This document shows, one piece after another, positions 1-64,000 of a DNA stretch of 64,000 nt (positions within the stretch are counted from its first letter, which is position 1; every line of letters begins with the position of its first letter). The position numbers were made by a program, and so were the translations under genes. The stretch lies in the sequence record NC_019517.1. One strand, written 5' to 3'. The notes under the pieces are model-generated. The model did not search any database, was not told the DNA's origin, and saw nothing but the letters and a program-made list of their open reading frames with translations. The stretch is from Escherichia phage FV3.

Positions 1-1983
1 TTATTTGATGTTATTCTTTGTATCGATCAGTTCACGGTATTCAATCATAGCAGGGGTGTCCCAATATTTCAAGCCTACATGCTTTAAAAGTGGATATTTC
101 TTTTCCAATCTTGCAATATAGGCCTTCCCGCACTTAACTCGGTTGGCGATTAAGACTTTGGCACGATGATTCAGCTCACCGTACTTCCACGTGGTGCTAC
201 CTTCCCACTTGTGGAAATGTGGCCGATAATTTCCAAAATCCTGCATGGGTATAATTTTACCTAACTGTCTATACAGGCTGTCATATGAAGTTTCATTTGC
301 TGCGCGAGTCAGTAAGAATTTCCAAGCATCCTCTTTCAACAAATGTTCCACATTCTTCTCTGTAACATATTGGCAATTAGGATCAGTCCAAAGCAGACGA
401 GATTCCGATACCAGGTACAGATCTTCCCCTTCAGGGATCTGAAGTGCTGCACGCACACGGTCATAATCTTGCTGGTAGATGTTACTCATCTGACCTAGCC
501 AACAACTTCCACGTTGGATATCCCCCTCATACGGTATGCAGTGCTTAATCTTCCTGAACTCTGCCTTGGTAATACGCTCACGACGGAAGTAACCATCCTT
601 CTCAAGTTTTTTAACCCAATAACCGGGCTCATAACGAGTTTTTGTTTCACCTTTCTTCACAGGTCGGCGAGGGAGCTCTGATAACAATTTGACCGTATCT
701 GCAAAGAACGGATGGTGTGCCGCCTCTTTAAACTCTTTTACCAGATCCGCATTCCGGCAATAGAAAACGTTGCGTCCGGTGATCTCGCTTAAGTAGTTAC
801 ACTTATTTCGGTTATATTTACCGTCTCCGTCGTTAAATACTAAATAGACTCCTCGTAAGAATTCTACCTTTCCGTAACAAGCGTAGCCTATGCGGCCTTT
901 ATTTAAGCCACCTGCGAAGATCTCGCAGTCCCCCAAACTACCTAACCCTGCTTCTTCCCAACGGCTATACATAAAATTCTTACCGAAAATGTGCCCGAAC
1001 ACTCCACTGTTCTTCATCATCTCGCGTGCTTCTGAGGATGTTTTTGCTGTCTCCAGTTCTGCAACAACTTCTGCTCCACGAAGGCGAATACCTTCTTTGA
1101 CAAAAGCTTCCAAACGCTCTTGGAATCCACCATCATCGTGACCTTCTATGGTCCATTCACGCCCTGGGTTAATATTGCAGTCTCCGATAGGGATCTCTAC
1201 ACAAATTGCAGGATAATCTGTTAGTGTTTCCAGGAACTTAGAACGGTAAGGTTGGTGACCCATTACCACACGACTCTCGTCAGAGCTGGTATATCCCTTC
1301 AGGATGGTCATCTTCCAACCATCTTTTTCATAATAATACTGCGCCTCTACCTTATCCCCCTCCAGCATTTTGCTCGTCATTGGATCGGTGACGGTGAACG
1401 GGAATTTTGCATAGCGCAGACATGATGCAATAGCAGTGCGATATTTCAGAACATGCTCTTTCTTAACATGAAACTGAACTTTTACCCCGTTGTGCTCTTC
1501 AGTCTTCCGCTCACGGATCTTGGTGACATTTGGGATACCCTGATCCAAGAACAATAGATATGTGCTTTCCACACCATTGTGCACACTGATTACATCGAAA
1601 GTGTCCACCATGCTGAACGGGGCCTTTGAACCAACACCTTTATTGCCTACCAGAGCGTTGCTGTTGCGCTTGGTTGACTCACCGAGGTTCATGAAAGTGT
1701 TGCGGACCATCTCTTCTGACATACCGAGGCCAACGTCCTGCACAAAGAAGTATGGTTCAAGATCTGTAGGAGAGTGAATGATGATCGGAACATCACCACG
1801 TCCAGACTCAACATGGGAGTCCACAGCATTGAAGATTGGCTCACGGCAGCTTGCCAGCACCTTATCTTCATAAATCCCTTTAATGATTAACCCAAAAGTC
1901 TCTTTGTTCAGAGAAATTGATCCCCTTGTGACCTCCAAATTCCCAGTTAGCACTGCTTTAGTTTCATTACTGTTTACAATCAT
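1..1983 (-). CDS. rIIA: rIIA-like protein with N-terminal GHKL (histidine-kinase-like) ATPase fold; complete ORF, stop codon at 1-3
   Basis: N-box EPIFNAVDSH, G1 box DVGLGMS and G2 box GNKGVGSKAPF align by eye with T4 rIIA RELITNMIDAH / RDFGPGMS / GGFGLGSKSPF; 660 aa against T4 rIIA 725 aa. rIIB would lie beyond the left window edge. Confidence 0.65.
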   Translation of the reverse strand: MIVNSNETKAVLTGNLEVTRGSISLNKETFGLIIKGIYEDKVLASCREPIFNAVDSHVESGRGDVPIIIHSPTDLEPYFFVQDVGLGMSEEMVRNTFMNLGESTKRNSNALVGNKGVGSKAPFSMVDTFDVISVHNGVESTYLLFLDQGIPNVTKIRERKTEEHNGVKVQFHVKKEHVLKYRTAIASCLRYAKFPFTVTDPMTSKMLEGDKVEAQYYYEKDGWKMTILKGYTSSDESRVVMGHQPYRSKFLETLTDYPAICVEIPIGDCNINPGREWTIEGHDDGGFQERLEAFVKEGIRLRGAEVVAELETAKTSSEAREMMKNSGVFGHIFGKNFMYSRWEEAGLGSLGDCEIFAGGLNKGRIGYACYGKVEFLRGVYLVFNDGDGKYNRNKCNYLSEITGRNVFYCRNADLVKEFKEAAHHPFFADTVKLLSELPRRPVKKGETKTRYEPGYWVKKLEKDGYFRRERITKAEFRKIKHCIPYEGDIQRGSCWLGQMSNIYQQDYDRVRAALQIPEGEDLYLVSESRLLWTDPNCQYVTEKNVEHLLKEDAWKFLLTRAANETSYDSLYRQLGKIIPMQDFGNYRPHFHKWEGSTTWKYGELNHRAKVLIANRVKCGKAYIARLEKKYPLLKHVGLKYWDTPAMIEYRELIDTKNNIK

Positions 1984-2480
1984 TTATTGCGCTCCTTGTA
2001 GTAGATATGACTCCCGAATTGAGCTGTCCTCTGCATCTTTTTTGCCCATTCCGGTCGTACTTTTGTTGTATGATAGTGTGTTGCTCCACCTGTTATATCC
2101 ATAGCCATGTATGCAACATGGTTGTTATTATAGACCTTTAGAAGCATCTTTGCAAGACTTTTAGCGTGATCCCATGAATCTTTTTCTGTCACCTTAAAAG
2201 TTTTGCCGTGGTTTGTCCACGAAAACTGGTTAGGTTGGTAGACAATCTTTCTTATAGTGTCTGGGTATTTAGGGTGAGATTTCCTGTTCAGTGTGGCAAA
2301 CCCAGATGCCAACATACCCATCGTGCCATCTCCTCTGGCTTCCCTGTAGATATTGCATGCCAGAATGTTCTCCTTAGTATCCGATGGCTTGCAGGTGTGA
2401 TATACTTTTTGTTTTGGTGCTGCAACAACAGGCAGCGATAAAAATGCGCTCAAAATAATAGCAAAGATTTTAATTTTCAC
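1980..2480 (-). CDS. Secreted SleB/CwlJ-family cell wall hydrolase (candidate endolysin)
   Basis: N-terminal signal peptide MKIKIFAIILSAFLSLPVVAAP; NIYREARGDG and QFSW motifs typical of Hydrolase_2; GTG start with GGAG RBS; stop overlaps rIIA start by 4 nt. Confidence 0.55.
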   Translation of the reverse strand: MKIKIFAIILSAFLSLPVVAAPKQKVYHTCKPSDTKENILACNIYREARGDGTMGMLASGFATLNRKSHPKYPDTIRKIVYQPNQFSWTNHGKTFKVTEKDSWDHAKSLAKMLLKVYNNNHVAYMAMDITGGATHYHTTKVRPEWAKKMQRTAQFGSHIYYKERNK

Positions 2481-2490
2481 AATAACTCCA

Positions 2491-2517
2491 AATAGAAAAT
2501 CCCCGCCGAAGCGGGGG
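2491..2517 (-). terminator. Rho-independent terminator (minus strand), CCCCGC-UUCG-GCGGGG hairpin plus U-tract
   Basis: Perfect 6-bp GC stem with UUCG tetraloop on the minus-strand transcript followed by ATTTTCTATTT; lies between the 126-aa gene and the SleB-like gene. Confidence 0.5.
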
Positions 2518-2529
2518 TGGTCTTAGAAA

Positions 2530-2910
2530 TTAGTCGTAGTGTGCCAGAATCTCTCCTTCGTTGCAAGTTCCCTCTACGAAGTTGTGAAGATTCCTGCATT
2601 CGTCTTGGTAGAAGAACTTACCACTTTTCAGCCGTAGACCAAACAACTCCGCATCTCCACGATGGCAAGCCTCTACAAGTTCATAGATTTCATACGGTAA
2701 CTCTCCATCGTCATGGAAGAACCCCGCTTTATCGTTGACATAGATGAAGAAATAGTCACTGCTGTCGCAAGCGTCCAATATTTTAAACCAGATTTCATCT
2801 ACATCTTTTTCTCGGATATCGATCACGCAAGTGGAGCTGCATTCGTACTCCTTCTCCGGCTCCTCGGTCAATACCACCAAGTAGTTTCCCCGCTTACCTA
2901 CTTTAGCCAT
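2530..2910 (-). CDS. Hypothetical acidic protein (126 aa)
   Basis: ORF in operon context; acidic composition; no recognisable motif. Confidence 0.4.
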   Translation of the reverse strand: MAKVGKRGNYLVVLTEEPEKEYECSSTCVIDIREKDVDEIWFKILDACDSSDYFFIYVNDKAGFFHDDGELPYEIYELVEACHRGDAELFGLRLKSGKFFYQDECRNLHNFVEGTCNEGEILAHYD

Positions 2911-2919
2911 ACAACCTCC

Positions 2920-4104
2920 TCAAGCTTTAGCTAAAATGGCGCTAAACTCTTCGCCAAACTCTTTTACAATCTTCATCAGGTTCGGGTATGCTTTGATCAG
3001 CTGAGCAACGATCTTGTCCCGGCCTTTACCAATAAGTAAGGCATTTCCTAGGGCGTTGGGTTTCATCATCGCCATAAAGACTGAGAATACAAAGTCTCGG
3101 TTCTCATCCTTGAAATTTTCCCAAAGGAAATCAAGGAAGTTTGCCACACAGCTGACAAGATCTTCGTCGGAGATACTTGCATTTTCCATCATGTTACGAA
3201 TAGCGATACACCCTTCAGACCCCAGAATCCACAAGATGTCTGGCTGCTTAGGCCCTACATACTCTTTGCAACCCCCTGCCATAATCCGACCGATTTCTGG
3301 CAAGTTTCGTTTCTTGGTGTGGTAGGTCCAGATTTCTACCGCTGCAGTGTGACCGATAGCACCTTGCAGAAGAACACGAGCCATAGCGTCAGAAATAATA
3401 CCGCTGTCAAAATCGTGCAGGATGTCAGATGCAGCAACCCAAGATCGCGGTGTAGCAAAAGCTGGACAATTAATCTCAGCCATGGCCTCATAATTATCGA
3501 TGGCTGATGGGACTCTTTTCAGATATCCAATTACCGAGGAGTGCACCCCATTAAGGAATGCATAGTCCTCAATAAACACCTCTGCATTGCTTGTAACTTC
3601 TACAATGATAAAGCGGTTAGCTAGAGGAGCTTCGAGCGCCGAAAGAACAGCACCGTCTGTAGCACGGTTACCTGCAGCTACAAAAACAGAGCCCTTAGGA
3701 AATGCATAGGTGCCGCACTTGTGGTCGAGCATAATTTGCATTGCAACCTTCTGCAGGTAGTTATCTGCATGAGTAAGCTCATCCAGAAAGATAATTCCGC
3801 TCCAGTTCGAGTCTGCAGGCCAAAATTCTGGAATTGCAAACACTGTGCGTGTAGTTCCATCTGCCTCTACAGGGATAGGTAGTCCAGATAAGTCAGCAGG
3901 ATCTTTATCTGACAGCCGCACGTCAACCAGGTTGTCATCTCGCTCACCGAACATATTATCAGCAATCTGCTTCATCACCTGACTCTTCCCCACACCCATC
4001 GGTCCTAAAATAAGAACAGATCGGTTATGACGCTGGGCAAATTGAATAATAGCTGGCAACTCGCGGACAGTGATTTGACCACTTTCGAATACGTTTCTTG
4101 ACAT
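2920..4104 (-). CDS. MoxR-like AAA+ ATPase (CobS/MoxR family, AAA_5-type)
   Basis: Walker A GPMGVGKS, Walker B IIFLDELTHAD, sensor AAGNRA; 394 aa with C-terminal extension. Confidence 0.7.
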   Translation of the reverse strand: MSRNVFESGQITVRELPAIIQFAQRHNRSVLILGPMGVGKSQVMKQIADNMFGERDDNLVDVRLSDKDPADLSGLPIPVEADGTTRTVFAIPEFWPADSNWSGIIFLDELTHADNYLQKVAMQIMLDHKCGTYAFPKGSVFVAAGNRATDGAVLSALEAPLANRFIIVEVTSNAEVFIEDYAFLNGVHSSVIGYLKRVPSAIDNYEAMAEINCPAFATPRSWVAASDILHDFDSGIISDAMARVLLQGAIGHTAAVEIWTYHTKKRNLPEIGRIMAGGCKEYVGPKQPDILWILGSEGCIAIRNMMENASISDEDLVSCVANFLDFLWENFKDENRDFVFSVFMAMMKPNALGNALLIGKGRDKIVAQLIKAYPNLMKIVKEFGEEFSAILAKA

Positions 4105-4373
4105 TAGTAAAAGTCCTCTACTTGTGTGTAAGTGTTTTCAAAGTTTTCCAAAACAGACATCACATCGGATCTGTCAATATCATACGCAACTCTCCAGCCA
4201 TATGCAACCCTTTCTGCTGTTGCCTCTTCTGGAGCTAGTCGTCTGCTGGCATAAAAGAGTGTTGGAGTACACTTTCTTGCTTGCCCTCTAACTTTCCCAT
4301 AATAATATCTGTGAATATCTTTGTCAAAATTTAATTCTTTTTCTGCACGAAGTTCGTACTGCTGGTATAACAT
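4104..4373 (-). CDS. Hypothetical protein (89 aa)
   Basis: ORF tightly packed in leftward early operon; 1-nt overlap with downstream gene. Confidence 0.4.
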   Translation of the reverse strand: MLYQQYELRAEKELNFDKDIHRYYYGKVRGQARKCTPTLFYASRRLAPEEATAERVAYGWRVAYDIDRSDVMSVLENFENTYTQVEDFY

Positions 4374-4417
4374 CTCTACTACTCCTTAAGCAGCATCCTT
4401 GCCGCCATCCCTACCCA

Positions 4418-4798
4418 CTAAAATGCAGTCCGAATCCAGACAAGGTTCTTATCTGCCCAATCATAGAGGCAAGTCATTGCACTATTGAATTGCTCACACG
4501 GAGGATAATCTTCTTCCATCTGGCGCATAGCAGAGCCTTGTGGGTAAAGCTCCCGTGCTGCAAACCACGCGTCGTAGTCATCAACGGTATCGAAGTAGTA
4601 TACAACATCCTCCAACTCAGGATCGAACTTTGAGCTATCAGGATTCAGTTGTTCAGGGAACTTGGAGCGTAACTTGCCAGCCACAATACTTGCCAACTCG
4701 CTAACATGCTTGTTGTCCCACTCTACCAGTTTCCCGTCTTCAGCTATGCGTCCTAACCACTGATCATGAAGGTCAACTGTTGTCTTCCACTGGGCCAT
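4418..4798 (-). CDS. Hypothetical protein (126 aa)
   Basis: ORF in operon context. Confidence 0.4.
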   Translation of the reverse strand: MAQWKTTVDLHDQWLGRIAEDGKLVEWDNKHVSELASIVAGKLRSKFPEQLNPDSSKFDPELEDVVYYFDTVDDYDAWFAARELYPQGSAMRQMEEDYPPCEQFNSAMTCLYDWADKNLVWIRTAF

Positions 4799-4800
4799 TA

Positions 4801-5058
4801 TCAGTTCACCTCTTCTTCTCGTTGCAGTTCAAGATACCCATAGGTCTGGATATCTTCAAGGGTGTGGAACTCTCCATCTGCTGCTAAGGCACGGACAACC
4901 TGGCATAGAGTTTTATAAGGTACTTTCTCCAAACCCAGATTCAGCGCAGGAAAAACCTTATCTAAGTCAACAAAATATACAAACTGTAGCTCACCAGTTT
5001 CAAAAGGCGTATCTTCGATAAACATCTTCTCGGCATTAGTCAAGATCTGCACTTTCAT
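4801..5058 (-). CDS. Hypothetical protein (85 aa)
   Basis: ORF in operon context. Confidence 0.4.
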   Translation of the reverse strand: MKVQILTNAEKMFIEDTPFETGELQFVYFVDLDKVFPALNLGLEKVPYKTLCQVVRALAADGEFHTLEDIQTYGYLELQREEEVN

Positions 5059-5435
5059 TATTCTACCCCCTCTTCTTTTTCTTCAGTATTAGTCTCAGTG
5101 CTACCCCACTCTGGAGTTTCCACCTCGATAGTAAACTCACGCACTACACGGTAATTGCCCATGAAGCGCTCCACTTCTTCAAGGCTTATGGAGAGGCCAT
5201 TGGCAACCAAGTCTGCAGCACCCTTCTCTACCAGGTAGTCCAGATTGGCTTCCAAGGCTTCAGGCTCAAACCCTGTCAATGCAATCATATAACCTTCCCC
5301 TTCATCAAGGAGGGCAATACAGCCCAACTGATTTTCTTTAAAAAAGCAGTGACCGTCATTATTGATTGGTTGTTCATTGCAGTAAATGGCTGCACGATAA
5401 GTGACTTTGGACATCGGTAAGGCCTCCTTAGGCAA
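5058..5435 (-). CDS. Hypothetical protein (125 aa; start may be at internal Met 8)
   Basis: ORF in operon context; overlapping stop/start junctions. Confidence 0.4.
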   Translation of the reverse strand: MPKEALPMSKVTYRAAIYCNEQPINNDGHCFFKENQLGCIALLDEGEGYMIALTGFEPEALEANLDYLVEKGAADLVANGLSISLEEVERFMGNYRVVREFTIEVETPEWGSTETNTEEKEEGVE

Positions 5436-5706
5436 CTGTCATTTTACATTCTTGAAATTTTAACACAAGACGGTGATTGTGTCTAGTGTCTAAAAAGATT
5501 TTTTCGACCATCAGGCACACGGTATAACCGTCCGTCTTGTTGACAACAAAATCCCCAGGGTGAGGGAGAATGTCTCCTGGATTGGGGAAACATAACCCGC
5601 TCAAGAAGGCATCGTCGGTGGTGGACTTAATGGATTTCCACACACTATCTGCCTGAACATTCTCACCAACATAATATACACTACCACATGACTTCATCAT
5701 AGTCAA
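5428..5706 (-). CDS. Hypothetical protein (92 aa)
   Basis: ORF overlapping neighbours by 8 and 4 nt (translational coupling). Confidence 0.4.
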   Translation of the reverse strand: MTMMKSCGSVYYVGENVQADSVWKSIKSTTDDAFLSGLCFPNPGDILPHPGDFVVNKTDGYTVCLMVEKIFLDTRHNHRLVLKFQECKMTVA

Positions 5707-6602
5707 ATCTCCGCGTAAATTAAACTGGAATCAGTATACTTCTTTAACGGGTAAATATCCTGTCCGTAGATGCCGTCATTAAACACCTCATCTACCCAAA
5801 GACTGCACTTATATCCCATCATTTCTAAAACACCCAGCTCTTCTTCGGTAAACTTATCACCGCTCTTGCAAGATGTCAACACCTCATTCTGTACTCTTGC
5901 TACCTCGAAGCGATTATTGGCAATATCGCTATTGGCGATCAAATACTCACCTAAAGGGTGTGCGGCATTAAAGATGCACAGTGGACGGTTGACGTAATAG
6001 TCTCCAGGCGTATAAAAATTGTTGAGGTCTTTTACCAGAACATTCTTATCAGTCACTTCATTTATAACATCATGCATATCGCACATCTTTATATGTTTGA
6101 GGATTCCATCCCCCATCACAAAATAAAAACTTGCTGAGACACTTTCGGCATAGATCTTACTAGATCCATTGTAGTTGTATTTTACTCGGATGCTTACAGG
6201 GGTTTTGCCTGTCGCGTTAGCCATCATCCAAAGGAACGGAAGTTCAAACTTCTGCTCTGAGGAAACAAAAGGTGAAGTTGCCAGAGATCGGAAACCACCA
6301 GAGAAGTTGAAAGTTACAGAGCCGCTCCGGCGATATGATACCGCATATTCTACTTTTATATCGACATAGCCGTTGGAGTAAGTGTGGCCTCCATTATCCA
6401 GATATGTCCACTTATCAGATCCGGATACCAACCTACGCTCAATCACCTTCATTACTACAGGAATTAGCGGGTTGGTACAAACCGATTTTGAAGTAGCTTT
6501 ATCATCCAAAGCCTCGTAAATTGCAGAAAGGATATCGCCTGCTGAGAGATTGGTTGTGATATCTTGTTTCCACCGAGTGCTAAAGCTGTTAAGATTTGCC
6601 AT
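5703..6602 (-). CDS. Hypothetical protein (300 aa), first gene of leftward early operon
   Basis: Start trimmed to the ATG (MANLNS...) preceded by AGGAG RBS; the track ORF extended to 6644 would overlap the promoter. Confidence 0.45.
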   Translation of the reverse strand: MANLNSFSTRWKQDITTNLSAGDILSAIYEALDDKATSKSVCTNPLIPVVMKVIERRLVSGSDKWTYLDNGGHTYSNGYVDIKVEYAVSYRRSGSVTFNFSGGFRSLATSPFVSSEQKFELPFLWMMANATGKTPVSIRVKYNYNGSSKIYAESVSASFYFVMGDGILKHIKMCDMHDVINEVTDKNVLVKDLNNFYTPGDYYVNRPLCIFNAAHPLGEYLIANSDIANNRFEVARVQNEVLTSCKSGDKFTEEELGVLEMMGYKCSLWVDEVFNDGIYGQDIYPLKKYTDSSLIYAEI

Positions 6603-6642
6603 GATTAAGTGCTCCTGTGTTCGTTTTCTTTCGAATGGGTGC

Positions 6643-6671
6643 ACTATATCGTGGATTTAGAGTAAAGTCAA
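6643..6671 (-). promoter_or_regulatory. Sigma70-like promoter for leftward early operon (-35 TTGACT, 17-nt spacer, -10 TATAGT)
   Basis: Minus-strand reading TTGACT-N17-TATAGT about 40 nt upstream of AGGAG RBS and the ATG at 6602. Confidence 0.45.
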
Positions 6672-6684
6672 CACGTTTTTGAGG

Positions 6685-6713
6685 TTGACATCTGTTGAGG
6701 CACTTGATAAGAT
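6685..6713 (+). promoter_or_regulatory. Sigma70-like promoter for rightward early operon (-35 TTGACA, 17-nt spacer, -10 TAAGAT)
   Basis: TTGACA at 6685-6690 and TAAGAT at 6708-6713; back-to-back with the leftward promoter. Confidence 0.4.
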
Positions 6714-6744
6714 TTCTTCACCTACAGAGCACAAGAGACAACTC

Positions 6745-7734
6745 ATGAATCTTGAAAAATATTATACACCAGAAGAGTTAGAGCGCCTGCTCAAAAAATA
6801 TAGACGCAAACAAAATAATGCACGGAAACGAGATATAGAGTTCAACCTGTCATGGGAAGAATACCTCCTATTTGGTAAAAAACTTTTAGGAGAGGGGGTG
6901 TGCGACTATACCCTTATACCTTTTGACATGCACACAGATGAAAACGGGTTGGGGAATCCTTTCTATCCATCCTTAGAGCGGATAGATGATGAAGGTCCTT
7001 ATGCGGTTGATAATTGTTGTGTGGTGGGATTGAGATGCAACTCTCTAAAGGACTGTCTGGTAGATAAAAAGACCGCAGTCTTGATTAAAGACAAAACTGA
7101 TCGAAAAATTGTCCAGCAGATGATGCTCCACCTGAGCGAAGAGCGCATGGAGAAATTGAAAGGTGATTACACTTTTGAAGATTTCATCTTGCAATACGGA
7201 ACGGAAGAGGATAAACTAGCACTCTTTGACGAAGAATGGGAGGAAGATATGTCACCAATGCAGGATTTTAAAAACTTCATGGCTAATCGTGGAGCCAACA
7301 AGCACATTTCTGACATTGTAAACGAGACTGTAGCAGAGGAGAATGAAGAAATGGCGCAACAGGCTTACGAAGAGGAAAAAGAGCCTCAGGGGGTCGAAGA
7401 AGGGCTTACAGAAGAGGTTCCTGCACTGCCTGACGATGTTGAGATTGCCAAAGCTTACACTTTCTATTGCCAGACGTTCTACGATGCAGGTATGAAAGTT
7501 GATCTGTCATTCAGTCAGTTTAAGAGCACGTATATTCGAAAATGTTGTGCTTTAACTGGTGAGCGTCTCGGGACCGGACTTAAACCACTATTAGTGACCG
7601 ATTGGAATAAAGGTTTCACCAAAGGTAACTTTATGGTAGTATCTCCAATTATGGAAAAGGCTATGACAGACCTTATGAAGACCACCCGCATGACAATGAC
7701 CGAGTTGGCTGGTATTTTCAAGCACGTTAAATAA
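6745..7734 (+). CDS. Hypothetical protein with endonuclease VII / HNH-like Zn-finger nuclease-fold motif
   Basis: Start set at ATG 6745 downstream of the promoter. Motif CDYT...HTDEN...ERIDDEGPY...NCCVVGLRCNSLK resembles T4 EndoVII HLDHDHELNGP...VRGLLCNLCN, but the catalytic His positions are not conserved; acidic middle region. Confidence 0.4.
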   Translation: MNLEKYYTPEELERLLKKYRRKQNNARKRDIEFNLSWEEYLLFGKKLLGEGVCDYTLIPFDMHTDENGLGNPFYPSLERIDDEGPYAVDNCCVVGLRCNSLKDCLVDKKTAVLIKDKTDRKIVQQMMLHLSEERMEKLKGDYTFEDFILQYGTEEDKLALFDEEWEEDMSPMQDFKNFMANRGANKHISDIVNETVAEENEEMAQQAYEEEKEPQGVEEGLTEEVPALPDDVEIAKAYTFYCQTFYDAGMKVDLSFSQFKSTYIRKCCALTGERLGTGLKPLLVTDWNKGFTKGNFMVVSPIMEKAMTDLMKTTRMTMTELAGIFKHVK

Positions 7735-7766
7735 TGACAGGGGCCAAGGCCCCTTCTGGAGTTTTA

Positions 7767-9227
7767 ATGGATAGCAGAAGTTCAGAAATCATTGCCGCAC
7801 AAAAAGATGACGCCTTGCGAATGCTGCAGGCAGCACGTATGTATCTTCTTGAAAAACTGCCGTTTTATGGCACACTGTTGTCAGGGTTGCAGTTCGTAGA
7901 AAACCACACATGGTGCTCCACCATGGCAACAGACCATAAACGCATTTATTACAGCCCTGAGTTCATTATGGGATTGGCGGATGAGCGCAAAACCATTCTT
8001 AAAGCATCTTTGACTGACAAGCAGTTTGAGATGGCTGAGGTTTTCTATTCCCCAAAATCTGTGAAAGAGGTGGCATTTCTTCTATCGCATGAGGTGGGGC
8101 ATATTATCTGTGATCATCTGGTCCGTGGCAAAAGTTTTGAGCCGGAGCTGTTCAATATTGCCTGTGATCATGTTATCAACACAGGTCTTGTGGTTGACTT
8201 TAGCAAGCCCCCTTGTGTTTTCTTCCCGAAGGGGAAAAGCACTACGTTTGTAAAAGGTAAGCCTTTTGGCTTCTTAGCTAGTTGCTACTGTGACATGAGG
8301 TTCCATGGATGGATTGCTGAGAACGTCTATGCGGTTCTTGATAAGCAAAGAGATCAGAATAGCGGTAAAAGTAAGAACGGTAAAGGCGAGAACTCTCAAG
8401 GAGATAAACGACAAACCGACGATCACATGAGTGGTAACGGTGGCACTAGTGATGATCTTGGAAAGGCGATGGGGTATGATCAGCCACAACCAGTGATCAG
8501 CCAATCTGATAAGGATCAAGCCATGCAGGACTCTGGTGACATGTTGGAAGCAGCAATGCAGGCTTCCGGAGGTCGTTGCCCTGAGGCTGTGCGTGAGTTT
8601 GTCAAGAACAGAGGTAAGCCTGTAATCAATTATATAGACATCATTAAACAACGTATGCTGTCTAAACGAAAGGCTGAACTAACCTATAGAAAACCCGGTC
8701 GCCGATCTGGGTCTTTGACCAGCACAATGCGAAAAGTTGGAGCTATAAACAAGAATCAGCACGTTGTTGTTCCTGGTCGTAATCCGGAAAACACTATAGA
8801 TATTGTGGTGGCTTTAGACGTTTCTGGATCGATCTCACAAAGAACTTTAAAGAAAATGTTCAATGAGATCACTGGGTTGTGCAATCTGTATAAAGAGTTC
8901 AAGGTTACGATGTTCTGTTGGTCAACTGAGGTTGGAGAGGTTAAAGTATACACTCGCGGGAACATCGACGAGATGATCAACTACGAGGTCCACTCAACAT
9001 GGGGCACAACAGCCGCTTGCGTGTTCGAGTATCTGGACGCTAACATACCAAATGCAAAAGATGTCATCGTCCTGACCGACCTCTACTTTGAGCACAACTT
9101 TGAACAAAAGGTTGTTGACAACAAGTGGAAAAAGTACGATACTTTATGGGTTCTCACCGAAGGGTATAATAAAAATTATATCCCAAGCTTTGGGAAAACT
9201 GTAGAATTGATCGAGTACGCTAAATAA
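7767..9227 (+). CDS. Putative metallopeptidase (HExxH) domain + von Willebrand factor A domain protein (DUF2201/CobT-like MoxR partner)
   Basis: HEVGHIICDH zinc-peptidase-like motif in N-terminal half; MIDAS motif DVSGSIS in C-terminal half; start set at ATG 7767 with GGAG RBS (alternative ATG at 7734). Confidence 0.65.
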   Translation: MDSRSSEIIAAQKDDALRMLQAARMYLLEKLPFYGTLLSGLQFVENHTWCSTMATDHKRIYYSPEFIMGLADERKTILKASLTDKQFEMAEVFYSPKSVKEVAFLLSHEVGHIICDHLVRGKSFEPELFNIACDHVINTGLVVDFSKPPCVFFPKGKSTTFVKGKPFGFLASCYCDMRFHGWIAENVYAVLDKQRDQNSGKSKNGKGENSQGDKRQTDDHMSGNGGTSDDLGKAMGYDQPQPVISQSDKDQAMQDSGDMLEAAMQASGGRCPEAVREFVKNRGKPVINYIDIIKQRMLSKRKAELTYRKPGRRSGSLTSTMRKVGAINKNQHVVVPGRNPENTIDIVVALDVSGSISQRTLKKMFNEITGLCNLYKEFKVTMFCWSTEVGEVKVYTRGNIDEMINYEVHSTWGTTAACVFEYLDANIPNAKDVIVLTDLYFEHNFEQKVVDNKWKKYDTLWVLTEGYNKNYIPSFGKTVELIEYAK

Positions 9228-9242
9228 GAGAGGATGTTATTT

Positions 9243-9503
9243 ATGGCAACAGAAGTAGTAATTAAAGCTGAACGCCCAGTTAAAAAAGCTATCAACACGT
9301 TCCCTGTAGGAACCATTGTGAGCATGATTACAGAGTCAGGTCGTGTATCTACACTGCTAATCGTGAAATCTGCATGCTCATCTTGTGTGTGGGCATATGA
9401 TCTTGACGAGAAAGAACTGAAAGATTTTGTTGGAGAACTGAAAGCAACAGAGCTTGACGCTCGTATTGAAGTATTTGGTGAAACCATGGAGGAAGAGCAA
9501 TGA
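9243..9503 (+). CDS. Small hypothetical protein, paralog 1 of tandem triplet
   Basis: GAGAGGA RBS; shares pattern F-x-x-G-x-(I/V)-V ... C ... D ... EI with the next two genes. Confidence 0.45.
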   Translation: MATEVVIKAERPVKKAINTFPVGTIVSMITESGRVSTLLIVKSACSSCVWAYDLDEKELKDFVGELKATELDARIEVFGETMEEEQ

Positions 9504-9763
9504 CCACAAAAATCACCATTGCAGAGCCGAAAGCTAACACGCAGCCTATCGAAAAGTTTAAATGCGGTGAGGTAGTAACATTCACACCGGACAATGAAGA
9601 TGCTAAGATTTTCGCCATGGTCACAGCCGAGTGGATGTGTGACAACACCACACAGGTTCTGCGTTTTGACACCTATCTTACAGATGAAATAAGGAACGAC
9701 AAGATCGTGACTGGTGTAGATACTGAGATTGTTTTCTACAAGAGCTTCGTAGAGGGTTTCTAA
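9500..9763 (+). CDS. Small hypothetical protein, paralog 2 of tandem triplet
   Basis: ATGA overlap with upstream gene; similar size and motif pattern. Confidence 0.45.
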   Translation: MTTKITIAEPKANTQPIEKFKCGEVVTFTPDNEDAKIFAMVTAEWMCDNTTQVLRFDTYLTDEIRNDKIVTGVDTEIVFYKSFVEGF

Positions 9764-9764
9764 T

Positions 9765-10001
9765 ATGGCAAGAATTCGTAAGTTGTCCAACAATCAAACT
9801 GTGAAAGATTTTGAACCCGGAGAGATTCTGTATGTTCATGATGCAGATGACGAAGGAGAAGATCTTGTTATGCTACTAGGGCATGCTGCTGAGGACGGAT
9901 GCATCCAGGCTGTTTTTCTTGAAACAGCTATGGTGCACTGGATAGAGCTGGACCTGAAAGCACGAAAACCTAAAGCAGAGATCTTGATTTACGAAGATTA
10001 A
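9765..10001 (+). CDS. Small hypothetical protein, paralog 3 of tandem triplet
   Basis: 1-nt spacer to upstream gene; similar size and motif pattern. Confidence 0.45.
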   Translation: MARIRKLSNNQTVKDFEPGEILYVHDADDEGEDLVMLLGHAAEDGCIQAVFLETAMVHWIELDLKARKPKAEILIYED

Positions 10002-10069
10002 CAAAAGGAGAGAGCTGTGTTGAGCAAACGTGAATGCGACAGCATTAGCCTGAATTCTTATAAGAAACA

Positions 10070-10465
10070 ATGGTTTGGGGTAGAAGTTTGCCGACTACGG
10101 CTCGGCTCCTACCTGAACTTCGTTTATACGAGAGCGATAGTCGTATCGTTTCTTATGAAGTGTTTTACACTAAGAACACCTTCGAGCTGCGACGTAAGGT
10201 GGATGGCGGGAGAGCTACCACCCAGAATAATTGGGAAACTATTCTGCCTCCAGATGTTATAGGAAGCCCCTTGAATGTATCTGAAGATGAAAATCTTATG
10301 GTTCATGCTATGATGGGACTTGACAGCTTAGAGCTGGCGATCTATGATATGTCTATCGAAGCAGTTAAACTGGACTACATAGAAAACACCTTAGAGGAAG
10401 GTATCAAGAAGTTTCTCGGTGAGAAATTGAAAGCCCACTTTCATAAGGAGCTATACCTGTTATGA
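10070..10465 (+). CDS. Hypothetical protein (131 aa); start uncertain
   Basis: Protein-like composition and ATGA coupling to the next gene; weak RBS, and a strong RBS+GTG at 10017 lies in another frame. Confidence 0.4.
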   Translation: MVWGRSLPTTARLLPELRLYESDSRIVSYEVFYTKNTFELRRKVDGGRATTQNNWETILPPDVIGSPLNVSEDENLMVHAMMGLDSLELAIYDMSIEAVKLDYIENTLEEGIKKFLGEKLKAHFHKELYLL

Positions 10466-10707
10466 AGACCCGTAAAGAACGTAACAAGATTTTACCTGGC
10501 GCTCTCGAACACATGATGAAGTGCAGATCTATCTGGCACTCTGCCAAGGAGGGGCAGCATGTGGTTGTAGTTAGTGATAATGCCAACCCATTCGGTGATT
10601 ATGTCACCATGATGACTCCATATATCAGCGACGGTGTTGTGGAAGTGGTTCCTTATAGCGGTCTGCATGAGAGGCATTTTGAAAGCACTTTGTTAGTGGA
10701 GCTATAA
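10462..10707 (+). CDS. Hypothetical protein (81 aa)
   Basis: ORF with ATGA overlap to upstream gene. Confidence 0.4.
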   Translation: MKTRKERNKILPGALEHMMKCRSIWHSAKEGQHVVVVSDNANPFGDYVTMMTPYISDGVVEVVPYSGLHERHFESTLLVEL

Positions 10708-10709
10708 TC

Positions 10710-11276
10710 ATGGCGGTCAATGTGGCTTACAACACAGGAAAGCTCGACAGAGATATTGGGTGTCTTGTCCTTTCAGATACAGAAGAGTATTGGGGTTATG
10801 GGTTGCTGTCAGACCCACACCCTAGCAACCTTGTATCAACAGTGCTATATCGCTACGACCCTGTACCAACGGTGCACGACAAAGATATTCACGACCTTCG
10901 GGTCAAGTGTCTGGAAGATCTTCTGAACAATGGCTGCAACGATCTGCGGGTAGCCAAGGAGAAGCTTACAAACATCCACAAGGAGGAAGTGATGAGCACC
11001 CTCAGTAAGAGGTCAGTGCACAAAAAGATGATGCTGAACTTTGCAATGGGTATCTACATGGATGGGTATAAGGGCGGGGATCCGATCCTCAAGCTTCGCT
11101 GCCCAACACTGTGGGAAAGAGTGGTTGACAGTAAGGACGGTACTGCTCTTCTTGAGCTCCACACTTCGGGTTGGATATGGAAGTATGTGGACGGATACCC
11201 TCTGTGGGCATGTGGACCGGGTGAGTTTGTTGACAGACCCAGCGCAGTGGTGGACTTGCTATTGCAGTTTGAATAA
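10710..11276 (+). CDS. Hypothetical protein (188 aa)
   Basis: ORF in operon context. Confidence 0.45.
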   Translation: MAVNVAYNTGKLDRDIGCLVLSDTEEYWGYGLLSDPHPSNLVSTVLYRYDPVPTVHDKDIHDLRVKCLEDLLNNGCNDLRVAKEKLTNIHKEEVMSTLSKRSVHKKMMLNFAMGIYMDGYKGGDPILKLRCPTLWERVVDSKDGTALLELHTSGWIWKYVDGYPLWACGPGEFVDRPSAVVDLLLQFE

Positions 11277-11332
11277 AAGGTGAGTTATAAGGTATTTATA
11301 CGCCCATCAACAATACAGCAGGAGAGACTGAG

Positions 11333-11608
11333 ATGACTAAAGAAGAGGCAGATGTATTAGACTTTGCACTAGAGGCCACGCAGGAGGCTTTGGTGTTAGC
11401 GTGGAAGATGAACCAGCGTGCTGCAGAATGCAATCGTCGCATAAATGAGATTCTTGGCATGCCCATGTATGATTTCACCATGCATGCCGGAGAGATTCCT
11501 GAGCTTACTGCGGAAATGGCTGATCTTGACAACAAGATCGATATTATCCTGAAGACAGCGGAAACAACTCACCAAACCGCCCGTAAATTTATCAACGAGA
11601 AGGTGTGA
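11333..11608 (+). CDS. Hypothetical protein (91 aa)
   Basis: GGAGAGA RBS upstream of ATG. Confidence 0.4.
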   Translation: MTKEEADVLDFALEATQEALVLAWKMNQRAAECNRRINEILGMPMYDFTMHAGEIPELTAEMADLDNKIDIILKTAETTHQTARKFINEKV

Positions 11609-12084
11609 ATATGGACTACAGCTACTGCGGGGAAGAAGTACCTTTTAACTACAGCAATCTTACCACGAGCAATCCATATGAGACTCGCCACGGCACACAT
11701 ATCATTGCCATTGACTTTGATGGAACGTTTAATGCGAGTCCTTTCATCTTCTCCCGCTTGATTAAGGACCTGAAGAAGGAAGGGTGGACAGTCTACCTTG
11801 TGACTTTTCGGTTCATCACTCAAGACAATGTGGACATTGAATATTGGCGTAAGGAGCTCGATGTTGGGGTGTTTTATACTGGAGGTGTTCAGAAGGCCGC
11901 TTATCTGGCTCAGTTTGATATCTACCCAGACATCTGGGTTGATGATTCTCCGGCTTGCATTCCAGCCAAGAATCAGCTAGAGTTTGCAATGAAGGAGATC
12001 AAGTATAAGTCTGACGCTAAACGTAACGGATGGCCCTTTATTATTGAAGATTACCCAGATCCTGAACCGGAGAAAGAGCCATGA
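11605..12084 (+). CDS. HAD-superfamily phosphatase (possibly 5'(3')-deoxyribonucleotidase-like)
   Basis: HAD motif I IIAIDFDGTF and C-terminal WVDD motif; 159 aa. Confidence 0.5.
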   Translation: MNMDYSYCGEEVPFNYSNLTTSNPYETRHGTHIIAIDFDGTFNASPFIFSRLIKDLKKEGWTVYLVTFRFITQDNVDIEYWRKELDVGVFYTGGVQKAAYLAQFDIYPDIWVDDSPACIPAKNQLEFAMKEIKYKSDAKRNGWPFIIEDYPDPEPEKEP

Positions 12085-12251
12085 AACGAAGATACCATTA
12101 CTTGATGTGGAAGTTATATCAGGGTGCTGCTAAAACTTATCGCACCGTGTTTGGTAATGACAATCACTATATTGTGTTACACCTTGCCGCCATTAAGCAT
12201 CACAATGAGTGGATTCGTGCAATCGTAATAGGTGACAAAGACTTTAAGTAA
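12081..12251 (+). CDS. Small ORF (56 aa) below the ORF-track threshold, translationally coupled to the HAD gene
   Basis: ATG overlaps the upstream stop (ATGA); reads MKRRYHYLMWKLYQ...; fills an otherwise unexplained 218-nt gap. Confidence 0.3.
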   Translation: MKRRYHYLMWKLYQGAAKTYRTVFGNDNHYIVLHLAAIKHHNEWIRAIVIGDKDFK

Positions 12252-12302
12252 GGTATGCCTTAAAAACGTAATAGTGTGGATTTCTAAATGGAGACTGATT
12301 AA

Positions 12303-12683
12303 ATGTGCAAGTGTAAATCCTATAATTGGAAAGTGAAAGGTGCCAAGCATCAAAATGTTATCGTTGATGTGCCTAAAAAGCTCCGTGACGGCAAAAAACG
12401 TGTGTGCCTTGATAAGTGCATGGCTAAACCTATCATGAGCTTGTGGGCAGCAGGATTGAAGACTCTAAACTGCTGCTGTGGTCATAACAAAGATGTTCCA
12501 AGCATCATTATCCCAGAGGATGCAGACCCTAAAGCTTATGCCAAAATACTGACTCGCTACCCCAGCACCTTTCTGATCGGAAAATGGTGTCACGATGAAC
12601 TTCAATGGTGGGTAGCATACGGCAGCATAGGTACTGCTTTTGGCTTTCCAGCTTTGTCAGAGCGCTACGTCAAAGTGTCATAA
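12303..12683 (+). CDS. Cys-rich hypothetical protein (126 aa)
   Basis: CKCK...CLDKC...CCCGH cysteine clusters suggest metal binding. Confidence 0.4.
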   Translation: MCKCKSYNWKVKGAKHQNVIVDVPKKLRDGKKRVCLDKCMAKPIMSLWAAGLKTLNCCCGHNKDVPSIIIPEDADPKAYAKILTRYPSTFLIGKWCHDELQWWVAYGSIGTAFGFPALSERYVKVS

Positions 12684-12787
12684 TCGATTTTAAGGCCTCT
12701 TTTGAGGCCTGTGCCTTCAATAGTTCCACCATCCCTTGTGATTACACCCACCTTTCCAAAAACTTCCCTAAAACGCTTAAAAATGTT

Positions 12788-12817
12788 GTTGACAGCGCAT
12801 ACCTTGGTTTGCTATTC
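12788..12817 (+). promoter_or_regulatory. Candidate internal sigma70-like promoter (TTGACA-N18-TATTCT)
   Basis: TTGACA at 12788-12793, TATTCT at 12812-12817, upstream of GGAG RBS and the ATG at 12851. Confidence 0.35.
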
Positions 12818-12850
12818 TCATTATCACAGATACAGAACGGAGTAACAAAA

Positions 12851-13108
12851 ATGTCACTACGAAAGTTAACAGATAATTGTAAAGCTGTACAAGTATCTCC
12901 TTGTGGTTGGGACGTGATTGCAAACGATGAAAAAATCGGTGAGGTTATTGATCACACATACTCATCATTGGCAGACCACACTGATCAGTTGTGGGAAGGC
13001 GTAAACTGTAAAAATAATACTAAACGGTTCAAGACTATGGACGAAGCCATTTGTTTTGTCTACACCCACGCTTCTAATATTCAGGGAAACGGAAAATGGC
13101 ACATGTAA
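12851..13108 (+). CDS. Hypothetical protein (85 aa)
   Basis: Start trimmed from the track ORF 12605-13108 to the ATG with GGAG RBS downstream of the candidate promoter. Confidence 0.4.
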   Translation: MSLRKLTDNCKAVQVSPCGWDVIANDEKIGEVIDHTYSSLADHTDQLWEGVNCKNNTKRFKTMDEAICFVYTHASNIQGNGKWHM

Positions 13109-13425
13109 ATATTAAACTACATTATCATGGTAGAAAACCAAAATATCCAATGCATAAAGTATTTTGGGGGTTGCATATCCAAGAAAAAGAAGGTATTGGT
13201 TATTGGTTTTGTGACCACGATCAACAGTGGCATACCCATGAAGAAGTAAGCACTATGATGGAGCAGGGTATTAAATTTAATTACTCAAACTATGATCATG
13301 GTGTTAATTGCATTCGAAAATTGAAACGATTTCTTAGAAAGAATCCTAAACTTAAAGGGCTTACATTCTTTATGTCTCATAACTACATGGGGTATAGTGC
13401 TACTGTAACTGCAAGGATTAAGTAA
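13096..13425 (+). CDS. Hypothetical protein (109 aa)
   Basis: ORF overlapping upstream gene end. Confidence 0.4.
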   Translation: MAHVNIKLHYHGRKPKYPMHKVFWGLHIQEKEGIGYWFCDHDQQWHTHEEVSTMMEQGIKFNYSNYDHGVNCIRKLKRFLRKNPKLKGLTFFMSHNYMGYSATVTARIK

Positions 13426-13426
13426 T

Positions 13427-13804
13427 ATGAGCAAAGTAAAATTTGTTAGATTTAAAAATCCTAACGGAATAACAGCCCTTATGATGGGTGTACACTTTAC
13501 ACCAGGAAAAGAGTATGAGGCAGATGTATACAATGGGATAGATGGTAAAGTTGGGGTAGGTGTGTGGACAAACCTCGGAGAAAGATATTTCCTCAAAGAT
13601 ATCACAGATCACTTGTGGGGTATGTGGGAATTGGTGGGAGAAGAGAATAAATCCCTTCCCAAAGAGATTTGGGTGCACACCTTCCACACAGGAAAGTTTG
13701 GTGGAACGGAGCATAAATCTATCCACTATGATGAAGGAAGTGCCATCAAACAACAAGCTGTGCTTGGTGGATCTATAGAAAAATTTGTTAAATGCGAGGA
13801 CTGA
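13427..13804 (+). CDS. Hypothetical protein (125 aa)
   Basis: ORF in operon context. Confidence 0.4.
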   Translation: MSKVKFVRFKNPNGITALMMGVHFTPGKEYEADVYNGIDGKVGVGVWTNLGERYFLKDITDHLWGMWELVGEENKSLPKEIWVHTFHTGKFGGTEHKSIHYDEGSAIKQQAVLGGSIEKFVKCED

Positions 13805-13807
13805 GAA

Positions 13808-14008
13808 ATGGCTGATTTTTGTAAAGATTGCTCTGAAGAGTTGTTTGGCTTTGACTGCAAAGATTTGGAAGGTCTGATCACTGAGGATCAGTGGAATGAA
13901 GGCTATGCAGCACCTGTTATTTGTGAAGGTTGTGGCTATACCTATGTTGACCATAAAGGTAAGCGCGTCAAGCCGTCTGAAGATGGGTCGTGTTGGGAAT
14001 ACTACTAA
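13808..14008 (+). CDS. Small zinc-ribbon-like protein (66 aa)
   Basis: CKDC...C and CEGC cysteine pairs. Confidence 0.4.
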   Translation: MADFCKDCSEELFGFDCKDLEGLITEDQWNEGYAAPVICEGCGYTYVDHKGKRVKPSEDGSCWEYY

Positions 14009-14038
14009 TTATAAAAAGAAAGGGGCCAAACGGCCCCT
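14005..14038. terminator. Bidirectional rho-independent terminator between convergent early and late operons
   Basis: GGGGCC-AAAC-GGCCCC hairpin flanked by an A-tract upstream and a T-tract downstream. Confidence 0.6.
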
Positions 14039-14054
14039 TTTTATTTACCCCTTG

Positions 14055-17000
14055 TTAACGAGAAAAGGTTGCGTAGGCTTCTAGACGATACTGCTGGTCA
14101 CCAGGGAACATAACACCTATAGAGGCTGTCCCTAGAATCCTGCCTTCCTTTCCAGACTCCATTCTGAACCCTACCCATCCTGAACTCCTTGCAGCCTCGA
14201 TGTTGTCGCTATACCCGAAAGTGGCAAGATCGTCAACACCAGCTCCAAACAGCAACTGAAGCTGACTTCTCGGAAGCCCTATAATTTCAGGAATATATGC
14301 ACCAAAGTACACCATCTGCCCTACCTTAGGACCGCTGCCGTACTCCATCGGCTTGCTTGTAGAGAAAGTCTTCATACCAGAAGTCCCTGCCGGATTAGGG
14401 TATGCCCCGTTTGTTGCTGTACCTATCCACATTCTCCACTGTGGTGTCATCTGTTTGACAGTAAAAGATGTTGAAGACGTTTTGCGCCCTGCATCATCAG
14501 TAGCTACAAACGTTATAGTGACATTACCAGGAGCTTTAAATGTTACCAGTCCTGTGGTAGCATCCACTGTTGCAATGTTGGTATTACTACTTTCCCAAGT
14601 CTTTCTGATTCCTGGCACATTGGAAGGGGTAATAGAGGGTTCCTGCATCTGCAGTTTACCACCTACAATCCCTATCCCGTTACCTGGATTATACAACGCA
14701 CCAACCTCGTCTACAATGTTACCTGCCTTGAGGCTGTACTTTTTAGAGAAGTTGTAAGTGCCGTTATATGTGTGTGTCCCTGAGAAGGTTACATCTGCCT
14801 TACCGTTGGAGATGCAAACCAAAGCATACTTCCTGTCAGGCAACTGTGCCCCAGTTTCTGGGTGAGTTTTACCAACCTGGAACACACTCGGGTCAGTGGA
14901 GTCATGGCTATCACTAATGGAGTTTGGGCCACCCATCAGCTGTGACAAACAATTCCTTACCCATGTCCAGTTATTATCACTGGAGAAGTCCACAGTCAAA
15001 TCGAATACAACCCACTCATTTGGCTTCCATACAGGAGTTGTAATCAACTTACCAACACCTCCACCCTGAAGGGTTGGAGACTGTTCAGTGATCAGGGCAG
15101 AGTATGCCAGAGTGCCTAACTGCATGGTCTGGCTTGCTGTCCTCACTACCTTAGAATCAACATCTGTGAAGTTGTTGATGATTTGGAATGTACCATAAGT
15201 GTTTTTACAGGTAATTCTGGCGTTCAGTGTGTCAATCTTCCTCACATCTGCCATAGCAGTGTTAGACACAGAGAAGTCAGAAGCTCTAGCCGAGTTTGCT
15301 GCAACAGCTGGATCAACGTTGAGAGTTGCGTTGAACTGGCAGGCAGGAGTAACCAGTAGCTTGTTATCACCTATTTGCTTCCATGAAACACTTTGAACAG
15401 GGAGATTCCATTTAATACCTGAGAAAACTTTAGCAACCCTTGGTCCCAGAGCTCCAGTCCTGTTGTCTTTACAGCTCATGGACATGGTGATCGTTGACGG
15501 AGTGGCCTGACCAAACAATTGCTGTGCTTTTGCAGAGGACATGGTGTAGAAATTGTCCTTAACAAACTCATCAGCCGCTAACGATCCGTCAGATCTCCAC
15601 CATTGCACCTGGTAGCCTGTCTTATCCCAGCCACCAACCTGCTTCAAGTCCTCCCAAGAGATTTCCAGATCCCCAGTGGTAGGGTTGATCGCCGCAGTTC
15701 CCGGTGTTCCAGATGACCATATTGGGATATCGAACCACGCTGGTTTAACAGACTGCACTGCGTTAGGTCCTATTGCAGCAGCAAGTTGTTGACCCATCAA
15801 TACGCGAGTATCTTTCACATAACCCCACTCGATCATAGACCCAGAGTAACCCTCTTTCTTGTAGGCAGGGGATCCGTTCAAATGGATAAGTCGGCTTGTG
15901 CCAAAGTTATATGCCCCGCCACCATTATCATCTGCAAAATTGTATATGATTCTATCCCTAATATCTTTCCATGCCCTACCGCCAATCTCATAGTCATGGT
16001 CATAGCATCTTTGCAGCGTTGTCCAGCAGATGATTGCCATCCTTCTACCGTTACTGAAGCCGAAAGCTTGATCGTTAAGTTCTCTCCACAAGTAGCAGTT
16101 GGTGGTCCACATGGCTCTGTGAATGTTGTACCAGTTTATAGATTTGGCAGAGTTGTTCCACTGAGTTCCGGGTAATTCAGGCCATACTGCATTAACCAGC
16201 ATGTCCTCTGTCCCTGCATCTATCAAGAATCCTCTCACCTTCTTACCCATACCTACTCTGTCTTTAGCAATCCATGAGCCAAACAATCTCAGTTTTGGAC
16301 CATAAACATCCTCTTCGCGATGCTCAAGAGAAACATACTTTAGATATACCGTAGGGTCACCGTAGGTACCATCACAAACACTCTTATGCATGTTCTCACC
16401 AAGGTCCAGACGGATACCTGTGAGAGTTTTGGTATCATCTGTGAACTTATCTGTCAAATCAAACTCGTACCACCACCACCCGGCTCCAAGTAAAACTTTC
16501 TTACAGCGCTTAGAGTCTGTGTCGGATATTCTTTTATCCCCTGCATATGGTGAGTCTGCAAACTGGTAGTGCAGAGCAACTTCAAAAGGATGTGTGGATG
16601 TTCCGTTTTCTGCAAGAACTTGCTTCCCGATCAGATCGCATTTAATAATCATCACGACACGTTTGTACCCCCAGGTTAACGGAACAACAAACGGATATCT
16701 CCCTCCATCCATATTAGCATGTATAGCTGCGAAATTTATGTACGGGTCAACAGCATTACCTAGAGTTTCAGGTCCAGGAATCATCTTGTACTTCTTGACC
16801 TGACCCATAATATAGTCACTGCCATAGGTTGCAGCCTCGAAGCAAGAACCACTATCAGGCAGTTCACCAGGTCCCCAGAATATTGCTCCGGAACAGTTGT
16901 AGAACCACTTGTTAGGATCATAGTTGTTCTTGAAGGTCTGAACCTCGTTTGCCTGCTTCAACAAGAAAACATGAGTATCTGTGAAGATTGCAGGATTCAC

Positions 17001-19688
17001 TCTTGCCTGTCGATCAGCATATCCCGGTTGGTTAAACCACTGATTGCAAGAATAGTCCCGCATATAGTCATAATCAGAGTATTTGTTTGCATCCTCGTTC
17101 CAACACAAGTTCAGGTTGGTGCCGCCCATGCACACAATATATTCTTCAACGTATTTATCACTTCTGGTGGGAATACCTACGAACCATCTATTAACAGGTT
17201 CGTTCCAAGCAGTACGCTCATCCTTAACGCAGATTGCAATCCAGTCATGTGTCCCTGTTTTCTTGCACACATCGCGCTTCATACCGTAGTAGAATTCTTT
17301 AGTATTTGGCTCAGGTGCACTTATCAGGTAACTCCACGCCTGGTCTGCATATGTTCCGTTGGTGCGAGGGTCATGATCAAAGGCATACATGATGATTCTT
17401 TCCCCACCAAGATGTTCACCAAGGGTGACTTTGATGTTCACATCTCCGTAACCGTTGCGAACAACATCCATATTATCAATAGAAATGCCTCTAGGAGTGT
17501 AGGCAATTTTCAGTGAGTTATCCTCACTAGTGCCACCAAGGGTGATCCCAATATTGTTTGTCGTCCCGTCAGCATATCTTACTGTGGCTTCCCAGCGTAT
17601 TCCGAAATATCCTACGTCATGGCTGACAATTTTTAATGTACGAGCACCAGAGTTAGGTTTTCCAGGATCAGGCCAAGGGTTTGGGTGTTCGTGAACAGTC
17701 AACGATGTCCCGTTTTGTTCGTTGACCTGCAACATTTTACCACCCCTTCCGTTTGGGTTGAACTCCCATAGGGCCTGTGTCTGCACCAAGTTATCATAGG
17801 TATTCCGTCGCTGATTATAAATCTCTTGGGTAACATCATAAGTTACTGATCCAGCATCCATTCTATGGAGTCTGACCATATACGATGTATCCCCTTCTAC
17901 TGCAGGCTGGGCCGCATTTAGTCCAAAGTATACAGTGTCATTAACATGGAACTGTTTGTTTCTACCGACAGTATGCCATTTACCATCAGACGGATACGCC
18001 GGAACAATAGTGTTCCAGTTCAAAGTCCTTGTTGTGTGGGTCCTGCCTGTGCCATGTTTGTCATGATAGGTTATTTTTACAGAGTACAGGCCACGTCTGT
18101 TAACATTCCTGTTATACTGGGTAACAATAACTTCGTTGGCCCCACCGTGGTTCCAGTTAGTAGAGAATTGGTAATTTGCATCTGTAACAACCGTACCTGC
18201 AGCATTTACCAGTTCAATCTTGTCAATAATGAACGTAGCACCCTCTGGCTGAGGCTTTAATTTCATCTTGACCGTATCACCAATGTAAATATTGCTAACG
18301 CTGCTAACACCGTTAACGTCGAAAATATCATCAACACCCCAACTGTCTACTGGGACATTTTTATACCAATTCTCAGGGACCTCCGTGAACCCTTGGCTAT
18401 TAAGTCTGCCGCCAAACAGGTTATTAGATCCTGCAAAACTTCCCCTCGGGATGCCTGACCACCAAAGTTTGCCATTAACAACAGTAAAGGTTCCTAAAAA
18501 ACCTTCTCTGTGAATGCCTTGGAAATAAACACTTTCTGTCCAGCTAACTGGGAGGCGTTGCTCAACGTATTTGGCTGTGGCAAGAGCTTGATAGTGGATA
18601 AAATTGGCCCTAGGGCTATTGTTTGCAGATTGTGCGCCAATATCATTGCAAAGGTTGCGAGAGAATCCACGGTACTGCTTAGTACCATTGTTGAAGAAAA
18701 TGCCACTTGTGCCGTACCCACGAGCCATTATTACCTCATGGGTGTAGGTGATATTCAAGGCACGCCATGTATCATCTCCCCAAACATCTTGCCCGTAGAA
18801 TACGTTAACAAGTTGCTGGTCATCAGGTCTGTGCATTCTTTGTGTTACAACCACTGCCCCGTTCGGACCGCACATGAACCCTTTCCACTCCTCATCTGTA
18901 GGAATGCCCCTCAAATCGTCACGGGTAATCTGAGCAGGGGGCCAAACGAGAGTGTTTCTACTATTGTTTCTCAGAAAGTCATATCCAGCAATCCAGAAAC
19001 CTCTAGGACCACCGAAAATAACAGAGTTATCATGCACCTCACAGTTAATGCTTGGGTTTTTCCAAGGACCTGTTTCAGGATTTTCCGATGTTTCACCAAT
19101 CTTTACAGGGGTTGCATGCTGGTTTTTATCCACATGCAAAGATCCGTAGGTGTTGTTACCAGATCCGTACAGGTGTAAAATGCCAGTGCCTTCTGCCTCT
19201 GCCATAACCCAGACGGTGTTGTTAATACCACCCATCACCTCAACAAGGCGCTCTGGGTGGGTGTCAAGGTGCAATCCTTTAACGATTTGTTCAGGAAGAG
19301 GTGTCCACTCCCTTACACAAACATCATTACCGCCTGCAGCATCAGACCCAATAAGCCCTGCAGTACAGCCGATGTAGAAAAACTGATTATCAAAAGTTCG
19401 GATCACAAACGCACGGTCTGCTCTCCACACATGATCAACGTTCCAGGCAGCCTCATTAGGGTAGTTTATCGTGTCAAGATCCCCAGTCCTACACTCCCCG
19501 AACCTGTTGTACCCTGTGATATTAAGCTGACCATTGTCAAAAAGTATAGCTAAGCTATTTACATAGGCTACTGTAGTGCTTGTACCGTCACTGTTGTCTA
19601 TTGGGTATGACAGAACAGCAAGTTCCTTAACTCCACCCCTCTTATCGAGGAAATGACGACCAAGTTTTAGCAAAGGGATTGGAAGCAT
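14055..19688 (-). CDS. Giant tail-associated protein (1877 aa) with RCC1-like repeats and a Big_2 Ig-like domain; putative receptor-binding protein or depolymerase
   Basis: N-terminal YGSGNNTYGSLH-type repeats; C-terminal Big_2-like segment SSNTNIATVDATTGLVTFKAPGNVTITFVATDDAGRK; distal gene of the late operon. Confidence 0.55.
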   Translation of the reverse strand: MLPIPLLKLGRHFLDKRGGVKELAVLSYPIDNSDGTSTTVAYVNSLAILFDNGQLNITGYNRFGECRTGDLDTINYPNEAAWNVDHVWRADRAFVIRTFDNQFFYIGCTAGLIGSDAAGGNDVCVREWTPLPEQIVKGLHLDTHPERLVEVMGGINNTVWVMAEAEGTGILHLYGSGNNTYGSLHVDKNQHATPVKIGETSENPETGPWKNPSINCEVHDNSVIFGGPRGFWIAGYDFLRNNSRNTLVWPPAQITRDDLRGIPTDEEWKGFMCGPNGAVVVTQRMHRPDDQQLVNVFYGQDVWGDDTWRALNITYTHEVIMARGYGTSGIFFNNGTKQYRGFSRNLCNDIGAQSANNSPRANFIHYQALATAKYVEQRLPVSWTESVYFQGIHREGFLGTFTVVNGKLWWSGIPRGSFAGSNNLFGGRLNSQGFTEVPENWYKNVPVDSWGVDDIFDVNGVSSVSNIYIGDTVKMKLKPQPEGATFIIDKIELVNAAGTVVTDANYQFSTNWNHGGANEVIVTQYNRNVNRRGLYSVKITYHDKHGTGRTHTTRTLNWNTIVPAYPSDGKWHTVGRNKQFHVNDTVYFGLNAAQPAVEGDTSYMVRLHRMDAGSVTYDVTQEIYNQRRNTYDNLVQTQALWEFNPNGRGGKMLQVNEQNGTSLTVHEHPNPWPDPGKPNSGARTLKIVSHDVGYFGIRWEATVRYADGTTNNIGITLGGTSEDNSLKIAYTPRGISIDNMDVVRNGYGDVNIKVTLGEHLGGERIIMYAFDHDPRTNGTYADQAWSYLISAPEPNTKEFYYGMKRDVCKKTGTHDWIAICVKDERTAWNEPVNRWFVGIPTRSDKYVEEYIVCMGGTNLNLCWNEDANKYSDYDYMRDYSCNQWFNQPGYADRQARVNPAIFTDTHVFLLKQANEVQTFKNNYDPNKWFYNCSGAIFWGPGELPDSGSCFEAATYGSDYIMGQVKKYKMIPGPETLGNAVDPYINFAAIHANMDGGRYPFVVPLTWGYKRVVMIIKCDLIGKQVLAENGTSTHPFEVALHYQFADSPYAGDKRISDTDSKRCKKVLLGAGWWWYEFDLTDKFTDDTKTLTGIRLDLGENMHKSVCDGTYGDPTVYLKYVSLEHREEDVYGPKLRLFGSWIAKDRVGMGKKVRGFLIDAGTEDMLVNAVWPELPGTQWNNSAKSINWYNIHRAMWTTNCYLWRELNDQAFGFSNGRRMAIICWTTLQRCYDHDYEIGGRAWKDIRDRIIYNFADDNGGGAYNFGTSRLIHLNGSPAYKKEGYSGSMIEWGYVKDTRVLMGQQLAAAIGPNAVQSVKPAWFDIPIWSSGTPGTAAINPTTGDLEISWEDLKQVGGWDKTGYQVQWWRSDGSLAADEFVKDNFYTMSSAKAQQLFGQATPSTITMSMSCKDNRTGALGPRVAKVFSGIKWNLPVQSVSWKQIGDNKLLVTPACQFNATLNVDPAVAANSARASDFSVSNTAMADVRKIDTLNARITCKNTYGTFQIINNFTDVDSKVVRTASQTMQLGTLAYSALITEQSPTLQGGGVGKLITTPVWKPNEWVVFDLTVDFSSDNNWTWVRNCLSQLMGGPNSISDSHDSTDPSVFQVGKTHPETGAQLPDRKYALVCISNGKADVTFSGTHTYNGTYNFSKKYSLKAGNIVDEVGALYNPGNGIGIVGGKLQMQEPSITPSNVPGIRKTWESSNTNIATVDATTGLVTFKAPGNVTITFVATDDAGRKTSSTSFTVKQMTPQWRMWIGTATNGAYPNPAGTSGMKTFSTSKPMEYGSGPKVGQMVYFGAYIPEIIGLPRSQLQLLFGAGVDDLATFGYSDNIEAARSSGWVGFRMESGKEGRILGTASIGVMFPGDQQYRLEAYATFSR

Positions 19689-19736
19689 TGTGTTCTCCAG
19701 ATAAGAAAACCGCCCCGTCAGGAGCGGTCAGATATA

Positions 19737-21482
19737 TTAACGTTGTGCAATAACCACATCCACAATATCACCAACACCACAATATGTCAATTGTAGCAAG
19801 GTAACGCTGTTGGCTTTGTTGTTAATGACAGGGGTAGCCGACAGTATGGCATATTTATCGTGCAAAGTCACGTTGTGGCCTACAGCATCTTGAATGACAT
19901 AGATGATTGCAGTAAACGGGTAAGGTTTATCTTCAGCCGATGTTCCAGGCCATTGGCCTATTGTAAAATCCCCTTTCGCGTGGACAACATACATACTGGC
20001 CTGCCCGTTAGGTGTCCATGTCCCACTCGATGCGTCAACCTCCTCTAAATCAAAATCTACCTTCCCTGCGTGGAAAGTAGGGGCAGTAATAGTTTTACCA
20101 GCCTCAATTTCTTGAGAGGTGGTTATCTTACCACTAGAGTTAATGCCATTGCAGACAAAGTTGACATTAGAGAAGTCTGGCAGCCACCCAGTCACCGTGC
20201 CGGATATTTCAAGGTTGTGAAGATAAGTGGTTCCCGTACCTGCTGCGTTTAAACTAACATCTCCATTTACCTGCAAGTTGCGGGTAACGTTGCAGTTTTC
20301 AGAGTTTGCAGTTGTTGCAGTTAGAGTAGTGGTTGTCAGCTCGGTAATCGTACCTTTGTTGGCGGTAAGCCCTTCCCCTTCAAAAGTGGCACGCTCATTC
20401 ACCCTCAGAGTATTTAAAGATATGTTCTGGACAGATGCTGTGCCACGAATGACTATAGATCCGCCAACCTCTAAATCTCCATTGATCAGTGCATCTCCCG
20501 TGCTTTCAATATAGCTAGGGTAGATCATGGTGCCATCTACAGAGTAGGTTATCCCTGTAACGGTGCCTGTCACCTCAAGGTTCTTAACCCTGGTGGTCCC
20601 ATCAACCTGCAATGTCGGTTCGGTTGCTGCCTTCATGGAGTTACCACGAATGTACACGTAGTCAAAAAAGTTATTACCTAGACCATCAAAATGCACATCG
20701 TTGTTATTAGCCACTGGTTTCCCAGAAGTTATAGTGTCAGCTATAACTCTGTGGGTGACCACTTCATGAGGTTGCAGCTCTGTGCTTCTCCAGTCTGCAT
20801 GCTTAGGATCGCTCCACGCAAAAGTTAGTGTAGAAGTATTTGCAGTAAGGATTAGGTTCCTGAAGCGTGCAGTAGAATCCGCTCCATTAACAGGCCCGTG
20901 TAAGGTAAGGGTGCCACCAACTATAGTGTTAGCAAGTTCTGTAAGACCTTTTACCACCAAAGACCCTACAGTAACTTTCATCCCCTCCATGGCTTTAAAT
21001 ATGCTATCCACATAGTCAACAACAAACTCTGTGTTTGCTATAGACTCGGACTTATCGTCCATTGGAGGTGTAGGTACTCGCGGGTCACCTTCGAATCTTG
21101 GGCTGTTAAGTTTTGCGTAGTATTTTGCCATTACTGCAGAATCGGTATATAATCTCCAGTTCGGAGATTGTGAAGGATCTGCTGGCATCCTAACCGGGTT
21201 AGATTTTGATGCTGCTGGGGCGTACCACCACTGAGGGCCTGTATCCCCTTTAAACTCATACAACTGGTTAAAAACTGTTGTGGATGCACCATACGCCCAA
21301 GGGATTGGTGGCGTTTTAAAATAAAGGGTGTCAAGCATGGCTTTTCGTACCGTAGGGATGGTGGTCCCATCCTCTACGACAACTTCATCCACAGCGTTAC
21401 CGTTGACAATCAAGTGCAAACGTTCAGAATCAACAATTACTTGATCTACCGCCTGCTCGAAGCTTGTCATGTCTTGCGCCAT
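19737..21482 (-). CDS. Tail fibre / tailspike protein (581 aa)
   Basis: Repetitive beta-helix-like segments (NLEVTGTVTG, NLQVNGDVSL, NLEISGTVTG); position in fibre module. Confidence 0.5.
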   Translation of the reverse strand: MAQDMTSFEQAVDQVIVDSERLHLIVNGNAVDEVVVEDGTTIPTVRKAMLDTLYFKTPPIPWAYGASTTVFNQLYEFKGDTGPQWWYAPAASKSNPVRMPADPSQSPNWRLYTDSAVMAKYYAKLNSPRFEGDPRVPTPPMDDKSESIANTEFVVDYVDSIFKAMEGMKVTVGSLVVKGLTELANTIVGGTLTLHGPVNGADSTARFRNLILTANTSTLTFAWSDPKHADWRSTELQPHEVVTHRVIADTITSGKPVANNNDVHFDGLGNNFFDYVYIRGNSMKAATEPTLQVDGTTRVKNLEVTGTVTGITYSVDGTMIYPSYIESTGDALINGDLEVGGSIVIRGTASVQNISLNTLRVNERATFEGEGLTANKGTITELTTTTLTATTANSENCNVTRNLQVNGDVSLNAAGTGTTYLHNLEISGTVTGWLPDFSNVNFVCNGINSSGKITTSQEIEAGKTITAPTFHAGKVDFDLEEVDASSGTWTPNGQASMYVVHAKGDFTIGQWPGTSAEDKPYPFTAIIYVIQDAVGHNVTLHDKYAILSATPVINNKANSVTLLQLTYCGVGDIVDVVIAQR

Positions 21483-21491
21483 GATTTCTCC

Positions 21492-21758
21492 TTAAGCTTT
21501 TTGCTCTTCGTTTTTAACGTGGTCAGGGTGCTGGCAACCCCACCGGAGCGAGATGAATTTGCTAATAAGCTGGGGGCAGGCTACTGAAGGTGCGTATATC
21601 CACGCATACCATTCAGGAAGCGTATCATTGTACCCCATATGAATAAAAACCCCAGTCATCACTGCCATGCCTATGTTTGACCATAGCTTAGATTGGGACA
21701 CTTTTGTAGGGTCATCAGATGCTGCAACCAGTCCCCATAAAAACTGAGTTAATTTCAT
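21492..21758 (-). CDS. Small membrane protein (88 aa), holin candidate
   Basis: Two to three hydrophobic segments and a charged C-terminus (DHVKNEEQKA). Confidence 0.35.
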   Translation of the reverse strand: MKLTQFLWGLVAASDDPTKVSQSKLWSNIGMAVMTGVFIHMGYNDTLPEWYAWIYAPSVACPQLISKFISLRWGCQHPDHVKNEEQKA

Positions 21759-21767
21759 TTACCCTCT

Positions 21768-22814
21768 TTAAGCATAAGATATGGTGATCCATTGACCGTT
21801 TACAAATTTTTGAATAGCTCCAGTCCAATAGTCGCCCTGATACGGGTGTTTATAGGCGTAATTGCCGGAGCACATTACATGCCCAGGGTATACTCTTGAT
21901 TCTCTGTAGGTGGTTCTGAAACGGTTTGCTATCCTTACATCTTCAACACCCCTACTAGGCATAGGAATAGTAAGGTTACCACTACTGTCTGCGCTACTAC
22001 CATTTACCCTGCGGACCACGTTTCTTCCACCAACTGTTGCATATTGACCCCTGGCGGTTTTATCGTTACAATCTACTCTTCCGCCTATTTGAGCGCTGCC
22101 GCAGGATTGTTGTCCATTAACAGTGGCTCTAGGTATCGTTACCGCATTAGCATTTGCAGAGGAGCTTTTTGCATCATTGCATTCAAGATTTCCTTGGATA
22201 GCCAGTCTTGCACGGTTGGCAGTTATAGCATTGAGCTTCATAGCCGAAAACACAGGCTGCCCACCAGAAGGTTGAAATCTCCAACGGAAACCGTCTATTT
22301 GGTGAGAAGGATCATCAAGGTCTGTGCCGTCAGCGCCACCGATGTTGTCCATAATCCAGAAATCCATCATCGTCTTGTCTGGAGTTATGGTGGTGTATAT
22401 AGCCGCATTGTCTGTTGACGAAGATGCAAACTCGATCCTTTGAAGACCTAAAGTTTGAGTCTGGATCATTGTGTCTCCAGCCTTGTCAACATAAAGGTCA
22501 TCCATTTCTTCAGGTGAGTATACATTGAGAACTTGACGTGCAGCAGCTTTGTCTGGAACGTCTGCCAGATTATTAGTGACCCTTAAGAATCTATTATCCC
22601 ATCCAGGGACAACATCTTCTGTTAAATGCTTTAGCCACGCAGAGAGCATGTGGAGTTCAAAGTTAACAACTTCACATGCTATCCTTTGTGTCATATCCCA
22701 ACCTTTCAATCTCTCTTCTTTGTTCGGTTGAGATTTGTTCAACTCTCCTGTATTTTCAAGCACAACATCCTGGTTGGCCCAAATATCAAGAGGGATAACT
22801 GGTTTAGTCATCAC
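21768..22814 (-). CDS. Tail fibre protein, paralog B (P2 gpH-like C-terminus)
   Basis: GDTMIQ segment; C-terminal KFVNGQWITISYA resembles P2 gpH KYINGTWYNVAQV; roughly 35-40 percent identical by eye to 23827-24867. Confidence 0.6.
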   Translation of the reverse strand: MMTKPVIPLDIWANQDVVLENTGELNKSQPNKEERLKGWDMTQRIACEVVNFELHMLSAWLKHLTEDVVPGWDNRFLRVTNNLADVPDKAAARQVLNVYSPEEMDDLYVDKAGDTMIQTQTLGLQRIEFASSSTDNAAIYTTITPDKTMMDFWIMDNIGGADGTDLDDPSHQIDGFRWRFQPSGGQPVFSAMKLNAITANRARLAIQGNLECNDAKSSSANANAVTIPRATVNGQQSCGSAQIGGRVDCNDKTARGQYATVGGRNVVRRVNGSSADSSGNLTIPMPSRGVEDVRIANRFRTTYRESRVYPGHVMCSGNYAYKHPYQGDYWTGAIQKFVNGQWITISYA

Positions 22815-22901
22815 GTTCTCCTGAGAAAATTCCTTAAGGACTATTTTAACACTTTAGAGAACAAAATGCAAGAACGGCATCCTTGCCGTTCTGACCTTTG
22901 T

Positions 22902-23216
22902 TTACCTTTTACTATGCTCTACAAGCATGTGTAAAATCTTTTGCACATCGGCTCTGATACCGGAGACATCTGTCCTGACATCTTGCTTAAGGTCGTTAAT
23001 ATCGGCCTCTAGCTTACTTAACCGGGTCTCGATAATGGAATCAAGTCTATCTTTTGTAACCATGCTATTTTTCACTAAAATGAGGTCTTTCTCCAGCTCA
23101 TCCAGCCTCTTGGAAATGCCTTTCCATTTGGTGTGCCACTGGTTGAAAGCCCATACACAGATCGGGACAACGGTACCCATGCAGATACCGTACAATGCCG
23201 CCAAATCCAACTCCAC
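22902..23216 (-). CDS. Small N-terminal-TM, coiled-coil protein (104 aa)
   Basis: Hydrophobic N-terminus LAALYGICMGTVVPICVWAF followed by a charged heptad-rich region. Confidence 0.4.
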   Translation of the reverse strand: MELDLAALYGICMGTVVPICVWAFNQWHTKWKGISKRLDELEKDLILVKNSMVTKDRLDSIIETRLSKLEADINDLKQDVRTDVSGIRADVQKILHMLVEHSKR

Positions 23217-23227
23217 AACACCTCCTC

Positions 23228-23812
23228 TTAGAGGGTAGGTCGTTCCGGGAAGAAAATGTCAGGGGCTTTAGATGTATCTATTTCAAGAAGTTTTACCCTG
23301 TACATTTTCAAATCTCTGATGTTGCGTTTTTGGTCATCAGTAAGATCGTATTCAAGGTCAATCATGTCTTGATAGGCACCAATTCTAGCAGTAGCCCAAG
23401 CAAGTTCTGTCTCTATGACACCCTCTGCCTGTTGAACAAAGAATTCATTGTCTGTGACAAATTCATCACCAACTAAACGCAAAGCGTCGTGGTGGAGCAT
23501 AATGTTTTCTGGTACCTCTTCTTTTTTGGCGATAACCACACGAAGACCTGGAGCAGGCCACAAGGCATCAGGTTCTTCTGTAGATGTCTTAAGAATACCC
23601 TTCTCGTCAACAAGTAGGAAGATACAGCCTGGATTTTCTTGTCGCAGTGTTCGTGATTGCACATACCAATCGCCATCATCATTACGTAAAAAATATCCAG
23701 TGTATGCTGTGTAATCCTCAACCTCCTGAGGAGTCAGCTCCTTGGTCTCCTTGTTGGTGTAGTATTCGCCAGATCCCGGCTGGTAAAGCTTAAACTCTTG
23801 AAGTATTTTCAT
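23228..23812 (-). CDS. Putative tail fibre assembly protein (chaperone)
   Basis: 194 aa, directly downstream of a gpH-like fibre gene as for P2 gpG; assignment mainly by synteny. Confidence 0.4.
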   Translation of the reverse strand: MKILQEFKLYQPGSGEYYTNKETKELTPQEVEDYTAYTGYFLRNDDGDWYVQSRTLRQENPGCIFLLVDEKGILKTSTEEPDALWPAPGLRVVIAKKEEVPENIMLHHDALRLVGDEFVTDNEFFVQQAEGVIETELAWATARIGAYQDMIDLEYDLTDDQKRNIRDLKMYRVKLLEIDTSKAPDIFFPERPTL

Positions 23813-23826
23813 GCTAGTCCTCCGAT

Positions 23827-24867
23827 CTACGCATAATTAACAGTGATCCATTGACCGTTTACAAGTTTCTGTAAAGGCCCTGCCCAGTAGGTTGAACCAC
23901 GCATCTCTTTTTTATCACCAAAATGCCAACCTGTGACAACATAGCCGTTGCGAACTGGAGATTCAGAAACACCATCAACAAGTCTTGCGCCGATTCTGAT
24001 ATCCTGTACACCTGTCTGTGGGATGGTGATCGTTACATCTCCGTTGCCGTTAGCCGTAACTCCATTCACAGAGCGAACCACATTTCTGTTACCGACAACA
24101 CAATGCTGGCTTCTTACAACCATACTGTCACAACTTGCACCGCCATTGACATATACTGACCCAGCCGTCAGCTGACTGGCTACATTGCAGTTGGTGAATG
24201 TTGCTGTGCTGCTAATGGTGAGGTTATTACACCGCATGTTATCAACAACTTCAACATTGCCCACCACTTTCAACAACGCACGATTAGCCGTGATTGCGTT
24301 CAGATACATCAGAGTGAACTCTGGATTAATGTCCGGCTGAGTTGGCTGGAATCTCCAACGGAACGCATCTACTGTAGATGTGCCACCATCATCGAACGCC
24401 CCAATATTATCACTTAACCCAAAGTCAAGGGTTGTCTTATCTGGGCCGATAGTTGTCTCTATCCAAGCCTTATCTGTCTCGGCAGCTTTAAAGTTGATAC
24501 GTTGCAAACCCAACGGGCCTGTCATTGTATCACCTGTAACTTTTACATACCTGGCGTCTGCCTCTTCCTTAGTAATAATCCCAAGGTTTCTACGGGCAAC
24601 AGGGATGTTCAAAAGATCGCTCAGGTTATTATCACGTACCAGATAACGGCCTTCTTGAGCGGGGATCTGCTCGTCAGCAATGTATTTTGCCCAAGTCCCG
24701 AGCATATTGAAAATATAGTTAAGTTCTTCACAGGATGGCTTTTGACCAAGATCCCAACCTTTTCTCCACAAATCATCAATCGGGCGTAGCCTGTTCTGTC
24801 TGTGGGTGTTAGGCAGAACCTGATCCTCCTCTGCCCAAATCTCTAATGGAAAACTAGGTTTTGACAT
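23827..24867 (-). CDS. Tail fibre protein, paralog A (P2 gpH-like C-terminus)
   Basis: GDTMTGPL motif; C-terminal KLVNGQWITVNYA. Confidence 0.6.
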   Translation of the reverse strand: MSKPSFPLEIWAEEDQVLPNTHRQNRLRPIDDLWRKGWDLGQKPSCEELNYIFNMLGTWAKYIADEQIPAQEGRYLVRDNNLSDLLNIPVARRNLGIITKEEADARYVKVTGDTMTGPLGLQRINFKAAETDKAWIETTIGPDKTTLDFGLSDNIGAFDDGGTSTVDAFRWRFQPTQPDINPEFTLMYLNAITANRALLKVVGNVEVVDNMRCNNLTISSTATFTNCNVASQLTAGSVYVNGGASCDSMVVRSQHCVVGNRNVVRSVNGVTANGNGDVTITIPQTGVQDIRIGARLVDGVSESPVRNGYVVTGWHFGDKKEMRGSTYWAGPLQKLVNGQWITVNYA

Positions 24868-24879
24868 TTTATCTCCTGA

Positions 24880-26952
24880 TTATGAGAAGTCTGGCGGGAC
24901 AACATCTTCTACATACCCTTTCAGAGCAACCTGCCCCATATGAAGCACGGTAGAATCTCTGGCGGTAACAGTGATGCTGTCAGACATTACTTGCGGGTAT
25001 GCCCACACATACTGTTTTACCTCAGGGTATCTATACTCTATGGTTGCCATGTTTCCGCAGATACATCTCCATAAAAATTCTTGGTAATTCCTGGTTGGGT
25101 CGTAGCCATATACCGGAGCAAGCTCTTTGCTAGGAACGAACCCTGCAAGGTATTGTATTTCAGACGGTTGCCAACCTAACTTAACGATAGGTATGTTTAC
25201 AGACTCTTTTGCCTTTTCAATACCCCCCTGCATCACCCAATCGTAGCACTCAGTGCAGAAGAAATCAAGAGCACCTGCTTCCTTTTTATATTGGTCAGCA
25301 AGGTTCAGCTTTTGCGTAAGCTCGGTTTCCATAATGGTCGGAAAAAACAGCAAAGCTGTCATCTGAGCCGATGCAGCGTGTGCTTTTATTGCCTTTGAAA
25401 TAGCTGCAATACGAGCTCCAAGCTTACCACGACAAAATGCTACATACTTGTCATAAACACCGCCAGTCTTAGGATCGTCAATAGTCCCAATGTCTAGTGC
25501 ATATTCACCAGTCTCATCATAAAACGCCTGTTTTGTAGGGTAGTCATAAATACAAGGCCTACGAGTATCGGTATTGAACCACCACCACGGTTCACCAATC
25601 TGCATAATTACTGGCAGGTTGTTTCTCATAGCGGCTGATGCAAAATTCTTAAATACTGCAGTAAGGAAATTCATACCCTCTTCAATGGTCGGAGACAAGA
25701 GGTAACTACAAGGCGTATAGCCTGTTTTAGCATAGTTATCGTTCCAATCTCTCTGGGTCCATTCCAACGGACAGGCATCGCTATAAAGCTCAAAGCTTAC
25801 AGACTGCATAACGTCGAAGTCGTGTCGCTTGGCATTATACATAAAGTCATCGTGCCATTTATAAGCTGCAGCGTTTAGAGCCCCTGTCCTGTTTATAGAC
25901 CATTGGGTTCCGGACCATGTGTAATCATAATAATGGCTCATACCAACATAATGGTTTATGGTTCCGGTATAGCCTAGACGCTTGATATTGCTCAACACCC
26001 TTAAAGGAGATACGTTCCACATATCGTCATATGCTGTGCAGATCCCAACGTCGTGCTCTTTCACCTGGATATTGTTAAGTTGCATCATCTTCCAGCCTGT
26101 GTCCGGCTGAAGCAGATCTAGACGCAACTCGCACTCTACATTTTCCGTTCTTGGGTCTGTGCTATTACTTACCCAATCTTTAGGCATGAGTGGTATTAAA
26201 ATCCTTCTCACCTGCCGAGGATCAACACCCATCATGTTGTTGTTCTGGTCCATCCCGACGCAGTCCTCGAAATCAATATGAATTTCTGCAACATTCTTAT
26301 CCTCTGAGATGCTGACAGCATATTGAGCTAAAGGAACATAGATGATTGTGCCGTCAACAAGGTCTACAGTCATAATCATCTTTTCAGGGGTGGAGAAGTT
26401 GCTGGCATTGGTTATTGACATTCTGAACCAAAGCTTGGTGTTTCTCATCTCGTAGTGATCATCAAATCCAATGCCGAAATGGTCATATTTGTCAACTGTT
26501 TCCCAAATGCACCCAGCCATGCCTCCATATGTTCTTGACACTAAACGGTTAATACAGCAGTTATTATCCGCAACAATACAGGTGCTTTCAGTCTGCTGTG
26601 TGGTTGTAACCCAATATCTTGGGTGAAACATTCTCTCCTCAACGGTATCCCAAGATATTCTGTCAAGATTCTCATCTGAAACTATTGTACATTTCGCTCT
26701 TTGTGTTCCAATCATAACCCCTTGGGAGTTTGATGAAAACTCCATAAAGAAGCTTCTTGGCAACCTGTTTGGCAATTTGTCAACAATTTCTACAGGAATC
26801 TCAATACTGGTTGCCCCAACCGGGATAGTTACATCGCCCTCAACATGATCATAATCCCTACCTGGAACGGCAGTATCTTGAACTGTGCGGTAATGAAACC
26901 GTGCAGCCATTGTAGAGTAATCACGGTAAGGTTTAAAAACAGCTGTTGCCAT
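24880..26952 (-). CDS. Large tail-associated protein (690 aa), possible enzymatic (depolymerase-like) domain
   Basis: N-terminal Calx-beta/Ig-like segment (GDVTIPVGATSIEIPVEIVD); Trp/Tyr-rich C-terminal region; immediately upstream of fibre paralog A. Confidence 0.4.
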   Translation of the reverse strand: MATAVFKPYRDYSTMAARFHYRTVQDTAVPGRDYDHVEGDVTIPVGATSIEIPVEIVDKLPNRLPRSFFMEFSSNSQGVMIGTQRAKCTIVSDENLDRISWDTVEERMFHPRYWVTTTQQTESTCIVADNNCCINRLVSRTYGGMAGCIWETVDKYDHFGIGFDDHYEMRNTKLWFRMSITNASNFSTPEKMIMTVDLVDGTIIYVPLAQYAVSISEDKNVAEIHIDFEDCVGMDQNNNMMGVDPRQVRRILIPLMPKDWVSNSTDPRTENVECELRLDLLQPDTGWKMMQLNNIQVKEHDVGICTAYDDMWNVSPLRVLSNIKRLGYTGTINHYVGMSHYYDYTWSGTQWSINRTGALNAAAYKWHDDFMYNAKRHDFDVMQSVSFELYSDACPLEWTQRDWNDNYAKTGYTPCSYLLSPTIEEGMNFLTAVFKNFASAAMRNNLPVIMQIGEPWWWFNTDTRRPCIYDYPTKQAFYDETGEYALDIGTIDDPKTGGVYDKYVAFCRGKLGARIAAISKAIKAHAASAQMTALLFFPTIMETELTQKLNLADQYKKEAGALDFFCTECYDWVMQGGIEKAKESVNIPIVKLGWQPSEIQYLAGFVPSKELAPVYGYDPTRNYQEFLWRCICGNMATIEYRYPEVKQYVWAYPQVMSDSITVTARDSTVLHMGQVALKGYVEDVVPPDFS

Positions 26953-27638
26953 TAACCCTCCTGTCTAGTTGCGTTCACTGTAATACTTTCACAATAAATA
27001 GTTGTGGTGTCCCAATCAGGTCTTACGTCAGGAACATATAGCAAAGTAGCCAACCCGCCAACACCGAACTGGTTTTCTTCCCACACCGACCCGAAGCCGA
27101 GAGCTGTAGAGTCTCCTTCAAAACCAAAAGCTTGCCCTTGCGACTCTGTAAGGCGCAAATGGCAAGGTAATGGCAGCATATCTAAGATCTGGTCGATAGA
27201 CTGCAGTATGTCAAAGCAGGTTTTTCTAATGTTTATGTCAAACCTGAAGTTGTCTCCTTTCCACGTATCGAAATTGTCTCTTCCGAACAATTGTCGCAAG
27301 GTGGAGATGACATCTTCACGAGTCCCACCCCTTGATGCTGCTGCTTGCTGAATAACCAGAGTAGCACGAAAATCAGCATCTGAAAGCCCATTCCGAAGAA
27401 TACCGAGTTGATTACCAACTTCGTCAAGGTATCTTCCGCTGGCATTGTTAAGCAGTCTTCCTTCAGCCAAACCTACCAGCATCTTATCAACATTCTCCAA
27501 CCTTTTAAGGTACACAGTTAAGAATGTGACTAAATTAACCTTCTCAGCCAGAAAATCTCCAGGCAGGTAGTCAAGACCTCCCTGAACAAAATCTGGCAGA
27601 GTGTGGATGTGGTTGACATCCGACTTAATCTCTGCCAT
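26952..27638 (-). CDS. Putative baseplate/tail protein (228 aa; gpI-like by position)
   Basis: Synteny downstream of the J-like gene; no strong motif. Confidence 0.35.
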   Translation of the reverse strand: MAEIKSDVNHIHTLPDFVQGGLDYLPGDFLAEKVNLVTFLTVYLKRLENVDKMLVGLAEGRLLNNASGRYLDEVGNQLGILRNGLSDADFRATLVIQQAAASRGGTREDVISTLRQLFGRDNFDTWKGDNFRFDINIRKTCFDILQSIDQILDMLPLPCHLRLTESQGQAFGFEGDSTALGFGSVWEENQFGVGGLATLLYVPDVRPDWDTTTIYCESITVNATRQEG

Positions 27639-27649
27639 ATCTCACCGCC

Positions 27650-29140
27650 TTAAATAGTTTGTTGGAAAGTTATATTACTTTCGTCGAGGTCAAACACCTC
27701 GGTCATGTTTGCAACAATATCGTTTGTAGTGTAAGCTTCATCAGAGGCTCCCACAGGTTTAACTTGAATTACCAGTCTGTTAAATCTGCCTATTGACACA
27801 GCAGCTGATGCAGCACCTACCAATTGGATGTTGTACAGCGTATCGGCAACATCCAGGCCGTTAACAACCTGCAAAAGAGCCTCTGTAATGGCATCTTTTT
27901 CGGTAGTAGAAAGCGCAGCACCTGAGTAGGTAATTCTCATATCCAGGCGGTAAGTGTTTGCCTTAGAATAATAAATCCTTTCAGTCTGACCGTCTGATGT
28001 GGTAATATCGTAGAAGATATTCCCATAAGTTCTGTTTGTGCAAGCTATGGTTTGATACAGCGCCTGGCAGATATCCTCTGTTGCACCACCAAACACCACC
28101 ACTTGAAACTTATAAGGTGGTATGCCTTTCGCATCCGTTTTATCGGTGTTGTTAGAGAACACTCTTACTTTCTCAACACCTTTCACCTCGCTTACAGCGC
28201 TAAGGATTGCAGGACGGGTAGCTTTAGATGCTAACTGTTTAGTGCTGGAAGCTCTTAAGCGATACTCTGAGTCCTTCTCAACATCCCTGCCCTCATTGAA
28301 TCTTTCTCTGTTGGTAAGCTTGATAAATCCGCTGGGAGTAGGCGACATTGTTGTCACGGTTTCTGCCTCTCTTGACAGCTCACCAGCCTCGTTAGCTATA
28401 ACATCTAAGGTGATAGTTCTTTCACCTACAATCGGAGATACTCTGAAATCTACTCTGCTATTAAGACCAACTTGATCAAGATTCGAATTGTATCCTATCC
28501 ACAACGTTCCTGTCAACATATCTATCTGAATTAGATCGTCGTTCAACAAGGTTGTATTATCGACAATGAATTGCTTAATCTCGCCGTAAAAGCTTGGCAA
28601 ATCAGAAGAGTCCAGAGACTTATCGGTTAGAACCAGACTTTTTGTTTTGATACTTCCATCCGTCTGGTTGGTAATTTGAAAGTTGTATTTACCGATTCTT
28701 AGATCTGGAGCGTTTATTCTGTGAGCAATAAGATTTCCCGCCACCTGCACGTCGCTGCTAAGAACAAAGTTGCCACTATCCAGCGTGTAGGTTTTGGAAT
28801 CATAAATCATATTGTACGGCACAGTTGTGTTAATTGTCAACTGGCAAGTACCTGATGATTTAGAACGGCCTCTCCGGTAAATACCTTGCCTTCCAAGAAG
28901 TTCATCAAGGTAAATACCTTCTGCCCCGTACAGCGTCTGCGATGCGTATACAGATGCTGCCATAAGAATAAGTTGATATTCTCGCTCGTTGAAGATAGTG
29001 GTCAGCTTATCTGCAACTGAGTTACTTTGTACGTTGAAGTTTTCGCCAAAAGCACGGATCAGGCTTTGCTTAGTTTCAACGATTAGGTCATTTAGGGTTG
29101 GTATAACGAAACCAGCCTCTGTCAATCCATACTTAGCCAC
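27650..29140 (-). CDS. Putative baseplate J-like protein (496 aa)
   Basis: Size, position and N-terminal region loosely resembling P2 gpJ. Confidence 0.4.
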   Translation of the reverse strand: MAKYGLTEAGFVIPTLNDLIVETKQSLIRAFGENFNVQSNSVADKLTTIFNEREYQLILMAASVYASQTLYGAEGIYLDELLGRQGIYRRGRSKSSGTCQLTINTTVPYNMIYDSKTYTLDSGNFVLSSDVQVAGNLIAHRINAPDLRIGKYNFQITNQTDGSIKTKSLVLTDKSLDSSDLPSFYGEIKQFIVDNTTLLNDDLIQIDMLTGTLWIGYNSNLDQVGLNSRVDFRVSPIVGERTITLDVIANEAGELSREAETVTTMSPTPSGFIKLTNRERFNEGRDVEKDSEYRLRASSTKQLASKATRPAILSAVSEVKGVEKVRVFSNNTDKTDAKGIPPYKFQVVVFGGATEDICQALYQTIACTNRTYGNIFYDITTSDGQTERIYYSKANTYRLDMRITYSGAALSTTEKDAITEALLQVVNGLDVADTLYNIQLVGAASAAVSIGRFNRLVIQVKPVGASDEAYTTNDIVANMTEVFDLDESNITFQQTI

Positions 29141-29207
29141 GTCACTCCTCCGGTATGAAAATCTCTACAAGGTATTTTACCAAATTTTGTAACAATAGTC
29201 AATCTGA

Positions 29208-29238
29208 GCATAAAAATAAACCCCGCCGAAGCGGGGCT
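29208..29238 (-). terminator. Rho-independent terminator (minus strand), CCCCGC-UUCG-GCGGGG hairpin plus U-tract
   Basis: Same hairpin core as at 2501-2516; followed on the minus strand by TTTATTTTTAT; just downstream of the 1279-aa gene. Confidence 0.55.
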
Positions 29239-29245
29239 TTAAAGG

Positions 29246-32200
29246 TTAGTCGTGAGACTCGTTCCAAGGTCCCTGGAAGCTAGAGTTTGAACGACTAACT
29301 ATTACGGTTGGACAAGATATTGTAACTCCTGTCACGCTTGACGTTGACCATGGTGTGTATATCTCGACGATAATGTCTATGGTTTGTTCACCAAGACCTG
29401 TTATCCCTACCGCACACATGCCGTTGTTGTCGTTTCCGTACTTCTTACCTGCAAGGATTTGATGCCCGGCTATCCAAACGTTAAGCTGGGAGCCAGACAA
29501 GGTTCCGTTCAGTTTAAAGAAGAATGTTACGTTCTTACCTTGTCCTGAAACGTTGTCCACATATCTCCACCTCCAACGGCAAACCCTCTGCTGCGAGTTA
29601 TATACCGGAGGGCAGTCACCATAGGTCCTATGTGCAACGATTGCACCTTCGAACTGGTTAGCACGGATAACGGAAGCTTCTACACGTCCACGGAATGTAC
29701 CTCCTGTTGCATCTATGGTGCCTCTAAAGCTACCATTATTGGCATAAACATCTCCACGGAAGGTACCACTGGTGGCGTTAACTGCCCCTGTGAAGTTACC
29801 TGCACTAGCGTTGATATTACCTTTCACCCACACATCCATAAACTGGGCGTGCCCGTTCTTGTTAATATACCAACCGTATTTGTGGTACCCGTTGCCATCG
29901 TAGTTGTTAGACGAAATTTCTTGTGCAATCTTGGCAGAAGAGATCGTCCCGTTCTCTATAAAGGCATCTTTCAAGAACGCTTGGTTGTTCTTAATTGCGA
30001 AAGCAAGGGTTGCTGTTCCATTCCCAGGGTTGTATACCGCAAAGTTGTTTGCACTAACCATGAAGTATGATTGAACTTGGCCTCCAGAACCTTCCATGCC
30101 CAATTGGATACCTGCCACATACTTATTCCCTGCGGAGTCTACCTGTATTTTTGTGCCCCATTGAGCATTTACTTTGCCCTCTAAGTCGGTCACAGCCTTA
30201 GATGTTGTAGCCACTGCAGCTCTTAGCTCTGATACATCCCCAACATCATCAATGATCTCCTGCTTAGCAACAGCAAGTTCTTGACGAATAGCTGACGCTG
30301 TGCCGTTAATAAGATCCACAGTCGCTTTGTTGGTATCGGAGATTGTAGCGTCCAGTGCTGTTTTTGTGGAGGTCAGCTTACCATCCAAATCCGCAATCGC
30401 CTGTTTGTTGGTAGAAATCTCCCCACGTGCAGAAGTTATCTGCTCCGACAGTGCAGAGGTTTTCTGATTCAACAAATCTGTGGTGGCCTTGTTGGTATTG
30501 GCAATCAAGGTATTGAGATCAGTTTTTGCGGTAGTTATCTTACCATCAAGGGTGGTATAGTTCTTAGATACTGTCGCGTTTGTCTGACTGATCTTTTGAT
30601 CCAGAGTTTCAGAGGTCCTGTTGAGAAGATCCACTGTCGCCTGGTTGGTGCTTAAGATGCTTGCATCAAGTTCCGTTCTCTGGGTATTGATCTTGCCATC
30701 TAGAGTTTTATCTCCGGCAAGGTATCCGCTCTCCACACCACCTATTTGTTCTACCAACTCCCCTTTGGCTGCAACCAATTTCTCGTCCAAAGCCTCTGTC
30801 TTTTTGTTCAGAAGATCAGTGGTTGCTTTATTGGTTGTCTCAATCAGGGATGCCAGTCTTCCACTTTCGGTGTTCAGATCGTTGGTGAACTTGTTCTGTG
30901 CAGCAACAAGTTTCTTATCCAGCGCTGTGATATTGCCATTGACATCCTCAAACTTCTGAGTTGTATCTGTAACTACCGCGCCTATCCTATCCCCAAGTTG
31001 TTGGAATGCCTCATCTACCCTTCCGTCCATGTACTTGTTAAGTTCTGTGACACGATTTTCAACATCTTCAATAGAGGAATCTAAAGTGCTCATCAACTCT
31101 TTATAAGTCTCTGTCTTTTTAAATTCCGCATCTATTTGAGGCATCAAATCTTCAATAGAGGTGTAGCAGCGTGCAGCGCATTCTACAAACTGGGAGCTTC
31201 CAAAAGCGTTTGTGGTTCGAATATACCAATAATAAATCTTATCGTTCTGCAGACCTTCAGATGTCCAAGTTGAACCAACACCCATGCGGGTGGCTTTTGA
31301 AGTGACGGTTGCATCACTTGTGTCAGGCAACCTTGTCATACCAGATGTCCAAAAGTCATACTGGGTGCTTACACTTGCTAAGTCCCTGCTGTGTGGAATC
31401 AGGGTGATAGCAAAGTACCCCTGCTTAACTTCTACAGAAACCGGAGCTTCAGGTGCCTGAATGTTAAACTCGCAGTACGCTTCTGGAGATACACCACCTT
31501 TATAAGATGTTGCAACCACGGTTGCTGTGTATGACCCTTTGGTCAATCCCTCTACGCGGACAAACTGCTCGACTGTTTGTGCTGTCCAAATAATCTCTCC
31601 GTTCTTTCTTACCTGCACAATGTTTTGAGCATAAGTCCCAACGTTGTCCCAAGCCAAAACACCGTGAGTTACTTCCCCAGCTTGAAGAACAGAGTATCTA
31701 AAGTTTTGCGGTTGAGCTACACCGGATGGAGATACCGGGATATCTACATCCCCAGAGTCTGGAAGTTGCCCTGTGGCATCATTCCACTCTTTAGCATCTT
31801 GACGGAGTTTTACCTTGACACCACCCTTTTTGGTGAACTCCCATTCAAGAACCCTCATCTCTTGACCCACTATACCAATACTTGGAAGGTCCATCGTAAC
31901 GTAACGCCCAGGCTTAAATTTAAAACCACGCATATTGCAGGTTACTTCAATAATCCTGCCAGCTCTGGCACGTCTTAAGAATATTGCGGAAACACGCTGA
32001 GCCTGATAAGGACTGGTAACAAAGCGATAATCTATATCAATTATCTTTCTTTCTCCGTCCTTCTCCACCCACTCAGGCACGAACACTGATGGGAAGTCTG
32101 TTTCAGAATACCCTTTGGTTGGACTAGTGAATCTACCAGTTATTGTGTTCGATCTTTTGTCGAAGGAGGCTTCCGGATAGATCTTAACCTCACCGCAAAC

Positions 32201-33085
32201 ACAGTCCTCACTCAGTGTCATTGTTGCTGGGCCATAGTATGCACCTACCAGCAGACCATACTTACCAGCTACATAGCTAAGATCTGCACCACAAGCTTTC
32301 AGCATTTCTGCCATAATACTTGCTGGTGCTTCATCCGTGTCGAACTCACCATTAATGGTGTAACGACTCTCACTGGTTCCGTCTGCGTTTCTTACAGCCT
32401 CGTCGCATATGTTGGCAGCCTCCTTGAAGGACTCCCAGTTGATGGTTTCGTCAGGACATTTAAGGTATGTTCTTAAATAGTCCAGAATCACCAAGGCAGC
32501 GTTATTGGTATACACCTCTTTACTGGTGCGAGGATCATAGCATTTTTTACCAACCTTGATGAGTGTAACGTTTGGCAACCCAAAAGGGAACTTGTTAGGG
32601 TCAAACCTGAAGCTAACACGCAGCCAGCTGATCCCTCTACCTATCATGTCCGGTGACCACGATGGGCAGTGTGTACCCATGAAAGGATCAGAGGTTTTTC
32701 TGTCGTTATGTAGCTCCCACGATACCAAATCCCCATACGAGGAAATAGGATTACCGTCGATAAGTATATCTTCTATACCTTCCAGAGAGTGATTGGCAAG
32801 AACAATAGCACAATGAAGGGTTCTGTCTCTATCCTGCTCCAAAAACGCAAGCAATCCAGATGTGCGTGTCTTACCATACACTACAGAACAAGGTGCAGCA
32901 GAAGATCTAAGAAGCTTTTGCCTATCTTGCTGACTTCTGTAAGATTTGTTACCCTCGAAAATCTTATCCAGAGTTCTGGTGGTAACAGTGTTCAGGCTGT
33001 CAGCCAGAGCTGCCTTGGATGCGTTCCAGTCATAGCTTGAAGATCTTGCAGAAGCAACGATGTTATCAATCATTGCAATTGGCAT
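29246..33085 (-). CDS. Large tail fibre protein (1279 aa) with internal coiled-coil repeats and C-terminal beta-helix-like repeats
   Basis: Four degenerate TNKATTDLLN repeats; C-terminal G-x-F-(R/T)-G repeats. Confidence 0.5.
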   Translation of the reverse strand: MPIAMIDNIVASARSSSYDWNASKAALADSLNTVTTRTLDKIFEGNKSYRSQQDRQKLLRSSAAPCSVVYGKTRTSGLLAFLEQDRDRTLHCAIVLANHSLEGIEDILIDGNPISSYGDLVSWELHNDRKTSDPFMGTHCPSWSPDMIGRGISWLRVSFRFDPNKFPFGLPNVTLIKVGKKCYDPRTSKEVYTNNAALVILDYLRTYLKCPDETINWESFKEAANICDEAVRNADGTSESRYTINGEFDTDEAPASIMAEMLKACGADLSYVAGKYGLLVGAYYGPATMTLSEDCVCGEVKIYPEASFDKRSNTITGRFTSPTKGYSETDFPSVFVPEWVEKDGERKIIDIDYRFVTSPYQAQRVSAIFLRRARAGRIIEVTCNMRGFKFKPGRYVTMDLPSIGIVGQEMRVLEWEFTKKGGVKVKLRQDAKEWNDATGQLPDSGDVDIPVSPSGVAQPQNFRYSVLQAGEVTHGVLAWDNVGTYAQNIVQVRKNGEIIWTAQTVEQFVRVEGLTKGSYTATVVATSYKGGVSPEAYCEFNIQAPEAPVSVEVKQGYFAITLIPHSRDLASVSTQYDFWTSGMTRLPDTSDATVTSKATRMGVGSTWTSEGLQNDKIYYWYIRTTNAFGSSQFVECAARCYTSIEDLMPQIDAEFKKTETYKELMSTLDSSIEDVENRVTELNKYMDGRVDEAFQQLGDRIGAVVTDTTQKFEDVNGNITALDKKLVAAQNKFTNDLNTESGRLASLIETTNKATTDLLNKKTEALDEKLVAAKGELVEQIGGVESGYLAGDKTLDGKINTQRTELDASILSTNQATVDLLNRTSETLDQKISQTNATVSKNYTTLDGKITTAKTDLNTLIANTNKATTDLLNQKTSALSEQITSARGEISTNKQAIADLDGKLTSTKTALDATISDTNKATVDLINGTASAIRQELAVAKQEIIDDVGDVSELRAAVATTSKAVTDLEGKVNAQWGTKIQVDSAGNKYVAGIQLGMEGSGGQVQSYFMVSANNFAVYNPGNGTATLAFAIKNNQAFLKDAFIENGTISSAKIAQEISSNNYDGNGYHKYGWYINKNGHAQFMDVWVKGNINASAGNFTGAVNATSGTFRGDVYANNGSFRGTIDATGGTFRGRVEASVIRANQFEGAIVAHRTYGDCPPVYNSQQRVCRWRWRYVDNVSGQGKNVTFFFKLNGTLSGSQLNVWIAGHQILAGKKYGNDNNGMCAVGITGLGEQTIDIIVEIYTPWSTSSVTGVTISCPTVIVSRSNSSFQGPWNESHD
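30300..30860 (-). repeat. Four degenerate tandem DNA repeats (135-185 nt spacing) inside the 1279-aa fibre gene
   Basis: Core GATC(C/A)AC(A/T)GT(C/T)GC(C/T)T(T/G)(G/A)TTGGT recurs at about 30313, 30494, 30628 and 30814 on the plus strand, encoding TNKATTDLLN-type segments. Confidence 0.5.
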
Positions 33086-33522
33086 TAATACCTCCAGACA
33101 TCAACAACGATAGAATCTTTCATATCGAACGTAAAGATCCCTTTATCACCTTTCGCCCAAATCTGGTTGTTCCAGAACACACCAGCGGTGAGGCCGTTCA
33201 GACCTTCGAAAATAACAATATCACCACGCTGAACCTGTTTAGGAGTATCCAGTCGAGTCAAAAAGAGATCAAAAACAGTAGGCAGGTGTGTGGTTTTGAA
33301 ACGGAGCATGCACCATCTCTTGCTTTCCAACTCTGTTTTATACGTTCCTTCAAAGTTAGAAAGAAAATCTGTCCCGTATTGGGCATCAACACACTTAGCC
33401 GCAAAAGTGCAACAATCGTGGAATCCCCATTCAAACGGGACGGTGGCTTCTTCGTCAAATACTTTCCACAATTTTTCTTGCCAGTCTACTAAACGAGGGT
33501 GTGTGCTCATTAAACCTCCCAA
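33085..33522 (-). CDS. Hypothetical tail/baseplate-associated protein (145 aa)
   Basis: ORF in structural operon; overlapping junctions. Confidence 0.4.
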   Translation of the reverse strand: MGGLMSTHPRLVDWQEKLWKVFDEEATVPFEWGFHDCCTFAAKCVDAQYGTDFLSNFEGTYKTELESKRWCMLRFKTTHLPTVFDLFLTRLDTPKQVQRGDIVIFEGLNGLTAGVFWNNQIWAKGDKGIFTFDMKDSIVVDVWRY

Positions 33523-34076
33523 ATGATCGGGCGGCTCGCCACCTGATCCACATATTTAAAAAATCTGTCATTATCGTTTCTTGAGCTATGGCTTTCCTCT
33601 GTGTATCGGTAAGGAAAACCTCTTAACCAGCTGTTGAAGATGGAAGAGATGGATATGGACAAAGCACTATTCTCCCCTGTCTGAATAGCCATGTCCGTTA
33701 TAAGGCCGTCAAACAAGCCATTAGTTGTAACAGGCAAACCATTCTCCATAGCGGTGATATACAACGTGGCACGGCAACCAGAATACTCAGTCTTCAGAAG
33801 ATCACCTACATACTTGGGATCAAACCCGTTCAATGTTGCTACCACAGATCCGAAGTTGGTGGCATCTTTCTCAGACACAGCAGTCAATGTTGCTGATCCA
33901 CCTATCCCTATGAAATGTTGACCCTCAATCACTACAACACCAGTTCCTGAGCACACCCTGACAGTACCTGTTGGCAGCTCTAGCTTTGCAGCAATTAAGA
34001 TCTCAACACCATCAAGCTCTAGCTTTTCAAGAAATAAATTATCTAATGGCGCTCTTATCATCTTAGAAATCCTCAA
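33510..34076 (-). CDS. Hypothetical tail/baseplate-associated protein (188 aa)
   Basis: ORF in structural operon. Confidence 0.4.
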   Translation of the reverse strand: MRISKMIRAPLDNLFLEKLELDGVEILIAAKLELPTGTVRVCSGTGVVVIEGQHFIGIGGSATLTAVSEKDATNFGSVVATLNGFDPKYVGDLLKTEYSGCRATLYITAMENGLPVTTNGLFDGLITDMAIQTGENSALSISISSIFNSWLRGFPYRYTEESHSSRNDNDRFFKYVDQVASRPIIWEV

Positions 34077-34653
34077 AGAAGTTGATAACTATATTGTCAC
34101 CTTTCTGCATAGCATCAACCTTTTGCTTAATTTTATAAAGATCTCTGATATGAAATCTACCCTTCGGAGATTGAGTTATTATCTTCATGGTATCCCCTGC
34201 GGCAATAGGTTTCCTAAGTCTTGGAGATATGTTTATAACAGCAGCCCCAACACCATCGCTTCGTACTGAGGCTGTCACCACTTTCAACTCATCATTGACA
34301 GATATTTTATCCCCAGCTCTGGCTATATCCCTGTTAGGCTCCCAACCAACCGTCTTCAAAAAATCGTCGTTACCAGTCGGTCCGAGAGCGATTGGCTCGT
34401 TGGAGGTAACTGAATGCCCATAAGCCTTGATAAGAAAAATGTTCCCATCTTTGTAAACCTGATCAACAAAGCTTTTGAGCTCCAACAACTGAGACTCGCT
34501 GATATTGGAAACCGTCAAAGTGCCTTTCCAGTTAGGAGTGGCATAGGTGACTTTTTGCGTCTTACCTGTAAACGGGCTTTTAAATGTAACGATGTCTGCC
34601 AGTAACTCCAATCTAATATCTGGGAGGTATCTAGGCCTTTCCCATAAAAACAT
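34063..34653 (-). CDS. Hypothetical tail/baseplate-associated protein (196 aa)
   Basis: ORF in structural operon. Confidence 0.4.
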   Translation of the reverse strand: MFLWERPRYLPDIRLELLADIVTFKSPFTGKTQKVTYATPNWKGTLTVSNISESQLLELKSFVDQVYKDGNIFLIKAYGHSVTSNEPIALGPTGNDDFLKTVGWEPNRDIARAGDKISVNDELKVVTASVRSDGVGAAVINISPRLRKPIAAGDTMKIITQSPKGRFHIRDLYKIKQKVDAMQKGDNIVINFFEDF

Positions 34654-34711
34654 TGTGCCTCCAGGTTAAACAAATATGATAGTTATTTTACCAGATTTTA
34701 AGTTAATACGC

Positions 34712-34746
34712 AATACAAACAAAAAGCCCCCGCCGAAGCGAGGGCA
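34712..34746 (-). terminator. Rho-independent terminator (minus strand), GCCCUCGC-UUCG-GCGGGGGC hairpin plus U-tract
   Basis: Pairing is complete only on the minus-strand transcript (a U-G wobble where the plus strand has C-A); followed by TTTTTGTTTG. Confidence 0.5.
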
Positions 34747-34752
34747 AAACAG

Positions 34753-37700
34753 TTACTTCAATTTTCCTTGTAACTCGGTAACAACCTCTGTTAGTTTTTT
34801 AACCTGTTCCTCAAGGGAGGTTATTCTATCATCTTGTTCTCTGCAAACCTGAACAAGCAATCCTGTTACAGCCGCATAGTCAACATTATAGAATCTTTCC
34901 TCGGTCATCAGAGGAATACCATCTTGAGTAGGACCAGGAACCTCTTTCCTTTTCACGAAAGAACCAACAGCTTCAGGTAATGCTTCCATGACCTCTTGAG
35001 CAATTACCCCCGCGTGAGGCATACCATTCTCTTTTAGAGTGTAGGTATAGCCCTTCATCTTACGGATAGCTTCCAGCGCGTTAGGAATAACCTCTATGTT
35101 ATCCTTCAGGTCACGGTCAGAGCTCTGGCTGACAGCGGTGCACTCTACTACGCCGTTGACAGCAAGGTACCTTGACTTGGCCTCATCTGTCTTAGCACCA
35201 CAATGCCATACCCAACTGGCAGATGTAGCGTTGTCGTTTATCTGGAACTCAAGCACGTTCTTCCTGTCTGCGCCATTACCCCAGTAGTACATTCTGCCTG
35301 TATTAGAAGGCATGTTGGAAGTGTTGGTAACATCAGTCCCGCCACCTGTATGTATCATGAACTCCGGGTCAAGATTGGAGCCTGCGGTTTTAAGAGTAAT
35401 TCCCTTACCACCAAGCTGCTGCCAAGGTCCCCATGTGAAAACACTACCTATTGTTGTTCCATAACGCAGGAATTTTTCCCCAAGATATGATATATACTCC
35501 TGTACGCAACTCTCTGGAACATTGGCGTAGTTCCTATACACTATAAGCGTACCTGCTCGGGAGCATGGGTAGTTTCTATCAGGTGTGGCTTGAGCATTGG
35601 CCTCCTGATGATAAAAACCTTCCCTATCCCCTTTGTAGTCGTTAAGGTCATTAATCCCTAGACCTTGCCCTCTGTGTTGTATGACCTTGTTCCACGCTCT
35701 ATGGTTACCACCCTCGATAGATCTGGTGTATAACTGATCAAGGCGGCCAGCCATTTGGAAAGCATAGTTTCCAGAGAACGCCACAGACAGTCCACCAACA
35801 ACCATCGAGCCCTCTGGTCCGTTAACATTACCCGCCATTATTTTTGACGGGTTATTAGACCCAAACTGGTTGTTCCAGTCTCCACCAGTATGACATACAA
35901 AACCACCAGGGGCCGAGAAAGTACCGTCTTTGTTGAAATTGTAGAATCTGTGAGCTGTGCCCACAACATCGCGAACAATAACTTGACCAGCTTCTGGGGT
36001 AGATCTGAACTCTGCCTGACCTTTGAGGCCAGCACCATTACCGCATTTAGAGGTAAACGTACCGTTAGTTAGATCCTCTGTTCCATCTGATGCACACTGG
36101 AATCCTGCATTAGAGAATAACGCCTTTCTAGGGCTGCCATAGCACAAATAGTCAATACCGTCAGCCCATAGTTCGACTTTAGGCATGTTCATTTTGCTCA
36201 TCACCGCATAGCGTTCAGCAGTGCCTATATAGTGCCACTGTGTGCCGCCGCCAGTGTAGAACCCAGAGGTACCTTTGAAGTCAACAACAGGTCTGGTGTT
36301 GGTATTGTCATCTCCAAGAACAGCAAGATTCAAATCTGCTGACTGGAGAGGCGCAACAAACTTAACACCGTCCTGATTGTCTGTTACAGCTCCGACCTGG
36401 TAATCTTGCTCTCTGGTAAACACTTCTACAACATTTCTACTTGCGTATACGCTGATAGGGAAAGCACGAGCCTCTGCATAGAAAGCAACATACTCTTGTT
36501 TACCCCTTGTTGGAGCAACCATTCCAAGAAGTGCTTTTTCATTTTGATAGAAATTTACTACCCCGTAGAAAGAATCTCCTCTATCTGTCCAACCACCAGT
36601 TCTATAGTGACACTGCAAGGTGGCGCAGTTCATAGGGTCACCGCCGGATGACGATCTGGTAACTAGGGTAATATCAGTGCCAGTTGTTGGAGCATAGTAC
36701 GGATCTGTTCTAACGATGATTGGGTAGTATTTCCCATCTTCCATCCCTGCAGTTCTTGGCAGTGTTAAGAAATCTTTGACACCCGCAGCTATAGGAACTT
36801 TGAACAGATTCTGAGCATCTGCCAGGGTTGTAGCCCCAGTGCCACCTGCGGCTTGAGGTAAAGGTTCCCACTTGGCCTTCCGGTTGTTATAAACACCCCA
36901 TTCTAGAGTACCATTACCGGATTCATCCATACCGCCATCCCAGACGACCATCTTAGCGGCTTTCTTGGAACCCCAGAACCCTCTTTCTGCCCCTGAACTA
37001 CGAATCCATTCCCCAAGTCCCCAGTTTGTCAGCTGACCCGTGAGATCCCCGACCTGCATGTACTTAGGACAATCTAATACACCATCTTCACGGAATCCTA
37101 AATACCGATGAGTTTCAGATCCTTTTGCGCCTTTGTGCAGGTGGACTGTTAACCAAGTCTTATTGTCGTTTCTTACCTCGGAGTAGATCCTATACCCATG
37201 CTCAAGGACACCGTCAGCACTGTATTTGTCCCCGTTAACAATACCTGATGCCGACTTAACATCAGCAGAGCTTTGAGACAGGTAAAGGTGCCCGAAGGTA
37301 GGGGAATTTCTAGACCCAAGACCGATGTGCGATCTAAAAGTATCATCGTTACGAGGTCTGACCATTGGCTGCCATGCAGTCCACTGGTTTGTGTTGGCCT
37401 GATAGGTTCTTAAATACCAAACATCTACGTTAGAGAATGGATAGTATTCCTGACGACAGCCAGTGCCACCGTTAGCATTGTTCTGCCAAACAATCAAGTG
37501 ACCAGCACCAGAACCTGCAGGATAACCATTTGCCTCAGTTGCATTAGCTGTCATCGGCTGGTAGTATATGCCGTCCTGATTACCAGTCAAGTTATTGATA
37601 TTGAAATTTGCCTCAAGGGCTGCACGTTGCTTATAGAAAGCACCGATATTGATACGGACTCCAGCGGCATCTCTGGCTCCTGTACCGCCTTGCTCTATAG

Positions 37701-38553
37701 CAAGAGGTTGCCACGAGGCTGTTTGCTGGTTCCACATACCCCAACGGCCTGTTGCATCAAGCTGCAAGTACCCTGCCGTGTTTAAATCATCTCCAGCACG
37801 GATAACTGTTCTTGTTGGGTTGTTTGCCTCCAGGCGTTTAAATTCATCACGAAGTGCTATTCTTTTTGTTGTTGCTACACCGTTGGTTACTGCAATGGTA
37901 TACATGGCTCCAGAGGTAGCGCCACGGAAAATACCATCAACAGTCGTAGTATCACGACGAGATACCACACCGTTCAAAAATTTTTCACCAGCTGCTTCAG
38001 AAGGGTAGTTAGTAGTTCTTCCCTCTTCAATAACTGCAGGACCAACAAAGTTGACAAGGTGAATAACATCGCCTACAGTATGCACTGTACCAAAATCTAC
38101 CCGCTGTGCAAGTGCTTTAGCATCGTTGGCTGTCTGAACCGTAACATCCATTACATCCTGGACAGACTGCCCTTCGGCTGTCATGATCATAGATGCGCCA
38201 ATGGTAGACTCCAACTCCTCCCTTAAGGACGGGTCTGTATATACCATCCATGCAGCATCAGTAATCCCACCATCAGAGTACGGTGAAGACAGTGCAGGCA
38301 CAGTGTGTGGAAATTCGCCTTTCCAACGCAGGTAGAGGTCTTCCTCTTCGAAGTAGGCAAAATCCATTGGGCCGTTTAACTTACCACCTTCCTTAAAGGA
38401 GATTACATGAGAAACAGTCCCATCCACATGGACAACATCGCCAATTTTTACACGACGGGTCAGGTCTGGTTGTTGAACAACCAGGTAATCATCCTCTGTC
38501 ACTGCGGTAGTGGCAGGAAGAGATTCAATTCTGACAACTTTAATATCAGCCAT
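34753..38553 (-). CDS. Long tail fibre (1266 aa) with phage-fibre repeats and C-terminal intramolecular chaperone (peptidase S74-like) domain
   Basis: Repeated W-x-P-L...GGTGA motifs; C-terminal DLKDNIEVIPNALEAIRKMKGYTYTLKENGMPHAGVIAQEV typical of the auto-cleaving chaperone domain; conserved N-terminal anchor region. Confidence 0.65.
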   Translation of the reverse strand: MADIKVVRIESLPATTAVTEDDYLVVQQPDLTRRVKIGDVVHVDGTVSHVISFKEGGKLNGPMDFAYFEEEDLYLRWKGEFPHTVPALSSPYSDGGITDAAWMVYTDPSLREELESTIGASMIMTAEGQSVQDVMDVTVQTANDAKALAQRVDFGTVHTVGDVIHLVNFVGPAVIEEGRTTNYPSEAAGEKFLNGVVSRRDTTTVDGIFRGATSGAMYTIAVTNGVATTKRIALRDEFKRLEANNPTRTVIRAGDDLNTAGYLQLDATGRWGMWNQQTASWQPLAIEQGGTGARDAAGVRINIGAFYKQRAALEANFNINNLTGNQDGIYYQPMTANATEANGYPAGSGAGHLIVWQNNANGGTGCRQEYYPFSNVDVWYLRTYQANTNQWTAWQPMVRPRNDDTFRSHIGLGSRNSPTFGHLYLSQSSADVKSASGIVNGDKYSADGVLEHGYRIYSEVRNDNKTWLTVHLHKGAKGSETHRYLGFREDGVLDCPKYMQVGDLTGQLTNWGLGEWIRSSGAERGFWGSKKAAKMVVWDGGMDESGNGTLEWGVYNNRKAKWEPLPQAAGGTGATTLADAQNLFKVPIAAGVKDFLTLPRTAGMEDGKYYPIIVRTDPYYAPTTGTDITLVTRSSSGGDPMNCATLQCHYRTGGWTDRGDSFYGVVNFYQNEKALLGMVAPTRGKQEYVAFYAEARAFPISVYASRNVVEVFTREQDYQVGAVTDNQDGVKFVAPLQSADLNLAVLGDDNTNTRPVVDFKGTSGFYTGGGTQWHYIGTAERYAVMSKMNMPKVELWADGIDYLCYGSPRKALFSNAGFQCASDGTEDLTNGTFTSKCGNGAGLKGQAEFRSTPEAGQVIVRDVVGTAHRFYNFNKDGTFSAPGGFVCHTGGDWNNQFGSNNPSKIMAGNVNGPEGSMVVGGLSVAFSGNYAFQMAGRLDQLYTRSIEGGNHRAWNKVIQHRGQGLGINDLNDYKGDREGFYHQEANAQATPDRNYPCSRAGTLIVYRNYANVPESCVQEYISYLGEKFLRYGTTIGSVFTWGPWQQLGGKGITLKTAGSNLDPEFMIHTGGGTDVTNTSNMPSNTGRMYYWGNGADRKNVLEFQINDNATSASWVWHCGAKTDEAKSRYLAVNGVVECTAVSQSSDRDLKDNIEVIPNALEAIRKMKGYTYTLKENGMPHAGVIAQEVMEALPEAVGSFVKRKEVPGPTQDGIPLMTEERFYNVDYAAVTGLLVQVCREQDDRITSLEEQVKKLTEVVTELQGKLK

Positions 38554-38588
38554 TCTTTCTCCTGAAAGGGGGCAAACAGCCCCCTATG

Positions 38589-41186
38589 TTAAAGGTACAA
38601 TCCACGGTATTGAGCATAAAGTCCCAGACCGCGAAGGATTTCGCCAGAGTGATAGCCTACCGGATCAGAAACTGCCCAGCAGCCGTTTAAAACATTATCC
38701 CCGTTAATGAAGTGGTGCTTTTGCAGTAACTTCACACAGGCTTCTACAACAATATCTATTTGAGGTATTGTCTCTGAATACCCGCAAAGACCTAGCCAGC
38801 AGCAACCTGCAAGCCATTCACCTACCACCCACATCCTGTCACCTCTGTCTTGATAAGAATATCCTCCTGAGGTGTTAAAGTCTGTAGGGAGATTTCCGGA
38901 ATGAGATGACTGGAATCTGTTGAGGAACCATGCCCATTTCTGGCAGAACAGGAACAGTCTTTCGTCAACAGGTTCTTTATGTTTCTTAAGCTCATATAGT
39001 GTGCGGCACGCAGCAACAAAGGCTCTTGATTGGAGTTTAGAGTTATCTACCATCTCCCACCAACCAGTCAACCCTTCATTACCCCTCTGCCATACGTAGC
39101 GGGATGCAACTGGTCCTTCTGTTTTAAATGTGTTATTATACCAAACTTGGGAGTCGTACATAAATCCAATTGTATTTGCCAATCTTTGACGATCTATGTT
39201 TTCCGCACCCATACAGTAGACTACCGGATATTGCATTCCGGGATAGGGCCAATTTGGCCTTTCCTCTAGAAGATAATTTTCCTTATCTATCACCTTTCCG
39301 GCAGGGAACACACCTGGAGTGTGTCTGTATGCGCCTTGCTTGTAGTTTCTGACATAGCAATCACCAACCTTGGCGGTTGATTCTGTCTTGCTTGCCATCC
39401 ATACACTAAACCAGATCAGATAAGCATCTCTATCTGCAACATAAAATTGCGGCAGCGTGTTGACGCAATACAGATCGAACAAGCCATTGCCTATCTGCCT
39501 GTCGCTCAGACTGAAATCTACAGAGGTAATTCCTTTAGGGTTGGCAAAGAAAGGTTTAATCTCATCTTCTGTGTGATGAGGTTGTGTTGGATCTAGTTTA
39601 AAATCCCCTAGGGTAAGAGTTTCTGTTATCCATTGTCCGTTAGTGGCATATAGATCAGCATACCATAACCAACGGTCTTTGTCAAGAAATTTGACCCTTA
39701 CCATCTCATCATCTGATCGATAAGTTACTGAGTTTAAAGAAATCTCTCTTCCAAAATTGAAAGTTACTTTGCCTCTTACTATGTTGCAACGGGTGAAGTT
39801 GTCGGAGTGGTTGTAAATGTCGGTATCATACTGCATACTAACACTAGCGCCACCGCTTACGGCAATGTTTTCCTCTTTTGGCAAGAGATACGGGTTACCG
39901 TCTTTACCAACCACCTCTACGAAATCAGTAACTTTGGCAACTGTCTCTGTTACTTCTGACCCTCCAAAAGGGACCCCTATCCTATACTGTTTTTTGTTAT
40001 TGTTGCCATCATTAAGGATGAAATGTGGCTGGAACAGAACCCCCTCTCCTCCGAAATTCATAACAATTTCAGCATCTCTGCCTATCTTGTATGTAGTCCC
40101 TTTTTGGATTATTTCGCAAGGCTGGCGTGCGTTCATTCTAAAATTGATATACCCGTCGCTGTCCCTACTCATGACAGGAACTGTTCCTGCAACGAGACAA
40201 GTACCATCTGTGAACGGTGCCTTAATCAACGTGGTCTTTCTAAACAACTTGTCGTAGGCATTTATATCACTGAAATTAAGCAACTTGTTGTAAGACTGTT
40301 TAAACGCTGTGTAATACTTTTCCTCGCCTGTCAAAGTGTAGAGTTGATAACAAGCGTCACACCACATTTCTTCCCCGTCCAACTCTGGGGCTTGATTGTC
40401 TGCAACCACATTTATAGGGTTTACAATTACAGGGGATCCAGCAGGTATCACCGATCCACCCTGCTCTTGTGGCAATCTCACACAGTAGGTTACTTTGTGG
40501 CTGCCTGTAACACCCTTATCCTGCAGTTGGATTGTGCCGAACTCTGCAGACGTATGACCACTGTCGGCTATGCTACCGTTGGCCCAATAGCGGTTACCAT
40601 CCCATGCTATATACCACTCAACCCACCAACTCAATCCAGATGTTGTCCAATTTGGGTTAGCATCTGTGCCGCCGTAAACATCAGAGTCTACAGTGTTTCT
40701 TCCTAGCACACCGTTATACGCTTGGAATGCCTTGTCTAGGTATTCACCCCATGTCGGAGATCCAGCTGGGATTTTTCCTCTACCGTTGGTAAAAGACACC
40801 ACTACATCTTTAAACCCACCATGTGATGGAACCCCGTCTGTGGATAATGGGTAGTGGGACAATCTTTGCATTTTACTTTCTACTGCATATGCACCCAGAA
40901 GGTGACTGTTGTAGGCTTCCCAAGCTTCTTTGGCCCTATCTAGATAAAAATCGCTTTTCGATGCCCTGTATGCTTCAATGTATCCCAGAATCAACACAGC
41001 TTGAGCTTCATGCATTGCCCAATCATTATTTATCTTACTCCCTGACCAACCTGACGCTATAAGTCCATCCTGGTTTACCAGTTTGTTCTGCGTGGGGAGA
41101 TTGGTAATGCCTGTGTTATTATCGAGGCACTTCCTGTGCCCCTCAATCATCTGAAATACGTTATCAATATTGTGTTGAATACGCAT
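38589..41186 (-). CDS. Large tail-associated protein (865 aa), possible glycan-degrading tailspike body
   Basis: Trp/Tyr-rich enzyme-like composition; starts 1 nt after the stop of the anchor-domain gene. Confidence 0.4.
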   Translation of the reverse strand: MRIQHNIDNVFQMIEGHRKCLDNNTGITNLPTQNKLVNQDGLIASGWSGSKINNDWAMHEAQAVLILGYIEAYRASKSDFYLDRAKEAWEAYNSHLLGAYAVESKMQRLSHYPLSTDGVPSHGGFKDVVVSFTNGRGKIPAGSPTWGEYLDKAFQAYNGVLGRNTVDSDVYGGTDANPNWTTSGLSWWVEWYIAWDGNRYWANGSIADSGHTSAEFGTIQLQDKGVTGSHKVTYCVRLPQEQGGSVIPAGSPVIVNPINVVADNQAPELDGEEMWCDACYQLYTLTGEEKYYTAFKQSYNKLLNFSDINAYDKLFRKTTLIKAPFTDGTCLVAGTVPVMSRDSDGYINFRMNARQPCEIIQKGTTYKIGRDAEIVMNFGGEGVLFQPHFILNDGNNNKKQYRIGVPFGGSEVTETVAKVTDFVEVVGKDGNPYLLPKEENIAVSGGASVSMQYDTDIYNHSDNFTRCNIVRGKVTFNFGREISLNSVTYRSDDEMVRVKFLDKDRWLWYADLYATNGQWITETLTLGDFKLDPTQPHHTEDEIKPFFANPKGITSVDFSLSDRQIGNGLFDLYCVNTLPQFYVADRDAYLIWFSVWMASKTESTAKVGDCYVRNYKQGAYRHTPGVFPAGKVIDKENYLLEERPNWPYPGMQYPVVYCMGAENIDRQRLANTIGFMYDSQVWYNNTFKTEGPVASRYVWQRGNEGLTGWWEMVDNSKLQSRAFVAACRTLYELKKHKEPVDERLFLFCQKWAWFLNRFQSSHSGNLPTDFNTSGGYSYQDRGDRMWVVGEWLAGCCWLGLCGYSETIPQIDIVVEACVKLLQKHHFINGDNVLNGCWAVSDPVGYHSGEILRGLGLYAQYRGLYL

Positions 41187-41187
41187 C

Positions 41188-41856
41188 TTAGATAGCTCCT
41201 GCGATAATCAGTGCCCCGTACCAAGTTAACCCGTTGTCGTAGGTTTCTAACTTGAAAATATCTGTTGCACCAGCTGTAAATGTTAGGATAGGATCTCTTC
41301 CGTATGCCCATTTAACATTATCAGGCCAATAGACTTTGTTGCCGCCAGATGTCTGAGTAATGCATACGGTTATAGTTCTCGCCACCCCTTCAAGACCTTC
41401 TGTTTGATTCTCAAAAGAGATCGTGGTATTTGAAGTTAGTCGAACTTTAAAAGTGTCAGCAACTTCAAGATCCATATCAAGCTGACCACCAATAGACCCG
41501 TAATCAACTATTCTACCAGAAGAAGTTGCAGCAAGCTCTCCAAAAACAGACCAGGCTTTTGCAGACACACCCCCAGCACCCTCTACAGTAGAGTCTGGGA
41601 GGATTATTTTAGGATAATCCCCGTTCCACGTGTAGTAGCGCTTGGTCTCTGGGTCATAAGCAAAGTCCTTCTTGCTCTTAAGATAACCACCCTCTGTGAA
41701 ATAGACTATTTTAGTAATGCTGAGATCGTTGACAACATCGTCAATCTTAGCCTTTCTTGTCCCATCAGTCTGATTGACAACCAAGAAGTCATCACTCAGG
41801 ACTGTTTCTGCATCTTCAAGATCTGGAATTGGTATTGTAGGATAAGCTACAGCCAT
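41188..41856 (-). CDS. Tail fibre anchor/adaptor-domain protein (222 aa)
   Basis: N-terminus IPDLEDAETVLSDDFLVVNQTDGTRKAKIDDVV...FTEGGYLKSKKDFAY parallels the N-terminus of the 1266-aa fibre. Confidence 0.5.
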   Translation of the reverse strand: MAVAYPTIPIPDLEDAETVLSDDFLVVNQTDGTRKAKIDDVVNDLSITKIVYFTEGGYLKSKKDFAYDPETKRYYTWNGDYPKIILPDSTVEGAGGVSAKAWSVFGELAATSSGRIVDYGSIGGQLDMDLEVADTFKVRLTSNTTISFENQTEGLEGVARTITVCITQTSGGNKVYWPDNVKWAYGRDPILTFTAGATDIFKLETYDNGLTWYGALIIAGAI

Positions 41857-41865
41857 GATTTCTCC

Positions 41866-42582
41866 TTAGTTAACATCAATAGCACGACCAGACTGGTTGG
41901 CAATAGCCTCATCATTAGAGGTGGCAATAACACCAGAGTATTCGCGCTCATCTGGAGCAAGCGTCCAGGTATTGCGGTTAATGGTTTGTTCTGCCTCGGT
42001 CATCAGCAGATCTTTATCCTGAGTCAACAGAGAGCCTACAGGGATCGGGTTTTCCATCTCAGGACCAGCATACTGGTTCCACCATGTGGCATCCCCGGTT
42101 CTAGGTAATCTAAAGTTGATCAGGTAGTACAGTTTATTAGCCCACTTAATCCAACCTTCATCATCACAGAGAGAGGTTGTCCCGGCATCAGGCTGTGGAT
42201 AGGTAAACTGATCAAGACCTACGAAAGCAAGTCTTACAATCTCGTTCTCCTTGGTAACAACCTCAAAGAACGCTTGATATGTTCTCGATCTTCGATCCAT
42301 AGTAGATTGGAAGTTTATGATGTTTAGCACATCCGGCTCTTGTCTTGCCACTTCCATAATCTTGTTATCAAGAACAGTCTTCATGACCTTCTTGCTAAGA
42401 AAGTCCATATAAGGGAAGCCAAACAACTCATCAAAGTACCAGCTCCCTTTCCAGGTATTAAACCTCATCCACAGGCGCTGGCGCAGACTTACTTGGTTTG
42501 AGTCTATCAACTTAAGACCTTTGTCTATCGCCAAATCACCTGTCTGTGGGTCCATCAATATATCACTATAAAGCGTAGCCAT
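41866..42582 (-). CDS. Putative baseplate protein (238 aa)
   Basis: Position between spike and fibre genes. Confidence 0.35.
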   Translation of the reverse strand: MATLYSDILMDPQTGDLAIDKGLKLIDSNQVSLRQRLWMRFNTWKGSWYFDELFGFPYMDFLSKKVMKTVLDNKIMEVARQEPDVLNIINFQSTMDRRSRTYQAFFEVVTKENEIVRLAFVGLDQFTYPQPDAGTTSLCDDEGWIKWANKLYYLINFRLPRTGDATWWNQYAGPEMENPIPVGSLLTQDKDLLMTEAEQTINRNTWTLAPDEREYSGVIATSNDEAIANQSGRAIDVN

Positions 42583-42594
42583 GCAAGCCCTCTA

Positions 42595-43272
42595 TTAGTG
42601 CGGTCCACTTGTCTCACCATCAGGGCAAGAGTGGGTATGACCTTTATATTCTGCATAGAATGAGTCCAAATCCACACCAGCAGCAGTTATGATTCTACCC
42701 GATGGGTCTATTGTGGCACCATTCATTCTAATATTTCCGTCCACAGCAGCTCGTAAATTGGCAGCTCCGTTGGTGAAAGAAAACTCCCCGCTACTGTCGC
42801 ACCGTAATGTCCCACCAGGTGTTTGAAGCTCAAAATCACCAGAAGGTGTCAGCTTAAAATAAACCTTATCATTCCATAGCTCTACATTGTCAGGATCGAT
42901 CTGCAAAGCGTTAGAGTCTGAATGAACAGAGGTTATTGCCCACCCCGGAAACAGGCCGTGAGTTTGTTGATCATCATTATTGTTTTCATTTCTCTCTGAA
43001 AACTGCAATCCTACAACATCACCAGCCTTAATAGGAAGTGTTAACCTTGCCTTCCCACTGTTTGCAGACATCACCTGTATTGGCACATCATAGATAAGAG
43101 GGTATCTCTCAACATCCCCGTCATCAAACGTTGTTTCAGCTATTGGCTGCACTGCTGCGGAGGGGATACTGTAATCTACACTGACAACTCTGGCCCTGAT
43201 ACTGGTGTGGTAGTCCCTCATTATTTTTTCTATAAAGGATCTTACGGCAGCATCTTTCCTATTTATTGCCAT
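42595..43272 (-). CDS. Baseplate central spike protein (P2 gpV-like)
   Basis: C-terminal GHTHSCPDGETSGPH matches the P2 gpV apex HTHKHPGDSGGTTGSPL (metal-binding His motif); 225 aa. Confidence 0.65.
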   Translation of the reverse strand: MAINRKDAAVRSFIEKIMRDYHTSIRARVVSVDYSIPSAAVQPIAETTFDDGDVERYPLIYDVPIQVMSANSGKARLTLPIKAGDVVGLQFSERNENNNDDQQTHGLFPGWAITSVHSDSNALQIDPDNVELWNDKVYFKLTPSGDFELQTPGGTLRCDSSGEFSFTNGAANLRAAVDGNIRMNGATIDPSGRIITAAGVDLDSFYAEYKGHTHSCPDGETSGPH

Positions 43273-44270
43273 TATACCTCCTCAGTTTTGTCAACAACTC
43301 CACCTATTGTTTCCCCAAGGCCAAGCTCTGTAATGTAATCACCGCCTTCTATGGTGCCCTTATGGTGCACTGTGATCACCTTATAGAAGCCTGTGTATTG
43401 CCTGCTTTTAAGATAAATGGTGGACTCTGGGAGGATAGCTCCGTTAAGACATGTGGTTACAGTAAGACCAACATCCTCTCTCGGGTTTTTCTTTTTCTTA
43501 CTTGTGCCACCTTTCGCAGCAGCTTTAGCTTTTCGTTTTTTAGCGGGTTCTGGGTTTTTAGGGGTAGGTGATCCGTGCATCCCAGACTCTGCACTTATTT
43601 CAAACACAGAATCCTTGAACCTTTTTCCAACCTTGGTCCAATACAAAGCCCCATCCTGAACGCTAAACGTCGAGTTGGTCAGCCTTGCAAACCTGCGGAG
43701 GTTCTCTGCAGTGTTTCCAGAGAAAGCCATAGAGTATTGCAAAGTCTGGTTTCCAAAACCAACAACCCTGCCTTTTGGCAAGTTCATATCCTTCAGTAGG
43801 TCATTAAGCACAGAGTTCAGAGGTGTACCTTTCTGATAAGATCTTGTGCTTTGGCACTTAATGATGTTCTCAGTGCCATCCCCAAAGATGAACTTAGTTT
43901 TTCTGGTCGGGCCTTCCCATCTGTCCTCAACAAACTCTACAGTTCCAGAGAATATCAACTGGTTTTCATTATCATAGCCAGCCTCAAACATAACTGCAAG
44001 AGCATCAGCTTGATGCATATCTAGATAGTTAACTGTATCGTCAGACAGGTTGTAAACTGTCACATAGCCTTTGTTTGGCTCTTTGGTGTTGTCCTTTTGT
44101 ATGTCAAACTCTATATTGGCAGCACCAGTGTCCGAGCTAATCTCATAAACTCCGGAATCACTCTCTCCTTTCTTTTCAACAGATTTTGGGATATTGGTTT
44201 TTGATTTACCGCCATGCTCTACAGGACGACCAAACAACAGTCGCCATGTTCTACGTCTGTACTCTGCCAT
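43272..44270 (-). CDS. Putative baseplate hub/tail protein (332 aa)
   Basis: Position between tape measure and spike; Lys-rich segment. Confidence 0.4.
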   Translation of the reverse strand: MAEYRRRTWRLLFGRPVEHGGKSKTNIPKSVEKKGESDSGVYEISSDTGAANIEFDIQKDNTKEPNKGYVTVYNLSDDTVNYLDMHQADALAVMFEAGYDNENQLIFSGTVEFVEDRWEGPTRKTKFIFGDGTENIIKCQSTRSYQKGTPLNSVLNDLLKDMNLPKGRVVGFGNQTLQYSMAFSGNTAENLRRFARLTNSTFSVQDGALYWTKVGKRFKDSVFEISAESGMHGSPTPKNPEPAKKRKAKAAAKGGTSKKKKNPREDVGLTVTTCLNGAILPESTIYLKSRQYTGFYKVITVHHKGTIEGGDYITELGLGETIGGVVDKTEEV

Positions 44271-44650
44271 TATTCTAACCCTTGCTGTTCCTTGTAAAGA
44301 TCAACTGGGGTACCGTATACAAGTTGCAGCTCAGATCTTGCTCCAAGGTTGTATCTTCCAACCCGTCCCCAATATTGATCGTCTTTAAACGACAGCACCA
44401 TCAATCTACCTTTCGGTAAATCGTCTCTGTAATGCAGTCCGTCTAAAATATCTTGACAAGCTGTTACTTTTCTGGTTACTAAAGGACTGTCACCTACCGG
44501 ACCAAGAGATAACCACCAGGACTCATCCCTCTCATTCCATTGCATACGCATTTCATACGTCTCATTGTCTAAAACAACACGCATGGTTTGATCAGGAAAG
44601 CCGTCAATGTCCCACACAAAGGTGATTATGCACCAATCTTTAAGCTCCAT
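44270..44650 (-). CDS. Hypothetical tail protein (126 aa)
   Basis: ORF in structural operon. Confidence 0.4.
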   Translation of the reverse strand: MELKDWCIITFVWDIDGFPDQTMRVVLDNETYEMRMQWNERDESWWLSLGPVGDSPLVTRKVTACQDILDGLHYRDDLPKGRLMVLSFKDDQYWGRVGRYNLGARSELQLVYGTPVDLYKEQQGLE

Positions 44651-44662
44651 TACACGCTCCCC

Positions 44663-45574
44663 TTATTTTCCGTTAACTTTGTTGTAGTTTCCCTGCTCAG
44701 ATGGGACTATGGTAGAAGGTCTTCCATATTCCTGATAATACCAATCCGCAGCAGATTGGGTAACACCGTTTTCATCCGTCCACATCATAGATTTGTATGG
44801 CTGCCACTCTTCTGCAGCATTTGTGGATGCAGTGTCTGCAAATGCCCCTGTGTCCCTCTTGTTACCTACGTTACTGCCATTCTTACAATCGTTGACAGCA
44901 CCTTTTTGCTGGGTCTTGCCTACTTTCTTAGGGTTGCTGTATACAGTTGCATTAACAACCTTGTTCAAGTAGAATGTGCGGAACTCTGTAAGTTCTACAT
45001 CAAACACCATCGCAGCGCCTTCACCAACAGACTTGTTGGCAGAAAGACTGGTTATGATGTAGTTCTCAAGGAGTCTCTCCTCGGTAACCAAAGAAACCAA
45101 TTGGCGCTTATTAATGATCTCAGTCAAAGCCTCCAGTGCAGCGCCCGGTCGCATAGATGCTGCAGGGTTTTTAGAGTCAGTATTCCTGTCAATGTAGTTT
45201 TGCTCATAGATTATATGTGGTGATGTATTTACCCTACCAGTAAAAGAAAATACACCATCTTTAATTACAGCGTGGTCTGACAGGGTAGATTTATCTTCCA
45301 CCGCAAAATCAGTCTTATCAACAGAATGTTTGAAAGAGTAATTCTCAACCTGATCGAAGATAATGGCAAGATCGTTAGTAAAGTTTTTACCCTTCATCTC
45401 CGTATTGCGACCACCATAGTTAAGACCGCTGACAAACATAGTGTATTTTACATCGCTTTCAGTTTGCTGCTCTGCCTTTTCAGCCTTTGGAGATTTAACC
45501 TCTTGAGGCTTGTACAGGTCTTTTTCATCAACTATATTGCTTGGCATAACCTCTCCAGGACACTCCGATACCAT
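44663..45574 (-). CDS. Putative tail/baseplate protein (303 aa; start may be at internal Met 10)
   Basis: First gene downstream of tape measure. Confidence 0.4.
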   Translation of the reverse strand: MVSECPGEVMPSNIVDEKDLYKPQEVKSPKAEKAEQQTESDVKYTMFVSGLNYGGRNTEMKGKNFTNDLAIIFDQVENYSFKHSVDKTDFAVEDKSTLSDHAVIKDGVFSFTGRVNTSPHIIYEQNYIDRNTDSKNPAASMRPGAALEALTEIINKRQLVSLVTEERLLENYIITSLSANKSVGEGAAMVFDVELTEFRTFYLNKVVNATVYSNPKKVGKTQQKGAVNDCKNGSNVGNKRDTGAFADTASTNAAEEWQPYKSMMWTDENGVTQSAADWYYQEYGRPSTIVPSEQGNYNKVNGK

Positions 45575-45611
45575 CTAAATATTGTATCATAAAATAGCCG
45601 TTTTTACAACA

Positions 45612-45641
45612 CCGATAAAATAAAGGGGGCCAGAGCCCCCT
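45612..45641 (-). terminator. Candidate terminator/attenuator hairpin downstream of the tape measure gene
   Basis: GGGGGC-N4-GCCCCC hairpin followed on the minus strand by TTTATTTTATC. Confidence 0.4.
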
Positions 45642-45653
45642 GTGTGCTGTTTA

Positions 45654-47993
45654 TTACCAAAGATCTGTTGACATAAAGTTAATATCTTTGTTATTCTCCC
45701 ACTCAAGTTTTGCATCGAGTATTTTGCTAAACTCACCCTCATCTATTGAAATCGTGATTTTGCCATCACTGATCTCTAAAGGTAGCATTTCCATAGTTCT
45801 TAATTGAGAAGCAAAACCAGGGCCACCTGGCAACGGAAGAGTACCGCCCGGTAAGGTATCCAAAGGATCAACAAACCCGTTACCTCCCGATATGATATCT
45901 TTGCGAATCATATCGCTGATAGTATCCAGTTGCTGATTTCTCTCACTCAGTGGGTTGAAACGGTCATTAAATAACTCCCCGGCACTTAATATTGTACCGA
46001 TAATACCAAGCTTACCAAGCAGGCCAACTTTACCACCAGGTGTCTTGAGGCCACCTCCCCCTTTTCCTGCTGCACCCCCACCAGATCCTTCTGTGGTAGC
46101 TGCACCCGCTGCTGCTGCTCCAGCTGCACCTCTTAGAGAGCTAAGGAATTTGAAGGTTTTTACAAGCATAGATGCCATGACAAAACCTTTTGTCAGGGCG
46201 TTCACTACCAGCATGATGGCAGCAGCAAACCCTGCCCATTTAGCATAGCTAAAGGTGTCATGAAGCTCTTCAGAATATTCCTTCGTCTTAGCTGTTATGA
46301 ATCCCCATTTAATCCCCCATTCAAGGAAAAACATGCGGATCTTGACTATGGTATTGTTTAGTTCACCAATTACCCAGTTGAGACCTCTCACAAACCCACT
46401 AACAAAATCACCAGAGGCATCCCACACAAATTGCAAAGTCTCACCAGTGCGAATCAGTGTATAATAGAACTCTGTTAGTTCATCAGCCCAACGGGTGAAT
46501 AGTTTCTGACGAGACAGTTCGATGAAGGTTTTCAGTCGGTTTTCTGCCAGTACGTTAGACTTCTGCATTCTTTCATAACCAGCTGCAGATGCCTCGTTCA
46601 TGTACTTAGCCACATACTTCATGATCTTGGCTGTCTTAACCTCACCTTTCTTCATCATGTCCATGAACTGATCCATGGATAGTTCAGAAAGACCAAAAGC
46701 CTCTTTGGTGGCCTTGATAAAAGGTTCGTATGCACCGGGCAATGCTTCAGCAAGTTGTTGCTTCAGTTCTTCGGACATTACCTGTCCTTTACCGAGCATT
46801 TGCTGGATTGCCATAATGCCGCGCTGGTATTTTACCTCATCGGCACCATAAGCAGCAGCATACTGTGAGTATGCAGAGAATAGCTCATGCACCTCTTGAT
46901 TTGTCATCTGGTTTTTGGCGTTTACCGCCATCTGGGCGTAACCTTGAAGACCAGATTTGAGATCAAAACCAAGACGCATAGCCTCTTGCTGGACAAACGC
47001 AACCTCACTGTTGGCCTTGTTTGGATCTCCAGTAACAGCAGTAAGAGCAGCACTTGCCCCCTCCATCATGTGACCAGATCTGTTCACAGCAGTAAATCCA
47101 GAGAAAGCCGTATACGCAGCTGTTGCATTAATAACAGATCTACGTAAGTCTCTCATGGCATCGCCTAGTGTAAGCGTTTGGCTTGTAGCGCTTTTAAATC
47201 CAGACTGCAGAGCTGACAGGTGGGCGTTAAAGGTTGACTTTTTCATCTCCCCGCGAGCAAACCTGGACTCTAACTCTGAGTATCCTGGCAAGCTTCCACG
47301 GAATCCGGCCCCATACTTGGCAGAAAGTCTTATCGCAGAGTTGTATAGGTGGGTTCTCCTTGCCTCACGATCAGACATAAGCTTATTATCCATACCAGCT
47401 TTACTGTCTCTTCTTAGCTGTCTATGATAACGATTCATAGCAGCTGTCTGAGCTTTCACAAGGTTAGGGTCGGAAGCCACACCACCCATATTAGAGTTAC
47501 CAGGGATATACTTGAAAGATTTGGCATTAGCCAAAACTCTTGCCTTAGGTGCCTTATAACCGCCGTAAGACACTGGTGCAGATTTGGTAGCCTTTTTGGC
47601 CTCTTTAGCTTGCTGCTGGTAGAACTTACGCATCCTAGCCATTTCTGGATTTTTAGCGGTAAGATTACCCACAGCTTGTTTACGTCTCGCGTTCTCCCTA
47701 CGTTCTATTGCAGCCCTTACTGCAGCCTCTTTCTTGGCCTGTGCTACGCTCTCCCTGTGCAGTTTAGCATTTGCCTGAGATTGCTGTCTGGCAACCCGCT
47801 GCATTGTTTGCTGGGTTTTAACAGCCACTGCCTGCCATCTACTCATTGGGTTGGCTGAGTTAAAATCCTCGCCCAGTTTCCTGAACTCCCTCCCAATACT
47901 GCGAATTTTCTCTACAGCTTTTTTGTAGGAGGAGTTCTCTATCTCAAAGCCAATCTTGTTGACTGTTGTGGCAACTATTTTGTTTGTAGCCAT
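45654..47993 (-). CDS. Tail tape measure protein (779 aa)
   Basis: Long helical protein with hydrophobic segment and Gly-rich stretch; preceded by frameshifted chaperone genes. Confidence 0.7.
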   Translation of the reverse strand: MATNKIVATTVNKIGFEIENSSYKKAVEKIRSIGREFRKLGEDFNSANPMSRWQAVAVKTQQTMQRVARQQSQANAKLHRESVAQAKKEAAVRAAIERRENARRKQAVGNLTAKNPEMARMRKFYQQQAKEAKKATKSAPVSYGGYKAPKARVLANAKSFKYIPGNSNMGGVASDPNLVKAQTAAMNRYHRQLRRDSKAGMDNKLMSDREARRTHLYNSAIRLSAKYGAGFRGSLPGYSELESRFARGEMKKSTFNAHLSALQSGFKSATSQTLTLGDAMRDLRRSVINATAAYTAFSGFTAVNRSGHMMEGASAALTAVTGDPNKANSEVAFVQQEAMRLGFDLKSGLQGYAQMAVNAKNQMTNQEVHELFSAYSQYAAAYGADEVKYQRGIMAIQQMLGKGQVMSEELKQQLAEALPGAYEPFIKATKEAFGLSELSMDQFMDMMKKGEVKTAKIMKYVAKYMNEASAAGYERMQKSNVLAENRLKTFIELSRQKLFTRWADELTEFYYTLIRTGETLQFVWDASGDFVSGFVRGLNWVIGELNNTIVKIRMFFLEWGIKWGFITAKTKEYSEELHDTFSYAKWAGFAAAIMLVVNALTKGFVMASMLVKTFKFLSSLRGAAGAAAAGAATTEGSGGGAAGKGGGGLKTPGGKVGLLGKLGIIGTILSAGELFNDRFNPLSERNQQLDTISDMIRKDIISGGNGFVDPLDTLPGGTLPLPGGPGFASQLRTMEMLPLEISDGKITISIDEGEFSKILDAKLEWENNKDINFMSTDLW

Positions 47994-48000
47994 GCTTTCC

Positions 48001-48043
48001 TCATAATAAAAAGGGCCAGATCCCAGAAAAGGAATCCGGCCCT
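48001..48043 (-). terminator. Terminator-like 10-bp hairpin plus U-tract between chaperone and tape measure genes
   Basis: AGGGCCGGAU...AUCUGGCCCU stem on the minus-strand transcript followed by TTTTTATTATGA. Confidence 0.35.
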
Positions 48044-48047
48044 TAGA

Positions 48048-48296
48048 TTATCCTCTCCTGCGCTTAGCTTTCGCAGCAGCTGCGGCAGCCTTCTGCTCCC
48101 GCTCCATTTCCCTGTTTTGGACGGTATCTAGGAATTCTTCGATATCAAGATACTCACAGAGCTTCAGGAAATACGCCATATCTGCAAGATTTAGCGATTC
48201 AAAATTTTCCCCTTTGAAATTCTTGAGCACCCTGCACCAAAGAAAGTCGAACCAGTTGAGTGAACTGTTCTTGGCTGCCCACTCACTGGCCCTCAC
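48048..48296 (-). CDS. Tail assembly chaperone -1 frameshift extension (GT-like product, C-terminal part)
   Basis: ORF in the -1 frame relative to 48308-48781; that frame opens 3 codons upstream of a UUUUUUC slippery heptamer. Confidence 0.45.
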   Translation of the reverse strand: MRASEWAAKNSSLNWFDFLWCRVLKNFKGENFESLNLADMAYFLKLCEYLDIEEFLDTVQNREMEREQKAAAAAAKAKRRRG

Positions 48297-48307
48297 AACA
48301 ACCTTGC

Positions 48308-48781
48308 TTATTCCTGCTCTTCCGGAGTCTGATCCAGATTGTTCACCTGCTGAATCATACCCATCTGCTGTAACATCTCCAGAAGGCTTCCTAAACCGTC
48401 TTGTGTGAAAAAACAGCCGTAGTTAACCTCCAGAACCTTACCTGCCAGCTTAATCATCTCCAGCAGATGCCCTGCAAACACAACATCAGGGTTAAGCTTA
48501 TCCACACCATCCACGGTAATATCTTCGAACAAGATTTTAAATAACTCTTCGATAGAGTTATCATCAAGTTCTTGGAACAGGTAAGCCAGGGCTGTAGGAA
48601 GGACCTCTGCCATATTCTGACCGCCTGAGAGAATAGATCCACCGATAGCACCTAGCGGGACAGCTACAATCTTACCGATTTTAGGCATGTTTTTCATTGC
48701 TTTCATCGGTCCCCAGTGGGTGATCACAAAGTTGTGCCCTGCTAAATCAATCTCTGTTGTAGGTCTAAAGTTTATAGCCAT
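48308..48781 (-). CDS. Tail assembly chaperone (G-like, 157 aa)
   Basis: Position between tail tube and tape measure; contains a slippery site near the 3-prime end. Confidence 0.5.
   Translation of the reverse strand: MAINFRPTTEIDLAGHNFVITHWGPMKAMKNMPKIGKIVAVPLGAIGGSILSGGQNMAEVLPTALAYLFQELDDNSIEELFKILFEDITVDGVDKLNPDVVFAGHLLEMIKLAGKVLEVNYGCFFTQDGLGSLLEMLQQMGMIQQVNNLDQTPEEQE
48407..48413 (-). other. Candidate programmed -1 ribosomal frameshift slippery heptamer U_UUU_UUC
   Basis: Minus-strand TGT TTT TTC at codons 123-125 of the chaperone; -1 frame open from here to the stop at 48048. Confidence 0.45.
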
Positions 48782-48892
48782 TTTATAGCATCCTTATTAG
48801 TCATGTTGTGCACCATATTTGTGTATTTTACCATGATTATGGTGCATTGTCAATTTAACCTTTCAAGCAATTCAAGAACGTGTGTCAAAACC

Positions 48893-48929
48893 ATAAAAGC
48901 AAAAAGCCCCACCCGAAGGTGAGGCCTAT
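48893..48929 (-). terminator. Rho-independent terminator downstream of the tail tube gene
   Basis: GCCUCACC-UUCG-GGUGGGGC hairpin followed by TTTTTGCTTTTAT on the minus strand. Confidence 0.5.
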
Positions 48930-48943
48930 GCTAAAGTGTGCCC

Positions 48944-49417
48944 TTAGATAATACCTGCAAGACCTGCGAGGCCAGTGAGAGCACCAGTGATGTTGTCACG
49001 GTTGAGCCATGCATCCAGAATACCAATATCCCAGTCCAGTTGACCTACTTCGGTTCCGTAAGTCAGGTCAGGCTGCTTCTGAATCCAACCGATTGTGGAA
49101 ATACCAGGACCCTGGCTGCCCTCCAGCAGAACTGGGAAGAATACCAGACCAGTAATCGATGCCTGTTTCTGCCAGTCAGAGAGGTAAGCGTTCCATACAG
49201 AAGTGTTCTGCAAAGACACAGTCATAACACCTGATTGGTTACGAGACAGTGCCGCAGACATTTCGCCATCCACACCAACATGAGGGTAGATGTTGTCTTC
49301 GTTTCTTGAAACAACGATCTTGGTGTCAGCAGCGAAGCCAGTGACACGCTGCTGCATCAGATACAGTTTGACCTTTTTAGGGTCATACGCATAAGGAGTT
49401 AAAATTTGAGTTTCCAT
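48944..49417 (-). CDS. Putative tail tube protein (157 aa)
   Basis: Size and position immediately downstream of the sheath gene and upstream of the chaperones. Confidence 0.5.
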   Translation of the reverse strand: METQILTPYAYDPKKVKLYLMQQRVTGFAADTKIVVSRNEDNIYPHVGVDGEMSAALSRNQSGVMTVSLQNTSVWNAYLSDWQKQASITGLVFFPVLLEGSQGPGISTIGWIQKQPDLTYGTEVGQLDWDIGILDAWLNRDNITGALTGLAGLAGII

Positions 49418-49427
49418 CTAGTCTTCC

Positions 49428-50804
49428 TTATTCAGTCATTGCAACAGCATTGGTGGATTTAGAACCAACTTTGTCCAGAAGGACGTTGATCCGGATACGA
49501 ACGAAGTGCAGGGCGTTGTTATACACCAGTTCCACTTTCACACCTTCCAGAACACGAGCAGCCAACTGATTGGTTGGGATCTCTGCACGTTTAGGAACTG
49601 TGATGATCGGGTCGTAGAACACATTGTTGTCTTCGTCAAAACCTGTCAGGATCGCGCCATTCTTAATGCCAGTATTGATCGGGTTGTTCATCAGAACAGA
49701 CTTGATAACCGGAAGATCATCATCAGACATCTTCATGCTTAAACCCATATTGGAGCGGCGATGCATGTACCCGAACATGGATTCTTCAGATCTGAACTTG
49801 ATCCAGTGTGCAAAACGAATAGCGTCTGCATACTGACCTGAAGCACACTTACCTTCCCAGAAAGCGCCAACACCGTTAATCATTCTGTAGAAGTTAACGT
49901 GGTTTTCCCAAATCGCCATACGCTGAGTCAAAGTCAGAGATGGTGCAATCACACCAGGCATCTGTTTTAAGTGCAAACTGTCACCGTAAGACGGGTCGTT
50001 GGATGCCATAGCACCTATGATACCACCCTCCGGAAAATCTTTATCCGCACGAGGATCGTACATGCCGACGCTATCATATTGTGCAGCCATCAGTTTGGTG
50101 GCGATGTTACTATCTTTGCCAGTCACATCTTCTGCCGTAGAGTAGACGTGCAGCTTGTAGTTGGCCTGAGCCCACTTAGCACATGCTTCAATGTCGGTGT
50201 GGTCTTCATGGCACAGGAAGTACCAATTGTCACGCTCAGCATTGATCTTATCAACTACTGTAGAAGGTTTTTCAGCATTGGCGATATTTTTGATTGTATA
50301 GTTACCAGTATGATAACCAACAGTACAGTCACCCGTGATGGTGAGAACACCGTCTTCAGCCGCTACAGTGATATCGTTCAAGCTATCATCTGCTTCAATT
50401 TTAGTCTTCATTGACTCTGCAATCTGAGTTGCACCTGTTCCACCAGAGATAGGCACTATCAGAGAAGTATTGTAGCTACCTTTTGCAATAGTCATTACGA
50501 CATCAGTATCAGCTGCGGCAGCAATACCTTTAAAATCTACAGTGGTTTTTTCTTTTGCCTGTCTGCCGATCATAACATACTGCGGAGGGAATACACCGCC
50601 GAAAGCTTTTGCTGCAAACTCATAAGCTGCAGAGCCTTGTGCGAAACCGTCTTCCACCATCTGATCCAGCTCCGCATATACGCGAGCTCGCTCAGTGAAG
50701 TTGTTGTGGATAGCGATGAACAGCGGAGTTTCGAAACCTACAGTGTCAATAGGCTGGGTTCCGAGGTTAACTGTAACATCTACCACTTTATCTAAATATG
50801 GCAT
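49428..50804 (-). CDS. Tail sheath protein (458 aa)
   Basis: Size and synteny (neck, sheath, tube, chaperones, tape measure); C-terminal region resembles sheath conserved motifs (GAFWEGK against P2 FI GFRFWGNRT). Confidence 0.6.
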   Translation of the reverse strand: MPYLDKVVDVTVNLGTQPIDTVGFETPLFIAIHNNFTERARVYAELDQMVEDGFAQGSAAYEFAAKAFGGVFPPQYVMIGRQAKEKTTVDFKGIAAAADTDVVMTIAKGSYNTSLIVPISGGTGATQIAESMKTKIEADDSLNDITVAAEDGVLTITGDCTVGYHTGNYTIKNIANAEKPSTVVDKINAERDNWYFLCHEDHTDIEACAKWAQANYKLHVYSTAEDVTGKDSNIATKLMAAQYDSVGMYDPRADKDFPEGGIIGAMASNDPSYGDSLHLKQMPGVIAPSLTLTQRMAIWENHVNFYRMINGVGAFWEGKCASGQYADAIRFAHWIKFRSEESMFGYMHRRSNMGLSMKMSDDDLPVIKSVLMNNPINTGIKNGAILTGFDEDNNVFYDPIITVPKRAEIPTNQLAARVLEGVKVELVYNNALHFVRIRINVLLDKVGSKSTNAVAMTE

Positions 50805-50844
50805 TTGTTTCCTCTTAATATCTGTGCACGGATATCAAACACGC

Positions 50845-50871
50845 AGTGTAATCATTACACTACACAATTAT
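50845..50871 (-). promoter_or_regulatory. Candidate promoter -10 (TATAAT) with adjacent 15-nt palindrome GTGTAATCATTACAC upstream of the sheath gene
   Basis: Perfect TATAAT on the minus strand at 50866-50871; weak -35 TTACAG; palindrome at 50845-50859 between -10 and RBS. Confidence 0.3.
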
Positions 50872-50876
50872 AACGA

Positions 50877-51428
50877 TTACTGACCACTGTCTGTAACCGA
50901 TTTATCAGAATTGGGTGAAGGGAAGTGTGTGGTTATTTCAGCCTTAATTCCCTGAAGATCCTCAAAAGCCCCAATGTCTGTCTCAACAAACCTTACGTTA
51001 AATGTCAGCATTACCGTGGCCCTATTTTCATACGTCTGCTTATTCAACGGCACTCTTTGAGGTGAGATTGTTGAATTGTTAGAGTAAGCAAAGCACGATC
51101 CCAGAGGGAAATACTTGTCATAAAACATTGGAAGATTTATTGCTTGCAATACTCTGCTAAGTGCAGCATGTGCCCTGCCACGATAAGCTGTTAACAGATA
51201 GGTAACAGTGTAACTGTGTGTTACGTAAGCATTACCCTCCGCATCTTGAAACTCATTATCTTCCCAAGTGGTGGGATTGATCGCCAAGGTTTGTAAAAGT
51301 ACAAACTCACCTTCCGGCTTCGGTATGGTAGAGCTTTCTGCCAGAACTACAGTTCTTCCTGTGGCAACCTTGACAAGCTTAGCAATGGTTGTTTCAAGAT
51401 CAGAAAAAACTTTTTCGAAAGCTTCCAT
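50877..51428 (-). CDS. Putative neck/tail completion protein (183 aa)
   Basis: Position between head and tail modules. Confidence 0.4.
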   Translation of the reverse strand: MEAFEKVFSDLETTIAKLVKVATGRTVVLAESSTIPKPEGEFVLLQTLAINPTTWEDNEFQDAEGNAYVTHSYTVTYLLTAYRGRAHAALSRVLQAINLPMFYDKYFPLGSCFAYSNNSTISPQRVPLNKQTYENRATVMLTFNVRFVETDIGAFEDLQGIKAEITTHFPSPNSDKSVTDSGQ

Positions 51429-51853
51429 TAGTTTTCTCCTTCAGGCTCTTCCACCACAAAAAATCTATATCTTCCACCGCCAGATGTGACATATGCATCG
51501 CATTTTAAAACGGTAAACCATTTCAAGTCACCACGGATGTCAGGCAGCTGAATTTGATCAGCCATTGCATATGTTCCTTCATCTGGACTGTACAACTTGG
51601 TTGAGGAGTAAACTGTAAAAGCCTCGTACTGTCTGTCACCTTCAGGATTTATTTGAGAGGAGTAATCTTTAGCTGCCCTTCCTGTCAACGGTTGCACAAC
51701 ACACTCTAAGACATCAAACTCTTCATACTCAAGTTCTAACCCCTCGTTAGCAAAAGGACCACCAACTGTTTTGTTATACACTCTGTGGCGACCTTTGAAT
51801 GTTTTACGAGGTATTAGCCTGTTCTTTCCTATCAGCCTATAACCTGCTGCCAC
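51428..51853 (-). CDS. Putative head-tail joining protein (141 aa)
   Basis: Position; 1-nt overlap with neighbour. Confidence 0.4.
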   Translation of the reverse strand: MAAGYRLIGKNRLIPRKTFKGRHRVYNKTVGGPFANEGLELEYEEFDVLECVVQPLTGRAAKDYSSQINPEGDRQYEAFTVYSSTKLYSPDEGTYAMADQIQLPDIRGDLKWFTVLKCDAYVTSGGGRYRFFVVEEPEGEN

Positions 51854-51862
51854 TCAACCCCC

Positions 51863-52339
51863 TTATTTTTGCTGTCCAATTTTAAAGGTTGCAGATTCCA
51901 GCAGCACATCGTAATGCCGCATAGCCTCGTTGAAGCCCTTCTCTTGTGCCCACTGCTCACTAACAGTAGGGTTACTAAACTGACCAGCCTCAATAACAAA
52001 CTGGATGGCTTTGGCCCCTGTGTCCCCCATCTGCCTAAGAACAGCCTCTGCACTTGATCCTCTAGCCATAGCTCTCAACAATTTTTCTGTCAAGGTTTGC
52101 AGTTGCGTGCTGTGAAATGCAAAGGCCGTCTCCATGAAATTGCGAACAGGCAGCCCGTTCCAACCGAAGTTGTGAATAGCTGCCAATGTTGCCATATTTA
52201 AGCCTGACGGGTGAGGTTCATCATAAAAGCCGTAGGTTATTGTTTTGCTTTCAAGTTTCACAAGGTCTTTATAAAGGCGATCTAAACGCTTTAAGTTGAA
52301 CCTTGTTTGACATTTAACCTTTAGCATTATATTCCTCAC
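51863..52339 (-). CDS. Putative head-tail connector protein (158 aa)
   Basis: Position in head-tail module. Confidence 0.4.
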   Translation of the reverse strand: MRNIMLKVKCQTRFNLKRLDRLYKDLVKLESKTITYGFYDEPHPSGLNMATLAAIHNFGWNGLPVRNFMETAFAFHSTQLQTLTEKLLRAMARGSSAEAVLRQMGDTGAKAIQFVIEAGQFSNPTVSEQWAQEKGFNEAMRHYDVLLESATFKIGQQK

Positions 52340-52380
52340 TAATGTATTTTACCACAAAGATACATCAAAAGCAACAATTT

Positions 52381-53001
52381 TTAAAAACTGAGTTTGCGTC
52401 TTGGGTGGCGAGGAGGTTGATTATTTAGACCACTGATAGGTGTAATCCCCTGAACATCGAACGGGCCGTTACTGTTTTCATTAAATTTAACCCGAATTCC
52501 TTCGTCTACACGAACACCACCAATGATAATCATTCTGCTGTAAGCATCTAGCTCAGAGTCTACATAGTCTGGGTGTGCCAGCAGCCAATCAAGGAAATCT
52601 TTCCACTGGGCGTAGGAAGATCCACCACGAATCTCTATGGTCTCATCACCTATCTTTTCCAGACGAGAAGTTATACTTGCGTTACCACTGGACACTTCCT
52701 GCATCATCAGCCACCGCACAAGTTGCACAAGCACATTGTACTTAAGCAGAGGTAGCTTATCAGGATCTGCCGGATAATTTAGTTTCAGCTTCTCCATGTC
52801 AAGGAATGTTTTAATTACTCCGTCAGGGAGCGTTTCCTCATCAATATTGCCAAGCAATAACCTCATAATATCAATAAGAGGTTGGTCTGGATCAGGTTCC
52901 GGAGGTACAGGATCTTCTTTTGGTGGTTCTTCTGGGGTATCGACTACACCATCATGGTTAGGCGGGGACGGGATAACCTCTTCATCTTCATACCATGCCA
53001 T
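52381..53001 (-). CDS. Putative head completion protein (207 aa) with Pro/Glu-rich linker
   Basis: Start trimmed to the ATG (MAWYEDEE) with GAGG RBS; the track start at 53058 would overlap a terminator-like hairpin at about 53005-53045. Confidence 0.4.
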   Translation of the reverse strand: MAWYEDEEVIPSPPNHDGVVDTPEEPPKEDPVPPEPDPDQPLIDIMRLLLGNIDEETLPDGVIKTFLDMEKLKLNYPADPDKLPLLKYNVLVQLVRWLMMQEVSSGNASITSRLEKIGDETIEIRGGSSYAQWKDFLDWLLAHPDYVDSELDAYSRMIIIGGVRVDEGIRVKFNENSNGPFDVQGITPISGLNNQPPRHPRRKLSF

Positions 53002-53060
53002 TTGAAAATACCTCGTAAAAATAAAGCCCCATTCCTGATTTGGAAGGGGCCTTAACAAAA

Positions 53061-53876
53061 TTATGCCAGTGCAGCCTCAAAATCTTTCATCATATTTTGG
53101 AAAGTTTTTGCCTTACTTAAGGTAACACCGTACTCTTTAGCAAAGGTTTGGAGTGCATCTTTTGAACCACTTTTGTCATCTTCGTTGTTAAGAGCTGCGG
53201 CCTGTTTAAGGATTTCATCCTTATTCTCAACAGCTGCAGATGCGAAAGAGGCTACAGCCACATCTTGTGGATCTGCTACAGGACCTTCACTGTCACCCTC
53301 AAGAGGTGGTTCCGGAACTTCAGGTTCAGGCTCTGGGGCCACTGTAGAGGTCAGCCCAAGATTTACAACCTGAGAGCGTTTCTTAGGCCATTCAATGGTG
53401 AAAGTTTGGGTATCTTCTTCATAAACAATGCTGCATTGCTCATCGTTTATGGTCACTTTTTTAGGCATCCCTACAGGGTCCCACAGATGTCCCTCTGCCA
53501 CGGAAACTTTGAAAGCAGCATCTACCTCTTTAAACACTGACGGAGTGAGTGTGATATTGACATCCCCGCTTTGCAGTGTTAAAGTGCTTTCATCAAGGTT
53601 CTCTGTGAAGAACAGAAGAATAACACCCATACGGATAGTTGAAATACCAGTATCAATTGGCAGGCCTGTATGTTTTGCAATCTTCTCGAAGAAGTCTACA
53701 ATAGTTCTGCATGGATAGTGAACACTGCCAATAACGAATTCTGTTGGTGGCAGCAAGGCTGATAAACCAACATTGATTTCTGGGTTATATTGTGCTAAAA
53801 ATTGATAGAAACTTAACTGATTGTTGAAAACTCTTAATAGAGGATCATACTCAACTGGATATACGGCTCTCTTCAC
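53061..53876 (-). CDS. Hypothetical head-associated protein (271 aa) with PEPEPEVPEPP linker
   Basis: Downstream of the capsid gene and terminator. Confidence 0.4.
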   Translation of the reverse strand: MKRAVYPVEYDPLLRVFNNQLSFYQFLAQYNPEINVGLSALLPPTEFVIGSVHYPCRTIVDFFEKIAKHTGLPIDTGISTIRMGVILLFFTENLDESTLTLQSGDVNITLTPSVFKEVDAAFKVSVAEGHLWDPVGMPKKVTINDEQCSIVYEEDTQTFTIEWPKKRSQVVNLGLTSTVAPEPEPEVPEPPLEGDSEGPVADPQDVAVASFASAAVENKDEILKQAAALNNEDDKSGSKDALQTFAKEYGVTLSKAKTFQNMMKDFEAALA

Positions 53877-53898
53877 GGGACACTCCTGTTAAACCCTA

Positions 53899-53933
53899 AT
53901 AAATAAAAAAGGGGAGGGGAGAACCCCCTCCCC
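53899..53933 (-). terminator. Strong rho-independent terminator downstream of the major capsid gene
   Basis: 9-bp GGGGAGGGG/CCCCTCCCC stem with 5-nt loop followed by TTTTTTATTTAT on the minus strand. Confidence 0.6.
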
Positions 53934-53957
53934 ATATGGGATGAATCACCTTAGTGA

Positions 53958-54968
53958 TTAGCCACCGTTTTTCAGAGTTACTTTAACAACCAACTCTGGA
54001 CGGGTGTTAACTGCCAACATGGAAGTTTCAGATTCAATCTTCTCTTCACGCAGGTATGCAGAGTGTTTGTACCACATGTACAGTTCCTGTGCTGGAGTGT
54101 TTGCTTCGTTAACATCATCTGCCGGAGCAAAGTGCAGCTGGAACATCTGATCAATACCCATCGGCAGAATGCGAGCTTCTTTCTTAGGAATATTGCCAGA
54201 GATATCTTCGATAAAGGTGATACCTTTATGTTCAAACACACGGTATACGCTGTCTTGACCGCCAGCACCCAGACGGCGACGCAGAGGTTCCTGAGCAGAG
54301 CCGTAGTAGGTGTATGCCAGTTCTACCAGCGGGTGATGAGTAACAGCGCTGAAGAACTCCGGTGAGCACAGAGCTACAATGCGATAGCCAGCTGCGTTGT
54401 CACCAGCTTGCAGTGCGATGTGCAGACGAGCTTCTTCCAGAACCTCCATAGGATCCTGATCTGCTTTTGCAGGGTCAATCTCAACAGACTTCTGAGACAC
54501 ACCCCACAGAGTGTAGTAATCATACTGGCAGGTAGCGTCACCCGGTGCATAGGATTTACCCAGAATAGCCTGGAACAGCGCTTTCTCACGCAGTGCTTCA
54601 TGGGAAACACGGATACGGCGAACAACGCGGGTTACTACGTCCTGAACAGTTTTCGGAGCATCAGGAGTGAAGTAACGACGGAAGTTCTGGACATCTGCAG
54701 CAGTGATGCCTTTATCCAGAGGGAAGAACGGGATGTTCAGGTTTTTAACCTGAGCACGTTCATTACCAACGTAGTTACGCTCACCACCACGACGGCGTGC
54801 CGGAATGTCGGTTACAACTTCATCAACACGCTCAATCTGAGCAATTGTTGAGGTGCCAAGACGAGTTTCGAACAGATCCATGCCGGTAATCAGGCGAAAT
54901 TGACGCGGAACAAGGTCCAGAGTAGCACCTAAATCGACAATGCCAAATTCATCTTTACGAGTAATCAT
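53958..54968 (-). CDS. Major capsid protein (putative, 336 aa)
   Basis: Position after scaffold and decoration-like genes; strong GGAGAAATAA RBS; followed by a strong terminator. Confidence 0.55.
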   Translation of the reverse strand: MITRKDEFGIVDLGATLDLVPRQFRLITGMDLFETRLGTSTIAQIERVDEVVTDIPARRRGGERNYVGNERAQVKNLNIPFFPLDKGITAADVQNFRRYFTPDAPKTVQDVVTRVVRRIRVSHEALREKALFQAILGKSYAPGDATCQYDYYTLWGVSQKSVEIDPAKADQDPMEVLEEARLHIALQAGDNAAGYRIVALCSPEFFSAVTHHPLVELAYTYYGSAQEPLRRRLGAGGQDSVYRVFEHKGITFIEDISGNIPKKEARILPMGIDQMFQLHFAPADDVNEANTPAQELYMWYKHSAYLREEKIESETSMLAVNTRPELVVKVTLKNGG

Positions 54969-55019
54969 TTATTTCTCCAAAGTAAAACTTAAATATTTTC
55001 CCGAACAATTTAGGGCTTA

Positions 55020-55406
55020 TTATTCACCAAGAGTCTGGACGTGAACTTTGTTACCTAAAGCTTCCAACTTATCCAGAATTCTTTGGTCTGCTTTAGCTCC
55101 ATCTGCACCTAACAGCATGTCTTTTGCAAAGGTAACACCATGGACGGCAACAACCAGGTTATAGGATTGTCCTACTTCTAACGGTTTTGCAAGATGGACC
55201 GTACCAGCATCTTTGACAAGAGCACGGTCAACAAGAACGCCGTACACATCAGAACCGTCTGCGTTAGCGATGGTACCAGTTTTTGTTACAACAGTGCCAG
55301 CGTGGTGATGCTCTGTCAGTGTTACCTTAATCTCTTTAAAATTGTAGCCAGCATCGCTAGAATCAACTTTGCCGAGCACGATATCAGAATATTGAGCGGT
55401 AATCAT
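55020..55406 (-). CDS. Putative head decoration/auxiliary protein (128 aa)
   Basis: Small gene between scaffold and capsid genes. Confidence 0.35.
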   Translation of the reverse strand: MITAQYSDIVLGKVDSSDAGYNFKEIKVTLTEHHHAGTVVTKTGTIANADGSDVYGVLVDRALVKDAGTVHLAKPLEVGQSYNLVVAVHGVTFAKDMLLGADGAKADQRILDKLEALGNKVHVQTLGE

Positions 55407-55426
55407 TTATTTCCCCCGTTAATGTC

Positions 55427-56404
55427 TTATTTGGTAGATTCTGCACGTGCACGAGCAAGTGCTTTTGCAACGTTTTCAGCAAGAATTTCTTCTGCGGATT
55501 TCGCAATATCATCCACAACAGGTTCGCCATCATTACCATGTTCAGTGGTGGCAAACTCTTCTTTGGTTTTATGCACCTCTGCTTCCAGCTCTTCAATTTT
55601 GGCTTGAGCTTTCTCCAGCATAGCTACGATAGGTTCGTTAGCTTTTTCCAGCATGAAGTCAACCAGGGTTGCGTGATCTTCTTCACCAACAAAGCTTAAA
55701 GCTTGAGCCTTAGTCAGCATTTTAGCTTTTTCAACTTCAACCTGGGCCTTGATGATTTCTTCAGCTTTACTCTGGGTTGCTTTCAGCTCTTCTACTTGCT
55801 TCAGCAGATCCAGATACTCTTTAGTTTTGGTTACGTCCACCGGATTCTCCTCGGTATTTGCGGATTTTGCAACATCATCCACCTCGGTAGTTTTATCCAC
55901 CTCAGCAGGTTCCTGTACCGCCTTGATCAGGTTCCCTTCTTTATCGAAGAGATCAGCGGTTACTTGTTCAAAAATCTGTTGTGTTTTTAACAGGCTGTAC
56001 TGATCTGCCACACTAAGCTGCTTGCCTTCTTTTGCAGCTTTATGAATGGTCACGTTATCACAACGCTCTTCCAGCCATGCAATACAAGACTCTGCGTCAG
56101 CTTGCGCCCATTCCCAATCAGGATGCTCTTTAGCCCAAGCCTCCTCTTCAATCTCAAAACCAAGCATGTGTGCAAGTGCTTTAGCATCATCATACCACAT
56201 ATCGAAGAAACGACGCAGGTATTCTTCAAAACTAAGCTCCACAGTAACTTGGCGAAGTGCCTTAACAATATCGTCTGTTAACTGCTCAGGCTTAAGATCA
56301 CTCTTCATCAAAAGAGATACAGGCCTGTTGTTAGCGCTATAGCCTTGCGCCTTATGGCACAGGGCAATCCCCTTCTCTTTAATAGTAATCGTTTTTTCAG
56401 ACAT
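55427..56404 (-). CDS. Putative scaffolding protein (325 aa)
   Basis: Acidic, coiled-coil-rich (many EELK/AKAE heptads); between portal and capsid. Confidence 0.5.
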   Translation of the reverse strand: MSEKTITIKEKGIALCHKAQGYSANNRPVSLLMKSDLKPEQLTDDIVKALRQVTVELSFEEYLRRFFDMWYDDAKALAHMLGFEIEEEAWAKEHPDWEWAQADAESCIAWLEERCDNVTIHKAAKEGKQLSVADQYSLLKTQQIFEQVTADLFDKEGNLIKAVQEPAEVDKTTEVDDVAKSANTEENPVDVTKTKEYLDLLKQVEELKATQSKAEEIIKAQVEVEKAKMLTKAQALSFVGEEDHATLVDFMLEKANEPIVAMLEKAQAKIEELEAEVHKTKEEFATTEHGNDGEPVVDDIAKSAEEILAENVAKALARARAESTK

Positions 56405-56823
56405 TATTCATTGCCCTCTTCTACAACACTGATCCCGAAGTTTACGTTGGTAATTTCACCAGTTTCTTCATCAACATTACCTGTTGCCTGAATGCTTAGG
56501 CCACCAACAATGCCAGCCTTCTTAGCTTCCCATAATTCAGGATTATTGTATTTAACTTTAGCAACCCAAGAGCCAGCCTTGATGACCTGCTCAGTGCCAA
56601 TTACTACAACATCAAACTCTTCTTGAATCCACGTCTTTTCAATAGTGAAAGCATCTGTAGAGGTCAAGTGAAAAAGGTTTTCAGAAACTAGGCCTGCGGC
56701 GTATGCTGCGTCCCAGTTATCTTTAGCCTTTTTGATGGTGTCTTTACTCATCCACTCGCCGTGAGCATCTTTAGTGTCAGGTTCGTAGATGATTTCGTAG
56801 GAAATCATTTCTTCCTGTGGCAT
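56404..56823 (-). CDS. Hypothetical head morphogenesis protein (about 139 aa; start uncertain)
   Basis: The track ORF overlaps the portal 3-prime end; an internal ATG with GGGGA RBS is proposed. Confidence 0.3.
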   Translation of the reverse strand: MPQEEMISYEIIYEPDTKDAHGEWMSKDTIKKAKDNWDAAYAAGLVSENLFHLTSTDAFTIEKTWIQEEFDVVVIGTEQVIKAGSWVAKVKYNNPELWEAKKAGIVGGLSIQATGNVDEETGEITNVNFGISVVEEGNE

Positions 56824-56890
56824 CTTATTCCCCATGTGGATTATTTTATCACGCCAAAGGAGGTTTTGCAACCCCCTGTGTTGATAATTT

Positions 56891-58447
56891 TTAATTTTCC
56901 ATGTTGGATATGGAATTATCTCTGGTTGATGACATCTTAGAAGTGCCGTTGCCAGTGGATCCTGCAGCCATTCCATCACCAGCCCTACTAATGTCCTGGC
57001 CCAAGAGCTTCATCAGCTCTTCCTGATCCATGTCCTCGTCAAATCTTTCATCAAACCCGCCTACTTCAAGAATCTTATTAATTACTGCAGGAGTTTTTGG
57101 CAAGTAACCTACAGCACCGATCCTCTGGACAAACTTGGAGAAGCTCTCCATATCCACTTCTTCAATCAGACCAGGTTTCAGTTTAGGCATATCATCATCT
57201 TCAAGGATGATACCATTCAATGCCAGAAGCTGCGGAATAAGATCTTTATTGAAGGCCTCAGTGATAATATCTATATCACGCTGAACAAAATGACCATGGA
57301 TAGACTGTTTTGACTCAGACAGAGAGAAGGATCCAACGTTATCGTTACCGAGGTTAATAAAGCCAGCACCGAAACGGTCAAGAATCGCCTTCTTACGGGC
57401 ATCAATCAAATCTTTAGTGGAATACTGCTTACCAATACCGTCAACCCCCTTCAGGGTCATGGAGTAAAGCTCTTTACCAGACTTATCTCTATCAGACGGA
57501 AGTATAAAGAAACTTTGCTCACCACTATGGGCGTTTGCTGCGTCAAGCATAAGGTCTGCAACCATTCTCCCTTCCATTGAATTAGGGTCAATGCTGGCCT
57601 TGTTTAAAATATTGGAAGGAATTTTCAGCTCAAGCACACCACCAAGGTCTTTAGAACAGCCAACAACCTCAAGGTTTTCAATCAGAACTTTCTCACGGAA
57701 AGATCTGTAGCAACCTATCATCGGTGACACACCTGCAGGGTTAGATTCTGTTCCTGACAGGGTCATGAGCATAAGCTTTTTAGCAGGGATGAAAATTTCA
57801 GGCTCATTAAAGCCTTTTGAAGGCATTGCAGCAAGAGGTCCAGCCCAGCGTGCATTCTGAGTGTTTAGAAATGCATTAGGTGATTGATAAATACCTGTCA
57901 GTGTTCTACTATTCTTGTCAAAGACAAACGGCTCTGATCTGGACAAACTGGCCTGAGGTCGGAATGCAATTTTATCAATAAGAAGCATCCCGGCATATTT
58001 ACCTTCTTTCTCTCTGCGGTATACTTTCTCAAACAGTGAAAAACCATACTCGTTAAAGGTAGCTGCGCTTCTTGCAATATCTCGAAGAGTTTGTTGGTTT
58101 GCCAAATTACGCAAAGAATACTCTATAAGCTCGGCAGCTTTCTTAGAGTCTTCACTTTTAACATTATAGAGGATCTTAAAATCATTGAATGCTTTCGTGA
58201 TGAAAACATATTTTGTATCTAAGGCAGTAGCAACTGTGGAATCACATTTCATAGTCTCCACGGTGGCAATCAGCTGAGGCCAACGCAATTCCTCAACCAT
58301 CATAGATTGCGATTCTGCCATAATTTGGGAAAGTGCGCCAGAACCGATCTCACTCATACGAACATTATGAGTTGGTGCGCCTGCGTTCCCAGATTTATTC
58401 ACAGTTTTGGCTGTGGCGTTGTGTTTCCTGCGGTTCTTTTTGGACAC
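56891..58447 (-). CDS. Portal protein (putative, 518 aa)
   Basis: Size and position immediately downstream of the large terminase. Confidence 0.55.
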   Translation of the reverse strand: MSKKNRRKHNATAKTVNKSGNAGAPTHNVRMSEIGSGALSQIMAESQSMMVEELRWPQLIATVETMKCDSTVATALDTKYVFITKAFNDFKILYNVKSEDSKKAAELIEYSLRNLANQQTLRDIARSAATFNEYGFSLFEKVYRREKEGKYAGMLLIDKIAFRPQASLSRSEPFVFDKNSRTLTGIYQSPNAFLNTQNARWAGPLAAMPSKGFNEPEIFIPAKKLMLMTLSGTESNPAGVSPMIGCYRSFREKVLIENLEVVGCSKDLGGVLELKIPSNILNKASIDPNSMEGRMVADLMLDAANAHSGEQSFFILPSDRDKSGKELYSMTLKGVDGIGKQYSTKDLIDARKKAILDRFGAGFINLGNDNVGSFSLSESKQSIHGHFVQRDIDIITEAFNKDLIPQLLALNGIILEDDDMPKLKPGLIEEVDMESFSKFVQRIGAVGYLPKTPAVINKILEVGGFDERFDEDMDQEELMKLLGQDISRAGDGMAAGSTGNGTSKMSSTRDNSISNMEN

Positions 58448-58460
58448 AAGCTTTACCCCT

Positions 58461-58500
58461 CAAAACAGTATAACAAAATAGCCCTCGTGTTAGAGGGCTA
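58461..58500 (-). terminator. Candidate terminator/attenuator between terminase and portal genes
   Basis: 8-bp TAGCCCTC/GAGGGCTA hairpin followed on the minus strand by TTTTGTTATACTGTTTTG. Confidence 0.35.
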
Positions 58501-58549
58501 GTATCTCCGATTACTCTATTCTACCACATCTAATTAAGATTGGCAACAC

Positions 58550-60097
58550 TTAGATAAAACGCTTGAACATAGAAGGTGATGAGATTGATGGAATCACACA
58601 AGGAAGTGCTACCTCCTCTTTCTCCAGGAAATTAATCGCAGAAGCTACACAGTCGGCCCAATCGTCTTTTCTGTTAAATGTTGATCTTTCCCCGTTGAAT
58701 TTTTCAAGTTCAGTCAGAAATGCTTCCAGAGTATCAGGATGGAAACTGGATTTTACAATCCTCACCATTCCTTGTTGGGCAAGATTGGCAAAAGGTGAGA
58801 ACCTTGTCAGTTTAGATTTGTTGGAAGGCATTGGGTCTTCTTCAACCCTAAACCCTTCGGCAAGCAAGGATCTGGAGGAGGTTAAGAACTCACTCTTACC
58901 TGCCTGACCGGGGTCCACAGAGAATACGATTATACAATCATCACCATCAAACTGCGCCTGTTTCCTGATGATCACATCTCGTTCACCAGCCTTTTTACAG
59001 AACTTGCCTTCCAGACCTGTGGAATACCTCCCGTCATCCACGTTCTCAGGACAATAATCCCCGGACAGGTAATAAAAGCCGTCGCTATCTTTACTTACCT
59101 TAACACTGGCGGTAAAGTCAGGAAATTTATTACCGGAAGTTCTCTCGGTTCCTGCTTTATCCCATGCCCTGCAAGACACTGATCCAAGGGGCACTCTATC
59201 GGCATCACGAAGGAAAGATCTTTGAAAATAGTTTGCACCCTCAGGCTTTGCAAACCAGTTACCATGGAGAAGCTGAGCTTTTTCAAGCTCGGGCAGACCT
59301 TCAAGGAAAGCAAGGTATTCTGGGTTGTCTCTTAAGCAGACAGGATTATCGAAGATTGTTGCGCCTATAAACGAGAATGACAACGGTCTCGGCTTGATCT
59401 CTACACCCAGTCCGTTAACCGTGGTGTATTTCTCTATCAACTCTTCTTTAGAGTCTCCCCAGATAAATTCACCGTCGCGTCGGATAAAATATCTTTTCTT
59501 ACCGCATTTCTCCGGATCTGGATACCCTTCATCGTCCAACCACCACCTAACCAGTTTGGCAAGCATGTGTTCTGAATCGGGGTTACAGCTGATAACCATT
59601 CTTGATGGATACTTTGACTGAGATCTCAGACGAGACATCAGATAGTCTATCTGCTCCCATTCGAACTGCGTGCCCTCATCGAAGCAAACCATGGTATACT
59701 CAAGCCCTTGATGGTTAAGCTTATCTTGTACATACTCCATGTGGCAGTATTTTACAACAGCTCCCTTTTTGCTTCTATCCCACTTGCCAGTGTTCGGATC
59801 AAACCGTGGAAAAATGAACTTATGATCCTTCTCTCTGAACTTTGGCTTAATGTTTTCAGGCAGATCACTATAAATAGCTACTGCTTTAGGCCATAGTCCA
59901 CCCTCACCTTCCAACTGTGGGGTTGTTCTTCGGAACATAACCACAGAGCTGTGGGGGTCATCAATAATTTTAAGTGGCATCAGCTGCAAGAGGAACGACT
60001 TGCCAGACCCTGCGGCACCGCCGATTACCAAAATATCTGCATCGTTTTCGAGGATCATCTTCTGCTTTTCAGAACACGGTCCGTAAATCTTAGACAT
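58550..60097 (-). CDS. terL: Terminase large subunit
   Basis: Walker A VIGGAAGSGKS near the N-terminus; 515 aa; followed by portal. Confidence 0.75.
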   Translation of the reverse strand: MSKIYGPCSEKQKMILENDADILVIGGAAGSGKSFLLQLMPLKIIDDPHSSVVMFRRTTPQLEGEGGLWPKAVAIYSDLPENIKPKFREKDHKFIFPRFDPNTGKWDRSKKGAVVKYCHMEYVQDKLNHQGLEYTMVCFDEGTQFEWEQIDYLMSRLRSQSKYPSRMVISCNPDSEHMLAKLVRWWLDDEGYPDPEKCGKKRYFIRRDGEFIWGDSKEELIEKYTTVNGLGVEIKPRPLSFSFIGATIFDNPVCLRDNPEYLAFLEGLPELEKAQLLHGNWFAKPEGANYFQRSFLRDADRVPLGSVSCRAWDKAGTERTSGNKFPDFTASVKVSKDSDGFYYLSGDYCPENVDDGRYSTGLEGKFCKKAGERDVIIRKQAQFDGDDCIIVFSVDPGQAGKSEFLTSSRSLLAEGFRVEEDPMPSNKSKLTRFSPFANLAQQGMVRIVKSSFHPDTLEAFLTELEKFNGERSTFNRKDDWADCVASAINFLEKEEVALPCVIPSISSPSMFKRFI

Positions 60098-60384
60098 TAA
60101 CCTCTCTCCTTTGGAAACAGTGTTCTAATATAGTCTTGCAAAATGATCAATTTAGCTCTATCATTGCTACAAGACAGATTATTATCCCTCATAATGCCAG
60201 AATTCACTGCATCTGGCGCACCTTTCTTCAAAGGCATAGCTTTAGCAGGTGGTTTCATGGCACCTTCTGGGGGTTTAACAATCAACCTTCCTACATCAGG
60301 AGGGTCAATCTTGTATTCTCTCTCAACGCTGGTTGCACACCCACATAATAACAAGCACACAATAAACAGTGTAGCAACTCTCAT
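60097..60384 (-). CDS. o-spanin-like outer-membrane lipoprotein (Rz1-like)
   Basis: Signal peptide with LLCGC lipobox-like motif; Pro-rich mature region; stop overlaps the terL start (TAATG). Confidence 0.5.
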   Translation of the reverse strand: MRVATLFIVCLLLCGCATSVEREYKIDPPDVGRLIVKPPEGAMKPPAKAMPLKKGAPDAVNSGIMRDNNLSCSNDRAKLIILQDYIRTLFPKERG

Positions 60385-60779
60385 TGATCCTCCTGATTGA
60401 TACTCTCATTATAAATATCTATAAGCTGATCAGGAAGTGTTGACTTCTTGCCTTCAGGTGACTGGAGGTAGATAATCTGCTTTTCTTTACCTGCCTTCTC
60501 AGCCATATTTAATTTATCCTGCAGATCAGAAAGGGATTTTTCAAGGTTTTTAACCTCCTCTGCGTGGCCCATTTTAATTTTGTCGGCCTGCTTTTGTTGC
60601 TGATCAAGGATCCGTTCCCACTTTAACTCTGTTGCTGACACACCTTCTTGGTAGGCATCATTAAGCTTAGAGTTAAACCAATACACGGCCCCAAGATAAG
60701 CTGTACCTAGCGCAGCTGCAAAAACTAAACCTTTTATGATCCCTCTATACCTGCTCAGCCATGTTAAAACTGAAATCAT
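60381..60779 (-). CDS. i-spanin-like protein (Rz-like)
   Basis: N-terminal TM segment GLVFAAALGTAYLGAVYWF then charged coiled-coil periplasmic domain; 4-nt overlap with the o-spanin start. Confidence 0.55.
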   Translation of the reverse strand: MISVLTWLSRYRGIIKGLVFAAALGTAYLGAVYWFNSKLNDAYQEGVSATELKWERILDQQQKQADKIKMGHAEEVKNLEKSLSDLQDKLNMAEKAGKEKQIIYLQSPEGKKSTLPDQLIDIYNESINQEDQ

Positions 60780-60790
60780 TTTAAGGCTCC

Positions 60791-60832
60791 AGAAACGAAA
60801 AAACCCCGCAGCTATACAGCTAACGGGGCGGG
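60791..60832 (-). terminator. Candidate terminator hairpin plus U6 tract
   Basis: CCCCG...CGGGG stem with long loop followed by TTTTTTCGTTTCT on the minus strand. Confidence 0.4.
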
Positions 60833-60884
60833 TTAAAATTGAGTAACCTAAATAGATCGAAACTAACTAAAAGGAGACTAATAC

Positions 60885-61154
60885 TTATCGAGGCACTCGG
60901 TGGATGATTCTAACAGTAACTGCATTTTCATTCATCAAGTATGCATCTACATCTCTGTAAATATAAAACTTCTGCTCACTATCAACAACACAAGCTACCG
61001 CCCCTTCAGAGTTGTCTTCAAAAAAGACCACCACTGCATCGCAGCTGAGTTCATGATATGACTCTCGAAGATTTACAGCCAGAGGATTGAAATCGTCACG
61101 AAAATCTACGGTATGGGTTGGATTTACACGCTCTACAATTTTAAGTGTATACAT
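60885..61154 (-). CDS. Hypothetical protein (89 aa)
   Basis: ORF between tRNA array and spanins. Confidence 0.4.
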   Translation of the reverse strand: MYTLKIVERVNPTHTVDFRDDFNPLAVNLRESYHELSCDAVVVFFEDNSEGAVACVVDSEQKFYIYRDVDAYLMNENAVTVRIIHRVPR

Positions 61155-61200
61155 TTTAAAGGTTCCTTTTGTTTGTATATGTTTAAAGTATAACTAAAGG

Positions 61201-61277
61201 TGGTCTCCACGGAGTGATTCGAACACTCGACCTCCTGATCCCAAATCAGGCGCTCTACCAAGCTGAGCTACGCGGAG
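61201..61277 (-). tRNA. tRNA-Pro (anticodon TGG)
   Basis: Manual cloverleaf: acceptor CTCCGCG/CGTGGAG, D-stem GCTC/GAGC, anticodon loop TTTGGGA, T-loop TTCGAAT, encoded CCA. Confidence 0.7.
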
Positions 61278-61287
61278 TATTTATAAT

Positions 61288-61362
61288 TTGGTGGCCCTGG
61301 GTGGAATTGAACCACCGTCTGGCGATTATGAGTCGCTTGCTTGAACCTTCCAGCTACAGGGC
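61288..61362 (-). tRNA. tRNA-Met (anticodon CAT)
   Basis: Acceptor GGCCCTG/CAGGGCC, anticodon loop CTCATAA, T-arm GGTGG-TTCAATT-CCACC, encoded CCA. Confidence 0.6.
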
Positions 61363-61363
61363 C

Positions 61364-61440
61364 ATGGTGCTGATAGCAGGACTCGAACCTGCAACCTATT
61401 GATTACAAATCAATTGCACTACCAATTGTGCTACATCAGC
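61364..61440 (-). tRNA. tRNA-Thr (anticodon TGT)
   Basis: Acceptor GCTGATG/TATCAGC, D-stem GCAC/GTGC, anticodon arm ATTGA-TTTGTAA-TCAAT, T-loop TTCGAGT, encoded CCA. Confidence 0.7.
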
Positions 61441-61443
61441 AAA

Positions 61444-61544
61444 AAGGTGCTAGGTGATGGAATCGAACCACCTATGTATTCAACGACTACCTCGTCTATT
61501 TTCAGGATTAAAAATCCTCGCCCTTGCCAAAGGGCTTACCTAGC
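61444..61544 (-). tRNA. Atypical tRNA-like gene (about 100 nt); anticodon loop reads TTT (Lys-like) with an about 30-nt variable-region insertion
   Basis: Perfect 7-bp acceptor pairing GCTAGGT/ACCTAGC about 100 nt apart, D-arm GCCC-TTTGGCAA-GGGC, anticodon arm AGGA-TTTTTAA-TCCT, T-arm GGTGG-TTCGATT-CCATC; CCA not fully encoded. Confidence 0.4.
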
Positions 61545-61642
61545 TCAGTATGTTGACCATGTTGCTAGTCGGCGATGACGACTGTAACATTTGATAATCC
61601 GGTTCTGCTTCCGGCTTTCGCTTAATTACAAGGTCAACAATA

Positions 61643-61733
61643 TGGCTGAGGGTAATGGAATCGAACCATCATCGAGTCATCCTCAACGGGACGGTTTTCA
61701 AGACCGCTTGAGCACCATTGCTCCCTACCCTCA
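61643..61733 (-). tRNA. tRNA-Ser (anticodon TGA), type II with long variable arm
   Basis: Acceptor TGAGGGT/ACCCTCA, anticodon region GCGGTCTTGAAAACCGT similar to E. coli tRNA-Ser(UGA), T-loop TTCGATT, encoded GCCA. Confidence 0.65.
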
Positions 61734-61847
61734 TTTATAAACAATACTGATAATGACACTGATTTTCGAGCAGTTAGTGACTAGTATAAACGACGATAAA
61801 TATCAATGCCATTATCTGTATGATTTATGCATTTAAAAATATAAATT

Positions 61848-61934
61848 TGGTGGGGAGTGGTGGAGTCGAACCACCCGAGTCGCAATGACAATAGATTTAC
61901 AGTCTACACCGCTACCTCTACGGGATAACTCCCC
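61848..61934 (-). tRNA. tRNA-Tyr (anticodon GTA), type II
   Basis: Acceptor GGGGAGT/ACTCCCC, anticodon arm AGACTGTAAATCT as in E. coli tRNA-Tyr, long variable arm, T-loop TTCGACT, encoded CCA. Confidence 0.7.
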
Positions 61935-61938
61935 AATT

Positions 61939-62013
61939 TGGCACCCCGTACTGGACTCGAACCAGTGTCAACGGCTTAGAAGGCCGCTGCTTTATCCACT
62001 AAGCTAACAGGGC
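61939..62013 (-). tRNA. tRNA-Arg (anticodon TCT)
   Basis: Acceptor GCCCTGT/ACGGGGT (with G-U pairs), D-stem GCTT/AAGC, anticodon arm GCGGC-CTTCTAA-GCCGT, T-arm ACTGG-TTCGAGT-CCAGT, encoded CCA. Confidence 0.65.
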
Positions 62014-62109
62014 ACTGGGTGGCTTTCTTTTACACCTTAGCCGCCAGAAAAGGTGGGAGACCATGTTTACAATATTACACTGTTAAGCAAAGTTTGTCAA
62101 GAAAATATT

Positions 62110-62451
62110 TTAACTATTGCCAACAGGTTGTATTTCTGTGGTAAACGGCATAAAAGGTGCTGGTTTTTCAGCCTCTTCCACTACCACCTCTTCTTCCTCT
62201 TCACCAAACATCTCATCATATTCTTCCTGCATTCGGTCTGCCTTATCAAGAACATACTCTGCAATGCTTTGACGAATATTTTGTTTGGTTTTCGGATCCA
62301 ACATCAGCTCTCTTAAAACTTTGTGAGCTTCTGGAACCATCGCTATAAAAGATTCCTTCATGTCAAGAATGTTCTTCTCTAGCTGAATGGCGTTGGACTC
62401 CTCTTTCAGAGGTCTGCCTCTACGGCGACGCTTTTTGGTTGTATCCGCCAT
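62110..62451 (-). CDS. Small DNA-binding-like protein (113 aa) with basic AT-hook-like N-terminus and acidic C-terminus
   Basis: Start trimmed to the ATG (MADTTKKRRRRGRPLKE) with GGAGGA RBS; C-terminal EEEEEVVVEE tract. Confidence 0.45.
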   Translation of the reverse strand: MADTTKKRRRRGRPLKEESNAIQLEKNILDMKESFIAMVPEAHKVLRELMLDPKTKQNIRQSIAEYVLDKADRMQEEYDEMFGEEEEEVVVEEAEKPAPFMPFTTEIQPVGNS

Positions 62452-62479
62452 GTTTCCTCCATTATCACGTGATAGGTGG

Positions 62480-62508
62480 ATTTTATCACGGCAAATACTG
62501 ATTGTCAA
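62480..62508 (-). promoter_or_regulatory. Sigma70-like promoter (-35 TTGACA, 17-nt spacer, -10 TAAAAT) upstream of the 113-aa gene and tRNA array
   Basis: Minus-strand TTGACA-N17-TAAAAT about 25 nt upstream of GGAGGA RBS. Confidence 0.45.
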
Positions 62509-62796
62509 GTTCGCCGCAGGGTGGTATTCCCTGCGACTTGCCTAGCGTCCTAGACCAACAAGACCCAACAAGTGGGTTACCAGAGACCCATTACCGCGCT
62601 TTGGCTCGACCTTATTACAGGTTGGCTGGGGTCACATCGTCATGTGCTGGCTGCCCCTACCATTTTAAGTGTGGTGCACTATCAAGCCCTCTAAGGGGAA
62701 CTCAGACTTCTCCGAACCCTGTTTCAAAGCATCCGGAGATAAAGCCATCAAACTCATCTTTAAATTGGATATTCATCATGATACACGAAAACAACC

Positions 62797-63039
62797 TCAT
62801 TGTAAAGCACAAATAAATAAAACATACTTAATTTGTTTGTTATCGGGCTCAGGGTAGAAGTAGAAGATCTTGCTATCACCAATCTGAACACCACCATCCC
62901 AACAACATAAACCATAACCCGTATTCATACAAGCTAAGTCGTTGGCAAAATCTATTGCATCATCTAGTGCACGAAATTCACCTTCATCTTCTAAATAATC
63001 CTCATTCATGGAACGGAAAACGAGCTTAACCTTAAACAT
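62797..63039 (-). CDS. Hypothetical protein (80 aa)
   Basis: ORF; acidic protein. Confidence 0.4.
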   Translation of the reverse strand: MFKVKLVFRSMNEDYLEDEGEFRALDDAIDFANDLACMNTGYGLCCWDGGVQIGDSKIFYFYPEPDNKQIKYVLFICALQ

Positions 63040-63115
63040 AGCATTACCTGTAGACCTCGTAAGTTAAAATTGTATCACATCATATTGCAGATCTTATCAG
63101 GTAACATTATTTTTG

Positions 63116-63304
63116 TCAACAGATTCCGGCCTTATCCCTCCTGTCTGCGTATTCTTTAATCGCAACCTCACCTGCATTGGTAACCAGATCTTCAAAGTAA
63201 TTCTCAAGCTCCTCGTCAATGTCCGGTGACCAGCTCTTTTTCCTGTCAGTGTGAATTGCAGACTTGTTGAACTTATTACAGTTCTTTGCTACCGGATTGT
63301 TCAT
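63116..63304 (-). CDS. Hypothetical small protein (62 aa)
   Basis: Short ORF in gene-dense region. Confidence 0.3.
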   Translation of the reverse strand: MNNPVAKNCNKFNKSAIHTDRKKSWSPDIDEELENYFEDLVTNAGEVAIKEYADRRDKAGIC

Positions 63305-63314
63305 TAAGCTCTCC

Positions 63315-63893
63315 TCAACGTTCGTAGTAAATCTTATTCAACATTACCTCATCGTTTGCAGAAAGGATATCAAGATATGCATCACCAAATCTGCCTGCAA
63401 CAACCTCTGCATGATACATCACTTCGTCAACATCGTCAAGAGTGATAACCGGATGACCATATCTTTCTGAATATTGCCTCAGGGTGCGATGTAACGAGTC
63501 GTCATCATATGCAGACTTTTTAATATCACAAACACGACGAATGGCCTTGATGTCGAAAAAGCCTGTGCGATACCATCCAAGAAAAAAGTTCCGTGTGGTG
63601 TCAACATCTACATCAATACCATCAAGAACCTTATCTACAAGATAGCTGTCATCCTTTGGACCAGCGTCCTTAGTGCGAATGTAGTTGCCATCTTTTCCAG
63701 GCGATAGCTCCTTCTCATCACCAACCTGCATGCCATCATTTGGCGGTGTTAGCCACTTATCCGGATGCTTACGATCACGAGCGTTAGAATGATTACGCTG
63801 GAAACCTGGCTTCCACTTGAAAGTTTTCTCCATCTGTTCTTCATTCTGATAACGTTTTGCAATCTTTTCGCGGTCATCTTTGCGTGAACTCAT
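63315..63893 (-). CDS. Hypothetical protein (192 aa)
   Basis: ORF with GGAGG-like RBS upstream. Confidence 0.45.
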   Translation of the reverse strand: MSSRKDDREKIAKRYQNEEQMEKTFKWKPGFQRNHSNARDRKHPDKWLTPPNDGMQVGDEKELSPGKDGNYIRTKDAGPKDDSYLVDKVLDGIDVDVDTTRNFFLGWYRTGFFDIKAIRRVCDIKKSAYDDDSLHRTLRQYSERYGHPVITLDDVDEVMYHAEVVAGRFGDAYLDILSANDEVMLNKIYYER

Positions 63894-64000
63894 AGCTGCC
63901 TCCTCTTCAAGTTATAGAAAAACTCACTGTATCGCTTTGTAACGAGCTTTTCTATCAAACTGGTGCGATTGCCTTACTTGGTAGAGTTTACACAGCTGTG

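Follow-up and report, generated by a model that had tools for sequence, protein, structure and literature searches.

In bacteriophage T7, the genes of the lysis apparatus are dispersed, with the tail fibre gene gp17 followed by the holin gene gp17.5, TerS, the spanins and TerL, and the endolysin gene far away. In T4, gene t adjoins the fibre genes 37 and 38, and both the holin T and the antiholin RI consist of one N-terminal transmembrane domain (TMD) followed by a larger soluble domain, which is exposed in the periplasm. Small proteins encoded close to fibre genes may also serve other ends. Known tail fibre chaperones are soluble, T4 gp57A being a small coiled-coil protein of this kind, whereas T4 Imm and Sp, T5 Llp, and Cor are small envelope proteins, of which Llp and Cor are encoded beside receptor-binding genes; in virulent phages, the exclusion genes known so far are early. 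Finally, the gp25 releasin of Mu is a protein of ~100 aa that has one TMD, at the N-terminus, adopts an N-out/C-in topology with few residues in the periplasm and places a domain of ~73 aa in the cytoplasm; it acts on a SAR endolysin and is encoded within five genes of it (Chamblee et al., 2022; PMC9239132).

Here we compare with these systems a locus of Escherichia phage FV3 (NC_019517.1), an rV5-like member of Vequintavirus and a virulent 137-kb myovirus. The window, the whole stretch of DNA that was analysed, spans 64,000 nucleotides, and all coordinates refer to it. An earlier note on this DNA had singled out two small ORFs within the tail fibre module as encoding membrane proteins and candidate holins or antiholins; both are present on the minus strand at exactly the positions it gave. 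The 88-aa ORF is the orthologue of rV5 gp29 and the 104-aa ORF that of rV5 gp31, and we use these names throughout. The genes of the locus are as follows:

23228..23812, minus strand: tail fibre assembly protein (Caudo_TAP), 194 aa, rV5 gp32 (PF02413, E = 1e-11; phrog_136)
22902..23216, minus strand: gp31-like gene, 104 aa, GTG start (phrog_5345)
22871..22892, minus strand: terminator-like hairpin with a 9-bp stem containing 5 G-C pairs, followed by TGCATTTTGT (consensus scan)
21768..22814, minus strand: second short-tail-fibre paralogue, 348 aa, rV5 gp30 (phrog_4465, E = 5.6e-163)
21492..21758, minus strand: gp29-like gene, 88 aa, ATG start (phrog_1322, 'membrane protein')
19737..21482, minus strand: lateral tail fibre, 581 aa, rV5 gp28 (phrog_4549; annotation of Bas56 and rV5)

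The two ORFs are real genes and not chance ORFs, because they have Shine-Dalgarno sites, match phage protein families and have homologues in many records. The motif AAGAGGG is located 3-4 nt upstream of the gp29-like gene and AGGAGG 4 nt upstream of the gp31-like gene, in each case overlapping the stop codon of the preceding gene. Against PHROGs, the 88-aa protein matches phrog_1322 with an E-value of 2.7e-32 and the 104-aa protein phrog_5345 with 1.1e-48. Searches with tblastn recovered gp29-like sequences from 372 phage records and gp31-like sequences from 222, and a diverged type of gp31 was found in 136 further records; these counts appear consistent with co-occurrence of the two proteins across the phage group. 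Both genes reside inside the late structural gene block, and it is from this position, namely their co-orientation with the fibre and baseplate genes and their overlap with neighbours, that we infer late expression.

The gene neighbourhood is shared with other genera. In PVP-SE1, KNP2, PcCB7V/CB7 and the Aeromonas phage 2L372X, the order is tail fibre assembly gene, gp31-like gene, a gene for a protein with four TM segments (4-TM, phrog_7451), gp29-like gene and fibre gene; the gp31-like gene overlaps the 4-TM gene in PVP-SE1, KNP2 and CB7V and, in PVP-SE1, also overlaps the chaperone gene by 1 nt. In the rV5-like phages, the slot held by the 4-TM gene in other genera is filled by the second short-tail-fibre paralogue, which is context and lies outside the membrane cassette. 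The 4-TM gene is absent from the 64-kb window, and no rV5-like phage is among its listed tblastn matches in the phage collection, so that this member of the cassette appears to be dispensable in the rV5 genus. The hairpin, a pattern match only, lies between the gp31-like gene, whose stop codon is 10 nt away, and the second short-tail-fibre gene, and has no counterpart in PVP-SE1, KNP2 or CB7V. On a metagenomic contig, the gp31-like and gp29-like genes are adjacent, with a 4-nt overlap and no gene between them. In every genome examined, the gp31-like gene directly follows the Caudo_TAP chaperone gene, and the gp29-like gene always abuts a fibre or baseplate gene: in the window, the lateral tail fibre gene is directly downstream of it, whereas in phAPEC8 the gp29-like gene has moved to a site directly upstream of a baseplate wedge gene and the gp31-like gene stays after the chaperone gene. 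The best explanation of these arrangements is that the two ORFs are members of an ancient cassette of inner-membrane proteins, comprising phrog_5345, an optional phrog_7451 and phrog_1322, which was inherited inside the fibre/baseplate block in the myovirus group that comprises rV5, PVP-SE1, phiTE, phAPEC8/phi92 and Plateaulakevirus. The pairing of genes seen in rV5 might suggest that gp29 is a chaperone of the second short fibre; this was rejected, since gp29-like proteins are present in genera without that paralogue.

The gp31-like protein opens with an acidic N-tail of 4 residues, has its TM helix at about residues 5-23 and, beyond a basic junction, continues as a heptad-repeat helix of 81 aa. 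Residues 5-23 form a clear TM segment (Kyte-Doolittle 1.9; Hessa sum +1.9 kcal/mol), and rV5 Table S3 annotates gp31 as a membrane protein with one TMD; in the C-terminal 81 residues, the hydrophobic fraction is 0.67 at positions a/d vs 0.18 elsewhere, and the AlphaFold2 model is one continuous helix spanning residues 3-103 (pLDDT 68). Hydropathy, model and heptad statistics agree with the earlier description of an N-terminal TM helix followed by a coiled coil, and gp31 at least is an integral membrane protein. A phmmer search against 1.84 billion representatives yielded 12 matches, none linking to an annotated family: seven were complete members of the family, and the others truncated or fused copies, or noise from coiled coils. 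Across the 12 members of the family that were compared, the N-tail has 2-6 residues and a net charge of 0 to -2 (acidic in 11 of the 12), the TM segment again occupies about residues 5-23, and the C-domain measures 79-89 aa with a net charge of 0 to +3. None of the 12 has a basic residue before the TM segment, and all carry 1-4 (mostly 2-4) K/R just after it. By the positive-inside rule, this charge distribution predicts an N-out/C-in topology, and hence a membrane-tethered coiled-coil protein that would be almost wholly cytoplasmic.

This prediction bears on the literal form of the earlier proposal, in which gp31 would be a class III holin resembling T4 T, an RI-like or a spanin-like protein, all N-in/C-out, and gp29 a classical holin with two to three TMDs and a basic tail. 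An N-terminal TMD with a large soluble domain is indeed the layout of T4 T, RI and i-spanins, and the position of t in T4 provides a parallel for the location. However, the charges of the gp31 family predict the opposite orientation, with the soluble domain in the cytoplasm, the true spanins are encoded elsewhere, hhalign comparison of gp31 with three i-spanins gives scores of only 11-20, and gp29 offers no more than one convincing TMD, with a tail that is neutral to acidic. We thus regard the literal version as highly improbable, and a holin/antiholin topology of the T4 type for gp31 is at odds with the predicted orientation. For the same reasons of predicted topology and true spanins elsewhere, and for want of a lipoprotein partner, gp31 was also rejected as a second i-spanin.

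When gp31 is set against Mu gp25, T4-type holins and spanins, its predicted topology matches the gp25 releasin blueprint only. Both proteins have ~100 aa and a type I orientation, predicted in the case of gp31; outside they expose just 2-6 residues, mostly acidic, and the TM helix at about residues 4-23 is followed by 1-4 (mostly 2-4) K/R and by a helical cytoplasmic C-domain of 77-89 aa. The releasin architecture, in terms of size, TMD, predicted topology and C-domain, recurs in all 12 members of the gp31 family. An hhalign comparison of the family with DUF2730 (PF10805), to which gp25 belongs, gave P-values of 3.7e-4 to 5.4e-4 over 57-91 collinear columns, the best of them (3.7e-4) over 91 columns, at a probability of only 30-37%; the score (25.2-26.7) exceeds those of 30 column shuffles (maximum 22.1), two reversed controls (12.5) and eight other small lysis or membrane proteins (7-20), but the resemblance has to be read as not significant, being below any accepted threshold. 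The PF10805 profile, which detects Mu gp25 itself at 2.5e-13, gave no hit for gp31 of the window and none in the 12 family members at E <= 10. There are also clear differences. The C-domain of gp31 is a regular heptad coiled coil of neutral to positive net charge, whereas the cytoplasmic domain of gp25 is described as predominantly anionic (PMC9239132) and has a less regular heptad pattern; the gp31 gene is not within five genes of an endolysin, the nearest hydrolase gene being 20 kb off; its host phage is a virulent myovirus and not a transposable phage; and the main endolysin of rV5 is soluble, unlike the SAR endolysin on which the Mu releasin acts. Mu gp24 and gp26, encoded next to gp25, were considered as relatives of gp29 and discarded, as they show no similarity to it.

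The gp29-like protein had been credited with two to three hydrophobic segments and a charged C-terminus; the charged end holds, but the hydrophobic part reduces to one plausible TMD and a second, doubtful segment that is unlikely to span the membrane. The protein comprises an N-terminal amphipathic helix, a marginal TMD at about residues 25-43, a conserved aromatic segment, EWYAWIYAPSVACPQLISKFISLRWG, and a short charged tail. On the Kyte-Doolittle scale, the best window of 19 residues reaches 1.05. The Hessa sum is +5.8 at residues 25-43, as against +1.6 to +4.5 in relatives, and +9.6 at residues 53-71, the values for the second segment ranging from +7.4 to +9.8 kcal/mol. No TMD is assigned to gp29 by TMHMM or Phobius in rV5 Table S3, whereas the PVP-SE1 orthologue has one by Octopus and Phobius, and the AlphaFold2 model is poor (pLDDT 58; helices 3-11, 22-41, 44-55 and 62-73). 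The protein presumably inserts into the membrane; its sequence contains no lipobox. The C-terminus is net neutral to acidic, not basic, and in relatives is followed by a variable extension of 0-40 residues rich in acidic residues, Tyr and Arg. The family alignment has 39 invariant columns, and gp29 is 52% identical to its PVP-SE1 and 46% to its CB7V counterpart, compared with 60 and 52% for the baseplate wedge protein; the evolutionary rate of gp29 is similar to that of baseplate proteins, and that of gp31 to the rate of the chaperone.

With class II holins and pinholins such as S21, gp29 shares its small size, a weakly hydrophobic helix rich in G/A/S/T/M, a short loop, a second helix and a charged tail, and its helix 1 (Hessa +1.6 to +5.8 across the family) falls within the range computed for the TMDs of lambda S and S21. 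It differs from them in that the second segment is unlikely to cross the membrane, the tail is neutral to acidic and the sequence is highly conserved; conservation at the level of the baseplate wedge would be unusual for a holin. Both gp29 and gp31 are small and have at least one TMD, marginal in gp29 and clear in gp31, as is common for holins. Holins also tend to have a hydrophilic, highly charged and usually basic C-terminus in the cytoplasm; the tail of gp29 is charged but neutral to acidic, and gp31 has the 81-aa coiled coil in place of a short tail. Neither protein matches a holin or an antiholin family of Pfam, PHROGs or NCBIfam. The source label 'DUF2644' on a metagenomic homologue was dismissed, as none of the 14 members compared gave a Pfam match even at E <= 10.

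The recognizable lysis genes of the window are located ~20 kb (the nearest hydrolase) and ~37 kb (the spanins) from the two genes:

60381-60779, minus strand: i-spanin (with the next, the phrog_1267/phrog_4297 'Rz-like spanin' pair; rV5 annotation)
60097-60384, minus strand: o-spanin (same pair; rV5 annotation)
1980..2480, minus strand: SleB-like cell-wall hydrolase, 166 aa (phrog_938 endolysin; PF07486 in rV5 Table S3)

The spanin genes adjoin the large terminase gene (TerL), and their products would partner any holin. The SleB-like protein, the only peptidoglycan hydrolase encoded within the window, has an N-terminal segment that resembles a signal or a signal anchor, MKIKIFAIILSAFLSLPVVAAPKQK; the hydropathy of residues 1-24 is 2.29. 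The main endolysin, rV5 gp89, is encoded at ~71.5 kb, outside the window; it is a soluble, lambda-R-like enzyme without a SAR segment, so a holin should be needed. Within the window, no holin is recognizable beside the spanins or the SleB-like hydrolase, in agreement with the earlier note, and neither a proven holin in the literature on this phage group nor a gene annotated as holin in PVP-SE1 was found. In the CRISPRi-ART paper, the knock-downs in the rV5-like phage EdH4 concern the capsid and rII genes only. Between genera, the type of endolysin differs and the spanins stay beside TerL.

Other small proteins were considered as well. A further holin candidate, gp129, is found within the genus only, in a block of many small ORFs with sigma70-type promoters, and is annotated as a holin in none of the 30 records listed. 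Gene 244 of PVP-SE1, downstream of SleB, was rejected as a 2-TMD holin similar to CB7_82, because its product is not hydrophobic; in rV5-likes, SleB overlaps rIIA, leaving no room for such a gene. The notion that gp29 and gp31 are the only small membrane proteins common to rV5 and PVP-SE1 also had to be softened, although alternatives are few: the shared small hydrophobic proteins are only the spanins, SleB, gp31, gp29, gp90/g119 and perhaps gp236/g6.

The overall arrangement recalls T7, with dispersed lysis genes, a small membrane protein encoded just behind a tail fibre gene, spanins beside TerL and, in the case of gp89, a distant endolysin, although T7 has one gene in the slot and the present phage two, and neither protein shows sequence or profile similarity to T7 gp17.5 (hhalign scores of 13.5 and 8.1). 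As for T4, the rV5-like phages also carry rIIA and rIIB. We propose, tentatively and with a likelihood that we put somewhat short of even, that gp29 and gp31 are made late, stay out of the virion and govern lysis at the cytoplasmic membrane. The gp29-like protein, together with the 4-TM protein in other genera, would be the candidate membrane-permeabilizing or holin component, letting the soluble endolysin of the lambda R type reach the wall, and the spanins encoded beside TerL would complete lysis after the endolysin. The gp31-like protein would form no pore; as a membrane-tethered cytoplasmic coiled-coil regulator of releasin-like architecture, it might serve as an antiholin-like or releasin-like timing factor, and it may act on the signal-anchored SleB-like hydrolase. 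It is possible that gp31 represents a releasin-type factor outside the transposable phages, with SleB as its target. We infer every functional step of this proposal. In its favour are the wide conservation and linkage of the genes, the absence of the proteins from virions, the need for a holin and the lack of another recognized one, the scattered lysis genes, the releasin blueprint of gp31 and the Hessa values of helix 1 of gp29. The missing family match, the marginal hydrophobicity of gp29, its tail, which is not basic, and its strong conservation count against a role in lysis, as do the distances from the hydrolase and spanin genes, the constant place of gp31 behind the chaperone gene, the non-significant resemblance to DUF2730 and the dispensable 4-TM member. 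The holin or antiholin label of the earlier note thus denotes candidates rather than a finding.

In the relatives tested, the two proteins are absent from virions according to several sources. Mass spectrometry of CB7 virions identified 26 proteins, including the flanking CB7_31, CB7_36 and CB7_37 but not CB7_32-35, i.e. the chaperone CB7_32 and the cassette proteins, with the caveat that small hydrophobic proteins are easily missed by this method; the corresponding table for rV5 lists peptides of neither gp29 nor gp31. In the phiTE baseplate entries 9cuy and 9mjn, short and long fibres are present and no chain matches the three cassette proteins, no matching chain was found in a PDB search, and a phi92 structure paper (2026) makes no mention of them. 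The possibility that gp29 or gp31 is a virion component was rejected on the basis of the CB7 and rV5 mass spectrometry and the PDB searches.

Absence from virions, which the chaperone shares, also fits morphogenetic factors, and the two proteins might be membrane-anchored, non-virion helpers that work with Caudo_TAP at the inner face of the cytoplasmic membrane, organizing the folding or attachment of short and lateral fibres or the assembly of the baseplate periphery, with the coiled coil of gp31 serving as an oligomeric scaffold. We consider this somewhat unlikely in itself but only slightly less likely than a role in lysis, and a more specific form of it, in which the cassette is a dedicated inner-membrane platform for assembling the short and lateral fibres or the baseplate periphery, appears less likely again. 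Several observations point in this direction: the gp31-like gene comes directly after the fibre chaperone gene throughout, the gp29-like gene never leaves a fibre or baseplate gene, even after its relocation in phAPEC8, each protein evolves at the pace of the corresponding morphogenetic protein, the coiled coil of gp31 is predicted to lie in the cytoplasm, where fibres fold, and there are weak coiled-coil matches to fibritin-type families. Like Caudo_TAP/Mu gpU and T4 gp57A, gp29 and gp31 are non-virion proteins encoded directly beside fibre genes, and gp57A shows that small coiled-coil fibre chaperones exist. Yet no fibre or baseplate chaperone anchored in a membrane is known to us, neither protein matches any chaperone family in Pfam or PHROGs, and an assembly role would leave the missing holin unexplained. 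Furthermore, large virulent phages mostly inherit their gene order, which makes synteny weak evidence; T4 t likewise stays beside 37 and 38. The argument from fibre-adjacent placement, on which the earlier note had relied, accordingly works both ways: T7, with its holin gp17.5 after gp17, provides a genuine precedent, but the strict synteny fits an assembly role equally well.

A third possibility is that the two genes encode membrane proteins for superinfection exclusion or host takeover (morons), which would block secondary infection or prevent the inactivation of progeny on cell debris. In PHROGs, phrog_1322 is placed in the category 'moron, auxiliary metabolic gene and host takeover', the two genes lie among receptor-binding genes, their products are absent from virions, and a protein with one to two TMDs combined with one with a single TMD resembles the Imm/Sp pair in size. 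However, the genes are kept in ~370 genomes of phages infecting Escherichia, Salmonella, Klebsiella, Cronobacter, Pectobacterium, Erwinia, Serratia, Proteus and Aeromonas, with receptors that range from LPS core and ECA in some to flagella in others, which is the behaviour of core genes rather than morons; gp31 is predicted to lie mostly in the cytoplasm, on the wrong side for masking a receptor or inhibiting the lysozyme of an incoming tail; and the location in the late structural block differs from that of the early exclusion genes. We therefore regard an exclusion function as improbable.

The control of lysis at the cytoplasmic membrane by gp29 and gp31 is thus the reading that we prefer, and the two genes are reasonable, if unproven, candidates for the holin machinery of this phage group. 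The rV5-like, PVP-SE1-like, phi92-like and related myoviruses belong to the coliphages and enterobacterial phages that are isolated most often, and cocktails for therapy and biocontrol make use of them; the conserved non-virion membrane cassette narrows the search for their holin to two or three small genes. Should gp31 prove to be releasin-like, the recently discovered releasin class would extend beyond Mu-like phages. If, instead, the cassette acts in the assembly of fibres or the baseplate, one step in the morphogenesis of myovirus tails would turn out to be membrane-bound, and a dedicated platform would be the first membrane-anchored fibre/baseplate assembly machinery described for a myovirus. 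Either outcome would correct the misleading database labels carried by homologues of the cassette proteins, which include 'tail fiber protein', 'lipoprotein', 'ATP synthase subunit b', 'serine protease' and 'DNA polymerase exonuclease subunit'.

More than 110 rV5-like Escherichia phages (Vequintavirus; HMD-6, Bas56 AlexBoehm, JES2013 and others) match this region of the window at 95%–99% DNA identity. The gene order is that of rV5, the 88-aa ORF corresponding to rV5 gp29 and the 104-aa ORF to rV5 gp31, and all genes of the tail-fibre/baseplate stretch from gp36 to gp27 lie on the minus strand, in the following order:

(-), gp36, baseplate wedge
(-), gp35
24880-26952 (-), gp34, sheath-like fibre protein, 690 aa
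(-), gp33, short tail fibre 1, 346 aa
(-), gp32, fibre chaperone, Caudo_TAP
22902-23216 (-), gp31, 104 aa, phrog_5345
21768-22814 (-), gp30, short tail fibre 2, 348 aa
21492-21758 (-), gp29, 88 aa, phrog_1322
(-), gp28, lateral fibre
(-), gp27, fibre, 1877 aa

The two small ORFs that the earlier note had singled out are present where it placed them; the Shine-Dalgarno motif of each overlaps the stop codon of its upstream gene, and they occur in 222 (gp31) and 372 (gp29) phage records. gp34, whose gene lies upstream of that for short tail fibre 1, matches the NCTSP_N and TIM-barrel domains of non-contractile tail sheath proteins (E 8e-80) and a Calx-beta domain, despite being encoded by a contractile-tailed myovirus; in BASEL it is annotated as a lateral fibre bearing glycosidase and deacetylase domains. 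About 16–21 'Campylobacter phage' records (host C. jejuni; GenBank MG0656xx; database matches H18, H29, H32, H68-H70 and others) share 95%–100% identity with E. coli rV5-like phages over the region, which suggests mislabelled or contaminant genomes.

In PVP-SE1 (Seunavirus), KNP2 (Mydovirus), CB7/PcCB7V (Certrevirus) and 2L372X (Aeromonas Plateaulakevirus), the genes run short fibre, chaperone, gp31-like, a four-TM protein (146–157 aa, phrog_7451), gp29-like and long fibre, and in the first three the gp31-like and four-TM genes of this small cassette overlap by 4 nt. In 2L372X (NC_048770), the middle gene is a 146-aa four-TM ORF (4496-4936 of locus L014) in a 500-bp 'gap' between genes 075 and 074 that bears no RefSeq annotation. 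The window lacks the four-TM gene, and the tblastn matches listed for it include no rV5-like phage; in rV5-like phages its slot is occupied by the second short-fibre paralogue (21768-22814; compare 4189-5258 of the related locus L010), preceded by a terminator-like hairpin at 22871-22892 (pattern match), as if one gene had been replaced by another within the membrane cassette. A metagenomic contig of only 1.4 kb (ENA ERZ2272065 NODE_7214; L004), which shows the cassette surroundings alone, encodes chaperone, gp31-like (107 aa), gp29-like (124 aa) and fibre, the two small genes (227-921) being directly adjacent and overlapping by 4 nt. In phAPEC8, the gp31-like gene (labelled 'lipoprotein') still directly follows the chaperone, and the gp29-like gene lies upstream of the baseplate wedge gene; the diverged phAPEC8-type gp31 accounts for 136 further records. 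With 372 gp29-like versus 222 + 136 gp31-like records, the counts are therefore consistent with co-occurrence of the two families in essentially all of the ~370 genomes of this myovirus group.

Cassette members go by discordant and probably erroneous database names (L013 8941-9276; L011 5001-5794; H87): 'lipoprotein' (phAPEC8 gp089), 'ATP synthase subunit b protein' and 'putative serine protease' (PcCB7V), 'DNA polymerase exonuclease subunit' (K54lambda1.1.1) and 'tail fiber protein' for gp31 (HMD-6). Precomputed Pfam matches (L016, L017) include newer, phiTE-named families, PF26221 (Phage_phiTE_239) for the four-TM protein and PF26208/PF26209 for the fibre; our own Pfam scans of three four-TM proteins did not return PF26221, and no phiTE-named family for gp31-like or gp29-like proteins was seen among the precomputed matches.

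At 52% and 46% identity to the PVP-SE1 and CB7V proteins, gp29 is about as conserved as the baseplate wedge (60% and 52%); identities are far lower for the chaperone (33% and 20%), gp31 (33% and 23%) and the spanins (30%–37%). Its strongly conserved core reads K-(L/F)-W-S-N-(I/V)-G-M...M-T...E-W-Y-x-W-(I/V)-Y-A-P...L-R-W-G, followed in its relatives by a variable C-terminal extension of 0–40 residues. The two to three hydrophobic segments previously ascribed to it are weaker than claimed (best Kyte-Doolittle window 1.05; Hessa sums of +5.8 and +9.6 kcal/mol for two segments), and the C-terminus, charged as described, is neutral to acidic. Helix 1 falls within the Hessa range computed for the TMDs of lambda S and S21, and segment 2 is probably interfacial. 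TMHMM and Phobius predict no TMD in rV5 gp29 (rV5 Table S3), and Octopus and Phobius predict one in the PVP-SE1 orthologue. The AlphaFold2 model has a pLDDT of 58, and family-profile searches gave no family or holin match.

The N-terminal TM helix and coiled coil proposed for gp31 were borne out: TM residues 5–23 are clear by hydropathy and Hessa analysis, the C-terminal domain is heptad-regular and AlphaFold2 models residues 3–103 as a single helix. Among 12 diverse family members, none carries a basic residue ahead of the TM, the N-tail is acidic in 11, and all have one to four (mostly two to four) K/R after the TM; by the positive-inside rule, this charge pattern predicts an N-out/C-in topology with a cytoplasmic coiled coil of ~80 residues. 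Such a predicted topology excludes an arrangement like that of T4 T, RI or a spanin, and a literal T4-like reading of gp31 and gp29, modelled on the position of T4 t beside fibre genes 37 and 38, is accordingly very improbable.

The predicted build of gp31 (type I, short outside tail, basic junction, cytoplasmic helical domain) resembles instead that of the experimentally characterized Mu releasin gp25, a 99-aa type I late gene product that exposes four residues to the periplasm, carries a basic pair at the junction and has 73 aa in its cytoplasmic domain (Chamblee et al., 2022; PMC9239132). Profile–profile comparison aligns the gp31 family with DUF2730 over 91 collinear columns (P 3.7e-4; probability 30%–37%), a better score than that of any control (30 shuffles of the columns, two reversals and eight further small lysis or membrane proteins). 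However, HMMER gives no DUF2730 match to gp31, and the gene lacks the genomic setting of that family, which is encoded close to the endolysin in transposable phages; gp31 thus shares the releasin build but is not classifiable as a releasin.

The cassette proteins are not virion components. Mass spectrometry of CB7 virions identified 26 proteins, including products of the genes flanking the cassette, with the chaperone and the three cassette membrane proteins undetected, and the rV5 mass spectrometry table holds zero gp29 or gp31 peptides. Short and long fibres are present in the phiTE baseplate structures (9cuy, 9mjn), and none of the cassette proteins has a matching chain in the PDB. Encoded amid fibre genes and missing from the particle, the cassette proteins might be membrane-anchored fibre or baseplate assembly factors, a reading that we consider nearly as likely as a lysis function; their involvement in superinfection exclusion or host takeover seems improbable.

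We tentatively favour a function in lysis control, whereby gp29, with or without the four-TM protein, would form the membrane pore and gp31 would regulate lysis from the cytoplasmic side in the manner of a releasin or antiholin. As to the holin/antiholin idea of the earlier note, the genes are real and merit testing, and the assignment is not established. The main rV5 endolysin, gp89 (outside the window), is soluble and lambda-R-like and should therefore need a true holin. In the literature, gp129 was proposed as the candidate solely from two TMDs predicted by two programs; it is restricted to the genus, sits in a block of many small ORFs also carrying sigma70-type promoters and has no holin annotation among the records listed. 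The CB7 authors proposed another small gene beside SleB, for which the rV5-like phages have no room. The PVP-SE1 annotation names no holin and marks only genes 42, 44, 57 (tape measure) and 78 (i-spanin) as membrane proteins common to rV5; an ORF-level census enlarges this shared set by gp90/g119 and perhaps gp236/g6. Endolysin type varies among genera, and the spanins remain beside TerL. Dispersed lysis genes are also found in T7, where the holin gene directly follows the tail fibre gene. This context circumstantially favours a lysis role for the cassette.

The SleB-like hydrolase (1980-2480, minus strand; RefSeq 'endolysin'), whose gene overlaps rIIA, has a signal-like or signal-anchor-like start (MKIKIFAIILSAFLSLPVVAAPKQK); as an exported second peptidoglycan hydrolase, it could bring about lysis with no large-hole holin, or else it may serve in ejection or in an ancillary capacity. 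Outside the window, the gene next downstream of that for the rV5 endolysin encodes gp90 (L018 1110-1316; 68 aa), which has a strongly hydrophobic N-terminus with Cys residues in a lipobox-like context; its homologue, PVP-SE1 gene 119, is 36% identical and does not lie beside the PVP-SE1 endolysin, and the pair represents another conserved small envelope protein.

Follow-up and report, generated by a model that had tools for sequence, protein, structure and literature searches.

The window, by which we mean the whole 64-kb stretch of DNA that was analysed, belongs to a Vequintavirus, that is, an rV5-like E. coli myovirus, and has 90–99% DNA identity to 115 phage records. The locus described here is the short-tail-fibre module of this phage, and all its features lie on the minus strand. 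The upstream context is a baseplate wedge protein gene (27650..29140; Pfam Baseplate_J, E 2e-09; phrog_6). The wedge genes and the NCTSP gene are followed by the first short tail fibre, STF1 (23827..24867, 346 aa), with the tail fibre assembly chaperone Tfa (23228..23812, 194 aa) adjoining it downstream, and then by a 104-aa protein (22902..23216). The second short tail fibre, STF2 (21768..22811, 347 aa), is placed after the 104-aa gene and has no adjoining Tfa; the next gene downstream encodes an 88-aa membrane protein (21492..21758). For STF2, the ATG at 22811 is the more likely start, since AGGAG lies 6 nt upstream and the same start is annotated in rV5 and the BASEL phages; initiation at the GTG at 22814 would yield 348 aa.

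The products of rV5 genes gp30, gp31, gp32, and gp33 map one-to-one onto genes of the window. STF1, Tfa, and STF2 are orthologues of gp33, gp32, and gp30, respectively, and, like the BASEL fibres 1 and 2, these genes have the same order and the same lengths; nothing essential differs, the window being another isolate of the same genus. The BASEL Vequintavirus phages annotate “short tail fiber protein” twice and one “tail fiber chaperone”. Fibre duplication is already known, having been reported first for rV5 (2013) and later genus-wide (2021): gp33 and gp30 were noted to be 42.3% identical, with two LPS chemotypes suggested as targets (Kropinski et al., 2013; PMC3606486), and the BASEL phages were described as carrying two paralogous short tail fibres and a chaperone that are kin of Mu GpS/GpU (Maffei et al., 2021; PMC8594841). 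What we add is the distribution of the copies, the duplication of the fibre gene alone, the slot occupied by STF2, the rate asymmetry, the changes in the docking domain, and the conversion of tips.

The first-pass annotation had placed a fibre assembly gene and a small membrane protein between the two fibres, and these are Tfa and the 104-aa protein. Tfa matches Pfam Caudo_TAP (E 1e-11) and phrog_136 (E 1e-36), and has a weak BLASTP match to Mu gpU (E 0.004) and no BLASTP similarity to P2 gpG. Pfam and PHROG searches of the module found no second Tfa. The 104-aa protein (phrog_5345, E 1e-48) has an N-terminal hydrophobic segment and a coiled-coil-like remainder, and occupies the same place in every Vequintavirinae genus examined: downstream of Tfa there is a 315-nt gene in Av-05, GAP31, Salmonella phage R7, and VIK251, and the Av-05 copy matches that of the window (tblastn E 7e-17). 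The 88-aa membrane protein (phrog_1322, E 3e-32) is also conserved in the module across genera (Av-05 homologue, tblastn E 9e-27).

Between the 104-aa gene and STF2 there is a terminator-like hairpin (22871..22892) with a 9-bp stem containing five GC pairs, followed by TGCATTTTGT. The Bas51 and L008 lineages also have a hairpin here, with altered sequence in the stem. Next to it, ∼30 nt upstream of the STF2 start, lies a promoter-like element, TTGCAT-N17-TAAAAT (22843..22871), in which TGn precedes the −10 box. The window contains no other match, and the element is conserved in four lineages in which the flanking proteins have diverged to as little as 45–50% identity. A generic sigma-70 scan did not report the element, because its −35 box matches at only three of six positions. 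Judging from these sequence features, the element is a candidate promoter, and STF2 looks like a separate transcription unit behind the hairpin.

The two fibres are true paralogues. The BLASTP alignment spans their full length, with 152 identities in 356 positions (43%), 58% positives, and E 2e-94, and both match phrog_4465 “tail fiber protein” end to end (STF1 1–346 against profile positions 1–342, E 2e-171; STF2 2–348, E 6e-163). The earlier description of two co-oriented, duplicated fibre genes therefore holds, and their similarity extends well beyond short motifs. The motifs named in that description are real: GDTMTG in one fibre corresponds to GDTMIQ in the other, and the C-terminal tails are QKLVNGQWITVNYA and QKFVNGQWITISYA. 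The distribution of similarity is, however, not a shared N-terminal region with a differing central part, as initially proposed. The central shaft is the best conserved region (37–65% identity in windows from ∼106 to 210, peaking at 61–65%), whereas the most diverged regions are N-terminal residues 30–90 (27–37%), residues 211–255 (17–27%), and the tip, residues 286–330 (27–37%). The distal parts do differ, as had been stated, although the last ∼20 residues are again conserved (67%). At the DNA level, only a 63-nt repeat at the 3′ ends is still recognizable (21769–21831 vs. 23828–23890, 76%).

The N-terminal ∼90 residues of STF1 (24598..24867) are predicted to form a domain docking onto the baseplate wedge, by homology to residues 1–111 of the phiTE short tail fibre chain 9cuy_c (STF1 1–108, E 1.8e-19; STF2 2–84, E 2e-08; family profile, E 1.6e-36). 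In the modelled structure, residues 3–92 of that chain are a globular joint attached to wedge 1. The Baseplate_J protein of the window is the probable docking platform of the short fibres. By synteny, its gene may be equivalent to phi92 gp145; in the near-identical phi92-like phage PaulScherrer, the short tail fibre gene lies two genes downstream of a 496-aa baseplate gene.

The C-terminal ∼60 residues of STF1 (23827..24012) resemble the distal tip of the Mu tail fibre protein S, with a phmmer match to residues 440–501 of 5yvq_A, BLASTP E 9e-07, and profile E 4.7e-13. Foldseek with STF1 returned 5yvq_A as the sole match at E ≤ 0.001 (E 8e-07). Our single-chain structure model was poor (pLDDT 62, pTM 0.27). 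Fibre tips in Salmonella/E. coli myoviruses of ∼52 kb are 57–59% identical to that of STF1, and this tip type is common to phi92-like phages, Av-05, and Salmonella phage R7 (50–56% identity). It is predicted to be the receptor-binding and chaperone-dependent part of the fibre. The tip of STF2 (21768..21953), whose loops have diverged from those of STF1, has a weak BLASTP match to the Mu gpS C-terminus (E 0.004). Neither fibre has a Pfam match above the curated cut-off of the family concerned.

Similar to Mu gpS/gpU (PDB 5yvq, 9ki1), STF1 combines a homologous C-terminal tip of ∼60 residues with a chaperone of the Caudo_TAP family encoded directly downstream. Unlike in Mu, the N-terminal anchor is unrelated to that of gpS, and STF2 has no chaperone gene of its own. 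Mu exchanges two tips on one constant N-terminal part by inversion of the G segment (Mu annotation), whereas here there is neither an inversion nor a shared constant N-terminal exon, and no invertible tip segment of the Mu/P1 type; each fibre has a complete ORF and a start of its own, and the two ORFs lie in the same orientation, 2 kb apart. The first-pass description of the fibres as P2 gpH-like is correct for the last ∼60 residues only: residues 609–666 of gpH align with STF1 287–343 (BLASTP, 28% identity, E 0.001), and the C-terminus of gpH matches STF2 weakly (BLASTP, E 0.017), but the remainder of the 669-aa P2 H protein does not align, and the fibres here contain no Pfam P2-type fibre, collar, or repeat domains. 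On sequence grounds, the anchor is of the Vequintavirinae type seen in phiTE, and the tip is closer to Mu gpS than to P2 gpH. The short baseplate fibre gp12 of T4, whose presumed terminal receptor is the LPS core, is probably a functional analogue. HHpred matches to gp12 have been reported for rV5 (PMC3606486), while phmmer and profile searches of all PDB sequences yielded no T4 gp12 chain at E ≤ 1. The chaperone systems also differ, as gp12 depends on gp57A and the module here encodes Tfa.

In tblastn searches, fibre matches occurred at two places only in ∼115 Vequintavirus records, and at one in Avunavirus, Seunavirus, Mydovirus, and phi92-like phages; two copies are limited to Vequintavirus and two uncultured sister lineages. 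The single fibres of Avunavirus, Seunavirus, Mydovirus, and the phi92-like phages (Justusliebigvirus), including phi92 gp147 (fibre III), are homologous, with Tfa following them and a position just downstream of the wedge genes; STF1 is the orthologue of gp147 and of the sister-genus fibres. The phi92-like shaft is, however, unrelated in sequence (8–19% identity). In phi92, gp147 forms six downward-pointing trimers on the wedge protein gp145 and resembles Mu (PMC13450770). Six homotrimers attached to the wedge have been described for phiTE as well. The order in the sister genera is STF, Tfa, 104 aa, 157 aa, 88 aa, LTF, and the single-fibre Vequintavirinae carry the 157-aa membrane-protein gene in the slot that STF2 occupies here. 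This 157-aa protein and the fibres are unrelated, and tblastn gave nothing significant for it in the window (best E 0.045). With a single Tfa, and with STF2 in the 157-aa slot and the 88-aa membrane protein behind it, it is the fibre gene alone that was duplicated, not a fibre-plus-chaperone unit; the duplicated cassette suggested earlier is not supported.

The best reading is that the gene was duplicated on the stem of the Vequintavirus lineage, because over the shaft (residues 111–285) STF1 and STF2 form sister clades with 98% neighbour-joining bootstrap and no closer donor for STF2 was found in the phage collection or among 5.8 billion proteins, where the best non-orthologous matches to STF2 were either STF1-type or no closer than 40–43%. 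The two clades also share derived residues, including F171W. The copy would have landed three genes downstream, behind the hairpin and with its own promoter-like element.

A competing account, which we regard as improbable, is horizontal acquisition: STF2 would have been imported from a Vequintavirinae-like phage and taken the place of the 157-aa gene, and gene conversion would later have made it partly uniform with STF1. In its favour, the monophyly of STF1 and STF2 has a bootstrap of 0% over the first 110 residues and of no more than 52–70% over longer spans, residues 61–120 of STF2 are nearer to the Seunavirus fibres (52–53%) than to STF1 (35%), and STF2 has a hairpin and promoter-like element of its own. 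Moreover, gene conversion between the paralogues does occur, and could alternatively have produced the sisterhood signal in the shaft. In L007, an uncultured metagenomic lineage, the paralogues are 90–97% identical over their last ∼60 residues, which corresponds to a 184-nt DNA repeat (86%); these tips have been homogenised by gene conversion, and the tip is modular. Set against this are the missing donor, the shaft sisterhood with its shared derived residues, and identities to the phi92-like outgroup of 22.9% for STF2 and 30.5% for STF1, as expected from rate acceleration in STF2.

STF1 is the conservative copy, with 46–52% identity to the single-copy fibres of Avunavirus, Seunavirus, and Mydovirus compared with 36–43% for STF2, and with 98.8, 88, and 72% identity to its orthologues in Bas51, L008, and L007, compared with 95.4, 77, and 49% for STF2. 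STF2 evolves ∼4 times faster, still under purifying selection (dN/dS 0.075 vs. 0.017 for STF1), and outpaces every neighbouring gene. Overall, the fibre proteins of the window are 95–99% identical to those of Bas51; its STF2 allele is slightly unusual, being ∼95–96% identical to most isolates and at least 99% identical to only five records. The losses in STF2 are concentrated in the docking domain. Of 48 N-terminal positions conserved in other lineages, STF1 keeps 39, and ten are changed in all STF2 sequences, including P19, I30, W34, Y51, and Y62, which are 100% conserved elsewhere; in the tip, none of nine conserved positions is lost.

Together, these data suggest the following scheme. STF1 would be the ancestral short fibre, a trimer by homology, with its N-terminal domain docked on the wedge protein and a Mu-gpS-type tip that needs the adjacent Tfa to fold and contacts the LPS core. 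Since the duplication, the docking domain and tip loops of STF2 have been remodelled, with the shaft and the extreme C-terminal strand kept. Because these are kept, we infer that the single Tfa serves both fibres.

The duplication is real and functional. Both fibres and gp32 were found in rV5 virions (PMC3606486). In Bas54, genes 0035–0039, among them those for the 104-aa and 88-aa proteins, were all called Essential by transposon data on K-12, with hits at 3 of 61 TA sites in STF1 and 1 of 57 in STF2 (bioRxiv 10.1101/2025.11.20.689424). The essentiality calls could reflect operon insertions, hits in STF1 being polar on Tfa and hits in STF2 on essential downstream genes; the authors of that study argued against widespread polarity, while leaving it possible. 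As an indirect pointer to the receptor, LL12 needs Glc I in the outer core of its host's LPS (PMC7229145), and both LL12 and the BASEL Vequintavirinae need the waaC/waaF/waaG-dependent core (PMC7229145, PMC8594841). With both proteins built into the virion and apparently required on the same host, we conclude that they most likely represent two non-redundant short-fibre sets rather than interchangeable host-range alleles. Counting against two separate sets is low-resolution cryo-EM of Bas54 and Bas49, to which a single STF model was fitted. For this explanation as a whole, including duplication of the fibre gene alone, we estimate a probability of ∼0.7.

The main rival, proposed both by Kropinski et al. 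(2013) and in the first-pass annotation, is that the fibres are alternative receptor-binding proteins, i.e., interchangeable adhesins for different LPS core chemotypes, either of which suffices, the pair broadening the host range. The strong divergence of the tips fits this idea, as do the pace of STF2 evolution and the recombination of the tip module. Still, we consider it doubtful. Both genes are called essential on one and the same host, and both proteins are present in virions. Both are 95–100% conserved among 115 isolates from many hosts, in agreement with the lack of considerable allelic variation seen in BASEL (PMC8594841). L007 keeps both paralogues despite nearly the same tip, and at otherwise conserved positions it is the docking domain, not the tip, that differs most.

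Least probable, and in our opinion very unlikely, is one heteromeric fibre, in which STF1 and STF2 form mixed trimers (e.g., 2:1), folded by the single Tfa, in one set of six. In its support, the two proteins are co-linear and of near-equal length, both are called essential and found in virions, they have a single chaperone gene and a conserved C-terminal strand, and only one STF model was fitted in low-resolution cryo-EM of Bas54 and Bas49. Against it, an in-register trimer sits poorly with the paralogue-specific shaft indels (2, 4, and 2 residues in this phage; 7 residues inserted in STF2 of L007), the N-terminal domains are only 27–50% identical, STF2 seems to be transcribed separately, and each of the related Mu, phiTE, and phi92 fibres has been described as a trimer built from one gene product.

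A further, rather speculative and unlikely reading is that STF2 is no spare adhesin and has become an obligatory new structural element. Its remodelled N-terminal domain might have created an additional docking site on either the baseplate or a different fibre, giving two kinds of short fibre, twelve in all, both of which must engage. Alternatively, it might form heterotrimers with STF1; the latter would be, to our knowledge, the first heteromeric Mu-type tail fibre. If STF2 is indeed such an element, a recent gene duplication has become essential to virion function. The rV5-like phages are among the commonest broad-host-range coliphages isolated and are candidates for therapy and food safety, and engineering their host range requires knowledge of what each fibre binds. 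Should both fibres be required simultaneously, exchanging a single tip would be insufficient to retarget these phages.

The short-fibre module is encoded, like all genes of the region, on the minus strand. Along the direction of transcription it opens with a Baseplate_J wedge protein (27650-29140), a 228-aa baseplate protein (26952-27638) and a 690-aa N4-gp65-like protein (24880-26952), followed by the first short tail fibre (STF1, 346 aa, 23827-24867), a tail-fibre assembly protein of the Caudo_TAP type (Tfa, 194 aa, 23228-23812) and a 104-aa protein with a hydrophobic N-terminus (phrog_5345, 22902-23216). After a spacer of 87 nt come the second short tail fibre (STF2, 21768-22811; 347 aa, or 348 aa if the GTG at 22814 is used), an 88-aa membrane protein (phrog_1322, 21492-21758) and two lateral fibre proteins of 581 aa (19737-21482) and 1877 aa (14055-19688); assignments are from Pfam and PHROGs. 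The 104-aa and 88-aa membrane proteins are present within the fibre module of all examined Vequintavirinae genera. The 690-aa protein has Calx-beta, NCTSP_N and NCTSP TIM-barrel domains and has been proposed in the literature to be a fibre binding the conserved N4 glycan receptor/ECA; its gene separates the wedge genes from STF1 in the window and in phage Av-05, and is absent from this place in Seunavirus and Mydovirus. Elsewhere in the window, a minus-strand cluster of seven tRNA genes (61201-62013) comprises Pro, Met, Thr, Ser, Tyr and Arg tRNAs and a 99-nt ARAGORN call, "tRNA-???", with a four-base anticodon (atcc, 61446-61544).

The two related fibre ORFs reported by the first-pass annotation are real and correctly located, and the shared motifs it named occur in both proteins. 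STF1 and STF2 align over their full lengths with 43% identity (E 2e-94), and both match phrog_4465 end to end. Contrary to the first-pass description, in which the central parts differ, the likeness extends beyond the ends: conservation is highest in the central shaft, with 37-65% identity in windows over approximately residues 106-210 and a peak of 61-65%. The most diverged parts are the N-terminal residues 30-90, residues 211-255 and the tip loops at 286-330 (17-37% identity), while the last ∼20 residues of STF2 are 67% identical to those of STF1. At the DNA level, similarity is limited to 63 nt at both 3' ends (76%).

The 3.6-kb region has 90-99% DNA identity to 115 phage records, nearly all of them rV5-like Escherichia phages of the genus Vequintavirus. 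In rV5, the counterparts are gp33 (STF1), gp32 (Tfa), gp31 (the 104-aa protein) and gp30 (STF2), and the BASEL annotation lists, in the same order, "short tail fiber protein", "tail fiber chaperone", a hypothetical protein and "short tail fiber protein". The paired short fibres and their interpretation are already known as a feature of rV5-like phages published in 2013 and 2021, since both were described in the rV5 genome paper, where gp30 and gp33 were found to be 42.3% identical with an HHpred likeness to T4 gp12, and in a later study, which regarded the paralogues as homologues of the one locus that phi92-like phages have and, at greater distance, of Mu GpS/GpU (PMC8594841). In our searches of PDB entries, neither sequences nor profiles recovered a relationship to T4 gp12. 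Among the database records, 16-21 GenBank "Campylobacter phage" entries (MG0656xx, e.g., MG065690, MG065635, and MG065639) with Campylobacter jejuni as the stated host match E. coli phages of the rV5-like or phi92-like type at 95-99% identity across the locus, and this host label looks doubtful.

Over their N-terminal ∼90-110 residues, both proteins show homology to the short tail fibre from the Pectobacterium phage phiTE (PDB 9cuy; E 1.8e-19 for STF1, 2e-08 for STF2, and 1.6e-36 for the family profile). According to cryo-EM, residues 3-92 of the phiTE fibre form a globular joint on wedge protein 1. At the other end, homology to the Mu gpS tip, which was crystallised together with its chaperone (5yvq), covers the C-terminal ∼60 residues of STF1; the match was obtained by phmmer, BLASTP (E 9e-07) and profile search (E 4.7e-13). 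The same structure was the sole significant Foldseek match (E 8e-07) of an STF1 model, a poor single-chain prediction from a 30-sequence alignment (pLDDT 62, pTM 0.27) used for this search only. The STF2 C-terminus matches Mu gpS weakly (E 0.004). In phi92, the orthologue of the single STF carried by phi92-like phages is gp147. According to genetic data on LL12 and BASEL phages, the terminal receptor lies in the LPS core, at Glc I, and depends on waaG. The fibres had been called P2 gpH-like, and this holds for the distal tip alone, as only the last ∼60 residues align with P2 gpH (E 0.001 for STF1 and 0.017 for STF2), Pfam finds no P2-type fibre domain in either protein, and the Tfa of the window has no BLASTP similarity to P2 gpG. 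The last 58 residues of STF1 (tip, 23827-24012) are also 57-59% identical to fibre tips of ∼52-kb Salmonella and E. coli myoviruses, e.g., phages CF2, birk, and brunost. The rest of those fibres is unmatched, so the tip domain appears to be common to distinct phage groups.

We searched the phage collection by tblastn with either protein. Two fibre loci per record were found only in the ∼115 Vequintavirus records, while Avunavirus, Seunavirus, Mydovirus, phi92-like phages and other relatives have one. In Av-05, GAP31, Salmonella phage R7 and VIK251 the gene order is STF, Tfa, the 104-aa protein, a 157-aa polytopic membrane protein, an 88-91-aa protein and the lateral fibre; in Vequintavirus, STF2 occupies the slot of the 157-aa gene. 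This gene lies at 6949-7422 of the Av-05 locus (L002:6949-7422) and has equivalents in three other sister-genus loci (L003, L004, and L005). We rejected the 157-aa protein as a fibre fragment (BLASTP E 0.78 and 2.5 against STF1 and STF2), and nothing in the 64-kb window matches it significantly (best tblastn E 0.045), implying that its loss or displacement coincided with the duplication. It follows that the fibre gene alone was copied, and not a fibre-plus-chaperone cassette as first proposed. Overall, of the first-pass interpretation the paralogy of the fibres stands; cassette duplication and a likeness to P2 gpH beyond the tip do not.

A search of 5.8 billion proteins revealed two more two-copy lineages, both from uncultured material. 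The first (L008, L009, and L010, from Logan assemblies; its protein P0002 is also deposited as E. coli hypothetical protein BAU67_001867) is 88% identical to the window in STF1 and 77% in STF2. The second (L007, from metagenome contig KUNK20-1 scaffold_729) is 72% and 49% identical, respectively. The phage collection contains no cultured member of either lineage: STF1 at ∼88% or STF2 at ∼77% occurs in none of its records, and every match to the L007 STF2 is below 60%. The 77% alleles mean that STF2 varies between lineages more than is suggested by the BASEL-based statement (PMC8594841) of no considerable allelic variation in the paralogues.

In neighbour-joining trees, STF1 and STF2 form sister clades, with bootstrap support of 98% for the shaft (residues 111-285), 70% for the full length and 0% for the N-terminal 110 residues, and the two paralogues have derived residues in common, e.g., F171W. 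Given the sisterhood of the shafts, these shared residues and the failure to find a donor closer to STF2 than STF1 in the phage collection or among the 5.8 billion proteins, STF2 most likely arose by duplication in the stem of the Vequintavirus lineage; horizontal acquisition of STF2 followed by partial gene conversion is a weaker explanation.

Judging by the alignments, STF1 is the conservative copy: its identity to single-copy orthologues is 46-52%, compared to 36-43% for STF2. Within the nine-gene module, STF2 ranks among the most diverged proteins in every comparison: it is clearly first against the BASEL phage Bas51 and first by a narrow margin against the L008 lineage, and against L007 Tfa has a lower identity still (44.7%). 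Against Bas51, with dS similar for the two genes, dN is 0.0206 (STF2) and 0.0050 (STF1), yielding dN/dS of 0.075 and 0.017; the calculation was restricted to this pair, as dS is saturated against the L008 lineage. Purifying selection acts on both genes, STF2 evolving about four times faster. At the N-terminus, at least 85% of 31 sequences from other lineages agree at 48 positions. STF1 retains 39 of them, and ten are changed in all STF2 sequences, including P19, I30, W34, Y51, and Y62, invariant elsewhere; where STF1 has W34, Y51 and Y62, STF2 has R, F and H. The tip loops of rV5-type STF2 are unlike those of all relatives. The L007 paralogues are 90-97% identical in their last ∼60 residues and 27-60% in the remainder, and the 3' ends of both genes form a 184-nt repeat with 86% identity (L007:6785-6968 and 8880-9063), which indicates gene conversion between the tips. 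Both copies are kept in L007 despite such similar tips, which argues against a reading in which the second copy serves only to provide a different tip.

The spacer upstream of STF2 contains a terminator-like hairpin (22871-22892) and an element TTGCAT-N17-TGnTAAAAT (22843-22871), the latter kept in four lineages with neighbour proteins down to 45-50% identity. TTGCAT-N17-TAAAAT occurs once in the window and was rejected as its recurring phage promoter consensus. A generic sigma-70 scan did not list the element, so it is conservation that argues for a promoter. We infer that STF2 may be the first gene of its own transcription unit, which would also include the 88-aa and lateral fibre genes. Shortly before the baseplate J gene lies another, strong terminator-like hairpin (29239-29218), and behind it TTGACT-N17-TAAAAT, extended by TG (29202-29174); 29174-29239 is a probable operon boundary, relevant to weighing polar effects in published transposon data.

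These data come from transposon mutagenesis of the BASEL phage Bas54 (MaxBurger), whose gene order and lengths are those of the window, on E. coli K-12 (bioRxiv 10.1101/2025.11.20.689424). Genes 0032-0040 were called Essential, including STF1 (0035; 3 of 61 TA sites), Tfa (0036; 2/35), STF2 (0038; 1/57) and both small membrane-protein genes, of 104 aa (0037; 1/20) and 88 aa (0039; 0/19); the flanking fibre genes 0031 (180/221) and 0041 (281/336) were Non-essential. The Essential calls in the fibre module may reflect polar effects of insertions. Taken together with virion proteomics, they suggest that the phage most likely carries two non-redundant short fibres, rather than interchangeable adhesins, the main rival reading, or a heterotrimeric fibre of STF1 and STF2. 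In low-resolution cryo-EM of Bas54 and Bas49, a single STF model was fitted and only three fibres were seen near the baseplate (PMC12143355; baseplate data EMD-51869 and EMD-51868). With two non-redundant fibres, STF1 would combine the ancestral wedge dock with a Mu-type tip, STF2 would have both dock and tip remodelled, and one Tfa would fold both via the conserved C-terminal strand.

What the first reader, a model, noticed from the sequence alone, without database searches (positions are those of the whole stretch)
38589..41856. Possible split tailspike: anchor-domain protein immediately followed by an enzyme-like 865-aa protein
The 222-aa protein (41188-41856) shares its N-terminal region with the N-terminus of the 1266-aa fibre (FLVVNQTDGTRKAKIDDVV / YLVVQQPDLTRRVKIGDVV; FTEGGYLKSKKDFAY / FKEGGKLNGPMDFAY), suggesting a common baseplate-attachment module. 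Its stop is 1 nt before the start of the 865-aa Trp/Tyr-rich protein, which lacks that module. The pair may form a two-subunit tailspike, or a recently split or fused receptor-binding gene.
Basis: partly seen in the sequence, partly recalled or inferred. Interest (0 to 1): 0.5.

Follow-up and report, generated by a model that had tools for sequence, protein, structure and literature searches.

The report
Adaptor plus enzyme-like tail appendage pair
In this rV5-like E. coli phage a small virion-anchoring protein and the large sugar-enzyme-like protein encoded right after it belong to a two-gene "anchor plus cargo" cassette found in many unrelated phages, so they most likely build one two-part host-recognition appendage.

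Summary
The 222-aa protein (41188-41856, minus strand) and the 1266-aa fibre share an N-terminal module (38% identity over 99 residues, E 2e-18; both hit Pfam Tail_spike_N). Its stop codon lies 1 nt before the ATG of the 865-aa protein, which lacks that module. The window is a Vequintavirus; the genes are rV5 gp43, gp42 and gp41, all reported in rV5 virions.

New here: the last ~105 residues of the 222-aa protein form a conserved domain ("CTD") with no Pfam family. A gene ending in this CTD sits directly upstream of an 865-aa homologue in 13 of 13 inspected phage or prophage contexts and in 66 of 76 IMG/VR loci. Its N-terminal part is swapped between lineages (T7 tail-fibre domain, collagen, coiled coil, SPRY, or none). 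In the other 10 loci (Serratia P2-like prophages) the large protein is fused in frame to baseplate protein gpI.

Best reading: an adaptor that non-covalently carries an anchorless glycosidase-like cargo. The split is ancient, not recent, and this is not a beta-helix tailspike. Physical binding and catalysis are inferred, not shown.

The parts
41188..41856 (-). 222-aa adaptor protein (orthologue of rV5 gp43; positional and sequence homologue of phi92 gp140)
   Evidence: ORF and translation; PHROG 7760 'tail fiber protein' E 6e-119; rV5 record has the same gene layout; reported in rV5 virions by mass spectrometry.
41722..41856 (-). N-terminal peptide, residues 1-45, the putative attachment element. 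It is shared with the 1266-aa fibre and with the 157-aa adaptor of Phapecoctavirus.
   Evidence: phmmer of residues 1-48 against a 12-sequence set: 1266-aa N-terminus E 2.8e-7, Phapecoctavirus small protein E 7.2e-5. The Phapecoctavirus adaptor is only this peptide plus the CTD.
41527..41721 (-). Tail_spike_N domain (PF18668), about residues 46-110
   Evidence: Pfam E 3e-10, 40.5 bits against cut-off 25, residues 51-104. PDB sequence hits to N-terminal regions of tailspikes: 9occ gp13, 8x8m, CBA120 TSP1/3/4, 4qnl.
41191..41514 (-). Conserved C-terminal domain (CTD, about residues 115-222). It is a beta-sandwich and the proposed knob that carries the 865-aa protein. It has no Pfam family.
41187..41200 (-). 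Gene junction: AGGAG Shine-Dalgarno (41200-41196) inside the end of the 222-aa gene, TAA stop (41190-41188), and a 1-nt spacer (41187) before the ATG at 41186
   Evidence: Sequence read directly. The 865-aa frame has a stop 7 codons upstream of its ATG, so no fusion by frameshift is apparent.
38589..41186 (-). 865-aa anchorless cargo protein with a six-hairpin (alpha/alpha)6 glycosidase-like fold (orthologue of rV5 gp42, LL12 gp42 and phi92 gp141)
39348..40202 (-). Beta-rich insertion (about residues 329-613) between the helical hairpins of the 865-aa protein
   Evidence: Secondary structure of the AF2 model: helices 59-97, 269-319 and 663-861; strands 329-613. PHROG 23426 matches residues 482-580. 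This is a low-confidence model.
38239..38535 (-). Second copy of the N-terminal module (peptide plus Tail_spike_N), at residues 7-105 of the 1266-aa fibre
   Evidence: BLASTP E 2e-18; Pfam Tail_spike_N 41.2 bits.
34753..38553 (-). 1266-aa lateral fibre (rV5 gp41 orthologue) with a C-terminal Peptidase_S74 intramolecular chaperone. It is the last gene of the transcription unit.
   Evidence: Pfam Peptidase_S74 60.8 bits. Strong terminator-like hairpin at 34745-34726 just after its stop, and none between the three genes.

Best explanation
The 222-aa and 865-aa proteins form a two-component side appendage of the baseplate. The 222-aa protein is the adaptor. It has an N-terminal attachment peptide plus a Tail_spike_N domain (the same module that mounts the 1266-aa fibre) and a C-terminal ~105-residue beta-sandwich knob (CTD). 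It is probably a trimer. The 865-aa protein has no virion-binding module of its own. It is carried non-covalently on the CTD, probably through its conserved N-terminal helix. It presents an (alpha/alpha)6 six-hairpin glycosidase-like domain, with an inserted beta-rich region, to a conserved surface glycan of the host. The two genes are translationally coupled (SD inside the upstream gene, 1-nt spacer) and co-transcribed with the baseplate genes and the 1266-aa fibre. The pair is one instance of a portable cassette. Across phages the cargo and the CTD stay constant while the adaptor's N-terminal anchor is exchanged to fit the virion, and in Serratia P2-like prophages the cargo is fused directly to baseplate wedge protein gpI. 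Shown: homology, gene adjacency, co-distribution, anchor swapping, the gpI fusion, and virion presence in rV5 (from the literature). Supported at fold level only, on a low-confidence model: the six-hairpin fold. Inferred: physical CTD-cargo binding, stoichiometry, position on the baseplate, the glycan target and catalytic activity.
For: (1) Shared N-module and 1-nt junction.
(2) The CTD is conserved in small proteins of unrelated phages while their N-termini differ. An HMM built from five lineages finds the CTD in the gene immediately upstream of the cargo homologue in four independent test lineages (E 2e-31 to 9e-17) and four more (E 3e-28 to 5e-24). These include N4-like Philippe, SPN3US-like EC001, a Vibrio phage and a Burkholderia prophage region.
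(3) In an IMG/VR sample of 76 loci with upstream DNA, 66 have a CTD ORF ending -3 to +53 nt from the cargo core (E at most 4e-23). The other 10 are in-frame Tail_P2_I-cargo fusions, and none lacks both. The fusion occurs in seven Serratia species.
(4) tblastn of cargo and of CTD each hit 523 phage records with near-identical genus counts and adjacent coordinates where both are listed.
(5) In T7-like Pienvirus phiR8-01 and Aeromonas phage Atoyac1 the adaptor carries Phage_T7_tail (E 6e-9 and 3e-12). There the pair occupies the single tail-fibre locus between the internal virion protein and the holin.
(6) Salmonella phage Arash has a CTD-only 107-aa protein, which cannot be a fibre on its own.
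(7) Six-hairpin fold.
(8) The rV5 paper names gp41, gp42 and gp43 among proteins detected in virions, and the gene layout is identical.
(9) The 222-aa model resembles the trimeric Pa223 spike, which has an N-terminal attachment, a shaft and a TNF-fold knob. CTDs also terminate collagen-like, hence trimeric, stalks.
Confidence: 0.65

Rival explanations
1. Two separate appendages. The 222-aa protein is an autonomous short trimeric spike whose knob (CTD) itself binds a host receptor. The 865-aa protein is mounted on the virion by some other route. Their strict linkage would reflect functional cooperation (for example the enzyme exposes the ligand of the knob) rather than a physical complex.
For: The best structural match of the 222-aa model is the free-standing Pa223 capsid spike, which has a TNF-fold knob. 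Knob domains at fibre tips are commonly receptor-binding (general knowledge). One CTD protein is followed by a non-homologous gene.
Against: The cargo has no recognisable anchor in any split-form lineage. In T7-like phages the only tail-binding domain in the fibre locus is on the small protein. Arash encodes a bare CTD with no anchor. Where the adaptor gene is absent the cargo is fused to a baseplate protein instead, as expected if the adaptor's role is to supply the anchor.
Confidence: 0.17
2. The pair is a physical complex, but the 865-aa protein of this phage lineage is a non-catalytic glycan-binding or structural module that only retains the six-hairpin fold.
For: Twelve of 29 positions conserved in the rest of the family are substituted in the Vequintavirus lineage, including the D of the 'RWD' motif and the H of 'TGHM'. 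There is no significant match to any glycoside-hydrolase Pfam model. The LL12 authors saw no enzymatic domains in its tail proteins.
Against: E60, Q62, D270, E272, R341, D502 and R721 are retained. Other groups' HHpred-based annotations call homologues glycosidases or hydrolases. No activity has been assayed either way.
Confidence: 0.3
3. The small protein is an assembly chaperone or scaffold needed to fold the large protein, not a structural adaptor.
For: Small genes next to fibre genes are often chaperones (general knowledge). Translational coupling fits a fixed folding stoichiometry.
Against: rV5 gp43 is reported in virions. The small proteins carry bona fide virion-attachment domains (Tail_spike_N, Phage_T7_tail, BppU_N, collagen stalks). 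Fibre chaperones are normally encoded downstream of the fibre gene.
Confidence: 0.04
4. A recent gene split, a sequencing frameshift, or a programmed frameshift or read-through of one ancestral tailspike gene.
For: A 1-nt spacer between the ORFs. Fused relatives of the cargo exist.
Against: The same split, with the same 1-nt gap, is in rV5, and 116 of 118 matching records align over at least 80% of the stretch at 90-99% identity. The split form is shared by at least 13 distant lineages. The 865-aa frame has a stop 7 codons upstream of its ATG, I saw no slippery heptamer in the last codons of the 222-aa gene, and the gene has its own SD. The unambiguous fused forms use a different anchor (gpI), not the 222-aa protein.
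Confidence: 0.01

Closest known systems
Adaptor-mediated tailspikes of SP6/K1E/K1-5-like podoviruses (adaptor gp37 with a T7 gp17-like N-terminal domain carrying anchorless tailspikes). Recalled from Leiman et al. 2007 and Tu et al. 2017, not re-read here; the K1E/K1-5 arm-plus-endosialidase architecture is described in PMC13450770.
   Same: A small protein supplies the virion-binding domain and a separate, anchorless enzymatic protein supplies host-glycan recognition. In Pienvirus and Atoyac1 homologues of the present cassette the adaptor even has the same Phage_T7_tail N-terminal domain.
   Different: The docking domain here is a distinct ~105-residue CTD with no Pfam family. The cargo is an (alpha/alpha)6 barrel rather than a beta-helix or beta-propeller trimer. 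The same CTD-cargo pair is found on myoviruses, N4-like and T7-like podoviruses, jumbo phages and prophages.
Branched tailspike complexes of CBA120 (TSP4/TSP2 carrying TSP1/TSP3) and G7C (gp66 carrying gp63.1), and the 'anchor-branch' receptor-binding proteins of Klebsiella phages with T4 gp10-like docking domains. Recalled from Plattner et al. 2019, Prokhorov et al. 2017 and Latka et al. 2019.
   Different: In those systems both partners are large trimeric beta-helix tailspikes and the carried spike docks by its own N-terminal domain. Here the carrier is a minimal adaptor with no enzymatic domain. gp10-like identity of the CTD is not established: the better Foldseek match is to the Pa223 spike, which has a TNF-fold knob.
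phi92 gp140/gp141 and rV5 gp43/gp42 (the orthologous genes)
   Same: Same genes. rV5 has an identical layout. LL12 gp42 aligns over nearly the full length of phi92 gp141. gp141 is listed as a putative glycosidase tail protein. SPFM11 annotators equate the small protein with Phi92_gp140.
   Different: In the literature I could read, they are listed as separate putative fibres. The 2026 phi92 cryo-EM paper screened gp140 alone as a candidate for the unassigned fibre II and did not list gp141 among its candidates or consider a gp140-gp141 complex. The cassette-wide linkage and the gpI fusion were not mentioned. Schwarzer et al. 2012 could not be read.
Pseudomonas phage Pa223 capsid spike gp52 (PDB 9ny6)
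   Same: Best Foldseek match of the 222-aa model (E 2.3e-4, probability 0.99). It is a trimer with a ~40-residue N-terminal attachment segment, a shaft and a C-terminal TNF-fold knob.
   Different: gp52 sits on the capsid, has a long triple beta-helix, and has no known partner protein. Sequence identity is 16% and the query model is low-confidence outside the CTD.
Six-hairpin (alpha/alpha)6 glycoside hydrolases and epimerases (GH105, GH88, GH76, GH48, GH8/9, cellobiose 2-epimerase)
   Different: About 285 residues of beta-rich insertion. No family-level sequence membership. Several family-conserved polar residues are replaced in this lineage. It is virion-borne.

Membership tests
Pfam Tail_spike_N (PF18668; N-terminal domain of CBA120 TSP1 / G7C gp66) | Score above the curated gathering threshold (25 bits) | tested here: met
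   222-aa protein: 40.5 bits, residues 51-104. 1266-aa protein: 41.2 bits, residues 46-103. 865-aa protein: no hit.
Classical phage tailspike (trimeric right-handed beta-helix depolymerase) | Parallel beta-helix catalytic domain | tested here: not met
   The 865-aa model matches only (alpha/alpha)6 barrels. No beta-helix or pectate-lyase Pfam hit.
Classical phage tailspike (trimeric right-handed beta-helix depolymerase) | Own N-terminal particle-binding domain | tested here: not met
   The 865-aa protein and most homologues match from about residues 2-20 directly with the conserved core.
Six-hairpin glycosidase superfamily | (alpha/alpha)6 barrel fold | tested here: met
Six-hairpin glycosidase superfamily | Membership of a defined GH family by sequence (Pfam gathering score) | tested here: not met
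   No Pfam hit for the window protein. Among 37 family members, 3 matched GH76 (best E 0.0034) and 2 matched GH127, at a 0.1 E-value cut-off.
Six-hairpin glycosidase superfamily | Catalytic acid/base residues and measurable hydrolytic activity | not testable with these tools
   E60 and D270, at the N-termini of predicted helices, are candidates, but 12 of 29 family-conserved positions are substituted.
Adaptor-cargo (branched) receptor-binding complexes (K1-5 gp37 type; CBA120/G7C type) | Adaptor carries a virion-attachment domain that the cargo lacks | tested here: met
   Tail_spike_N in the window protein. Phage_T7_tail, collagen, BppU_N and SPRY-containing N-termini in homologous adaptors. 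The cargo is anchorless.
Adaptor-cargo (branched) receptor-binding complexes (K1-5 gp37 type; CBA120/G7C type) | Adaptor has a T4 gp10-like docking domain | tested here: inconclusive
Adaptor-cargo (branched) receptor-binding complexes (K1-5 gp37 type; CBA120/G7C type) | Physical complex of adaptor and cargo on the virion | not testable with these tools
   Only indirect evidence: strict adjacency and co-distribution, the cis-anchored gpI fusion, and virion presence of both proteins in rV5.
CTD-adaptor / six-hairpin cargo cassette (defined here) | CTD-containing gene ends within a few tens of nt of the start of the cargo gene, on the same strand | tested here: met
   Window: 1-nt gap. 13 of 13 annotated split contexts and 66 of 76 IMG/VR loci, with a gap of -3 to +53 nt.
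Orthology to phi92 gp141 / rV5 gp42 | Full-length similarity and conserved position downstream of the spike, sheath-initiator and gp140-like genes | tested here: met
   rV5 gp042 is 865 aa in the same layout. Full-length tblastn at 34-35% identity to Phapecoctavirus and phi92-like records. The LL12 paper links gp42 to phi92 gp141.
Peptidase_S74 (endosialidase-type intramolecular chaperone), for the neighbouring 1266-aa fibre | Pfam gathering score (22 bits) | tested here: met
   60.8 bits, residues 1145-1196.

The most novel reading that the evidence does not exclude
The ~105-residue CTD is a general 'socket' domain, possibly a TNF/C1q-like trimeric knob, by which phages of any morphotype recruit anchorless glycan-active proteins to the virion. 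Those proteins would include the six-hairpin family and perhaps others, such as the Asp-box-motif-rich protein in L010. Under this reading, host-range modules could move between myo-, podo- and jumbo phages by swapping only the adaptor's N-terminal anchor, or by fusing the cargo to a baseplate protein as in Serratia P2-like prophages. The gp140-gp141 complex would then be a candidate for the still unassigned side-fibre density (fibre II, or the arm of fibre I) of phi92-like and rV5-like phages.
Probability: 0.35. Interest if true: 0.65.

Novelty: new variant of a known kind. Interest (0 to 1): 0.5.

Why it matters
rV5-like and phi92-like phages are among the most frequently isolated broad-host-range coliphages and are used in therapeutic cocktails. 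Yet it is still unclear which genes build which of their side fibres (BASEL paper), and fibre II of phi92 is unassigned.

Treating gp43/gp140 and gp42/gp141 as one adaptor-cargo unit gives a concrete, testable candidate for that density.

More generally, the cassette shows one receptor-binding or enzymatic module being ported between very different virion architectures in two ways. Either a short anchor on a small adaptor is exchanged, or the cargo is fused directly to a baseplate protein. That is useful for annotating the many records where these genes are 'hypothetical' or 'tail protein', and it offers a natural blueprint for host-range engineering.

It would matter less if the two proteins turn out not to touch each other.

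Tried and rejected
Read-through or frameshift at 41186-41190. Rejected: there is a stop 7 codons upstream of the ATG in the 865-aa frame, I saw no slippery site when reading the junction, and the gene has its own SD.

Word-indexed homologue searches gave very few hits: 5, 4 and 10 proteins. The AF2 alignments were therefore shallow and the models poor. Complex prediction was not possible with the allowed inputs.

Direct PDB sequence search with the 865-aa protein found nothing.

Natural fusion of a CTD adaptor to the cargo. Four metagenomic long forms, plus Serratia phage PCH45 and Salmonella phage SPLA10, have a ~280-residue N-terminal extension. The first hhalign against the CTD gave probability 1.6%. 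A richer profile gave probability 54%, E 1.3e-4, with targeted hmmsearch E-values of 9e-8 to 7e-5 for three of the five extensions and non-significant values (0.023, 0.12) for the other two. This is left as 'probable divergent CTD, not proven'. The genes upstream of those long forms have no CTD.

The search for related loci with the 37-sequence alignment failed because it was too diverse. It was repeated with a 7-sequence alignment.

Literature leads that proved irrelevant: SD286 'gp38' is a 123-aa unrelated protein, and phi80-18 and Ahp1 have a single conventional fibre. Schwarzer et al. 2012 is not in the library.

The Serratia fusion is absent from E. coli genomes.

I read Asp-box motifs in the L010 downstream protein, but Pfam gave no hit, so that remains unverified.

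Promoter-like sites are no more frequent than in shuffled sequence.
Full report
**Identity of the window and check of the observation**

The stretch is 90-99% identical to 118 records, nearly all Vequintavirus (rV5-like) Escherichia myophages. On the minus strand the genes run in this order:
- tape measure, tube initiator, hub, central spike and a gp25-like sheath initiator;
- the 222-aa gene (41188-41856);
- the 865-aa gene (38589-41186);
- a 1266-aa fibre (34753-38553).

In rV5 itself these are gp43 (222 aa), gp42 (865 aa) and gp41, with the same one-base gap.

- The junction is TAA-G-ATG, with an AGGAG 9 nt upstream of the ATG.
- The two N-termini align at 38% identity over 99 residues, E 2e-18.
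- Both N-termini exceed the Pfam gathering score of Tail_spike_N.
- No other ORF in the window has this module.
- The 865-aa protein lacks it.
- 'Trp/Tyr-rich' is only mildly true.

**No artefact and no recoding**

The 865-aa reading frame has a stop seven codons before its ATG, and I saw no slippery sequence in the last codons of the upstream gene. The split layout is the same in rV5, and 116 of the 118 matching records align over at least 80% of the stretch. A terminator-like hairpin follows the 1266-aa gene (34745-34726), with none between the three genes, so they look co-transcribed.

**The key result: a conserved two-gene cassette**

tblastn with the 865-aa protein finds full-length homologues (24-35% identity) in 523 phage records of very different kinds. 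In every context I opened, a small 'tail fiber' or hypothetical gene abuts or overlaps the start of the large gene:

| Lineage |
|---|
| Phapecoctavirus |
| Rosemountvirus BP63 |
| T7-like Pienvirus phiR8-01 |
| Aeromonas phage Atoyac1 |
| Asteriusvirus UB |
| Kolesnikvirus M7 |
| Salmonella phage Arash |
| N4-like Stenotrophomonas phage Philippe |
| Vibrio phage D509 |
| SPN3US-like EC001 |
| Burkholderia vietnamiensis prophage region |

Aligning the small proteins shows that only their last ~105 residues are conserved. In the five-sequence alignment the invariant residues, in 222-aa numbering, are Q168, G171, N173-V175, W177, W183, P189, L191, G196, D199, D207, G209, T211, W212 and G214. I call this region the CTD; it has no Pfam family.

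An HMM trained on five lineages detects the CTD in the upstream gene of all eight lineages not used for training (E 2e-31 to 9e-17; E 3e-28 to 5e-24).

tblastn with the CTD alone also returns 523 phage records. The genus distribution is nearly the same as for the cargo, and the coordinates are adjacent where both are listed.

In an independent IMG/VR sample (80 loci), 76 loci include upstream DNA.
- 66 have a CTD ORF ending -3 to +53 nt from the start of the cargo core.
- The other 10 have no CTD. They are P2-like prophage contigs in which the cargo core (residues ~183-1089) is fused in frame to Tail_P2_I, the baseplate wedge protein gpI (PF09684, E 5.7e-52).

The same fusion is present in seven Serratia species. 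Related prophages of Citrobacter, Rahnella and others matched only over the ~175-residue gpI part. So every sampled family member has an anchor, either in trans (CTD adaptor) or in cis (gpI).

**The anchor is what varies**

N-terminal to the CTD, the small proteins carry different modules:

| Phage or source | N-terminal part of the adaptor |
|---|---|
| This window | Attachment peptide plus Tail_spike_N |
| Phapecoctavirus | The peptide alone |
| phiR8-01, Atoyac1 | Phage_T7_tail domain |
| Vp_R1 and metagenomic relatives | Collagen-like repeats |
| One metagenomic protein (P0013) | BppU_N plus collagen |
| BP63, Philippe | Ala-rich, probably coiled-coil segments |
| Burkholderia prophage | SPRY domain |
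| Arash (107 aa) | Nothing |

In the T7-like phages the pair occupies the only fibre locus, between the internal virion protein and the holin. A relative, Ahp1, has a single 779-aa fibre there. The large protein in phiR8-01 and Atoyac1 can therefore hardly reach the virion except through the small one. A bare CTD, as in Arash, makes sense only if the CTD binds the cargo.

**What the two proteins look like**

Independently, a 37-sequence family profile hits only six-hairpin enzymes in the PDB, though weakly (GH76 E 1.3e-3). A few members weakly match the GH76 or GH127 Pfam models. Helices 59-97, 269-319 and 663-861 are interrupted by a beta-rich insertion (329-613). Other groups annotate homologues as glycosidase or hydrolase from HHpred.

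The fold assignment is therefore reasonably secure. Catalysis is not. E60, D270, E272, R341, D502 and R721 are kept, but 12 of 29 positions conserved in 18 other family members are replaced in the Vequintavirus lineage.

For the 222-aa protein only the CTD is modelled with confidence (pLDDT 70-85), as a beta-sandwich.
- Foldseek's best matches are the trimeric capsid spike gp52 of phage Pa223 (E 2.3e-4) and an Acinetobacter phage tailspike.
- Pa223 gp52 is a trimer with a ~40-residue N-terminal attachment segment, a shaft and a TNF-fold knob.

Together with the collagen-plus-CTD proteins, this suggests a short trimeric stalk ending in a knob. Whether that knob is TNF/C1q-like or gp10-like remains open.

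**Virion presence and prior knowledge**

The rV5 paper names gp41, gp42 and gp43 among proteins detected by virion mass spectrometry. LL12 gp42 aligns over nearly the full length of phi92 gp141, which a review lists as a putative glycosidase. SPFM11 annotators equate the small protein with phi92 gp140.

The BASEL paper states that it is unclear which genes build which Vequintavirinae fibre, and that most of the locus, glycan-active domains included, is highly conserved. The 2026 phi92 cryo-EM study could not assign fibre II. It screened gp140 on its own and did not list gp141 among its candidates. I found no description of the adaptor-cargo cassette or of the gpI fusion in the papers available to me.

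**Mechanism proposed, with status**

| Status | Statements |
|---|---|
| Shown | Shared N-module; tight gene coupling; strict CTD-cargo linkage across lineages; exchange of anchors; cis-anchored gpI fusion |
| Supported at fold level only (low-confidence model) | Six-hairpin fold of the cargo |
| From the literature | Both proteins are in rV5 virions |
| Inferred | The CTD of a probably trimeric gp43 binds the N-terminal region of gp42; the complex hangs on the baseplate by the same kind of site that mounts the 1266-aa fibre; it recognises, and perhaps cleaves, a conserved envelope glycan |

The strong conservation of both genes across the 118 matching records (90-99% nucleotide identity) argues for a conserved target rather than a variable one. 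I put the two-subunit complex at about 0.65.

The main rival is two separate but co-operating appendages (about 0.17). Whether the cargo is catalytic in this lineage is a separate open question; I put the non-catalytic reading at about 0.3.

**Unresolved**

Long forms in the jumbo phages PCH45 and SPLA10, and in metagenomes, carry a ~280-residue N-terminal extension that may end in a divergent CTD (hhalign probability 54%, E 1.3e-4). This would be a second kind of fusion but is not proven. One metagenomic CTD adaptor is followed by an unrelated 376-aa protein, which hints that the CTD may serve more than one cargo.

**Verdict**

The 'two-subunit' reading is supported by strong comparative evidence but remains physically untested. 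'Recent split' and 'classical tailspike' are rejected. The general principle (an adaptor plus an anchorless enzymatic receptor-binding protein) is known. The particular docking domain, the cargo fold and the breadth of the cassette appear undescribed, so I rate this a new variant of a known kind, of moderate interest.

Noticed in passing
window 29246-34653 (minus strand): A siphovirus-style tail-tip module sits inside this myovirus baseplate cluster. It comprises a 196-aa 'distal tail protein' (PHROG 1302), a 188-aa tail protein, a 145-aa protein that BASEL calls a cell-wall hydrolase, and a 1279-aa protein with lambda J-type Phage_Tail_Tip and Ig_J domains. The rV5 annotators noted similarity to the siphophage PY54.
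   Followed up: partly
window 38000-42600 versus GenBank: This stretch matched 18 records named 'Campylobacter phage' (16 giving Campylobacter jejuni as host); the one listed, C11, is 94.5% identical. The 865-aa and CTD tblastn searches each hit 23 such records. They look like mislabelled or contaminant coliphage sequences.
   Followed up: no
window 38589-41186 (865-aa protein), residues 249, 250, 274, 703, 786 and others: Twelve of 29 polar or aromatic positions that are at least 90% conserved in 18 other family members are substituted in this protein and in its 56%-identical relative P0003. Examples are R249A, N250G, W274M, D703N and H786W. Activity or specificity may have changed in the Vequintavirus lineage.
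   Followed up: partly
L085-L098 subset (IMG/VR); L099-L107 (Serratia genomes): In Serratia P2-like prophages the baseplate protein gpI (Tail_P2_I) is extended by the whole six-hairpin module, giving a ~1100-aa protein. Related prophages in Citrobacter, Rahnella and Scandinavium matched only over the ~175-residue gpI part. An Acinetobacter qingfengensis locus matches the full length at 41% identity.
   Followed up: yes
L010 7001-9528: A BppU_N + collagen + CTD protein (P0013) is followed, with overlapping stop and start, by a 376-aa protein. That protein has several SxDxGxTW-like (Asp-box) motifs, is not in the 865-aa family, and has no Pfam hit. It may be a different cargo for the same docking domain.
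   Followed up: partly
P0076 (metagenomic protein, 293 aa): This is an odd chimera. Residues 18-194 match the N-terminus of the large protein family, and residues 200-287 are a CTD (E 6e-20). The order is the reverse of the cassette.
   Followed up: no
L012 (Salmonella phage SPLA10), L013 (Serratia phage PCH45), P0035/P0041/P0045/P0074: These are long forms of the large protein with a ~280-residue N-terminal extension ending in a 'WPxNIxW ... TxDxGxTW'-like pattern. This may be a divergent CTD fused to the cargo (hhalign probability 54%). The abutting upstream genes (257 and 283 aa) have no CTD.
   Followed up: partly
L003 (Salmonella phage BP63) 3336-6916: In Rosemountvirus the cassette lies between the head-tail connector genes and the tail sheath/tube genes, not in the baseplate cluster. 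Its adaptor has an Ala-rich, probably coiled-coil N-terminus. The appendage may therefore be mounted at the neck there (compare S144 ORF17).
   Followed up: no
L106 (Pseudomonas lundensis I31 contig): This contig carries a gpI-six-hairpin fusion 94% identical to that of Serratia proteamaculans. This is either assembly contamination or a very recent transfer.
   Followed up: no
window 34726-34745 (minus strand): A strong intrinsic-terminator-like hairpin (GCCCTCGC-TTCG-GCGGGGGC followed by a T-run) lies immediately after the 1266-aa gene. It marks the end of the transcription unit that contains the 222-aa and 865-aa genes.
   Followed up: no
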